A stretch of 34,209 bases of DNA, taken from positions 1-34,209 of the forward strand of contig JBHHXS010000002.1 in the NCBI GenBank assembly GCA_046757145.1, written 5' to 3'. The stretch comes from Phycisphaerae bacterium. GTDB taxonomy: Bacteria > Planctomycetota > Phycisphaerae > UBA1845. This document shows positions 1 through 34,209 of the stretch, in pieces. The notes beneath the pieces are model-generated. The model was not told the DNA's origin. It saw nothing but the letters and a program-made list of their open reading frames with translations, and did not search any database. How positions within the stretch are numbered: position 1 is the first letter of the stretch; every line of letters starts with the position of its first letter. Position numbers and translations under genes: made by a program.

Positions 1-3000
1 ACGTCCTTGTCGCTGATGTCTCTAGTCGCAGCGCCCAATTGGAGGTTGCTGCTGGCAAGGGTGTCTTGATCCTGCACAGTAACCGTATCAGCTTCCCCAG
101 GCACAGCGGTCACCGTAATGATCTGGCCTGGATAACCATCAATCATGGTCGGGGCATTGGTCAGAGTGTAGTCCCCACCCGTGATGGTGAGCCTCACCCA
201 GGGCACCCAAGTTGGGATTTCATCTGCGGCCGCATCTATTACTGGTTGCTCCGGGCTACCACCCCAAGTGATATTCTCAGTGACAAGGCTGCCGCGCCAG
301 TAGCAATAGATGTTAGGGAAGCCAGCACCATAGGCAGCAAACTTTACGGTGTCGGAGTCAACCTCGCCAATTACCATACAATTATCTGCGTAAACAACAG
401 CATCAGCGTCATCGGCCCCTATGGGATAAGCCGTCACACCGCTACCTCCAGTATTAGTGCCATAGAAAGTGAAGGTGTTGTTGGGAGCAAACACAGGATC
501 TGATGCGGCTGGACTGATCCAGATAGCTTCTGTTTTGGACAATCCTGCACCACCACCATCGTCAGAGTAATTGAATATGTTGCCTTTTATCAATAAGTTC
601 TTGGCATCCACATTAAGATTACGTACACAGTATCTATATCTATAGTCAAAGCGGTTTCCTGTAATGGATACGTTTTCCAAGTCTTCTAAACCTCCGGTTT
701 TTGCAATGTAGATAGCATCAGATTCATTCACAGCAGTAGCTGTGACATCTGTGCTTTGGCTCTTGATAAAGTGGTTGCCGGATACCTGCACCCCAGTAAG
801 CGTGCTGTCTGTTGTCCGTGTGCCATTAGCAGGCAACTTAAGAATATACAGTAATTGGCCCGACCAGCCATCTGTCGGATCAGTAACATACCCGTCATCT
901 GCCGTCTCATTCTCAGTACCATTCTCGTTGATGTCTACATAACCATTGAGAATGTCTGTGTCACCAGCGTATCTCCAGTCATTAAGATCATCATCACCAT
1001 TCGTCTCGCCCCCGATCCCATCACCATCAATATCGAATACGGCATTTGTCACTGCATACCCGCCCCACGTGCCATTATCATTAGTATCGAACAAGGTGTC
1101 CTCGTTTATGTCAACCTTGCCATCTTCAACGTCTCGGTAGTTTCCCTCTGACTGGCCGATGAGTTGGTTGGCGGATACTGTGTAGTTGGTTCCATTCCAA
1201 AGAAGAAGTGGCGAATCTCGAAAGACATTACCATTAATGACAGTGTCGAGACATTGTGAAAATTCGTTGCGGGCAAGGTACGCGCGATTGTTTGCAAAGA
1301 GAACTCCTCGTGACCAGCCGATAGTCAAACCAGCCCCACAGTTTGTCATTACATTATCTGACCATATCAGGTCATTCACAGTATATGTTGAGTTACCGCC
1401 GAGATAACCGCACCACATCAGACCATTGCCAGGCTCACCACAGTTTTCGAAGTAATTGTCGGTCACGGTTCCTTGGTTTATGGCACCATAAAGGGCACCT
1501 CCAGAACCGTCGCCCCAAAACGACACAGTATCATGCGCCGCGTTATTGATGTCGTGGAACCAACAACCACTCACATTAACGTCATTCCACTCATTGGTTG
1601 TGCCGTTGAAATCCACACCAAAGTATAGGAAGTTCTTGAGTTCAACTCGTTCGAAATGTGTTCTTCGAGCTGTGCCCGTGCTACTCTCCCCAAAACTGAT
1701 GCCTCCGTAAGCACTGTTTGTGTCAGCTTCACCATGGCTCAGTGTAAGGTCAGTGAAGGTTACATTTTCAGTATCGCCCTTAAGCCAGAAGAGGTATGGC
1801 GTTGCTCCGGCAGTAGTCTCCAAAACATCAGTCTCCCCTTGAATATCAGTGGCCCCTATGCCATCACCACGAAACGTAACGTTGGCAATGTTGGTAAGGA
1901 GAATGTCACTGGAGATGGTATACGTTCCACGTGGAAAATACACAGTGCCGCCGCCCGCCGCGTCCGCTGCGTCGATTGCGTTCTTGATTGCGGTTGAGTC
2001 GTCGCTGGCATCGCTGCCGTCCGCACCGTAAGTCTCAACATTCACAAAGCCACTCACCAGAATACTTGTGCTAGCGTCGCTCCAACTCAAGAGCTGATTC
2101 GCGGCTGCTGCATTGTCAACCTTAAAGGCCCCGGTGACATCCAGGTTGCCGGACTCAAGTTCGTCGGTGCTCGTGTTGTAGAGTAATTCCGCATCATCAA
2201 TTATTTCCCCGCTACCACCCACGAGCGCAACGCGACCGGCCGTCAATCCACTTGCAGTAATAGACGTTACAGACAGTGTCGGATCTATCTGTGCGGAATC
2301 AATAACGCCGTCATCGTTCGAATCATATACAGCCTTCGTCATGTCTCCGGCCCCCGCGGTCGTACTCTGTAGGCCGTTCGCCGTGAACTGTGCGATCTGC
2401 CCCGGCACGGGTATGCCGTCGATCTGAACGATGTTGTTGTTCGCAATTCCGATTGCGACATCGCTGATATTCTCGCCAGTCAACCGTCCAAGAACCGTCT
2501 GTTCGGCAACTGTTAAAGCAGTCGGCGTATCGTCAAGCGTCGCGCGCAACATAGTCTGAGCGTTGTAATCGCTTTCCATCACAGCACCGGCAGAATTCAC
2601 ATTCGCGGCATCAGTGACATCCGCCGCCGCTTCGACGCCAGCGAGTTTCGATTTCTCGGCGTCCGTGTAAGCGTTTGTGTCCAATTCGGCCTCATAGGCG
2701 AGTTTGATCTCAGCGCCGTTCTGATCAGCAGTTGCACTGGCTTCAATGCCGGCGAGCTTGGTCTGTTCTGCGGTATTAAACGCTTCGGTATCGACATTGT
2801 TCTCGTATGCAGTTTTGATCTGTGCATCGGTCATATCGCTTGTGGCGCCAGCCTCAATACCGTCCAGTTTCGTTCCATCCGTGGCGATGTCTCGCCCGTC
2901 TACCGTGCCGGTGACAGCGATATTGCCGGTGATCGTCGTTGCCGTCGCTGCCAAGTTTCCGGCTGCATTAACCGTGAACGAATCTCCTTCGTTGTTGAAC

Positions 3001-4301
3001 GAATCAGCCTCGAACGCTTGGTCAACATCAACTTCGCTCGCGGTCAATTTCAGGACGCTCACGCCGGATGCCTGGAGATGCAACGACATGGCGTTTAACC
3101 GTAGATCCTCGTATGTGCTCGCGTCACGGTCGTAAGCAACGATTGCGCCTCTAGAACCGGACCCTTGCGTGTTGTCGTCGTAATCGTAAGAGAATTCGAG
3201 CCCGGCGCCTGAAGTCGGCGCAAAGGTCGATGTGGCCGTGCTGCGGAGCGAAAAAGTCCCGGCACCGGGCGAAACCCCAATCCTGCCAGAACCGGCCCCG
3301 CCCACGCCTTCGCCCTCCGACGCCACAAGGCGCAAGTCGTTCCATGCCGTCCCAATAACCTGGCTGTCAAGGGACGAGCGCAGTTCCAAATATGCGTTTG
3401 GGAATGACGCATCTTGCGCCTCGGCAGAATGAATGCGTAGGCGCCCATCGTCGCTGGTATCCCGATCGAATTTGATGTCTGGCACAGTATTGGCCGTGCC
3501 CATGTAAAGACCAACCGAATCGGTTGCCGACCCGGACTTCAACAAAAGTTCAGCCGCAGAGGATATTCGTAATTCGCCAGCGCCAACTCCGATCACGCCG
3601 CCTGGGGTAGAACTGTCAAACCGCAAACTGAGTTTATCAGTGGAATCGGCGGGGAAATTCTCAATCGCATCGTTGCCGCGCACATCGATGTAAGCGTCAC
3701 CATCGTTTTCCCTGTTAAACGTGATTGAGGATGCTGGATCCCCGCCATCACCAACATGAAGGCCGATATGCGGCTGTGTTCCCGCTGCAATTTCAGCATC
3801 GGTAGCGCCCGCTTCAATTCGGATATTCGGGTTGCTCGGCGTAGACAACGTAGTGTCGGTCCCCAACACGAGATTGCGGTTTGCACTCCCGTAATCGTAG
3901 AACCGCAGAAACCCGAAGAAATCGCCATCAGCAGGATCGTCATCATCCTTAAACCATAGGATCGGATCGGTGTAATCCAGGGTCACATCATCGCCGAACT
4001 GACCAGTACCAGCCGCAGTCAGATTGCCGCTGGCAGCAGCCCATGACGAATTGGCTCCGATCTGGAATGTGCCGCTATCGACATCGAATCCGGACACAAC
4101 CGCATCCGCAGTGATAGCGACGTTGGTATCGCTGGTGACATCGAACTGAGTTGCGTCGAACAAATAGAAGTTCGTCGCAGTGATATTGTTGATCGTGGTT
4201 CCGCCTCCAGGACTGCCGGGGCTGATCTGACCAATACCAAACCAGACAGCCGCGGTTACAGCAGTGCCGGCGGCAGCGATAATAAGTGAACTCTTTCTCA
4301 T
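1..4301 (-). CDS. Giant tail fibre/tailspike-like protein, 3'-truncated by the window edge (at least 1433 codons). It has an N-terminal hydrophobic segment, KLxGIE fibre repeats, a pectate-lyase-like beta-helix and an Asp-rich segment.
   Basis: Not in the ORF track, presumably because it has no stop inside the window. Hand translation of the minus frame from ATG 4301..4299 (MRKSSLIIAAAGTAVTAAVWFGIG...) stays open to base 3 (...LQLGAATRDISDKD). None of the listed minus-strand ORFs in 1-4301 use this frame. The ATG overlaps the TGA of ORF 4298..4729 (ATGA). The motif VETYGADGSDASDDSTAIKNAIDAADAAGGGTVYFPRGTYTI (about 1915-2050) is the typical N-terminal signature of pectate_lyase_3-type tailspike beta-helices. 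Confidence 0.8.
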   Translation of the reverse strand, partial: MRKSSLIIAAAGTAVTAAVWFGIGQISPGSPGGGTTINNITATNFYLFDATQFDVTSDTNVAITADAVVSGFDVDSGTFQIGANSSWAAASGNLTAAGTGQFGDDVTLDYTDPILWFKDDDDPADGDFFGFLRFYDYGSANRNLVLGTDTTLSTPSNPNIRIEAGATDAEIAAGTQPHIGLHVGDGGDPASSITFNRENDGDAYIDVRGNDAIENFPADSTDKLSLRFDSSTPGGVIGVGAGELRISSAAELLLKSGSATDSVGLYMGTANTVPDIKFDRDTSDDGRLRIHSAEAQDASFPNAYLELRSSLDSQVIGTAWNDLRLVASEGEGVGGAGSGRIGVSPGAGTFSLRSTATSTFAPTSGAGLEFSYDYDDNTQGSGSRGAIVAYDRDASTYEDLRLNAMSLHLQASGVSVLKLTASEVDVDQAFEADSFNNEGDSFTVNAAGNLAATATTITGNIAVTGTVDGRDIATDGTKLDGIEAGATSDMTDAQIKTAYENNVDTEAFNTAEQTKLAGIEASATADQNGAEIKLAYEAELDTNAYTDAEKSKLAGVEAAADVTDAANVNSAGAVMESDYNAQTMLRATLDDTPTALTVAEQTVLGRLTGENISDVAIGIANNNIVQIDGIPVPGQIAQFTANGLQSTTAGAGDMTKAVYDSNDDGVIDSAQIDPTLSVTSITASGLTAGRVALVGGSGEIIDDAELLYNTSTDELESGNLDVTGAFKVDNAAAANQLLSWSDASTSILVSGFVNVETYGADGSDASDDSTAIKNAIDAADAAGGGTVYFPRGTYTISSDILLTNIANVTFRGDGIGATDIQGETDVLETTAGATPYLFWLKGDTENVTFTDLTLSHGEADTNSAYGGISFGESSTGTARRTHFERVELKNFLYFGVDFNGTTNEWNDVNVSGCWFHDINNAAHDTVSFWGDGSGGALYGAINQGTVTDNYFENCGEPGNGLMWCGYLGGNSTYTVNDLIWSDNVMTNCGAGLTIGWSRGVLFANNRAYLARNEFSQCLDTVINGNVFRDSPLLLWNGTNYTVSANQLIGQSEGNYRDVEDGKVDINEDTLFDTNDNGTWGGYAVTNAVFDIDGDGIGGETNGDDDLNDWRYAGDTDILNGYVDINENGTENETADDGYVTDPTDGWSGQLLYILKLPANGTRTTDSTLTGVQVSGNHFIKSQSTDVTATAVNESDAIYIAKTGGLEDLENVSITGNRFDYRYRYCVRNLNVDAKNLLIKGNIFNYSDDGGGAGLSKTEAIWISPAASDPVFAPNNTFTFYGTNTGGSGVTAYPIGADDADAVVYADNCMVIGEVDSDTVKFAAYGAGFPNIYCYWRGSLVTENITWGGSPEQPVIDAAADEIPTWVPWVRLTITGGDYTLTNAPTMIDGYPGQIITVTAVPGEADTVTVQDQDTLASSNLQLGAATRDISDKD

Positions 4302-4729
4302 GATTGGTATGCGTAGATTGTTCCGTCACCTGCAGTACCGATTTTGACCCAGAAATCTGCTAGATTCAGCGTTTCGTTACGCTTGGCCGTGAATGTCATC
4401 CAGTTGCCTGGACTGACCTCAATCCCTGTACCGTTTTGTGTGCGGCGGATGAAAATGTCGCCGCCATTGTTTGTGCCCTCTGATTTCTGACCGAAGAACG
4501 TGATCGTACGGAATGTCGTTGCCGCCGTTCCAGGTTGTTCGGCAGTTGGAGTTGCCGCTGGATTCAAGACGCCGATGTTCCACGTGCCGCCAGTAGCATT
4601 GGCACCAGCGTCCAGCGCATTCAGAATATCGACGAGTGCACCGTTGATCTTCCAGAGCGACTTGTTGCGCCAGTCATTGTTCTTCGGGGAGGACTTTTCA
4701 CTCAGAAATGCAGGCTCTGTTATAGGCAT
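4298..4729 (-). CDS. Hypothetical virion-module protein (143 aa) immediately downstream of the capsid gene
   Basis: ORF track. Same strand as the capsid gene and translationally coupled (ATGA) to the giant fibre ORF. Purine-rich stretch AAGAAAGAAG upstream of the ATG. No motif recognised. Confidence 0.55.
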   Translation of the reverse strand: MPITEPAFLSEKSSPKNNDWRNKSLWKINGALVDILNALDAGANATGGTWNIGVLNPAATPTAEQPGTAATTFRTITFFGQKSEGTNNGGDIFIRRTQNGTGIEVSPGNWMTFTAKRNETLNLADFWVKIGTAGDGTIYAYQS

Positions 4730-4753
4730 ATTGCTGCTTCTTTCTTAAAGGTT

Positions 4754-4793
4754 GTCCCCCACCGGGAAGGAAGGATAAAACCCGGTGGGGGAC
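4754..4793 (-). promoter_or_regulatory. Perfect 13 bp stem / 14 nt loop hairpin between the capsid gene and the next gene (possible attenuator or RNA-stabilising element)
   Basis: GTCCCCCACCGGG (4754..4766) is the exact reverse complement of CCCGGTGGGGGAC (4781..4793). It lies 22 nt after the capsid stop and 25 nt before the next start. No U-tract follows it on the minus strand, so it is not a canonical intrinsic terminator. Confidence 0.5.
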
Positions 4794-4814
4794 CGCTTCT
4801 CAGCCGATTACGGC

Positions 4815-6047
4815 TTAGGAGCAGGTTGCGTCGGTGTGGCTAATCGGGCAACGCTTGAAGATGATGAACGCACCCGCAAGCTTGTTCGGCCCCGGCCGGA
4901 ATGCATGGAAGTACTCCGCGAAATGCCGACCACGTTTCTTCAGCGGATCCAGACACCCGGTATCCGCGCCGATGGCGTCAACGCCAGTCACCCACTGCCA
5001 TTCTCCGAAGTACCTGGACGGATCCCACTCGACCCCGCCGACCACGTTATCAGGCGCAATCAGCTCTTCGGTCATGACGTTCGGATTGACGATAAACGCA
5101 CCCTCGTATGGTGCCGTGGTCTTGCTGATCCAGTTGGGATTCAACTTCTGCGCCGTACCATCGGTGACGGTGGCGTCGTTGACCCAGGTGTTCACGCGCG
5201 TGTACGTCCCGGCCGCATAACTGAATCGAGGTGGCAGGATGTTGATCGCGTGTCGCATGTTCTTGATGACTCGCGTCGCTCCCATTCGCTTCATAAGTTG
5301 CGACGGTTCGGCATCACGAACGTCCAATCTGAACTCGGAGTTGTTCGTTGCGATTCGGCTGGATGCTTCCATGCCGATGTAAAGGACGAAGATCGGCCCT
5401 TCAGGACCAAGTTGGACGAAACCGTTACTGTTGGAATCCGTCGCCCGATCATGAATCAACTGAACGGCAATCGTGTCCAGATGCTCTTGTGTCAGCTCGC
5501 TTGTCGCTTCCGCAATGCCGGCAATCGTGCCTGTGCCAGCGTCCGTGTATGCAGTGTCCTGCACGAACGTGGACGTACACGCCCAGTGTGGCACCAGAGA
5601 CCGATACTTGTTGCAGAGACGATTCGCGAGTGTGGCTTCCGAATACTTGGCCAATTCTTCGACGTAACCGCTGAGAAACTCGTCAACGTTGTGATGGAAG
5701 TTGAGGTCATCCTTACACAGTGTCGGGCCTCGCAGCGAGAATTTCTCTGGCGAATAGTTCTCGGAGAAGTACCCGAACTCGACGTCGTTCCAAGTCGGAT
5801 TACAGAGGCCGTAGTTCGACGTATCCGCAAGGGAATTCAACGTGACAGCTTCCCAGGTCGGTTCGTCATCGACTGGCTGAGAGTTACCGAGGGTGAATAC
5901 CGTTCGGGTCGTTCCTACCCCTTTCTTGAATACTCCACGTGGAATTGCGTTCATCCACATGGACTTGAACGTTGCTAGCCGCCAGAGATCTTCTGACAGA
6001 CTCTCTGTGGCAGTGTGAAATGCATCAAAGACTGTTGGACATGCCAT
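4815..6047 (-). CDS. Putative major capsid protein (410 aa)
   Basis: ORF track. Sits directly after a scaffold-like acidic coiled-coil gene in the order terminase-portal-scaffold-X. Size and composition fit HK97-fold coat proteins. The call is positional; no motif was recognised. Confidence 0.7.
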   Translation of the reverse strand: MACPTVFDAFHTATESLSEDLWRLATFKSMWMNAIPRGVFKKGVGTTRTVFTLGNSQPVDDEPTWEAVTLNSLADTSNYGLCNPTWNDVEFGYFSENYSPEKFSLRGPTLCKDDLNFHHNVDEFLSGYVEELAKYSEATLANRLCNKYRSLVPHWACTSTFVQDTAYTDAGTGTIAGIAEATSELTQEHLDTIAVQLIHDRATDSNSNGFVQLGPEGPIFVLYIGMEASSRIATNNSEFRLDVRDAEPSQLMKRMGATRVIKNMRHAINILPPRFSYAAGTYTRVNTWVNDATVTDGTAQKLNPNWISKTTAPYEGAFIVNPNVMTEELIAPDNVVGGVEWDPSRYFGEWQWVTGVDAIGADTGCLDPLKKRGRHFAEYFHAFRPGPNKLAGAFIIFKRCPISHTDATCS

Positions 6048-6275
6048 AACAAACTAAGTGTAAACTGTTTACATTGTCCGAATGACATCAGCGCATCTGC
6101 AACCAATAGCAGTGCTATCATCCGGTAGTTTGTCCTTGGCGATTGGACCATACAGCCCGTCCCCTTGGGAGAGGCGAACCCCCAAACCACGATTACGCCA
6201 TGCTGTAACGAACAGCTCTACGTTGCCATCACCCAAGCATATCTATCGACAGTTGTCAACTGTTTTTCTGGATTC

Positions 6276-7400
6276 CTACCTCTGGCCAAGCTCGTGCTTG
6301 ATCCTCTCCACGAAGCCTTTCGGTTCCTGATCTGATTTGCCGCTCGCTTGGGTTGGAGTTGACGGAGATGCGACCGTAAGCTCTTTGATCGTCTTCTCGA
6401 GTCGTGTGGTCTTCTCGGTCAACAAGGCGTTTTCCTCCTCGAGACGCGGATGATCAATCGCGAGGATAGTATTGACCATCACCTGTGGCTGCGTGATCTC
6501 CCCGAACAATGCGTTCTTGGCGGCTTCGCGATTCGCAATGACTTTCTCATTCCATGCGGCGTCACCGTCACGTTCTCTGAATCCAGCTACTCCCTTCTCA
6601 GGATGTGACGCCGCTTCGAGTACACGGTCGAACATGCCTAGTGCATGGCGTTGTGCGCGCGCAGTTTCGGCATCGTGCTTGCTTTTCTCTTCTTGAGCAA
6701 GTTTGGCATCATGTTCGCGCATCGCCTCATGTTGCTTCCGCCAGTCCTTTGTGTGGCGAACCCTCTCCTGCTGGAGCTTACGAACTGCTCGAGCCGCATC
6801 ACGGACCTCCTCAAGTGCGTGCCCGTCGAGCTCCTCGTAAATCTCGCCCAGAAACTTCTTCTTGGCCGCGCCTTCGGGCATCCTCAACACCGCCTCTAGC
6901 ATTTCAGCTTGATCGCTGGCCGCATCTGTGGCGTCTGAGATCGCGCTCTCCAGTTTTTCGACAAACTCAGCCTGCCAACGCGGATCTGCCTCCAGACTGA
7001 GCCTTTTTATTGTATCGTCTCCCTTCTGGATTGCAGCCTTGAGTTTGTCCACTTCCTCGGGATCATACCCGGACAGACGTTCCTTGAGCTGGTCGATCTC
7101 GCCTCTCGCCTCCGTGTACTCACGCTCAATTCGTTCTTTCTCCTGACGCAAGGCCTTGAAGTTGAGTTCGGCTTCGGTCGGCTTTGTCTCTTCGGCTTTG
7201 TCATCCTTGCCGGTGGTTCCCTTTGGGAGCGTCTCCGCAGACTTATCGTCATCCTCGTCATTGTCGCCTTCAGCGGGTTTCGGGAAATCGGATGATTTGC
7301 CGTCGCCCTCGTCTTCCATCGCACTCTTGAGATGCGCGGTAAACGAGCTCGGCTTCGGCTCGTCGAGTTCTTCCTTTGGGGTACTTGTTTCTTCGCTCAT
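6276..7400 (-). CDS. Putative scaffolding protein (374 aa, very acidic, E/K/R/A-rich and likely helical/coiled-coil)
   Basis: ORF track. Composition (DEDDDK, EKERIEREYTEARGEIDQLKERL and similar) and position immediately upstream of the capsid gene. Confidence 0.6.
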   Translation of the reverse strand: MSEETSTPKEELDEPKPSSFTAHLKSAMEDEGDGKSSDFPKPAEGDNDEDDDKSAETLPKGTTGKDDKAEETKPTEAELNFKALRQEKERIEREYTEARGEIDQLKERLSGYDPEEVDKLKAAIQKGDDTIKRLSLEADPRWQAEFVEKLESAISDATDAASDQAEMLEAVLRMPEGAAKKKFLGEIYEELDGHALEEVRDAARAVRKLQQERVRHTKDWRKQHEAMREHDAKLAQEEKSKHDAETARAQRHALGMFDRVLEAASHPEKGVAGFRERDGDAAWNEKVIANREAAKNALFGEITQPQVMVNTILAIDHPRLEEENALLTEKTTRLEKTIKELTVASPSTPTQASGKSDQEPKGFVERIKHELGQR

Positions 7401-7747
7401 GGTGTTATTTCTGACGGTGTTACTGGTTCAGGGTCGGTCGGATCCCGGAATGTCTCAATGAGTTCTTGCGGTTTTTCGAACGGCAACGCCAACGCGCGGA
7501 ACTTCTCCAGGCACAGTTGATAGCCGCGTTCCTGCCACAGCACGTTGGCGGATGAGACATTGTCAGCGTTCGGTGGCAGATCGATTGTCTTCGCCGGGGA
7601 TTCATCTTCCATGATCGCCAGAGCTAGTTGAACGTCTTCTCTGTCCAATATCGTTCGAATGGAACTGACCAAATTAATATCCTGCCTGGCATCGACGGAT
7701 GATGGTGCCGGTTGTTTGCGTCGTACGCGTTTCGGTTTCGATGGCAT
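7397..7747 (-). CDS. Hypothetical protein (116 aa), last gene of the transferase island
   Basis: ORF track. 4 nt overlap with the scaffold start. No motif recognised. Confidence 0.45.
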   Translation of the reverse strand: MPSKPKRVRRKQPAPSSVDARQDINLVSSIRTILDREDVQLALAIMEDESPAKTIDLPPNADNVSSANVLWQERGYQLCLEKFRALALPFEKPQELIETFRDPTDPEPVTPSEITP

Positions 7748-7751
7748 GATG

Positions 7752-8288
7752 TTATGTTCTCTGTTCGGTTTGTTCTGGCTTTATCCACCACGATGTTTTC
7801 CATTGTCCAATCGCAGTAACCATGTGCCATGAACTCATTAGATCCGTTCCTTTATGATAATATTCCCTTTCCGAATTGTCTAGCATTATTACTCCTCCAC
7901 TTCTGAGAAGAGGCAATGACTCTCTTATGCAACACACTCGATCCCTTCCATCTACGAGTATCATATCAAACGATTCGCGTTGTAGTGTTTTGCATACTGA
8001 ACTGTAGGGCCTTGGTAGAAGTCGAATATCCACGCACGTCCCCGCTTGTGATCTCACCTTATCAAACCAGCTTTTGTCATGCTCTATACTGAGAGTAGTC
8101 CATCCGTGTGCACCAAACCATATCGTGCTTTTTCCAGAGCCGAATTCGAGAATGCGCGGATTCACTCTGCTAGACAGCCAGCCTAACAAGAAATAGACAG
8201 CAGATTCTTGCAACCACGGTGTTGGCACCATGCTAGGCACGCTCGCCCCTTGATAGCCGATACGTTCTGTCTCAGATTGGATTACCAT
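7752..8288 (-). CDS. Class I SAM-dependent methyltransferase-like protein (178 aa)
   Basis: Motif I-like ILEFGSGKST, then MILVDG and LRSGGVIMLDNS, in the order typical of Rossmann-fold O-methyltransferases of polysaccharide clusters. Confidence 0.55.
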   Translation of the reverse strand: MVIQSETERIGYQGASVPSMVPTPWLQESAVYFLLGWLSSRVNPRILEFGSGKSTIWFGAHGWTTLSIEHDKSWFDKVRSQAGTCVDIRLLPRPYSSVCKTLQRESFDMILVDGRDRVCCIRESLPLLRSGGVIMLDNSEREYYHKGTDLMSSWHMVTAIGQWKTSWWIKPEQTEQRT

Positions 8289-9054
8289 CTTCTTCGAAAA
8301 TATCCAGGGTTATCTTTTCCGCGCCAGAGGCAATAAACTGAGCTTCTCGAACATGGACTCCTTGTCTTCCGAAATGCCGCACTCTGTTGACAGAAAAACG
8401 AACACATTTTAACCCGAGGACTTTTGCAATAGAACCAAACACTGCATCTTGACTCGTACATATAGGTCCAATGTGGTTCAAGGCGTCTTTCATCCATGTG
8501 TCAGCGGCTATGTCATTTTTGTGATAATTCCCGTTAGCCCGATACACGGTGTGGTTCTCAATAAAGAAACTATACAGGGATCGGATTTTGCTCCAAGCGA
8601 ATCGCGTGATCATGAAATGCGTCGTAGTCAGCATCCCTGAACTAATCACATCCATTCTGGAGCGCCCCTTCTCTTCCAAACTCATTTTGCAACATCCGGA
8701 TGAACACACAACATCTGCACCCGTTGAAATGGTATTGCCAAAGAGCGTCCAGACATGGGGACTAACCTCACAATCGCCTTCGATTATCAGTAGCCTGGAA
8801 TATATCTCAAACAACTCATCCAGAACACGCAACATGTGTCGCGGTAAACAGGAGTGCGGCAGCATCTCCCTAAAGAGCACATTGCCTGTAAACTGATCCA
8901 CCAGTTCAGTCATCGCGCTATCCGCTGGGCCATCATGCATGACATACAGTTTCCCGCCATCCCGTATCTGCGTGATTGCTCTTACAGACTCCAGGCAGCG
9001 ACTCAGATAGTGTGGACGCCCACACGCAAGGATTACACACGCATCATTTTCCAT
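8272..9054 (-). CDS. GT-A-fold glycosyltransferase-like protein (260 aa), resembling GT13/GnT-I from memory
   Basis: N-terminal ACVILACGRPHYLSRCLESV resembles the first beta-strand/helix of GT-A enzymes. LLIIEGDCEVSPHVW resembles the GnT-I EDDLEVAPDF metal-binding segment, but reads EGD rather than EDD. Confidence 0.45.
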   Translation of the reverse strand: MENDACVILACGRPHYLSRCLESVRAITQIRDGGKLYVMHDGPADSAMTELVDQFTGNVLFREMLPHSCLPRHMLRVLDELFEIYSRLLIIEGDCEVSPHVWTLFGNTISTGADVVCSSGCCKMSLEEKGRSRMDVISSGMLTTTHFMITRFAWSKIRSLYSFFIENHTVYRANGNYHKNDIAADTWMKDALNHIGPICTSQDAVFGSIAKVLGLKCVRFSVNRVRHFGRQGVHVREAQFIASGAEKITLDIFEEDGNPI

Positions 9055-9626
9055 GCCCTTATAGAACTATGTAAGTTATCCGACAGTTCCCATAGTAATT
9101 TTTCCAGATGTTGCCCATGACTTGGTTGTACATGAACAGGATGGAATTCCGTCATCCAATCGTGAACCGCGATCACTGAGCAAGGGACACGAACACATGG
9201 GACATATACGGCAAACTCCTGTGCTTTGTTGCCATTATCCAAGAGGATGAATACACGTCTTGTCCTCAGTAATGCGTTTAACTGCGCAATGCCACCCTCT
9301 TCTAGCACATCTTCAATGTGTAAGGTGCCATGACGCCACGCCTTCTTTACCGCTGGATGCAACTGTCCGATGTTATTGTCATAACTGAAAAACGGAACGC
9401 CACGCAGTTGCGCGCATAGACTTAGGAATAGACTCGTGAACCCTGTCGATGTTCCGAGTTCCACGATTAGTTCGGGGCCGGCATCTGCATCCATTGAGGC
9501 GATCAGGGCATCCAGCATAAGAATATCACCGCGCCCCATGCCGGTTTCGACGGACATCCCGAATATCGTTCGTGGTGAGTCCTTATGTAGATAAGAGGTG
9601 TACATGGTGCATCCCTCAGACTTCAT
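9033..9626 (-). CDS. CmcI/rhamnosyl-O-methyltransferase-like class I methyltransferase (197 aa)
   Basis: ELIVELGTSTGFTSLFL (motif I-like), FILLDNGNK and IAVHDW. The layout recalls the cephalosporin-hydroxylase (CmcI) methyltransferase family. Confidence 0.45.
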   Translation of the reverse strand: MKSEGCTMYTSYLHKDSPRTIFGMSVETGMGRGDILMLDALIASMDADAGPELIVELGTSTGFTSLFLSLCAQLRGVPFFSYDNNIGQLHPAVKKAWRHGTLHIEDVLEEGGIAQLNALLRTRRVFILLDNGNKAQEFAVYVPCVRVPCSVIAVHDWMTEFHPVHVQPSHGQHLEKLLWELSDNLHSSIRAWKMMRV

Positions 9627-10240
9627 GATCTGAACCAGACTCGGTTAATATCATCTGTGAAGACGCGATTATATCCGTAAGAGAATATTCTCTCGTCCGC
9701 CTGATCCGTCCATGATAGTTTGTTGATCTCACAGACTATCACTCTGGGTTTGCAATCGCGAAATGGCCAAGCATTGATGATCGAAGCATCGCTTCCCTCC
9801 GCGTCGATGGACAGCAAGTCTATGTGACTACCTGCAATGCATATAACATCACTCGGACTTAGTAATGGCACGCGTATGTGAACACATTCAGACAGACCAT
9901 GAGTAACCGCTTCCCTGTGTGCGGTTGCCTCATCGAGTGAGGAACATCCGATTGCTGGATCCTTCCAGCCGAACAGCGTCCCATGTCCACGCACGCCTGC
10001 AACAGCACACCTTACCAGAAGCACTCTCGGAAGGGTTGCATAGTGTTCCGCGAGCTTTGCGAATATCCACGGATTCGGTTCCACCATGACCCCAGACCAC
10101 CCCTCGCATGCGTACTTATACACATTGCAAGTAGGTTTTCCATTGAACTCGGTAATGCCATCATGAGCCCCAATGTCGATGAAGACGCCGTGTGACTGGC
10201 CTTCTACTCCATCACTAATTATGCTCTCCAACTGACTCAT
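9623..10240 (-). CDS. FkbM-family methyltransferase (205 aa)
   Basis: VFIDIGAHDG ... VMVEPNP ... CSSL ... IDLLSIDAEGSD is the characteristic FkbM (Methyltransf_21) pattern. 4 nt overlaps with both neighbours. Confidence 0.75.
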   Translation of the reverse strand: MSQLESIISDGVEGQSHGVFIDIGAHDGITEFNGKPTCNVYKYACEGWSGVMVEPNPWIFAKLAEHYATLPRVLLVRCAVAGVRGHGTLFGWKDPAIGCSSLDEATAHREAVTHGLSECVHIRVPLLSPSDVICIAGSHIDLLSIDAEGSDASIINAWPFRDCKPRVIVCEINKLSWTDQADERIFSYGYNRVFTDDINRVWFRS

Positions 10241-10872
10241 AATTTTCTCAGCAGAACTTGATAACCCCTTTCCTCGACACTAATGCGATCAGCAAACACA
10301 GATATGAATGCGTCAATCCCCGATTTAGGCGCTTGCAGTCCAGGCATTACGTCCCACTCATAATCATCGCAGATGATCAACCCTCCCTGCTTTGCCGCAT
10401 GGAACGCAAGAAGGCAATCATGCAAGGCGTTAGTCGCCAGATGGCTCCCGTCCACGTACACCATGTCGAATCGGTTTCCAACAACATCCGCCCTCACGTT
10501 CCATGAATCCGACTTGATAATGTGAACACGGTAGTTAAACTCACTGTGGCATTCGTGTGCTACCAGTTCGTTTCCGTCAACGTATAGGATATCATGCGGC
10601 GTTGTCAGCTCGGCAATGTTGGCACGGAAGGTTGTTTCCAGTTCCTTGACATCGATCCCAAGCGCCTTCTGGTCTTCGCCTCCATCGAAGGTATCTACCA
10701 CTGTGATAGAGGAACTTCCATGAGTCAGTACGTTCTGTAGAAGCCACACGGTGGCCTTGCCCTCAAAACAGCCGATCTCCAGAATCTCCACGTATGGCTT
10801 GCCGATGAGATGCGCCAACCATCGCTTCCAATTAGGAATGTTGCCTGAAAACCAATCGTAAGTGAACTTCAT
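10237..10872 (-). CDS. Class I SAM-dependent methyltransferase (211 aa, Methyltransf_24-like)
   Basis: DWFSGNIPNWKRWL ... ILEIGCFEGKATVWLL ... FDMVYVDGSH ... GGLIICDDY is the typical motif order of this O-methyltransferase family. Confidence 0.7.
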   Translation of the reverse strand: MKFTYDWFSGNIPNWKRWLAHLIGKPYVEILEIGCFEGKATVWLLQNVLTHGSSSITVVDTFDGGEDQKALGIDVKELETTFRANIAELTTPHDILYVDGNELVAHECHSEFNYRVHIIKSDSWNVRADVVGNRFDMVYVDGSHLATNALHDCLLAFHAAKQGGLIICDDYEWDVMPGLQAPKSGIDAFISVFADRISVEERGYQVLLRKL

Positions 10873-10878
10873 ACCATA

Positions 10879-11619
10879 TTACTCTCGATCTGAATCAGGC
10901 TGGGGTAACTCAAGTTCATGAGGTGAAAGTGGACTTAGTGCTGGATGATGCATCAAAAATGGTACTCCTTTAGGCATTGATGTATCCGTGCCTTCTGGTG
11001 CAGCATCCACTACGTCGCCCACTGTGTCCGACCGTATGCAGTTGTACATGTGATGCCGTATCCATGTCTCCTCTTCTGGTTTGCAATAGCCGTAATGGTA
11101 GATATGCGGCGTATTAAGAATCACTGTCTTTCCTCGGGCCTGAAGGCAATGTCCGTCGTCCCCTTCCCCATACAGACTTTCGTGGACCTTGCCTCGATAG
11201 CGACATCCTACGTTCAACTTGAAAAGGCGAGTTTGCTGGTCTGGGTACAGATCCGGTCTCCAATGCGTGAGCTCCTGTCCAGTCATGTTATATCGCGGAA
11301 ATGTGTATGCCAGTTTCCCTAAATTCGCCAAGAGCGCATCCATCTCCGCTTTGTAAACCATTTCGTCGGAGTCGAGCATTAACATGTAATCGCACTTCGA
11401 TTCTTCAGCAATTGTGATTACGCGATTTCGCGCGGCCGAGAAGTCGAATGCCCACTCCATCTTGTGAACGGTGACGCCGTGTTGTTCTAGCAACGCAATG
11501 GTGTTGTCTGTACTGCCAGTATCGACGGCAATCGACAGATCACACAACCTCGTTAGCAAGGGTAGTGTCTTCGACAACCACTGGCTTTCGTTCTTTACTA
11601 TCATTCCAAGCGCGTTCAT
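10879..11619 (-). CDS. Family 2 glycosyltransferase (246 aa)
   Basis: MIVKNESQWL ... AVDTGSTDNT ... DFSAARN ... DYMLMLDSDE ... HIYHYGY is a GT2 signature including the DxD-type LDSDE. The start may be the internal MIVKNE. Confidence 0.8.
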   Translation of the reverse strand: MNALGMIVKNESQWLSKTLPLLTRLCDLSIAVDTGSTDNTIALLEQHGVTVHKMEWAFDFSAARNRVITIAEESKCDYMLMLDSDEMVYKAEMDALLANLGKLAYTFPRYNMTGQELTHWRPDLYPDQQTRLFKLNVGCRYRGKVHESLYGEGDDGHCLQARGKTVILNTPHIYHYGYCKPEEETWIRHHMYNCIRSDTVGDVVDAAPEGTDTSMPKGVPFLMHHPALSPLSPHELELPQPDSDRE

Positions 11620-14284
11620 CGAATACCTTTCTCATAAGTTGTCTAGCGTGTGCGATATCAGGAGATGCCCACTGTTGGTCGGAGGTGTAAACATCGATCC
11701 ACGGCATACCGCTAACTGCCTCCATTGTGTAGTCCACATAATAAGAGTGGTCTTCACCTAAGAATTGCCTTTGGCCGCCCCAACCGGTGATAATGACTTC
11801 TCTATCATGCGCGTGAGCGTCATACGCCCCTAAACCCCACCCTTCGCTCCTGCACAGACTGATGTAACAATCCCCGAGTGAATGCAAGCCAAGGATCTCT
11901 CGCCGACTGTAATTGTCTACCAACAACACTACTCTAGCATGATCATGATAACGGTTGAGAATCTCCGCCGTCCAATCTCGGATCTGTTTTTTGTCGGTTT
12001 CAGAGTAACCAGTCCAGAACGCCTTAATTACAAATGCAACTGGTTCGTGCGACCGAAATTCGGAACAGAATGCCTGTAATGTTTCGGCTATACCTTTCCG
12101 GTGCGTCCACTGGCCGATAGTGTAGAACACATAATCACCAGAACGCACACCGGAGATATTCACATCATCTCGAAGCGGCAGGCATTCTTCAGGAGGCTGA
12201 TACGGCGACACGGTGATCGCTGTTGTCACACCGCACTCGCTGAACACGTCGGCATTCCAATGAGTGGGAACGACGATCTCATCCGGAACACTATTACAAA
12301 TCTGAACCCACCTTGGTATAATCTTGCTTGTCTCCCATATTGTTTCTCCCACAAAACGATGTGACGCACTCGATAGATGTGTGTATTTCGGCCATGTATC
12401 AGGAGTCGCTATGACTCGCAAGACGTCGTAGCGAGATGGCGGCGGCCTCTCTAATCCCTTATGAATTATATCGGTCAATGATGGGTCTTGAATTGAATCA
12501 TCGACCTTCATAGGCATCCAGAATAGATTCCATCCTTCGTTGAGTAATTCGCACATCCGGATTTTTGTGATGTGCGCGTAGCCATTCGTGCCTATCGGGC
12601 TAACCAGTACCATATCCTTGCCGCCTCGGACTTCTATCCCTGATATTACTGCCGCTTCTGATTCCGCGTGTTCTCTAACTTCTGGTTGTGGATGTTTTCG
12701 TGCTGGATTGCAACATACCGTCTTGTGAAAGGTTTCGCGAGTTAGGTCGTAAATGCCTCCTAGTCTGTTTTCACCTTCTGATGCTTTGTCATGACATGTC
12801 GTGCTTGTGTCATCGCAACCCAATGACACCAATGGCATAGGCACACTCTCAAATACGTGGTACGATTCGCACGCTCGTAACCAGATCCACAGGTCATTTC
12901 CAACTAGGAAACGCGGTCGGTAGTCGCATTCGGACGGAAGAGATGCGCCCGCTTCGATCAGCCACTTCACCAGGTCTTTCTTATTGAACACGCCGCGCAC
13001 AGGAGTAATCGTTCCAGATCCAGGCGTTGAAAGAATTAGTCTCAGTTCGTCTGTCGGCCTTGTTCCATGTGTTTTGATTTCTATGGCAAGCGTCCCTGCC
13101 ACCTGTCCTTTGCCGACCTTGTGGAATACGGCTGAGTAGAGTATGAACGGCTGATGGAGATGCGGTCCGACATACTTGAGATAGTCTTTCAATAGAAGAT
13201 CATCGTCATGCAAGATCATGACCTTTTCTGTCTGAGCGGCGCGAATGCCGGCCAACCACGCGTCATTCGACGTTACGCGCGCGCCGTTCTGGATGATCTT
13301 GGCTTTGTCAGACAAGCCTCGTAACACCTTGCGGAGCGCACCTGTCAATCCGGTTGCAGTAATGACGATGTTCTTGATCCCTGCATCGATGCAAGACGCA
13401 ACACACGCCTGAAGATGTGTCGGCCGATTGTGCGCTGTGATCACCACCGTGAACTTGTCGGCTGGATCATCGACAACAGGAGGCATCGGGAACGCTTCTG
13501 CGGCCGGAACAGACTTGGGCAATGGCACAGACTGTTCTGCCAGTTTCGGTAACGGTGCGGCTTTCTGCTCCGGTTCAACAACGGCTACTGGTTCCGGAGA
13601 TCGCACACCTGTCTTTGCTTCCCGCAAGCGCCGGATCAGAGCGCCGTCTTTGTTCCGGTGATAAATGACTGCATGTGGCGACACGCGCTGTTGGACTGAG
13701 GATTGATCCTGGAATGGAATCAAATCCCAGACATGCTGAATCAGTGGCGTTTGATGGAACTTGCCCTTGATGTGTTCCGGACGGACCATATTGTCGAAGG
13801 CATTGCTGCCGGCAGAGAAAATGTCTCGAGCTGCAACCTGCGATTCTCCAGGCCAGACGCCCGTGCCTGTCATGTGCGGCCACGGCTTTTCGGCAATGAC
13901 ACCCATGAACGGCATTTTCGACGCCAGATATTCACCTGCGATCTTGTCCAGCCAACTAGCCTTGAGCGGGATAGCGTCTGTTTCGAGCCACAGAAACGGT
14001 TCCTTACCATTCTCGAACGTCCACCGGACAGCAGTCTCGAACACGTAGTTCTGCGCGAAAGGCCAACCTTCTGGCGTTGGTTTGGCAGGTCGGATGGTGG
14101 TTACACGAGGGAAGATGCTTTCCGCAAGACGAATCACTGGCGCAGCGTCTTCGCCACTCATAGACCGATCTGTTATGAGCAGACACGAGTGTCCAGACAG
14201 TACGTCATCTAGTTCTTTGATCCACGTATACAGATCGACCGCCATCCGGATTGTCGAATGGCCGAATGCAGTAGCAACTAGCAA
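11540..14284 (-). CDS. Three-domain glycosyltransferase fusion (914 aa): N-terminal GT-A-like domain, central GT2 domain, C-terminal GT-B (GT4-like) domain
   Basis: N-terminal: GWPFAQNYVF ... FLWLETDAIPLKASWLDKI. A Pro-rich linker follows. Central: FTVVITAHNRPTHLQACVAS ... VMILHDDDLL. C-terminal: RKGIAETLQAF ... VAFVIKAF ... ISLCRSEGWGLGAYDAHAH..VIITGWGG, the GT4 EX7E-type region. TTG start preceded by AGGAAGGA. The 3' end overlaps the next ORF by 80 nt. Confidence 0.8.
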   Translation of the reverse strand: MLVATAFGHSTIRMAVDLYTWIKELDDVLSGHSCLLITDRSMSGEDAAPVIRLAESIFPRVTTIRPAKPTPEGWPFAQNYVFETAVRWTFENGKEPFLWLETDAIPLKASWLDKIAGEYLASKMPFMGVIAEKPWPHMTGTGVWPGESQVAARDIFSAGSNAFDNMVRPEHIKGKFHQTPLIQHVWDLIPFQDQSSVQQRVSPHAVIYHRNKDGALIRRLREAKTGVRSPEPVAVVEPEQKAAPLPKLAEQSVPLPKSVPAAEAFPMPPVVDDPADKFTVVITAHNRPTHLQACVASCIDAGIKNIVITATGLTGALRKVLRGLSDKAKIIQNGARVTSNDAWLAGIRAAQTEKVMILHDDDLLLKDYLKYVGPHLHQPFILYSAVFHKVGKGQVAGTLAIEIKTHGTRPTDELRLILSTPGSGTITPVRGVFNKKDLVKWLIEAGASLPSECDYRPRFLVGNDLWIWLRACESYHVFESVPMPLVSLGCDDTSTTCHDKASEGENRLGGIYDLTRETFHKTVCCNPARKHPQPEVREHAESEAAVISGIEVRGGKDMVLVSPIGTNGYAHITKIRMCELLNEGWNLFWMPMKVDDSIQDPSLTDIIHKGLERPPPSRYDVLRVIATPDTWPKYTHLSSASHRFVGETIWETSKIIPRWVQICNSVPDEIVVPTHWNADVFSECGVTTAITVSPYQPPEECLPLRDDVNISGVRSGDYVFYTIGQWTHRKGIAETLQAFCSEFRSHEPVAFVIKAFWTGYSETDKKQIRDWTAEILNRYHDHARVVLLVDNYSRREILGLHSLGDCYISLCRSEGWGLGAYDAHAHDREVIITGWGGQRQFLGEDHSYYVDYTMEAVSGMPWIDVYTSDQQWASPDIAHARQLMRKVFDERAWNDSKERKPVVVEDTTLANEVV

Positions 14285-14300
14285 TGTGGTTCCTTCCTAT

Positions 14301-16514
14301 TTATTCTGCGGTGGTTATTTTGTGCGCTGTCTCGGCATCTGCACGGGCGAGCTTGTGTTGAAGTTCGGCGTCTTTCCGGCGTTGTTCGGCTTCCATTTCC
14401 TCTCGTGCGAGTCGCGCGCGTTCTGCGGCCGTTGCGCGTTCGATATGCATGCGAGTGACCGATTCACCTGCCGTTTGCTCTACCTGTTGTTGCGCCTGGG
14501 CATCTTGGTTGATCTGACCGCGCAACTTATCTGCGGCAGTTCCGATCTCTTTGAACTGTTCCTCGAGTGCCTTGAATTCCTGCTGGCGCAGTCTGTCGGT
14601 AGAGAGCTTTTGCAGATGGATCGCGACGTTGGGTCCAGCGGCATCCACAAAGCGAATTATCTCTTGCTGATCAGCACCTTTCTCGGCGGTTTGTAGCGCC
14701 TGAGTCATGCCGATGATATGCACGGTTGCATGAATCAGATTATCTTGCAAAGGCGTCCATACGGCTTCGTTGCCAACACGGAACGACGTGTTTTCCTGCA
14801 TCGCCTCCGCCTGTTGCTCGAGTTGTTGAGGTGTCGATCCCATTTCCGGATAATAACGTTTGACTGATGCCATACCTGCCTTGTGAGCAATGATGTCTTT
14901 CTGGAGAGCGATACGTCCAGCATCCGGCCATGACAGACTTGAGGGTTCCATAGACTCCAGCATGGCCTGGCGCACAAACGGATTGCCTTGGCCTACAGCC
15001 CGTGTAGCAGTTACGCGAACGTGTGAGAACGCCTCTTCCGGAACACCTCTCGCCAGGGATCGATCCCTGAATTCCTTCGCCTGCCGTTGTCCTGGCACGT
15101 TATCGGCCAAATCAAATCGCGCCGCGCGCCTGAAGGTCTCCGCTTCATAATCGTCGCGTTGCTCGTAATACCTGGCGAATTGCGTCTTCCCAACTTGGCT
15201 TGCCTGCGCGGCTTGAATGCGATTCTCAGTTGCGGTTCGCGGAGTTCCCTCCGACCTCTCGAGTTTTTGCCGGAACTGACTGAGATTCGAACTCAACCGA
15301 AGATCCAGATGACGTGATACGGCGAGAGACCCGTCTAGCCGGCCGGTATTCTGTACCTGCACGAAGTCCATGCCGGGATCCAACACTGTGTATGGCCCGA
15401 AATGCACCATGCCGCCTTGAGCAAATGCCTTTGGCGTTGTTGCTTTGAACATCAATGCGGCAGATGCAAACGCGGTATCGACTGTCGCGTTCTCCAGCCT
15501 CATCATGGCAAGCAACATCTTGAACATCCTTACCCCGAGACCTTTGACCGAATGCGCCGTTCCGTCGCCTTTGTCGTAGAAGAACGGATTGAAACAGTTC
15601 CGCCAGTCCTTGAACCGCCTCACCTTTCTGAACAGGAACCCGCCTGGTGCGCTTTTCTTGCTGAGTACCCAGCATTCGCTTATCTCGCCGGTTTCCTCTC
15701 CGTCGAGTGGATACTCGCGGTATAACACACGTGCGACGTCGATTGTCTTCGAAGCGGAGGCGTGAGCGAGATCGTTATTTCGAAGGCGCTGCTGTTCCTT
15801 GACCCAGTCCGTGCCGGTCACATTCTCATTCTCAGACGCGGCCTGTGCAATCGCTTTCTTCAGCGTGTCCGGATTCCAACCGCGCGCCTTTGCGATCTCT
15901 TCATTGTGCATGAAGCCGTAGAGCTGCGCTGTGGTGAACGTGTGCCGGAAGATGACAAGTTCCATGTCATCGACGTTCGATGGTGCATTGCGCGGGTAGA
16001 GAACATCAACGTGGCGTGCATGCCGGCTGCGCCAGTCGAACTCGTTCATCCACACAATCGGTCCGGAGCCGTACAAGACCATGTCATGCTGCGACACCTG
16101 ATTGTGAAAGTCTCGAGTGCGATCTCGCCTGACCATCCGGTCGTATTCCTCCGTCATGATCCGGCTCCACTCGGACGCTTTCGGATCCTGCATCTCACAC
16201 TCGACCGTCGCGAACGTCTCAACTTCAGTGAACAGATCGTAGAAGCCGGTCAACGCAATCGAGAGGTACGACATTGGCTCGCCGGTATTGAAGTTCGAAC
16301 GATACCGTTGACCCTGCTTGTCGATCTCGGATTGTGTGAACGGCGGATTACCATCCACGAGCCCTTTCACGAGTGCGTTGTAATAGTCACGACGCGAACT
16401 CGCTGTGATCTCCCGACACACCATGTTCCGGACTTCATCAGGATCGGTCAATCGCGACTCCGGAACCTGGCCGTGCTCGTTGATGTCTTTGAGTGTATTC
16501 GCTGTATCTGACAT
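14301..16514 (-). CDS. Putative portal protein (737 aa) with a long Q/E/A-rich helical C-terminus
   Basis: Large ORF shortly downstream of the large terminase. The size and the C-terminal coiled-coil-like tail (QQLEQQAEAM ... AEQRRKDAELQHKLARADAE) recall P22-type portals. The call is positional. Confidence 0.7.
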   Translation of the reverse strand: MSDTANTLKDINEHGQVPESRLTDPDEVRNMVCREITASSRRDYYNALVKGLVDGNPPFTQSEIDKQGQRYRSNFNTGEPMSYLSIALTGFYDLFTEVETFATVECEMQDPKASEWSRIMTEEYDRMVRRDRTRDFHNQVSQHDMVLYGSGPIVWMNEFDWRSRHARHVDVLYPRNAPSNVDDMELVIFRHTFTTAQLYGFMHNEEIAKARGWNPDTLKKAIAQAASENENVTGTDWVKEQQRLRNNDLAHASASKTIDVARVLYREYPLDGEETGEISECWVLSKKSAPGGFLFRKVRRFKDWRNCFNPFFYDKGDGTAHSVKGLGVRMFKMLLAMMRLENATVDTAFASAALMFKATTPKAFAQGGMVHFGPYTVLDPGMDFVQVQNTGRLDGSLAVSRHLDLRLSSNLSQFRQKLERSEGTPRTATENRIQAAQASQVGKTQFARYYEQRDDYEAETFRRAARFDLADNVPGQRQAKEFRDRSLARGVPEEAFSHVRVTATRAVGQGNPFVRQAMLESMEPSSLSWPDAGRIALQKDIIAHKAGMASVKRYYPEMGSTPQQLEQQAEAMQENTSFRVGNEAVWTPLQDNLIHATVHIIGMTQALQTAEKGADQQEIIRFVDAAGPNVAIHLQKLSTDRLRQQEFKALEEQFKEIGTAADKLRGQINQDAQAQQQVEQTAGESVTRMHIERATAAERARLAREEMEAEQRRKDAELQHKLARADAETAHKITTAE

Positions 16515-16520
16515 GATGAT

Positions 16521-17030
16521 CTACCATTTGCCTTTCCGACAGGTGGCACTTGGCATAAAGAGCTTCAGTTGACCACAACCGCAAACAGCACAACGTCCAT
16601 ATCCCATCCGTGCTTCGCCGTTCCAGAACTGGCATCTAGGCCGCGATCCGTCTTCGGTGCCAGCACAGATCTCTTTCCGTTTCTTGTACAGATCCATGTC
16701 TACTTTCGCGCCATCGACAACGATCCAACGCCATACTTCTCGAGCCATTGATACCGCTTGGGCAGGGATACCAGGCGTTTCGTTGCATGGCAGACAGTAC
16801 TCGGTCGGAGCACGCTCACAAATCTGCACGTCGATCTGCGCGTCGATTTCGTCTGGTAGAGTGACGTCATTGGCCTTGTACCATCGCTTAACTTGTACGT
16901 GCAACCCCTCCCAGTTTGCAGATCTGATTGCTGTCGCATTAGGCGTTACGAAATAGAAACCGCCACTCGGAACCTTGTTACGATCCCGAATACAGAAGTC
17001 GATTGACTCAAGTCCAGCTGGCTTCGCCAT
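16521..17030 (-). CDS. Cys-rich hypothetical protein (169 aa) between the terminase and portal genes
   Basis: ORF track. C-terminal cysteine cluster CQFWNGEARMGYGRCAVCGCGQLKLFMPSATCRKGKW suggests metal binding. Confidence 0.5.
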   Translation of the reverse strand: MAKPAGLESIDFCIRDRNKVPSGGFYFVTPNATAIRSANWEGLHVQVKRWYKANDVTLPDEIDAQIDVQICERAPTEYCLPCNETPGIPAQAVSMAREVWRWIVVDGAKVDMDLYKKRKEICAGTEDGSRPRCQFWNGEARMGYGRCAVCGCGQLKLFMPSATCRKGKW

Positions 17031-17075
17031 TTATCGGCACGAAAACACAGAAGTCGCAATGTGTCAAGATGTTTG

Positions 17076-18803
17076 TCAGTATAAACCTTCGGTTGGATCC
17101 GCGAAGACCTTGTCACTTTCACGGATGTATTTGTCCCATTCGCCGTCTCTGTCGGAGGTGGTGACTCCGATGGATTTCAGTGTCATGCCAGCCGCGCGAC
17201 CCGCTTCAATGGCCATTGCGGCGGCATCCGCCAAGTCCGGACTTTGACCGTGTTTGGCTTTGTAGTCCTTCTTGGACTCGAGCTTGATCCGGATCGACCG
17301 TCCGTCCGTTGCTCGGTCGAGATATTCACGCTGACAGAACTCTATCGCTGTCTCGGAATCGAATCCGCGCAGTTGCCCTGAAATGAGGAACTCCCTCGCG
17401 GCAAACCACATTTCCGCGACCTTGTTCGCGTAGACTTCATTGGCCGGCCTGGGATCCTCAGCGTTGATGGGAGCGTCGCCGGCAGCCCCGCCGAACTCGA
17501 CACGAATGATCTGACCCCAGTTGCGGGTGATGATGTCACAAAGCCCGCCTCCTTCTCCGGTAGCGTCTACGGCGCACATACCGGGTTTGACGTTCCGCTG
17601 TTTGCATTCGTCCTCACACTGTCGAGCGAGCTGATAGTGGACTGGCTCTTCCGCAACACTATCAGCGTCGATCTCGAGGGTGACTTTGTCCCTGAGATTC
17701 ATCACGGTATCGCCCTTGTCGTTCTTTCCGAATCGCGCAAAGCGAAGTTGCGGTCTGTCACCTCCACCGAATGCCGGGTCGAATCCCGCGACATCAATCC
17801 ACCATTCGCCAGTGAACTCGTGTTCGTTCCGCATGCCGTGGTTCTGTGTGAGCAAACCTTCCGTGAACACGGTCTTGATCGTACCCTCCGATGGTGGGAA
17901 CCCGCGATACTCAGTATAGAACTCCGGTGATGATGCTCCTAATCGACGTTCTGCATTGCGCAATCGCCCTTCTGTGACGAGGTACGGCCATCTGGTCTTG
18001 CCTTCAATCAGATTCGGACTTTTCTCTGCATCGAATCGCACGCACATCCCGGCTCTGCCGTGCAACTGTTTGATCGTGCGCCAACCATCGCTATCGACCG
18101 TGACGGAGGACCACCCGCTTTCTGGTTCCATGAACTGACCCATGACATCAAGCCGCGACCGTGGATTACCCATCACGACGAGCTTGAATTCCTGAGCACC
18201 GGCATACAGGTTGGCACACGCCTCAAACACGGCCTCCGGAACGCTTGTTGCCTCATCGACAACGACCAGTTGCCGGCGAGTGTGAATGCCTTTGATGTGA
18301 TCGATTGCCTTTGTCACACTTCCTTCCTCAACCGCCACACCGAACATCGCATGTTTATCGTCGCCCTTTTGTGATTGCCAGGTTGTCTTCGAATCGACCA
18401 TGTTCCCGAAGGCACCGATTGACATGGTCCGGTAGAGATTCTGAACGACGCCCCAGGCACGCTTTCGGATCATTGCCTTCGTCGTAGACGTTAGAATGAC
18501 ACTGGACACGTCGGCTGCACACAACCACCATGCGGTCGCACAAAGGGCGCTTCCGTGAGTCTTTCCAGAACTGGCACAACCCGACATGCAGGTCCAGTCC
18601 TCATAGACGAATGCCTCGACGAACTTCTCCAGCCACGGATTCCATTCCGTATCCGGCCAGATCATGTGGATGAAACGCTTGAAATGTGTCAGCCGGCCAA
18701 GACCTCCTCGCTCGACCGGCAGATTGTTGATGTACGCGAGCGCCTCCCTCTCAAGAGGAGAGTACTCCGTCGGCATACCGTATGTATCAGGTCGATACTG
18801 CAT
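17076..18803 (-). CDS. terL: Terminase large subunit (575 aa)
   Basis: Walker A GCASSGKT, Walker B LVVVDEATSV, and a C-terminal RNase H-like nuclease region with CAVDATGEGGG and DLADAAAMA. Lies directly upstream of the portal-like gene. Confidence 0.9.
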   Translation of the reverse strand: MQYRPDTYGMPTEYSPLEREALAYINNLPVERGGLGRLTHFKRFIHMIWPDTEWNPWLEKFVEAFVYEDWTCMSGCASSGKTHGSALCATAWWLCAADVSSVILTSTTKAMIRKRAWGVVQNLYRTMSIGAFGNMVDSKTTWQSQKGDDKHAMFGVAVEEGSVTKAIDHIKGIHTRRQLVVVDEATSVPEAVFEACANLYAGAQEFKLVVMGNPRSRLDVMGQFMEPESGWSSVTVDSDGWRTIKQLHGRAGMCVRFDAEKSPNLIEGKTRWPYLVTEGRLRNAERRLGASSPEFYTEYRGFPPSEGTIKTVFTEGLLTQNHGMRNEHEFTGEWWIDVAGFDPAFGGGDRPQLRFARFGKNDKGDTVMNLRDKVTLEIDADSVAEEPVHYQLARQCEDECKQRNVKPGMCAVDATGEGGGLCDIITRNWGQIIRVEFGGAAGDAPINAEDPRPANEVYANKVAEMWFAAREFLISGQLRGFDSETAIEFCQREYLDRATDGRSIRIKLESKKDYKAKHGQSPDLADAAAMAIEAGRAAGMTLKSIGVTTSDRDGEWDKYIRESDKVFADPTEGLY

Positions 18804-18990
18804 GTCGCGCTCTCAGCACTCGTAGCACTTCCTCGTCCATGCTCTTAAATGCGAAGGCGCATAACGGACTGCAATACTTGCGTCGCCTGAATATCACGAG
18901 ATCCTCAAGCCGACCGTTCGGATACCGTTTCCGTTGCAGCAACACCTTGCACGCTCGGCACGCTTTGAGCGGTTCCTTGCGTCTCTTCAT
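18787..18990 (-). CDS. Small basic zinc-ribbon-like protein (67 aa from the internal ATG)
   Basis: MKRRKEPLKACRACKV ... RKYCSPLC gives CxxC ... CxxxC. Overlaps the terL start by 17 nt and the 3' end of ORF 18905..19300 by 86 nt, so one of the two may not be real. Confidence 0.35.
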   Translation of the reverse strand: MKRRKEPLKACRACKVLLQRKRYPNGRLEDLVIFRRRKYCSPLCAFAFKSMDEEVLRVLRARHAVST

Positions 18991-19300
18991 TTTGTTGCTT
19001 CTCAGCACTCCCTCTGTTGACTTTGATCGAGTCAGCCGCCCAGTCGAGGCTTTGCGCGGCCCGGCCGTTAGCATCGTAGGCGAGCGTCAACGCCTTTGAC
19101 ATCAGGTACAGTTTCGAGAGATTGATTTTGAGTTGATTCACGACCTGTTGCAGATGATCACGCTCGGCCGCGAGGCCATCAATGGCATCTCTCAATCTGC
19201 TGATCTGCTGCTGAAAAGACTTGTTCTTGGCGAGTTCACGATCTCTCTCGTAGACAAGAGTGTCTATCTGTTCCTTGAGGGTTGCTTTCTTTGTGGTCAT
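18905..19300 (-). CDS. Coiled-coil hypothetical protein (131 aa); small-terminase candidate by position only
   Basis: ORF track. Heptad-like sequence KEQIDTLVYERDRELAKNKSFQQQISRLRDAIDGLAAERDHLQQVVNQLK. Lies upstream of terL. Confidence 0.4.
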   Translation of the reverse strand: MTTKKATLKEQIDTLVYERDRELAKNKSFQQQISRLRDAIDGLAAERDHLQQVVNQLKINLSKLYLMSKALTLAYDANGRAAQSLDWAADSIKVNRGSAEKQQNEETQGTAQSVPSVQGVAATETVSERSA

Positions 19301-19303
19301 ACT

Positions 19304-19657
19304 TCAGTCCTCCTTCCCGTCTGCTCGCAATCCAGTGTTGGGAACTACCTGCACGGCCCGATCATCCCAGATTTCGATGCATGCAAAGTCCTTCGTGCAC
19401 GTTATCGGCAGAATCCTGCCAATGTGTTTCTGACACCAATCTTGAATCGGCGCTCGGACTTCCTCTCGAGTTTGACCGCTCGTTTTCACAGCCGGTTTGC
19501 TGATGCGCGCTATGAAGATCCGAATCTCCTTTCCTTGTGCGAGCCACGATTTCACGCGCGCAACCATCGCAGGGATTGGCTCCCCGATGTTGCCGGTGCC
19601 ATGCCATCCATCATAGTGCGCCAGTGTTCCGTCGAGGTCTACGCCGATCCAGCTCAT
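19304..19657 (-). CDS. Small HAD-superfamily phosphatase-like protein (117 aa)
   Basis: N-terminal IGVDLDGTLA (DxDxT nucleophile motif), TCTKD and WDDRA in the order of HAD motifs. Confidence 0.6.
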   Translation of the reverse strand: MSWIGVDLDGTLAHYDGWHGTGNIGEPIPAMVARVKSWLAQGKEIRIFIARISKPAVKTSGQTREEVRAPIQDWCQKHIGRILPITCTKDFACIEIWDDRAVQVVPNTGLRADGKED

Positions 19658-19660
19658 AGA

Positions 19661-20056
19661 TCAGTCCTGCCTCCAATCCTGTTGCGCCTCCATGCGCCTG
19701 ATCACGGGTATAATGTCTGTATCACCTTTGGCATTTGCACGTGCAATGCATTCTGATGCAGACGTGTCGAACACCTTCATATGCGTATCCCAATCCGGAG
19801 AGTTATACCATTCCCTCCTTCGCTTGTCTGTGTTGTTGCAGGAGTCGAGGATTATTCTGTTGTGGCCAGCCATGAATAGAGCGGCGACCATCGTATGACA
19901 GATCGCCCATACGTATGGCTCGGCTTCATTCACAAACTGCTGGCCGTGGAGCGCCAGTCGCACCGAGTCAGGGTTGACCACCGGGACCGCTTGTTCCTTT
20001 GCCCATGTGCTCTTTCCGCTGTAGGGCAAACCGATTGTCAGTATCAATTTCTTCAT
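19661..20056 (-). CDS. P-loop kinase (131 aa), polynucleotide-kinase/AAA_33-like
   Basis: Walker A GLPYSGKST at the N-terminus and ILDSCN as a Walker B-like strand. The size and layout resemble phage nucleotide/polynucleotide kinases. Confidence 0.65.
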   Translation of the reverse strand: MKKLILTIGLPYSGKSTWAKEQAVPVVNPDSVRLALHGQQFVNEAEPYVWAICHTMVAALFMAGHNRIILDSCNNTDKRRREWYNSPDWDTHMKVFDTSASECIARANAKGDTDIIPVIRRMEAQQDWRQD

Positions 20057-20101
20057 AGGTCAGTCTTCGATGTATGAACTGGATTGTCTTGCGATTGCGA
20101 C

Positions 20102-20521
20102 TCATGATGATTTTGGGTTGTCCGAGATAGTAGGACATAAGCGACGTAGATCAGCAAGGGACTCTCGATATGTGATCGCAGAGGCCCTACAAATGTCACC
20201 AACACCATCCATATGCATTTTCATAGCCTTTGCGTGTTTACGTTCCCAAAAGCGTACCTTGCGTTCAAACACGCACTCAAGCTGATGTTCCCATGATGAC
20301 GGCTTTACGAGCATGACTGGATCACTGATAAGCCACTCAGTATCTTTATCATTCTGCTTCACAGAACCGTCATTTAACAAGTACCATGCCCCTCGTGGAA
20401 TGTTACACGTGTATCCCGCGAACTTCCAACCATGCTTCACTGTCACTCTTGGTCTATTGACACCTTCACGCACATCTGAAGTAATGTCTTTGTCGTCATT
20501 CATAGTACACTCTCTATTCAT
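20102..20521 (-). CDS. Hypothetical protein (139 aa)
   Basis: ORF track. A second in-frame ATG lies 6 codons in. No motif recognised. Confidence 0.45.
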   Translation of the reverse strand: MNRECTMNDDKDITSDVREGVNRPRVTVKHGWKFAGYTCNIPRGAWYLLNDGSVKQNDKDTEWLISDPVMLVKPSSWEHQLECVFERKVRFWERKHAKAMKMHMDGVGDICRASAITYRESLADLRRLCPTISDNPKSS

Positions 20522-20609
20522 TTCTCAGAGCCGGGGCGTTTCATGCGGGAAATCTCAAGTCTAAACCCGGCTGCTTTCTTAGGGGCAGACCATACCCCGG
20601 CTCTGAGAA
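20522..20609 (-). promoter_or_regulatory. Long-range perfect 15 bp inverted repeat filling an intergenic gap (candidate processing or translational-control stem)
   Basis: TTCTCAGAGCCGGGG (20522..20536) is the exact reverse complement of CCCCGGCTCTGAGAA (20595..20609), with 58 nt between them. The downstream arm abuts the ATG at 20521. Confidence 0.4.
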
Positions 20610-20611
20610 TT

Positions 20612-20887
20612 TCATGTCTGTGCCTCCCGCCGTTCATATGGATTTAGAATAAACTCAATGCTATAAAGGCCACACGTCAGCACTATTTCGCTGGCAGCGA
20701 CTACATAGCGTAACTTCTCTGTGAGCTCTCCACCTTTAATCTCACCGGACTCAACCGACTCACGAAAATGGAAACGCGGACACCATAAACCGCAGTTCGC
20801 AGCAAGCGGGTTGTAAGGACACTTCTGTTGCATCCATTGCCCAAGCTTCCGGACCTCCAACGTCGTGTCTTTGATTCGTGCTCTCAT
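20612..20887 (-). CDS. Small Cys-rich protein (91 aa), paralog of the adjacent ORF
   Basis: Shares with 20890..21171 the N-terminus M-x-ARI-x-D-xx-LEV-x-K-x-G-x-W-x-QQ-x-C, a CxxxCP motif and a C-terminal LTCG. Confidence 0.5.
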   Translation of the reverse strand: MRARIKDTTLEVRKLGQWMQQKCPYNPLAANCGLWCPRFHFRESVESGEIKGGELTEKLRYVVAASEIVLTCGLYSIEFILNPYERREAQT

Positions 20888-20889
20888 TC

Positions 20890-21171
20890 CTATATGCAGT
20901 ATTCACGTTTCACACCGCCGCACGTCAGAATAATGACCTCATATGTACTGGGGGATAGGCTCCGCTCTTCGATCATCAAATGAGGGCAAGACAGTGTGCA
21001 TCGCGGCTGCTGAATGTTCACGCTTGTTGTCGTTTCACAACCAACATCAGGTGTGCAATCGGCAATGTTCGGGGGAGTGCAAAGTCCAATCGCACTGAAC
21101 ATGCAGAACTGCTGGTGCCATTCACCGGCTTTGCTGACTTCAAGACATCCGTCTACAATGCGTGCACTCAT
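20890..21171 (-). CDS. Small Cys-rich protein (93 aa), paralog of the adjacent ORF
   Basis: See 20612..20887. MSARIVDGCLEVSKAGEWHQQFC ... CTLSCP ... ILTCG. Confidence 0.5.
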   Translation of the reverse strand: MSARIVDGCLEVSKAGEWHQQFCMFSAIGLCTPPNIADCTPDVGCETTTSVNIQQPRCTLSCPHLMIEERSLSPSTYEVIILTCGGVKREYCI

Positions 21172-21419
21172 AACTTCATCACCCCTGTTCTCACACGACA
21201 GTTAATCTCTGCCTTCAACGCCTGCCCTAACCCGACCAGCGCACACGTCACCCCTTTCATCAACTCCATCGGATCCGTGCCGCCCTCCCCGTTCATGATC
21301 TCCATCACAGCGTCTATCCCTTCATCCTCTCCCTTCGCATTCACCACCGCTCGAAACAACCGTTGCGACAACGAATCATCCGCAACCACCTCAACGTTTC
21401 CTTTTGACTTCTTCTTCAT
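21168..21419 (-). CDS. Hypothetical protein (83 aa)
   Basis: ORF track. 4 nt overlaps with both neighbours. Confidence 0.45.
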   Translation of the reverse strand: MKKKSKGNVEVVADDSLSQRLFRAVVNAKGEDEGIDAVMEIMNGEGGTDPMELMKGVTCALVGLGQALKAEINCRVRTGVMKL

Positions 21420-21673
21420 TGCTTGTCATCCCCCGAAACCCCTTGCCCGTCCAGCGAATCCGCAATGTCCACCAAAATACCCCCTTGAATCGCCATCAGT
21501 GCTCCAGTCTCGGGCAGCACATTTTCACGAACGGCTTGCTTAAGTCGGTGATTGCCCTTCCATCTCAGTCGCTTTGCAAGTGCTTCAAGGATCACTGTTG
21601 CACTCTCGTTCGTGAATGGTTGGTCGCGTTGCAATTTTTTCATTCCAACAACCCTACAATACCTCGACCCCAT
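21416..21673 (-). CDS. Hypothetical protein (85 aa)
   Basis: ORF track. Co-directional and overlapping gene chain. Confidence 0.45.
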   Translation of the reverse strand: MGSRYCRVVGMKKLQRDQPFTNESATVILEALAKRLRWKGNHRLKQAVRENVLPETGALMAIQGGILVDIADSLDGQGVSGDDKQ

Positions 21674-21708
21674 TGTCCAATGTCATTCGTAACTTTTTTC
21701 AGAGATTT

Positions 21709-22641
21709 TCAGCACGATAATGGCATGCCTAGTGTGACGTCACACCGCTGCCGAATCAACTCTACGTATTCAGGGTTCAGCTCGATCAACACGGCTTTCC
21801 GGGCCAGATCGATGGCCACCATGCCGGTCGTGCCGCTGCCAGCGAAGGGATCAAGGACGGTATCCCCTGGCCGGCTGCCGGCGAGAATGCAAAGTCGCGG
21901 CAACGTCGGCGGGAAGGTGGCGAAATGGGCTTCTGCATACGGCGCGGTCGGGATCGTCCAGACAGAGCGGCGGTTGCGGTGGCCTGAATTGCCCCATACT
22001 CGGTCAGACTCATGAACGCAATTATCGGTCCTGCCATTGCTCCCAAGCCTCCCGCTGGAACGGTTGCCGGGGGCGTGCGGTAAACCAATCATCGCCTCCT
22101 TAACCGCCTCCGCATCGTAGTAGTAACACCCTGACTTTGTGAGCATGAACACGTACTCGTGCGACTTCGTGCATCGGTCCGTCACACTTTCAGGCATGCA
22201 CGAACGCTTGGACCAGATGATGTCCTGCCGCAGCCACCAGCCGTCAGCCTGGAGCGCCAGGGCAACCCGCCACGGGATGCCACACAGGTCCTTGGGTTTG
22301 AGGTGACACGAGCATCTTCTTGATATTGCCTTGGGGCTTGACCGTTGAGCAGCCTTTGATAACCCTGGGTTCTTTGTTCCATCATTTACCCCACTCCCAA
22401 AATACGAGTCCGCCAAGACCAACCACAACGCGCCATCGGGCTTGAGCACCCTCCAAACTCCACGAAACACCTCGACCATGTTCGCCACGTATTCCTCGGG
22501 CGTCGGCTCCAGGCCGAGCTGGCCCGGCACACCGTAATCCCGTAGCCCCCAGTATGGCGGGCTCGTCACCACACACTGAACCGAATCGCCCGGCAGCTCA
22601 GCCAGCTTATCTCGAACGTCGCCTTGGAAAATCTCGATCAT
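21709..22641 (-). CDS. Beta-class N6-adenine/N4-cytosine DNA methyltransferase (310 aa), orphan
   Basis: N-terminal catalytic motif IV VVTSPPYW and C-terminal AdoMet motif I VLDPFAGSGTTG, plus RQDIIWSK and HEYVFMLTK. An SD-like AAGAGGTG lies upstream. No nuclease partner is adjacent. Confidence 0.9.
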   Translation of the reverse strand: MIEIFQGDVRDKLAELPGDSVQCVVTSPPYWGLRDYGVPGQLGLEPTPEEYVANMVEVFRGVWRVLKPDGALWLVLADSYFGSGVNDGTKNPGLSKAAQRSSPKAISRRCSCHLKPKDLCGIPWRVALALQADGWWLRQDIIWSKRSCMPESVTDRCTKSHEYVFMLTKSGCYYYDAEAVKEAMIGLPHAPGNRSSGRLGSNGRTDNCVHESDRVWGNSGHRNRRSVWTIPTAPYAEAHFATFPPTLPRLCILAGSRPGDTVLDPFAGSGTTGMVAIDLARKAVLIELNPEYVELIRQRCDVTLGMPLSC

Positions 22642-22644
22642 ACA

Positions 22645-22845
22645 TCACACCTCTTGCTCTTGTTCATGATCAAACTCCACACTCTCGCTTGCAACCCGAC
22701 ATTCCTCGATGTGCCACACATACCACACCGTCCCAGGCATAGCCCCTAACCCTCCAGCACGACGTACAACCGGCATCCCTCGACGCTTCAACTCCAAACA
22801 CAACTCGTCGTTCGTTAAATCACGCGTTGTCTGTTCACTATTCAT
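22645..22845 (-). CDS. Hypothetical protein (66 aa)
   Basis: ORF track only. Confidence 0.4.
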   Translation of the reverse strand: MNSEQTTRDLTNDELCLELKRRGMPVVRRAGGLGAMPGTVWYVWHIEECRVASESVEFDHEQEQEV

Positions 22846-22870
22846 GACGTCTTCTCATCTCCTCTCACGG

Positions 22871-23224
22871 TCAGGTGTCTACTTCATCAACCATCGCCTC
22901 GTGCATCCTCACCAATACCTCCCGCGCCTGCCCAATCACCGCCATCATCAACGCGTGACTCACCGCCCACTCACTGCTATGCTCCACCTTGCCAAACCCA
23001 TCTACCAACCCTCGAACCCATTCTATCACTCCACGAACCTCCTTCACCGTCACCTCTCCCCCGTCTCGCAACTTATTCAGTATATCGTCAATGCCATACG
23101 TTGAACTAGAACTACCATGCTGGTTTTCATATACCATCCTATGCAACGCATATAATTGTGTCCTCATCCAGCTTGGCATCGATCCTTTACCCACCTTGTA
23201 CACCACATGTAATCTGGTTATCAT
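22871..23224 (-). CDS. Hypothetical protein (117 aa)
   Basis: ORF track only. First gene after a ~370 bp non-coding gap. Confidence 0.45.
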   Translation of the reverse strand: MITRLHVVYKVGKGSMPSWMRTQLYALHRMVYENQHGSSSSTYGIDDILNKLRDGGEVTVKEVRGVIEWVRGLVDGFGKVEHSSEWAVSHALMMAVIGQAREVLVRMHEAMVDEVDT

Positions 23225-23598
23225 TCGCTACCTTTCTTTCCTTCTGCATGCCCCCTCAACCGTCGCCTAGTCCGCCCCTCTCTCTCGTCTCCACACATTC
23301 TCATCCCTCAACTCTCCCACTCCCATATCCACATTGCAAGAAGTTTTTGAAACTTTTTAGCAGTTTCAAAGACGACCTCATCAACAACCGCTCTTCTCAG
23401 ACCACCCAAACCCTCTTAACACACCTCAGCTCCAACTCTTCGTCGAAAAGTTACCAGATCACCAGATTGTTGTGTGGGGGGTCATTATATATGAATGGGG
23501 CGGCAGTTTTGGGGTAGGTGGCCTTGCTGCTCGAGACTCCCCCCCCCTTCGAATTCGGTGGATCTAGTGTGACATCCTGTCTCAATTGAATATAACTG

Positions 23599-24318
23599 TT
23601 ATTGTTCGTCACTCACAGCTTCTGTAACCTGTTGCAAATCAACGGGGGCATCTGGACCGGGTTCAGATTGTGCGAACTTGGGGGTCGAATCTGACTCGGA
23701 CGTGGACACTTGGATGGCCTCAGACCGATGGTCGACGTCACCCATCATGCCGGCCGACACCCTGCCCAGGACCAGCACGTTGTTGATCTGGCCGGGCTGG
23801 TTGGCACGGTCGAGTCCGAGTGCTTTCCGTTGAGTATCAGCGGCTTGGCAAAACGCACCTGTCAGGGAACGCACATCATCGGGCCGACGGGCGTCTTGGT
23901 TTTCTACGCGGCGCACGGCTTCACGCATAAACTTCCCTGCGCCGTCAATGTGGTCGGCGAGTATCCGACGGATGAACTCAGGGTCGTTTTCAAGGTAACG
24001 TTCAATGCTAGCCACGGCTCGTGGGATCGCACGTCGTACAGCCCGGCGGGTGATTGTCCTGGGGTCTGGACGCGGTACATTGCGGCGCGCAATGTCCCAT
24101 TGCTCTTTTTGTGCACGTAGACACAGGCTTGCTTCTGAGATGCCAAGCTTAGACCGGATTTCAGTGTAGGTATGGCCTCGTTCGGCCATTTGACGGGCCT
24201 CGGTCCATTCGGTGGCGGTGAATTTAGGGCGAAAGCGGCCTTCACCGGGCCGGCGTTTATTGTACGCATTTCGGCGCTTCGGCGGTGCTGATGCTGTTCG
24301 TGGCAGATTGGCACTCAT
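23599..24318 (-). CDS. Basic HTH-domain protein (239 aa): regulator or small-terminase-like DNA-binding protein
   Basis: FTATEWTEARQMAERGHTYTEIRSKLGISEASL looks like a helix-turn-helix of the kind found at the N-termini of small terminases and regulators. Arg-rich N-terminus and acidic C-terminus. Confidence 0.5.
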   Translation of the reverse strand: MSANLPRTASAPPKRRNAYNKRRPGEGRFRPKFTATEWTEARQMAERGHTYTEIRSKLGISEASLCLRAQKEQWDIARRNVPRPDPRTITRRAVRRAIPRAVASIERYLENDPEFIRRILADHIDGAGKFMREAVRRVENQDARRPDDVRSLTGAFCQAADTQRKALGLDRANQPGQINNVLVLGRVSAGMMGDVDHRSEAIQVSTSESDSTPKFAQSEPGPDAPVDLQQVTEAVSDEQ

Positions 24319-24374
24319 TTGGACATGCTTGAGGCGTTGGCCATGTTGGGGGAGTCTGCTGACGCTTCAGTCGC

Positions 24375-24836
24375 TTACGCTTGGGGGGAGCGGGGGGTTG
24401 AACACCGGTTGGGTCGGAAAGTTTCGGTGCGGGGGTCATTTTTCTCAGATTTGTTGTTCTCAGCCGCGAGACTGTGCATGCGGTCCATGGCGTCGTAGCG
24501 GTCTGTTACTGACCAGGCGAGAGTACCCCACTGGTAATTGCCCGGGTAGACCTCACGTGCTGGGTAGGGCTTGCCCATTATGGCCTCGGCGGATTTGGAC
24601 TGGATCTTGACGAGTTCGTGACAGACGACGCGACCGCCGATTGATTGCTCGTAGACTACCCAACTCCCTTGGCGAGCAATCTGAGTCAGCGTAAATCCGC
24701 CCTTGCGGAGAGACATTGCTATCGGAGGCACGGTGGCGCTCATACTGAGAGCATGCCATTGCCTGATGTGGTTGTCAACGGTTGTGGAGTGTGCGACCAG
24801 GGTGACGTCCGCAAGACCCGTACCAACTGAAAACAT
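24375..24836 (-). CDS. Hypothetical protein (153 aa; the true start may be the internal MSATV or MSLRK)
   Basis: ORF track. No motif I can name. Confidence 0.45.
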   Translation of the reverse strand: MFSVGTGLADVTLVAHSTTVDNHIRQWHALSMSATVPPIAMSLRKGGFTLTQIARQGSWVVYEQSIGGRVVCHELVKIQSKSAEAIMGKPYPAREVYPGNYQWGTLAWSVTDRYDAMDRMHSLAAENNKSEKNDPRTETFRPNRCSTPRSPQA

Positions 24837-24891
24837 TTTTCAACGGCATGATGTATGCTGTGCCTGGGTTGAAAAAAGTTGAAAAAAATTG

Positions 24892-24920
24892 TTGACACGG
24901 GAAATAGGGTGTCGTAGGCT
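24892..24920 (+). promoter_or_regulatory. Candidate sigma70-type promoter for the plus-strand cassette
   Basis: Perfect -35 TTGACA (24892..24897), a 17 nt spacer, then a weak -10 TAGGCT (24915..24920). Preceded by GTTGAAAAAA direct repeats at 24868 and 24878. The first ORF starts at 24927 (GTG) or 24930 (ATG), so the mRNA would have almost no leader. Confidence 0.35.
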
Positions 24921-24926
24921 GCCGAT

Positions 24927-25217
24927 GTGATGAAACCAAACCAACCCAACAAACAGGCGCTGGCTGAGGCCATCAGGTCGCTGGCCAGCGACCAGCGCCG
25001 GCTCCGACGGGCCGGCAAGATTAGAGTCGCCAAACTCCTTGGCGACGCCGAGGGTCTCCTCCTGACCCTCGAATCCACCACCCAGGATAGCTTCCCGCAC
25101 TTTGAGGGGGATCCCACGATCTCCCTCCTGCCCTGGGTTACCCCCCAGGTCCTCAGGGATAACTCGCAAGGGATCCACGAGGTCGGCCTAATCGCCGACG
25201 AGTTGGAGGGGCTATGA
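24927..25217 (+). CDS. Hypothetical protein (96 aa), first gene of the plus-strand cassette
   Basis: ORF track. Its TGA overlaps the ATG of the next ORF (ATGA). Confidence 0.5.
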   Translation: MMKPNQPNKQALAEAIRSLASDQRRLRRAGKIRVAKLLGDAEGLLLTLESTTQDSFPHFEGDPTISLLPWVTPQVLRDNSQGIHEVGLIADELEGL

Positions 25218-26131
25218 GCCTCAGCTCCAAATTCTCTTGGGCCAACGTGGCCCAGGAGACGGTCGTCGGCCCAATCGGGCTGGCGGAGTGGCTGCGCCTC
25301 GAGGGGTGCAGCCAATCGGTCGGGACCGTCCTGGCGACGGCCTCGGAAATCTTGTCCCAGGACGACGGTCCTGGGGTTACAAGCCGCGCCCTCGGGCCCC
25401 TACCGGTGACGGCGTACTACGCCGCCGCCGATGACGACGACCTGGTCCGGCGGCTGGAGACCCTCCTCGCCGGTATCTATGCCGGCGAGATTGCCATTGA
25501 CTGGGCGTCATGCCCAGTTGCCACGGCGCAACTCCTGCGCCGCGCGTTGTCGGTCATGCACCCGTGGCCGACCCAAAAGCCGGACCCTGACTGGGTCCCG
25601 GCCACGGGCGCTCCCGGATACTCAGCCGTCCGGGGCGGGATCTATCCGTTCCGGGTCCCGGATCGGGCCCGCACTCCCGACCTCGCGCGGAAAATCCGGG
25701 CTTGGGCCACCGGTTGGGCGTACCGCCGGGATCCAGAGGATGCCGCCGCATTGGCGGCGTGCCCTTACACACCGGAGCACATGCGGCCCATTCTGCGCCG
25801 GGCTGCCGGCCTATGGGGGCCGGCGCAACGACGCCGGCACAACCGCCGCCCACAAATAGTGGGCTGGGACCGGGTGACAGACGTCCTCCCGGCGATGAAA
25901 TACCTGCCGCGCGAACGCGGGGAACTGCTCCGCTTTTTACGGCGGCAGATGTTGTATGAGTATCGCAGCCGATACTCAGCCAGTGTGGCCTCTCGAGAGA
26001 GGGGCACATACCAGATCCACGAACGCTCCAGCTGGATGCCGGGCCGGGGCATTGTGGTTATTTCGATCCGGTCCCGCATGCGCCGGGGTCGAATCACCAT
26101 CGAGGAGGTCCTATGTCAACAAAAAAAGTAG
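25214..26131 (+). CDS. Hypothetical Arg/Ala/Pro-rich protein (305 aa) in a GC-rich segment
   Basis: ORF track. Coupled to the upstream ORF. No motif recognised. Confidence 0.55.
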   Translation: MSLSSKFSWANVAQETVVGPIGLAEWLRLEGCSQSVGTVLATASEILSQDDGPGVTSRALGPLPVTAYYAAADDDDLVRRLETLLAGIYAGEIAIDWASCPVATAQLLRRALSVMHPWPTQKPDPDWVPATGAPGYSAVRGGIYPFRVPDRARTPDLARKIRAWATGWAYRRDPEDAAALAACPYTPEHMRPILRRAAGLWGPAQRRRHNRRPQIVGWDRVTDVLPAMKYLPRERGELLRFLRRQMLYEYRSRYSASVASRERGTYQIHERSSWMPGRGIVVISIRSRMRRGRITIEEVLCQQKK

Positions 26132-26289
26132 ATCCGTTTCAGCTCCTCTGGATCCTGGAGGACAACACCGGCCGAATCGTCCAGGTCGCCGAGTTCCTGA
26201 CTCGGCGGCTTGGCGCGGATCGGATCGAGATTCTGGTTCCCGGCCATAAGGGCCTAGGAACCATTGCCCAGGATCCCGGGCACAACTAA
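26113..26289 (+). CDS. Small ORF (58 aa) below the ORF-track size cut-off
   Basis: Hand translation gives MSTKKVDPFQLLWILEDNTGRIVQVAEFLTRRLGADRIEILVPGHKGLGTIAQDPGHN followed by TAA at 26287..26289. AGGAGG at 26103..26108 lies 4 nt before the ATG. Confidence 0.4.
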   Translation: MSTKKVDPFQLLWILEDNTGRIVQVAEFLTRRLGADRIEILVPGHKGLGTIAQDPGHN

Positions 26290-26328
26290 CTTGTGGATAG
26301 GCGGCTGAACTAAAACCAAAAAGGAAAA

Positions 26329-26667
26329 ATGAAAAAAATGAAAAAACACAATATCGAGAGCCGTGAGGTCCCCATGGACTACGGCATCCCTGGCGCCGAG
26401 GCCATCATTGACATGGCCGGCCAGCGTATCCTGATCGCCCAACGGTTTGGCGGGATGGGAACGCTGCGGGGCGGGTCGTGCCGATGGGAGCACGGCATTG
26501 CCGTGCAACTCCAGGATGGCGATACATTCGCTTTCCTTGAGGAGGGGGAGTGGAACGAGGACACCACCCTCATGCAAGCAGTGCTGGCCGGCCACGACAA
26601 CGACCGTCCAGTGCTGGACTGGACAGGCGACCGCATTGCCAAGGTGGCAAGGTCGGCGGGATTGTAA
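26329..26667 (+). CDS. Hypothetical protein (112 aa)
   Basis: ORF track. Preceded by the same 22 bp initiation region as the ArdC-like gene. Confidence 0.5.
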   Translation: MKKMKKHNIESREVPMDYGIPGAEAIIDMAGQRILIAQRFGGMGTLRGGSCRWEHGIAVQLQDGDTFAFLEEGEWNEDTTLMQAVLAGHDNDRPVLDWTGDRIAKVARSAGL

Positions 26668-26690
26668 GAAACACGAACCAAAAAGGAAAA

Positions 26691-27539
26691 ATGAAAATAG
26701 ACGCCTATGACAAAATCACGAGCCGAGTAATCGAATTACTCGAACAGGGAACGGTTCCCTGGCACAAAACATGGACAGGCGACAGCATGCCGAGAAATGC
26801 TGTGAGTAACAAATCCTACCGTGGCATGAACGTGTTTCTATTAATGGCTGCGGGCTACACGAGTCCGTATTGGCTGACCTACAAGCAAGCCACGGAACTG
26901 GGCGGGTGCGTTCGGAAAGGGGAAAAGGCCATGCCTGTTGTATTCTGGAAACGGATTATGGTCGAGGACAAGGACGACCCTGACAACACAAAATGCGTTC
27001 CACTGCTACGTTACTACTCCGTCTTTAACGTGGACCAGTGCAACGACATTGACATGCCGACGACGGAGACTCCCAAACGCGAGCATAATCCGATCCAGGA
27101 TGCCGAAGCGATTGTGGCTGGCATGCCCAATCGGCCCGAGATTCGGCATGGTGGTGGGCGCGCGTGTTATCGGCCGAGTCTTGACATGGTATCGATGCCA
27201 CCTGCTGACCGGTTCGAAACCGGGAGCGCATACTACAACGTGCTCTTCCACGAGCTGACACACGCGACTGGCCATAAGGACCGGTTGAATCGGAACGGCT
27301 GCATTGAGGGGGCTGCTTTTGGGTCGCACACCTACAGTCGCGAGGAATTGGTTGCGGAGATGGGGGCGGCATTCCTGTGCGGTCATGCTGGACTGCTGAC
27401 CGCGACGATTGACAACAGCGCCGCGTATATCGCGAACTGGCTCGAACGACTGCGCAACGACCGGAAACTGGTTGTTACTGCGGCGGCACAAGCTCAAAAG
27501 GCATCGGACTTCATCTTGGACGTCCAGTTTGAGAATTGA
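26691..27539 (+). CDS. ardC: ArdC-type antirestriction protein (N-terminal ssDNA-binding domain plus C-terminal zincin-like metalloprotease domain)
   Basis: KITSRVIELLEQGTVPWHKTW ... YRGMNVFLL ... YWLTYKQATELGGCVRKGEK is the ArdC N-domain pattern, and LFHELTHATGH is the HExxH motif. The start was moved to ATG 26691 (AAAGGAAAAATG) because the track start at 26550 overlaps the previous gene. Confidence 0.88.
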   Translation: MKIDAYDKITSRVIELLEQGTVPWHKTWTGDSMPRNAVSNKSYRGMNVFLLMAAGYTSPYWLTYKQATELGGCVRKGEKAMPVVFWKRIMVEDKDDPDNTKCVPLLRYYSVFNVDQCNDIDMPTTETPKREHNPIQDAEAIVAGMPNRPEIRHGGGRACYRPSLDMVSMPPADRFETGSAYYNVLFHELTHATGHKDRLNRNGCIEGAAFGSHTYSREELVAEMGAAFLCGHAGLLTATIDNSAAYIANWLERLRNDRKLVVTAAAQAQKASDFILDVQFEN

Positions 27540-27623
27540 ATGGCGACAGAGCACGGGCGCACTTGCGGGTGCGTCCAACTCTGTTTCCAATGAAGGGGAC
27601 AGGTGACGAAAGGAGACAACACT

Positions 27624-27896
27624 ATGACACACAATACGCCACTCCAGATAAGAATTTATCGCTATGATGCTATGGCGCATCATTGGCGGTACGTATGTAA
27701 TGGTGACTGGGAGACCTTGGAGACAGATGGGAGTCTCCCGACCGGCCAGATTACTAACGCATGTGCGGACCTTGGCGAGGGAGTGTATACGGCCATCGAG
27801 GACGCGATAAACGCCAGCGCGACGGAGGAGGGCAGGCAGACTGAAGGTGCAGTGAAAGCCTGCGGGCAAAGGTGGCAATGGGCGTTGGAAGATTGA
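27624..27896 (+). CDS. Hypothetical protein (90 aa from ATG 27624)
   Basis: ORF track frame. AAAGGAGA lies 7 nt upstream of ATG 27624. The 3' end overlaps a convergent ORF. Confidence 0.4.
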   Translation: MTHNTPLQIRIYRYDAMAHHWRYVCNGDWETLETDGSLPTGQITNACADLGEGVYTAIEDAINASATEEGRQTEGAVKACGQRWQWALED

Positions 27897-28209
27897 GACA
27901 AAGGAATAAAGTGCACGGCGCCCTATGGCCCGGTCGGCTTTTATAGAACGCGGTTAACCACGCGCCATAGTCTTTGTAGAGCGGATGCTCGCTCAGTGTG
28001 AGTAAGGCACGTCTGACCGTTCCACTGTCAACGTCGAACTCTTGAGCGATGCGAGCTCGTGGCCATTGCAGGAACGTCTCAAGGTAATACCAAACCAACC
28101 ACCGAGCTTGCACTCGTGCGGTGTGATTCTTCGGATGACAGATTTGTAGAGGTGCAAGCTCGAACTCCTCTGCCACAGCGCCAATGATTTCTCGAGCGGC
28201 TTTGTGCAT
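27754..28209 (-). CDS. DnaA-domain-IV-like HTH protein (151 aa from ATG 28209; the C-terminal extent is uncertain)
   Basis: HTARVQARWLVWYYLETFLQWPRARIAQEFDVDSGTVRRAL resembles the DnaA C-terminal DNA-binding helix-turn-helix. The ATG lies 1 nt after the DnaB stop. The last ~50 codons are low-complexity and overlap the convergent plus-strand ORF. Confidence 0.5.
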   Translation of the reverse strand: MHKAAREIIGAVAEEFELAPLQICHPKNHTARVQARWLVWYYLETFLQWPRARIAQEFDVDSGTVRRALLTLSEHPLYKDYGAWLTAFYKSRPGHRAPCTLFLCLNLPTPIATFARRLSLHLQSACPPPSRWRLSRPRWPYTLPRQGPHMR

Positions 28210-28210
28210 G

Positions 28211-29587
28211 TTATAGGTCTTGATTTGACGACGATTCAAACTTGCAATGCTCAGCGTCAAAGTAGAGGTGCACCAAGCCGGTCTCGCCGTCGCGCTGTTT
28301 GGCTATAGCAAGTGTGGCTTGATTGCGAGCGTCCCCGTCTCGAGGGCGGTGCAACAGACCGATCATATCGGCGTCACGTTCTATCTGACCAGAGTCGGCA
28401 AGATCCGGAATGCGGGGAGCGCGTCCCTTGTCCTTTTCGCTTTCCCGGTTGATCTGGGCTAGGGCTATGACTGCGACGTCGCTACTGTCGGCCAAGCCTT
28501 TAAGCGCCGACGATACCTGGGCTACTTCATATGTTCGTTTCTCGTGGCGTGAAGATGGTAGAACCTTTTGGAGATAATCGACAATGACAAGTTTGATCGC
28601 CTTGCGGCGGACAAAAGCGCGCACGCCAGCACACAGCCGATCCACACTGAGACCGGATACGCCGTCAATGAAGTGGAGCGGCGCCTGTCTCATGCGAGCT
28701 GCGAACTCTGCTGAACGGGCGAGGTCGCGCTCTTCCATGTTGCCAGACTTCAGATGCTTCATTGCAACGCGTGACGACGACGAGCAAAGCCGGCGAACTA
28801 ACGAACGCGCACTCATCTCGAGAGTGACAAATACAGTAGGCACTTCTTGCTTCAAGCACGCATGCTCGACGATGTTGCACGCCAGCGCCGTCTTGCCGAT
28901 GCTTGGGCGAGCTCCGATCACAGCCAGTTCCCCGAGTTGAAAACCGTCTGTCAATACGTCCCAGTCTGGAAAGCCGGAGCCGATTCCCTGGAGTTTTCCA
29001 CGTGCTTCGAATCTACGCTCAAGCTCATCGACGAATTGCATGGTCGCTTCCCCTGCATCCAGCGAAGCGGCGGCGGATTGTTCTTGCTGTGTGATCAGCG
29101 ATTCAGCGGTTGCAATCAATTCACTGGCCGGCTTGCAGTTGTCGTAGCACTTCGCAATGATCTGCGTGCTCGCTTTAATGAGGCGACGCACTGAGTGTTT
29201 ATCAGACACCGTGTCCAGGTAGTAAGCGAGATTTGCCGCCGATGGAACCGCATCAGGAAGCGAAGCGACGTACGCTATGCCGCCAACTGCATCGAGATGG
29301 TTGGAGTCCTTGAGCTTCTCCGCTACCATGACCAGATCCGCTGGTTGATCTTGCTCCACAAGCGCCACAATCGCGCGATACAACTCACGGTGTCGAATCT
29401 CGTAGAACGCCAACCCTTCACGGCCCAGCCGCTCGACGCACAGGTCCACCGTAGCAGTCGCATCGGTCAACATGCACCCCAGGACGCCGCGCTCAGCATC
29501 AGATGAATGAGGCGGCAGTCGATCAACGGTTGGAAATGTCGTCGGCGCTTTCACAGGCTCTTGGCAAGATCGTCTTCCGTGAGCCAA
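28211..29587 (-). CDS. dnaB: Replicative DNA helicase, DnaB family (458 aa)
   Basis: N-terminal domain pattern LPPHSSDAERGVLGCML, Walker A GARPSIGKTALACNI, VIVDYLQKV, and LAQINRE ... DLADSGQIERDAD. Confidence 0.95.
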   Translation of the reverse strand: MAHGRRSCQEPVKAPTTFPTVDRLPPHSSDAERGVLGCMLTDATATVDLCVERLGREGLAFYEIRHRELYRAIVALVEQDQPADLVMVAEKLKDSNHLDAVGGIAYVASLPDAVPSAANLAYYLDTVSDKHSVRRLIKASTQIIAKCYDNCKPASELIATAESLITQQEQSAAASLDAGEATMQFVDELERRFEARGKLQGIGSGFPDWDVLTDGFQLGELAVIGARPSIGKTALACNIVEHACLKQEVPTVFVTLEMSARSLVRRLCSSSSRVAMKHLKSGNMEERDLARSAEFAARMRQAPLHFIDGVSGLSVDRLCAGVRAFVRRKAIKLVIVDYLQKVLPSSRHEKRTYEVAQVSSALKGLADSSDVAVIALAQINRESEKDKGRAPRIPDLADSGQIERDADMIGLLHRPRDGDARNQATLAIAKQRDGETGLVHLYFDAEHCKFESSSNQDL

Positions 29588-30408
29588 CCCTTTTGTGAGG
29601 CGGGCTGACTTGTCCGCTCACCATCACCCCATGTATTTGGATCTTCCTTGAATCCGCCGCTGTTGAACCACGTGGCAGGATAAGGAATGTACTTCTCGGT
29701 TTGTCCCTTGCACCGTTCTGCAAACAGTTTTGTTCGCTCAAGCAGATAAGCTGCGTCGTATTCCGCCAAACGCTTTTTGATTGCCTTGATAGCATCATCT
29801 GGCTGCTTCAAACGCGGATATGCCTTGTAGATTTTCTGAGCATCCCCGTTTAGTGCTCTCTCGCGTTCACTCTTTGACCCCTTCGTAGTTTTGTGAAGTG
29901 TGGTTGAACCACCCTTGGATCCAGGAGCATTTGGGAAGGAGAGAAGACTCGTTTGCTCATCGCGCGCGTTCCCCCCTTTAGGGGGGTTAGGGGGGTGTAC
30001 TTCTGTACTCTTGCTTCTTGCTTCTTGCTTCTCCCCCGTAACAGAGGCGTTACATCGATGCTTTCGGACCCTCTCTCGTGTTGTAACTCGCTTATGCTCT
30101 TCCCGTTGCATCCTCCTACACACTAGCGTTACATTTGTGTTACCAAGCGTTACATCAGCGTTACATGTAACATCTGCTGTGCCTGTTCTTCGAAGTTCAT
30201 CCACAGCTTTGCTGAACTGATCTTGAGTGCATCGGCACACTTGTGAGAGTTCCTCAACAGTGCCCTCGAGCGTACCAAATGCGGGCGAGTCATACATGGC
30301 CAGAATGGCCTCAAACCACATGCCGCGAGTCGCTAACGAGCATTTGGCAAGGGCGGTATCCCTCACCCACTCTGAGGGGTAGAACTTCATCCACGGCAGT
30401 TTGTTCAT
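29551..30408 (-). CDS. DUF1376 (YdaU)-type phage replication organiser/initiator-like protein (285 aa from ATG 30408)
   Basis: MNKLPWMKFYPSEWVRDTALAKCSLATRGMWFEAILAMY is the DUF1376 signature. The C-terminus (KIYKAYPR ... YIPYPATWFNSGGF) resembles replisome-organiser C-domains. Lies immediately upstream of dnaB. The track start at 30531 adds a Cys/Arg-rich extension that I reject. Confidence 0.7.
   Translation of the reverse strand: MNKLPWMKFYPSEWVRDTALAKCSLATRGMWFEAILAMYDSPAFGTLEGTVEELSQVCRCTQDQFSKAVDELRRTGTADVTCNADVTLGNTNVTLVCRRMQREEHKRVTTRERVRKHRCNASVTGEKQEARSKSTEVHPPNPPKGGNARDEQTSLLSFPNAPGSKGGSTTLHKTTKGSKSERERALNGDAQKIYKAYPRLKQPDDAIKAIKKRLAEYDAAYLLERTKLFAERCKGQTEKYIPYPATWFNSGGFKEDPNTWGDGERTSQPASQKGWLTEDDLAKSL
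30011..30031. repeat. Perfect tandem heptamer (TTGCTTC)x3 adjacent to the iterons
   Basis: Read directly from ttgcttc ttgcttc ttgcttc. Confidence 0.8.
30047..30171. repeat. Iteron-like repeats GCGTTACAT (x4) plus degenerate and inverted copies: candidate replication origin inside the initiator gene
   Basis: GCGTTACAT occurs at 30047, 30126, 30147 and 30158, the last three spaced 21 and 11 bp apart. A TGTTAC variant lies at ~30139, GTAAC half-sites lie at 30038 and 30083, and a 12 bp palindrome GTTACATGTAAC spans 30160..30171. Confidence 0.5.
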
Positions 30409-30555
30409 CTGACCAAAACAGCCCCAGTTGCGCCGACAGCCGGTTGAAGGCGTGTGACGACCCAAGAAAGGCGGGCCGACGCAACGGGGCAAATTATGGC
30501 TTCTTGAATCGTCACACCTCATCCCTAGCACGGTTGGCGCGATTTGTCAAGCGGA

Positions 30556-30873
30556 TCAGAAGTTGCATTTTGGAATGCCGACGAGTTTGCGTCCACTGTT
30601 GATGTCGTTGCGGATATAAACTCCGGGTACGAATGTGAGTGCCTCAGCGACGGAGTAGCTGCCATCAGGATTGCGTTGCTGAGTTGTCACTTGGACGATA
30701 CATCCGCCAGGGATTTCCATCGCTTTGGTACTCTTCATCCAGCCTTCCGTTTGGCTTGATGCTTTACAGAGCAGTTGAAACGTGTCGCCGTTACCGACGA
30801 CGGCTATATCTGGCACGTTCTTACGAGCGCCTGATACGTCTGAGTTTGTGAGTGTTTTTTCGGTCATGTGCAT
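30556..30873 (-). CDS. Hypothetical protein (105 aa)
   Basis: ORF track only. Confidence 0.45.
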   Translation of the reverse strand: MHMTEKTLTNSDVSGARKNVPDIAVVGNGDTFQLLCKASSQTEGWMKSTKAMEIPGGCIVQVTTQQRNPDGSYSVAEALTFVPGVYIRNDINSGRKLVGIPKCNF

Positions 30874-30928
30874 TCTGTCTTTCTAGCCTGAAACTGACAG
30901 GCTTGTGTGTTTGTGGTTTCTCTTTATA

Positions 30929-31198
30929 TCAGAATGGAACTTCCGTGTCTCCAGCCTCGCTTGCTGGCGCTTGCGGAAAGCCATTTACAACTTCGGCCTT
31001 GGACTCTGACAGTTGTGCTTCCATGCTTTGAATGAATATGTGCAGGTTGTGCGCACGATTTTCCCAACTCCGGAGGAGGATCTTGAGATAACCGACAGGC
31101 ACCTGTGCCATTGCGAGGCCCTTATGCTTGCCGAAAGGCATGGCATCAGTGGGGTTGATCTCCTGATCGGCAAACTGGGGCGGGTATTTTTGCATCAT
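30929..31198 (-). CDS. DUF3820-like small protein (89 aa)
   Basis: MPFGKHKGLAMAQVPVGYLKILL matches the pFGKyKG...P..YL motif remembered for DUF3820 / exonuclease X C-terminal-like proteins. Confidence 0.5.
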   Translation of the reverse strand: MMQKYPPQFADQEINPTDAMPFGKHKGLAMAQVPVGYLKILLRSWENRAHNLHIFIQSMEAQLSESKAEVVNGFPQAPASEAGDTEVPF

Positions 31199-31560
31199 AT
31201 CAATTCGTTATGGTTGAAGTCTGGAGGCATTGTGACATTGATGACTCGACAATCCCAGAGTTTACGTTTCCCTCGTGGTCCACGCTTGGCCCAACCGTGG
31301 ACCACGATGTGTCTGTTGGGCGAGTCGAGCCACAGCGCGGCGGATTGCAGGCTTAGGATCTTGCTGACCCTGGCGGCGACGTGTGCGCCGCTTGTCGTCT
31401 GGACAAGTACGACGTCGTTCCGTAAGACCGCAATGATGTCAGCGAATCCGAAGAGGTCATGACGTGTTTTGACATACGGGTTCCACTTCTCAACGACGGC
31501 ACAAAAATAGCCTTCCTTCCGCAGTTTACGAAGCGAGCGGATTGTGGGTGAGTCGGCCAT
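31195..31560 (-). CDS. Possible small PD-(D/E)XK-like nuclease or Holliday-junction-resolvase-like protein (121 aa)
   Basis: The layout GYFCAVVEKW ... RHDLFGFADIIAV ... VVLVQTTS resembles archaeal-Hjc/RecB-like minimal nucleases, but the E-x-K position reads Q-T-T. The call is weak. Confidence 0.35.
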   Translation of the reverse strand: MADSPTIRSLRKLRKEGYFCAVVEKWNPYVKTRHDLFGFADIIAVLRNDVVLVQTTSGAHVAARVSKILSLQSAALWLDSPNRHIVVHGWAKRGPRGKRKLWDCRVINVTMPPDFNHNELI

Positions 31561-31562
31561 GA

Positions 31563-32663
31563 CTACTCCTCACTCGCGACGAGAGACGGTGCTTTCGCTG
31601 TCTCGGAAATGCAATCGTCTATGATCTCATCCAGTTCCTCTTTCCGGCGTTTGCCTTTGAACCCGCGCGCGGTCAACATGCCTTCAAGCGCCTTCAGTGT
31701 CACCTGGCAGTTCGCCGTAAACTCATCCGGTGCAACGTCGTGCTCCTCATGTAAGCGCAAGTAAACCTGGCCGACGTCCGTTACCTTACGCACACTACCC
31801 GTTGACTTCAGCGTCCACCCTGGCACTGACTCCGGATCCTCAGTCAGCCGACGCTTGGCTTCTTCCCTCACGGCCTTGATGACCAGTTCTGCGGTCTTGC
31901 AATGGTCGAGAGCAAGTTTCATCTTGTTGCCGTCGAATGTCCCCGGCTCAGTCGCGCGCTCGACCAGGGTTGTCACTGATGATCCACCTTCTGGGCAAGT
32001 GCCCAACACTGGGCAGTACTTGCATTGCGTCAACCCTGGAATCCGACGTGCCTTCGGGTCGTGGATAGTTCTAAGTGCTTGTATCAGCCACTCTTTCGCC
32101 TTTGCCAGGTTCTCGGAGTTGTACTCGCAGATGTCCAACCGCGGAGATGCCCACGGTTGAATGACAATAACCGTAACCTCTTGCACTTCAGCGTGATTCA
32201 TGCAGGCCAATACCGCTAGGGACCGCAACTGCGGGTTCTTGGCGGATTCGGCTACCGGGATCCGGCCGGTCTTGTAATCGACGATGACGCAACGGGATCC
32301 GAATATGGCGAGGATGTCAGCCTTACCAGAGAATGGCTTGAAGTCATATGGATGACCCCATTCCCGCTTTTCCCGGAAGAGAGTGTCAGCGTCCTCGAAC
32401 TTGCCAACCACCTTTTCGACTGCCTCATTCGCAAGTTGCTTACACTTGTCAGCGGTTTCCTGTTCCTCCTCCGTCAACGTGACGTCGGAATCGCTCGCCA
32501 ACCATGCATGGATCCGTGTGCCGCTCTTGGCATCGTCACCTTCCTCCCGCTTTGGGACATCTTTACTCGCCGCCCATCGCCCAGGACAGAGTTCGAGTGC
32601 CTCGATCTGAGACGCCGACGGATGTCCTTTCCGTTCGTCCATTGCTCTATTCGTGTCTTCCAT
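31563..32663 (-). CDS. Cas4/RecB-like PD-(D/E)XK exonuclease with a four-Cys cluster (366 aa)
   Basis: GKADILAI ... VIVDYKTG carries the D ... D-x-K catalytic core. One N-terminal Cys (LELCPGRW) plus a C-terminal CKYCPVLGTCP (CX2CX5C) matches the Fe-S arrangement of Cas4/AddB nucleases. Adjacent to recT. Confidence 0.85.
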   Translation of the reverse strand: MEDTNRAMDERKGHPSASQIEALELCPGRWAASKDVPKREEGDDAKSGTRIHAWLASDSDVTLTEEEQETADKCKQLANEAVEKVVGKFEDADTLFREKREWGHPYDFKPFSGKADILAIFGSRCVIVDYKTGRIPVAESAKNPQLRSLAVLACMNHAEVQEVTVIVIQPWASPRLDICEYNSENLAKAKEWLIQALRTIHDPKARRIPGLTQCKYCPVLGTCPEGGSSVTTLVERATEPGTFDGNKMKLALDHCKTAELVIKAVREEAKRRLTEDPESVPGWTLKSTGSVRKVTDVGQVYLRLHEEHDVAPDEFTANCQVTLKALEGMLTARGFKGKRRKEELDEIIDDCISETAKAPSLVASEE

Positions 32664-32705
32664 AGCCTTCCTTCTGTTGGTTGTTGTGAGTTGACGTTGT
32701 GCAGG

Positions 32706-33929
32706 TTACAGCCGTTCGAGGTGCAACTTGAGACCGTCCAGATTCTCCAGGAGATAGTCGGCTTCCTTGTCCATCAAGTCAGCACATGACTTCTTCTGGT
32801 CGATATTCGGGATGATGTGAGGTTGAGAGGCCCCGAATTTCTCCATTTGCGCCCACGGAAACTTGTGCTCTGCCATCCAGGCGGCGAGTTTCCCTTGCGG
32901 AGTCTCGAGCTCCGTTTCCTCAGTGGCCTTTCCTGCATCACTGTCTGGCGCAGAAGGCGTTTCAGACGCCGGGGGGGTATCACCACCCTCGGAAGCCTGT
33001 TTCTGCGCTTGCGGGGCCTCTACGGGCGATTCTGGGGCCGCAGCAGCCTTCTTGGGCGGTCGGCCTCGAGGTTTGGCCTTCGGTTTCGCAGCCGGTGGTG
33101 GTGGCGGGGGCGGATTCTGAGGTGGCGGTTCAGGTGCCTTCGCGGGCGCGAGCACATCAACGGTGGTTTCAGGCAGGAACCCGCCTCCTGATGTTGGCGA
33201 CGTGAAGTCCGGTGTAGCGACCTTCATTTGCTTGTGCTCGTACTGATCGTCGTCTCGCTCGATCACGTCACGCGTCTCAGGCGACATCGACACCCACTTC
33301 GTCAGGCGACGGAACACCGTCTTCTTGGACATCTCCCGGTAGTCTGTCAGCCACGGCCCGTCGTTGGCTGCCCGCGACCGTTTACGAACGGCCTCTACCT
33401 CGTCCTTGCCCATGACCTCGAACTTCTCGCTGCCATCCTTGAACCGCACAACGGCGTATACGGCGTACATGTCACCGCGCGGTTTCCTGAAGTCGATCTG
33501 ATGACGCCTCACGATGCCCAGATCGTATTCGAATTTGTCATTCTCGCACACCGCATCGGCATGGATGTTCGAGATCTTGCCAGTCGCCATCACCAGATCG
33601 ACCATGCCTTTGTAGTCGATGATCAACTGGACCTCATACGCGTTCAGTTTGCTGTTCCAGAACGGCACCAGGTGCGCGCGCCGACCATCCGGCTCCAGTC
33701 CGAGTGCGCTCAGGTCCATCAACGCACGCACGAACGTCGCCCGATCTGCATCCAGCAACTTCGGAGTGCGCGTCATTGCCTGAATCGTTATCCGCGTGAA
33801 CCGCTCCACGGTGAGGTGTTTCGGTAGCATTTCAGTAACGGCCCGCTGAAACTTCTTACCCCGGACCAGCTCCATCAACCCGCGCGGATCCTGTGATGTC
33901 TTCTCCATTGCCTGTGTTTGTTCGCTCAT
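32706..33929 (-). CDS. recT: RecT-family single-strand annealing protein with a Pro-rich/AT-hook linker and an extra C-terminal domain (407 aa from the ATG)
   Basis: LPKHLTVERFTRITIQAM ... GLEPDGRRAHLVPF ... QLIIDYKGMVDLVMATGKISNIHADAVCENDKFEYD is the RecT core. The start was set at MSEQTQ using ORF-track frame arithmetic. The track's TTG start at 34166 would translate the hexamer repeat as (VE/VG)n. Confidence 0.85.
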   Translation of the reverse strand: MSEQTQAMEKTSQDPRGLMELVRGKKFQRAVTEMLPKHLTVERFTRITIQAMTRTPKLLDADRATFVRALMDLSALGLEPDGRRAHLVPFWNSKLNAYEVQLIIDYKGMVDLVMATGKISNIHADAVCENDKFEYDLGIVRRHQIDFRKPRGDMYAVYAVVRFKDGSEKFEVMGKDEVEAVRKRSRAANDGPWLTDYREMSKKTVFRRLTKWVSMSPETRDVIERDDDQYEHKQMKVATPDFTSPTSGGGFLPETTVDVLAPAKAPEPPPQNPPPPPPPAAKPKAKPRGRPPKKAAAAPESPVEAPQAQKQASEGGDTPPASETPSAPDSDAGKATEETELETPQGKLAAWMAEHKFPWAQMEKFGASQPHIIPNIDQKKSCADLMDKEADYLLENLDGLKLHLERL

Positions 33930-33960
33930 AACCTTACTTTTCAATATTCGTTTGTGTTTT

Positions 33961-34160
33961 ACCACGACCCCGACCTCGACCACGACCTCGACGCCGACCT
34001 CGACTCCGACCTCGACGCCGACCTCGACGCCGACCTCGACGCCGACCTCGACGCCGACCCCGACTCCGACCTCGACCACGACCACGACCACGACCACGAC
34101 CTCGACCTCGACCCCGACCTCGACCCCGACCTCGACCTCGACCCCGACCTCGACCTCGAC
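33961..34160. repeat. About 198 bp uninterrupted hexamer microsatellite (GAC-NNC)x33, with sub-arrays (GACCTCGACGCC)x4 and (GACCAC)x4
   Basis: Read directly. In the plus frame it spells 33 consecutive Asp-X dipeptides (DPDLDHDLDADLDSDLDADLDADLDADLDADPDSDLDHDHDHDHDLDLDPDLDPDLDLDPDLDLDH). Several reading frames on both strands run open through it (three ORFs in the track span it). It is followed by an AT-rich 45 bp at the window edge. Confidence 0.9.
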
Positions 34161-34209
34161 CACCAATTATATGTACCTACATAATTAGCTATATTCATAA
34201 TTACACCTG

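Follow-up and report, generated by a model that had tools for sequence, protein, structure and literature searches.

We find that seven genes at 7752-14284 of the window (the whole 34,209-nucleotide stretch of DNA analysed here) form a cassette of glycan-type enzymes: five glycosyltransferase domains, three clear SAM methyltransferases and a doubtful fourth. The cassette occupies a hypervariable site in the head-gene region of a podovirus family, and its presence in relatives goes together with the last residues of the presumed capsid protein. On balance we favor the reading, with some reservation, that these genes constitute a virion glycosylation cassette acting on the capsid C-terminus.

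The cassette lies between the portal gene and p116

Eight packed minus-strand ORFs separate the portal gene from the scaffold gene, with overlaps of 80, 4, 4, 22, 17 and 4 nt and gaps of 6 and 4 nt. Recomputing the coordinates, we obtained the same ORF layout and overlap lengths as a first-pass annotation of this DNA, which had taken all eight genes for an island. Successive jackhmmer searches detected the 116-aa ORF (p116) in 69, 137 and finally 165 related loci. In every one of these 165 it immediately precedes the scaffold gene, and in some island-less loci it abuts the portal gene. Because p116 is conserved, including where the island is missing, we count it as a core gene and the other seven as cargo.

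We also checked the island for membrane segments, accessory pathways and composition. The highest Kyte-Doolittle value of any hydrophobic 19-mer in the island proteins was 1.42, and therefore no membrane segment is predicted, as the first-pass annotation had judged by eye; all of them look soluble. Its remark that nucleotide-sugar synthesis and export genes are missing also holds among the scanned window ORFs, and no integrase was seen in the window. The GC content is 0.46-0.52 in the island against about 0.55 in the core head genes. No promoter or terminator signals above shuffled controls were found around the cassette inside the head module.

Among the flanking genes, TerL matches PHROG_2. 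The portal protein gave no match in Pfam and PHROG searches. Its AF2 model, built from 38 homologs (pLDDT 81.8), was compared with the PDB by Foldseek, and the best 50 matches were all podovirus portals (E 8e-13), including those of SU10, LME-1, T7, N4 and crAss001. The predicted fold thus verifies the protein as a podovirus portal, and 112 metagenomic homologs were found. The scaffold-like gene is kept in about 160 loci. The presumed capsid gene that follows it is conserved in 179 loci and has the highest GC3 among the genes measured. Neither protein matched anything in Pfam, PHROG or PDB-profile searches, and the capsid identity is therefore taken from synteny; we presume both assignments from synteny and conservation.

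Table 1. Features of the cassette and the neighbouring head genes
Feature	Coordinates	Strand	Basis
Presumed major capsid protein, 410 aa	4815..6047	-	synteny and conservation
Candidate glycan acceptor, presumed capsid C-terminal tail FKRCPISHTDATCS	4818..4859	-	co-variation with cassette
Scaffold-like protein, 374 aa, acidic	6276..7400	-	position and conservation
p116, core gene, downstream border of the hotspot	7397..7747	-	jackhmmer
SAM methyltransferase, Methyltransf_24 class, 178 aa	7752..8288	-	Pfam 1.3e-5
GnT-I-like (GT13-like) GT-A glycosyltransferase, 260 aa	8272..9054	-	homolog profile
Possible class I methyltransferase, 197 aa	9033..9626	-	weak matches
FkbM-family SAM methyltransferase, 205 aa	9623..10240	-	Pfam Methyltransf_21 7.3e-13
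SAM methyltransferase, Methyltransf_24 class, 211 aa	10237..10872	-	Pfam 2.9e-19
GT2 glycosyltransferase, 246 aa	10879..11619	-	Pfam and PHROG
914-aa ORF, domain 3, GT4/GT1-like (GT-B)	11576..12418	-	phrog_2170, tblastn
914-aa ORF, domain 2, GT2 (GT-A)	12725..13456	-	Pfam Glycos_transf_2
914-aa ORF, domain 1, gtN (aa 1-240), new GT-A (GT8-like) family	13565..14284	-	AF2 and Foldseek
Portal protein, 737 aa, upstream border of the hotspot	14301..16514	-	predicted fold

Enzymes of the cassette

The five glycosyltransferase domains comprise a new GT8-like GT-A family, two GT2 domains, one GT4-like domain and one GnT-I-like GT13 domain. The first of them, gtN, opens the 914-aa ORF and has no Pfam or PDB sequence match. 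Its AF2 model (pLDDT 93.9, pTM 0.90) shows a GT-A fold, and Foldseek placed it near GT8, glycogenin, Skp1 alpha-GalT and XXYLT1 (E 6e-8, TM 0.55-0.60). In the family alignment, E101-x-D103 and H209/K212 are invariant and D213 is nearly so. Relatives share no cargo module of the window other than this one. The family has 116 metagenomic members, all unannotated; the domain directly follows the portal in about 20-40 loci, and its GC (0.542) is similar to that of the core genes. Since homology extends over residues 1-13, the TTG start at 14284 is supported. Judged by the modelled fold, gtN is a new GT8-like GT-A glycosyltransferase family that lacks a Pfam model.

A Pro-rich linker leads to the GT2 domain of the same ORF (aa 279-403; Pfam Glycos_transf_2, 1.4e-9). 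The GT4-like domain matches the phrog_2170 glycosyltransferase at 2.9e-14 and Pfam Glycos_transf_1 weakly, below the cut-off (3e-3). With tblastn, distant homologs annotated as glycosyltransferases were found in phages of Streptomyces, Rhodococcus and Flavobacterium, at E values as low as 2e-7. The separate 246-aa GT2, whose ORF shares 80 nt with the end of the 914-aa ORF, is matched by Pfam GT2 (3.3e-9) and phrog_13126 (3e-17); its best NCBIfam match, a SunS-family peptide S-glycosyltransferase (1e-12), falls far below that model's cut-off. The 260-aa GnT-I-like family is rare: a search of 1.84 billion representative proteins yielded 37 relatives. Pfam GNT-I was matched by 11 of 31 homologs, and their profile found GnT-I 1fo8 at 3.6e-10 and POMGnT1 at 5e-10.

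Of the methyltransferases, the 205-aa FkbM protein scores at the cut-off of NCBIfam fkbM_fam. The 178-aa protein, encoded by the last cargo gene with the lowest GC of the cargo (0.456), reaches 26.5 bits against a Pfam cut-off of 26.3. The 197-aa protein is a possible class I methyltransferase; its only matches are RMNT_CmcI at E 0.13 and a SAM motif I (VELGTSTG) aligned to Methyltransf_24 proteins. Profiles and AF2 modelling thus bear out the glycosyltransferase and methyltransferase calls of the first-pass annotation, the CmcI-like call for this 197-aa ORF being the weak one.

The portal-p116 site is a family-wide hotspot

About 250 related phage fragments were compared in all. The gap between portal and p116 ranges from about 0 to 8.3 kb, and cassette content differs even among phages with 88-97% identical portals. 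The island, described earlier as a single insertion, represents one of the states of a hotspot that is hypervariable throughout the family. The borders of this hotspot are the portal gene upstream and p116 downstream.

We surveyed 80 cargo ORFs from 26 loci and found mainly glycan-type families: Methyltransf_24 (13 times), GT2 (9) and GH130 (7), with GT9, GT25, CmcI, TylF, FkbM, pyruvyl- and sulfotransferase families besides. In a separate clade the site is occupied by GH130-like, GT25 and Methyltransf_24 genes. Across 174 loci, none of the window's cargo apart from gtN and Methyltransf_24 has a homolog. The surveyed cargo occasionally includes DNA methyltransferases and Lar, so the site also serves as a general accessory-gene site.

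The C-terminus of the presumed capsid protein tracks the cassette

The presumed capsid protein of the window ends in ...TCS. After dereplication, 83 loci (43 with a cassette, 40 without) were scored for the ending C[AST]?[ST], in which a Cys is followed by one or two final Ser/Thr residues. All 43 cassette loci have this ending, whereas only one of the 40 cassette-less loci (L073) does. The pattern, first noticed in 58 loci, persisted in 41 further metagenome loci, of which about 28 were not duplicates. Fitch parsimony on the capsid tree gave 5 and 6 changes, with five independent changes of the cassette. None of 20000 random tree-placed traits matched the 82/83 agreement between cassette and motif. 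In one cassette-losing lineage the whole capsid tail is gone too; in others the last residue alone is altered, S being replaced by A, V or D. The relatives have another protein family with a Cys-loop C-terminus, whose final residue shows no such tracking of the cassette. Because the cassettes surveyed have no glycosyltransferase family common to all, a shared initiating enzyme for the shared acceptor motif is not evident.

The co-variation of cassette and capsid ending lends phylogeny-aware, though indirect, support to the earlier proposal of a methylated oligosaccharide on virion proteins and points specifically to the capsid. The Ser ends of experimentally glycosylated mycobacteriophage subunits, described below, argue in the same direction.

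Other possible targets of the cassette

Other targets of the enzymes are conceivable. In an infected cell they might remodel a glycan of the host envelope (LPS O-antigen, capsule or S-layer); by masking the tailspike receptor, this could block superinfection or keep progeny off debris. The GT9, GT25, RfbT-like, pyruvyl- and sulfotransferase families in the relatives' cassettes are typical of the synthesis of LPS and capsule. A polysaccharide is the probable receptor of the phage, given its large depolymerase-like beta-helix tailspike (at least 1430 aa), and host glycans thus matter to it. ABC-transporter-dependent O-antigen synthesis offers a parallel, as it uses soluble multi-domain glycosyltransferases with methyl capping. 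However, the cassette encodes neither a membrane protein nor a flippase, polymerase or lipid-carrier glycosyltransferase. It is part of the late head operon of a podovirus that appears to be lytic, no integrase being seen in the window, and an envelope target leaves the tracking of the cassette by the last capsid residue unexplained. We regard it as unlikely.

Still less likely is a permissive accessory-gene site whose enzymes act on a mixture of targets (small molecules, for example, or several proteins of host or phage) and make no single coherent capsid glycan. Rapid gain and loss, the lower GC of the cargo, the DNA methyltransferases and Lar of some relatives and the scarcity of homologs of the window's cargo all fit this picture. 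Yet glycan-building enzymes overwhelmingly dominate the cargo in every clade, the tight gene overlap suggests a single pathway, and the co-variation with the capsid C-terminus speaks against it.

Anti-restriction hypermodification of phage DNA through glycosylated hydroxymethylated bases is very improbable: phage glycosyltransferases that build multi-sugar DNA glycans exist (Pyle 2024, cited in PMC12619734), and an ArdC-like gene and an N6/N4 DNA methyltransferase give the window anti-restriction functions of its own, but the scanned window ORFs include no gene for a dNMP hydroxymethylase or a thymidylate-synthase-like protein. The methyltransferases belong to sugar/small-molecule O-methyltransferase families (Methyltransf_24, FkbM, CmcI/TylF-like), the head operon rather than the replication module houses the cassette, and the capsid-tail co-variation stays unexplained. 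Both the envelope and the DNA alternatives of the first-pass annotation are weakened accordingly.

Comparison with known systems

The position and methyltransferase content of the cassette had seemed unprecedented. They are not, as mycobacteriophage Corndog carries a methyltransferase (gp35) and three glycosyltransferases (gp36-38) between portal (gp34) and capsid (gp41). Phage-encoded soluble glycosyltransferases are a further likeness to mycobacteriophages (Che8 gp108-110, Corndog gp35-38 and Myrna; Freeman et al. 2023). PMC12619734 and PMC12363180, both citing Freeman 2023, describe the C-termini of Corndog and Che8 capsid and tail-tube proteins as glycan-bearing. The Corndog MCP, the Che8 MCP and the Che8 major tail protein end in ...GS, so these glycosylated subunits end in Ser, as does the window's presumed capsid. 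In contrast, the mycobacteriophages are siphoviruses and myoviruses of Actinobacteria, while the window belongs to an uncultured aquatic podovirus lineage without a cultured relative. Its cassette is about 2.4 times the Corndog-type size (five glycosyltransferase domains, three or four methyltransferases), its candidate acceptor motif is Cys-Ser/Thr instead of Gly-Ser, and its glycan is a prediction. The hypervariability of the site across the family and the new gtN family are further differences. A BLASTP comparison of the 914-aa ORF alone with Corndog gp38 gave no significant similarity.

GtrABC-type and WbdA/WbdD-type systems resemble the cassette in having glycosyltransferases, sometimes with methyltransferases, that are phage-borne or act on polysaccharide termini. 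Gtr systems need integral membrane proteins and belong to temperate phages, with genes beside attachment sites; the window's proteins, unlike these, all look soluble, and their genes belong to the late head operon. The GT4-like domain has distant, glycosyltransferase-annotated homologs in glycan gene clusters of large cultured phages: Flavobacterium phage immuto, where they adjoin GT2, methyltransferase and sugar-nucleotide genes, and the Streptomyces BE-cluster phages. These clusters differ in including sugar-nucleotide synthesis genes and in lying outside a portal-scaffold site.

The Vp54 machinery of chlorovirus PBCV-1 (A064R, A111/114R, A075L) is similar by description, with virus-encoded cytoplasmic multi-domain enzymes and an O-methylated oligosaccharide on the major capsid protein. 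A064R has two glycosyltransferase domains and a methyltransferase, and A111/114R has three glycosyltransferase domains (PMC7826918). PBCV-1 is, however, a eukaryotic giant virus with Asn N-linked glycans and scattered genes, without a head-operon cassette.

A model for capsid glycosylation

In the virion glycosylation model that we favor, cassette and head genes would share a transcript made late in infection. Its five soluble glycosyltransferase domains (GT8-like, GT2, GT4-like, GT2 and GT13-like) would draw on host nucleotide sugars in the cytoplasm and build an oligosaccharide, which the three or four SAM methyltransferases would O-methylate. The most likely acceptor would be the Ser with which the major capsid protein ends (...TCS-COOH). 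A glycan at that position would cover the capsid exterior and may shield the surface or alter its stickiness. Recombination at the portal-p116 hotspot would swap the glycan enzymes rapidly in this aquatic podovirus lineage, and the capsid glycans would therefore differ between close relatives.

A T7-like head-gene order in a podovirus lineage without cultured relatives

Neither Pfam and PHROGs nor the cultured-phage collection gave a match to the 737-aa protein encoded ahead of the cassette, and profile searching of PDB sequences gave none either. Performing AlphaFold2 modelling with 38 homologs, we obtained a model (pLDDT 81.8) that matched the portal proteins of podoviruses only (SU10, LME-1, T7, VP1, N4 and crAss001; E 8e-13), and on this account the model confirms the protein as the portal. 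The genes run in the order portal, seven cargo genes, p116 (the 116-aa ORF), scaffold and presumed capsid protein, and should be read against a T7-like arrangement of portal, scaffold and capsid. The scaffold and capsid identities are presumed from position, size and conservation. A PHROG scan of 32 capsid homologs gave no match, and sequence profiles of the portal, the capsid and gtN (residues 1-240 of the 914-aa cassette ORF) found nothing useful among PDB sequences. Aligned by hhalign with T7 gp10A, the capsid family gave no significant score; the capsid is presumed from synteny.

Listing the ORFs reproduced the layout described in the first-pass annotation, including overlaps of 80, 4, 4, 22, 17 and 4 nt. 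Promoter-like and terminator-like sites showed no enrichment over shuffles, and no such signal lies between the cassette and the head genes; a search for direct repeats flanking the island and marking its borders found none. The Cys-rich 169-aa protein, without a family match, is conserved in 89 loci from the set searched first and may be a Zn-binding accessory protein of the head or of packaging.

Querying the 50,697 records of cultured phages with portal, capsid and TerL, at the nucleotide and protein levels, returned nothing or only a 24% TerL match. No cultured relative of the lineage is available. More than 100 metagenomic relatives of the portal were found; in the IMG/VR scan a single portal sequence found nothing and an alignment-based query succeeded. 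Inferring hosts from MAG titles (Planctomycetota, Acidobacteriota and others) was too weak, all of these being short contigs.

Coordinates of the features discussed, in the window unless a related locus (L) is named
Feature	Coordinates	Strand	Basis or remark
TerL	17076-18803	minus	PHROG_2 match
169-aa ORF	16521-17030	minus	between TerL and portal
Portal, 737 aa	14301-16514	minus	AF2 model and Foldseek
Eight tightly packed ORFs	14284 down to 7397	minus	ORF list
Scaffold-like acidic protein, 374 aa	6276-7400	minus	position, size, conservation
Presumed capsid protein, 410 aa	4815-6047	minus	position, size, conservation
143-aa protein		minus	ORF list; after the capsid gene in listed order
Long ORF, at least 1433 aa	1-4301	minus	runs past the window end; ATG ~4301
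N6/N4 DNA methyltransferase	21709-22641	minus	
ArdC-like anti-restriction protein	26550-27539	plus	ArdcN and zincin metallopeptidase domains
Replication/recombination module	28211-34166	minus	
GH130-like proteins (examples)	L042:8858-9784; L204:10743-12083; L249:16127-17482		
213-aa gtN partner	L037:12983-13621		equivalents in L019, L030, L039, L085
Cys-loop family, gtN clade	L014:4059-5810; L037:4806-6557; L026:2228-4693; others	minus	upstream of terL
Giant gene, cassette-less locus	L004:6644-15092	opposite strand	3568-aa protein, partly inside the locus

The portal-p116 junction is a family-wide hotspot

Logan, IMG/VR, GTDB MAGs and JGI/ENA/Tara metagenomes supplied 250 related loci, whose core genes we placed by jackhmmer. 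In 165 loci p116, which lacks a family match, was found, each time immediately upstream of the scaffold gene; in some its start lies 3-30 nt past the portal stop. This synteny marks p116 as a core protein at the downstream edge of the hotspot, not as cargo. The eight ORFs first taken as the island are indeed tightly packed, but because the 116-aa ORF is core, the cargo shrinks to the seven genes of 7752-14284.

The idea of a one-off island did not hold, since relatives use the same portal/scaffold site as a family-wide hotspot. Portal and p116 lie ~0-30 nt apart in 18 loci; one clade has 150-200 nt between them, a minimal two-gene cassette (gtN and a 213-aa DxD protein) brings 1.4-1.7 kb, and the maximum is 8.3 kb. 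At 6553 nt, the gap in the window is the third largest overall and the largest among 83 capsid-containing loci. Phages whose portals are 88% identical differ in the presence versus absence of a cassette, and phages with portals 97% identical by a single gene. Base composition sets core apart from cargo: the core head genes have a GC content of ~0.55, gtN is core-like (0.542) and the remaining cargo lies at 0.456-0.519. Within the cargo of the window, gtN and a Methyltransf_24-type protein alone have homologs elsewhere, the rest being unique among 174 loci.

Surveying 80 cargo ORFs from 26 loci with Pfam, we find Methyltransf_24 (13 times), GT2 (nine) and GH130-like (seven) to be the commonest families. 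The O-methyltransferase families Methyltransf_3, CmcI, TylF and FkbM were also present, together with GT9, GT25, GT7C, polysaccharide pyruvyl transferase, sulfotransferase and RfbT. The GH130-like proteins (309-452 aa) recur in cassettes beside Methyltransf_24 and GT25, and may be beta-mannosyl-transferring enzymes, not phosphorylases. In the minimal cassette, the 213-aa protein paired with gtN is unmatched in Pfam, carries a GGFMSDYDVV DxD-type motif and looks GT32-like (Gly_transf_sug) by eye; it probably represents another new glycosyltransferase family. An assignment of this protein as a methyltransferase was ruled out (hhalign probability 0.2%). One cassette-less locus contains a giant gene with ResIII, AAA_34 and Helicase_C_4 domains straight after the scaffold gene, at the place expected of the capsid gene.

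Predicted enzymes of the cassette and a candidate new glycosyltransferase family

The 914-aa ORF has three modules. The first, gtN, is without a Pfam family and without a PDB sequence-profile match. A word-indexed homolog search with gtN alone gave 2 matches; an alignment query gave 116 relatives, all metagenomic and unannotated. Modelled by AF2 from 54 relatives (pLDDT 93.9, pTM 0.90), gtN has GT-A, GT8-like neighbours in Foldseek (E 6e-8 to ~1e-7, with a modest TM of 0.55-0.60), among them a GT8 protein, Skp1 alpha-galactosyltransferase, glycogenin, XXYLT1 and LH3. Viral GT8-like proteins likewise match the model. Residues E101-x-D103 and H209/K212 are invariant across the family, and D213 is nearly so. 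The model thus predicts a Rossmann-like GT-A fold with an acidic DxD-type motif, for which a CAZy family assignment is not possible, and gtN appears to be a previously unrecognised GT-A family. Homology across gtN residues 1-13 favours the TTG start at 14284 over the ATG at 14245.

The second module (aa 279-403) matches GT2 (1.4e-9), and the third (aa ~623-903) is GT4/GT1-like (phrog_2170, 3e-14) with distant glycosyltransferase matches in cultured phages. The 3' end of this ORF overlaps the start of the following GT2 gene by 80 nt (11540-11619), which is unusually long. Both ends of the overlap are supported by homology, so translational coupling is possible; a sequencing frameshift at this place is possible as well.

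Pfam, PHROG, PDB-profile and fold searches together back five glycosyltransferase domains in the cassette. The 246-aa ORF is a predicted GT2, whose best NCBIfam match is the SunS peptide S-glycosyltransferase (1e-12, far under the family cut-off). The 260-aa ORF belongs to a rare family, with 37 relatives among 1.84 billion representative proteins. The profile of this family matched GnT-I/POMGnT1-like structures in the PDB (3.6e-10 across 167 residues), and Pfam GNT-I was matched by 11 of 31 homologs, the window protein by itself scoring no better than 8.8e-4. It is thus a predicted GT13 (GnT-I-like) enzyme, with a profile likeness that includes the E-D-D region of the catalytic domain. Methyltransferase matches were obtained for the 211-aa (Methyltransf_24, 3e-19), 205-aa (FkbM, 7e-13) and 178-aa (Methyltransf_24, 1e-5) ORFs. 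The enzyme identities proposed in the first-pass annotation are supported for the five glycosyltransferase domains and these three methyltransferases; its CmcI-like protein, the 197-aa ORF, is weakly methyltransferase-like (CmcI E 0.13), hhalign aligning motif I only.

The C-terminus of the presumed capsid protein varies together with the cassette

In the window, the presumed capsid protein ends in FKRCPISHTDATCS. Aligning the capsids of close relatives that carry a cassette with those of close relatives that lack one, we noticed that the last residue separates the two groups perfectly, and a tabulation across all loci widened the pattern. Cassette-bearing loci have a capsid ending in Cys and then a small residue or two, with Ser/Thr in last place (...TCS, ...TCT, ...GCT, ...ACSS, ...ACAS or ...TCTS). 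In cassette-less loci the tail is either wholly absent, the protein ending at the conserved ...IFKR strand, or it ends in ...CTV, ...CTA, ...CAD, ...CSA or ...TCK. We drew up the rule on the IMG/VR loci and then applied it to newly fetched ones, where it was upheld in 41 metagenome loci (~28 non-duplicates). It was also upheld in an extra clade located via the capsid protein. This clade has an inverted capsid gene and a tail of ...ICS, with GH130-like, GT25 and Methyltransf_24 genes forming a cassette of 2.5-3.5 kb at the same junction.

Among the 83 dereplicated loci, 43 have both the cassette and the C[AST]?[ST] motif, none the cassette only, one the motif only and 39 neither (Fisher's exact test, which ignores phylogeny, 5e-23). 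Fitch parsimony gave 5 changes for the cassette and 6 for the motif on a capsid tree from which the tail was left out; of 20000 random traits placed on this tree with 6 changes each, not one reached the 82/83 tip agreement with the cassette. The signature comes and goes with the cassette. A 577-843-aa family with a Cys-loop C-terminus ends in ...EEPYGDCxxxGxC[STVA], reminiscent of the capsid tail; as a second acceptor it was dropped, its last residue being independent of the cassette.

These observations suggest that the cassette probably serves to glycosylate the presumed capsid protein at its C-terminal Ser. The five glycosyltransferase domains would assemble an oligosaccharide from host nucleotide sugars, and the three or four methyltransferases would methylate it more than once. 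No single glycosyltransferase family is common to all cassettes. Scanning the window ORFs, we find no sugar-nucleotide, flippase, polymerase, export or hydroxymethylase genes, and every island protein has a maximum Kyte-Doolittle 19-mer of at most 1.42, too low for a membrane helix. Both agree with the earlier reading, in which nucleotide-sugar genes, export genes and transmembrane stretches were lacking.

The same enzymes could instead remodel a glycan of the host envelope, which we regard as unlikely. A Gtr-type or O-antigen system needs integral membrane components, unlike these proteins, and the Pfam families of GtrA flippase, GtrB, serotype-specific glycosyltransferase and Wzx/Wzy/ABC export were not found in the scanned ORFs. 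Less probable still is a heterogeneous accessory-gene site. Single DNA methyltransferases and Lar do lie among the 80 cargo ORFs of the 26 loci, but the cargo across the phage family is, by its Pfam matches, mostly glycan enzymology. Glycosylation of phage DNA is very improbable. The scanned ORFs of the 34-kb window, itself a part of the genome, include no dNMP hydroxymethylase/thymidylate-synthase-like gene.

Comparison with known glycosylated virions

In the passages of PMC12363180 and PMC12619734 that cite Freeman 2023, the capsid and tail-tube subunits of Che8, Corndog and Myrna are described as glycosylated at their C-termini by phage glycosyltransferases. The public record of Corndog lists TerS gp31, gp32, gp33, gp34, the methyltransferase gp35, the glycosyltransferases gp36-38, gp39, gp40 and the major head protein gp41, and we identified gp34 as the portal by its match to an HK97-family portal (6.8e-10). 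Corndog and the window hence carry the same kind of cassette in the same kind of position, between portal and capsid. The position and the methyltransferase content, which the first-pass annotation did not recognise as described for so large a set, thus have a precedent. The Corndog capsid ends in ...VGS, the Che8 capsid in ...KTGS and the Che8 major tail protein in ...SDGS, so a terminal Ser is common to these subunits and the phage family of the window. The 914-aa ORF and Corndog gp38, the only pair compared, have no detectable homology (BLASTP E 0.45), and tblastn of this ORF against the 50,697 phage records matched no Mycobacterium phage.

Chlorovirus PBCV-1 is a mechanistic analogue, with a methylated oligosaccharide on its capsid protein. 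Its soluble multi-domain viral enzymes act in the cytoplasm; A064R joins a methyltransferase to two glycosyltransferase domains, and A111/114R carries three glycosyltransferase domains (PMC7826918). The 914-aa glycosyltransferase resembles this type in having three domains and no hydrophobic segment; in the chlorovirus type the glycans are N-linked to capsid Asn.

Other genes of the window

The long ORF at the left end has a hydrophobic N-terminus, and its start overlaps the stop of the 143-aa gene. It contains a beta-helix/pectate-lyase-like region (GGTVYFPRGTYTISS) and probably encodes a depolymerase-active tailspike or fibre; no similarity to any ORF of the first 92 related loci fetched was seen. 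As positions 1-4300 form one long ORF, a non-coding or recoded stretch was ruled out. The ArdC-like gene adjoins a GC spike (0.67; 25000-26000) and a 305-aa plus-strand ORF without matches. The replication/recombination module comprises a DnaB helicase, a replication initiator-like protein, a PD-(D/E)XK/DUF2800 nuclease and RecT.

Significance

To our knowledge, virion glycosylation by phage enzymes has been demonstrated in a few mycobacteriophages only, and Freeman in 2023 reportedly thought it rare outside those phages. New here are an aquatic podovirus lineage without a cultured relative, its hypervariable hotspot and the GT-A family gtN. The size of the predicted cassette, its apparent methyltransferase richness and a capsid C-terminal signature co-varying with the cassette are new too. 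Contigs of this lineage number in the hundreds in IMG/VR, Tara and JGI data.

Reading all of this jointly, we tentatively picture a lineage of uncultured podoviruses, widespread in marine and fresh waters, whose capsids may be coated with fast-evolving, often O-methylated glycans. The Cys-Ser/Thr capsid tail would then be a dedicated acceptor, served by a swappable cassette at the portal-p116 junction that is seeded by gtN in some clades. On the same tentative picture, the window would hold one of the most elaborate versions, for a glycan of five or more sugars that is methylated three or four times.

If true, capsid glycosylation would reach beyond mycobacteriophages, as an ecological trait common among environmental phages. 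If confirmed, the cassette together with a terminal Cys-Ser/Thr would be a sequence-level predictor of glycosylated phage capsids, and a new GT-A family would be added as a candidate for protein-directed activity. The lineage would also offer natural with/without pairs for the roles of capsid glycans outside an animal host, in stability, aggregation, non-specific adsorption, grazing and defence evasion.
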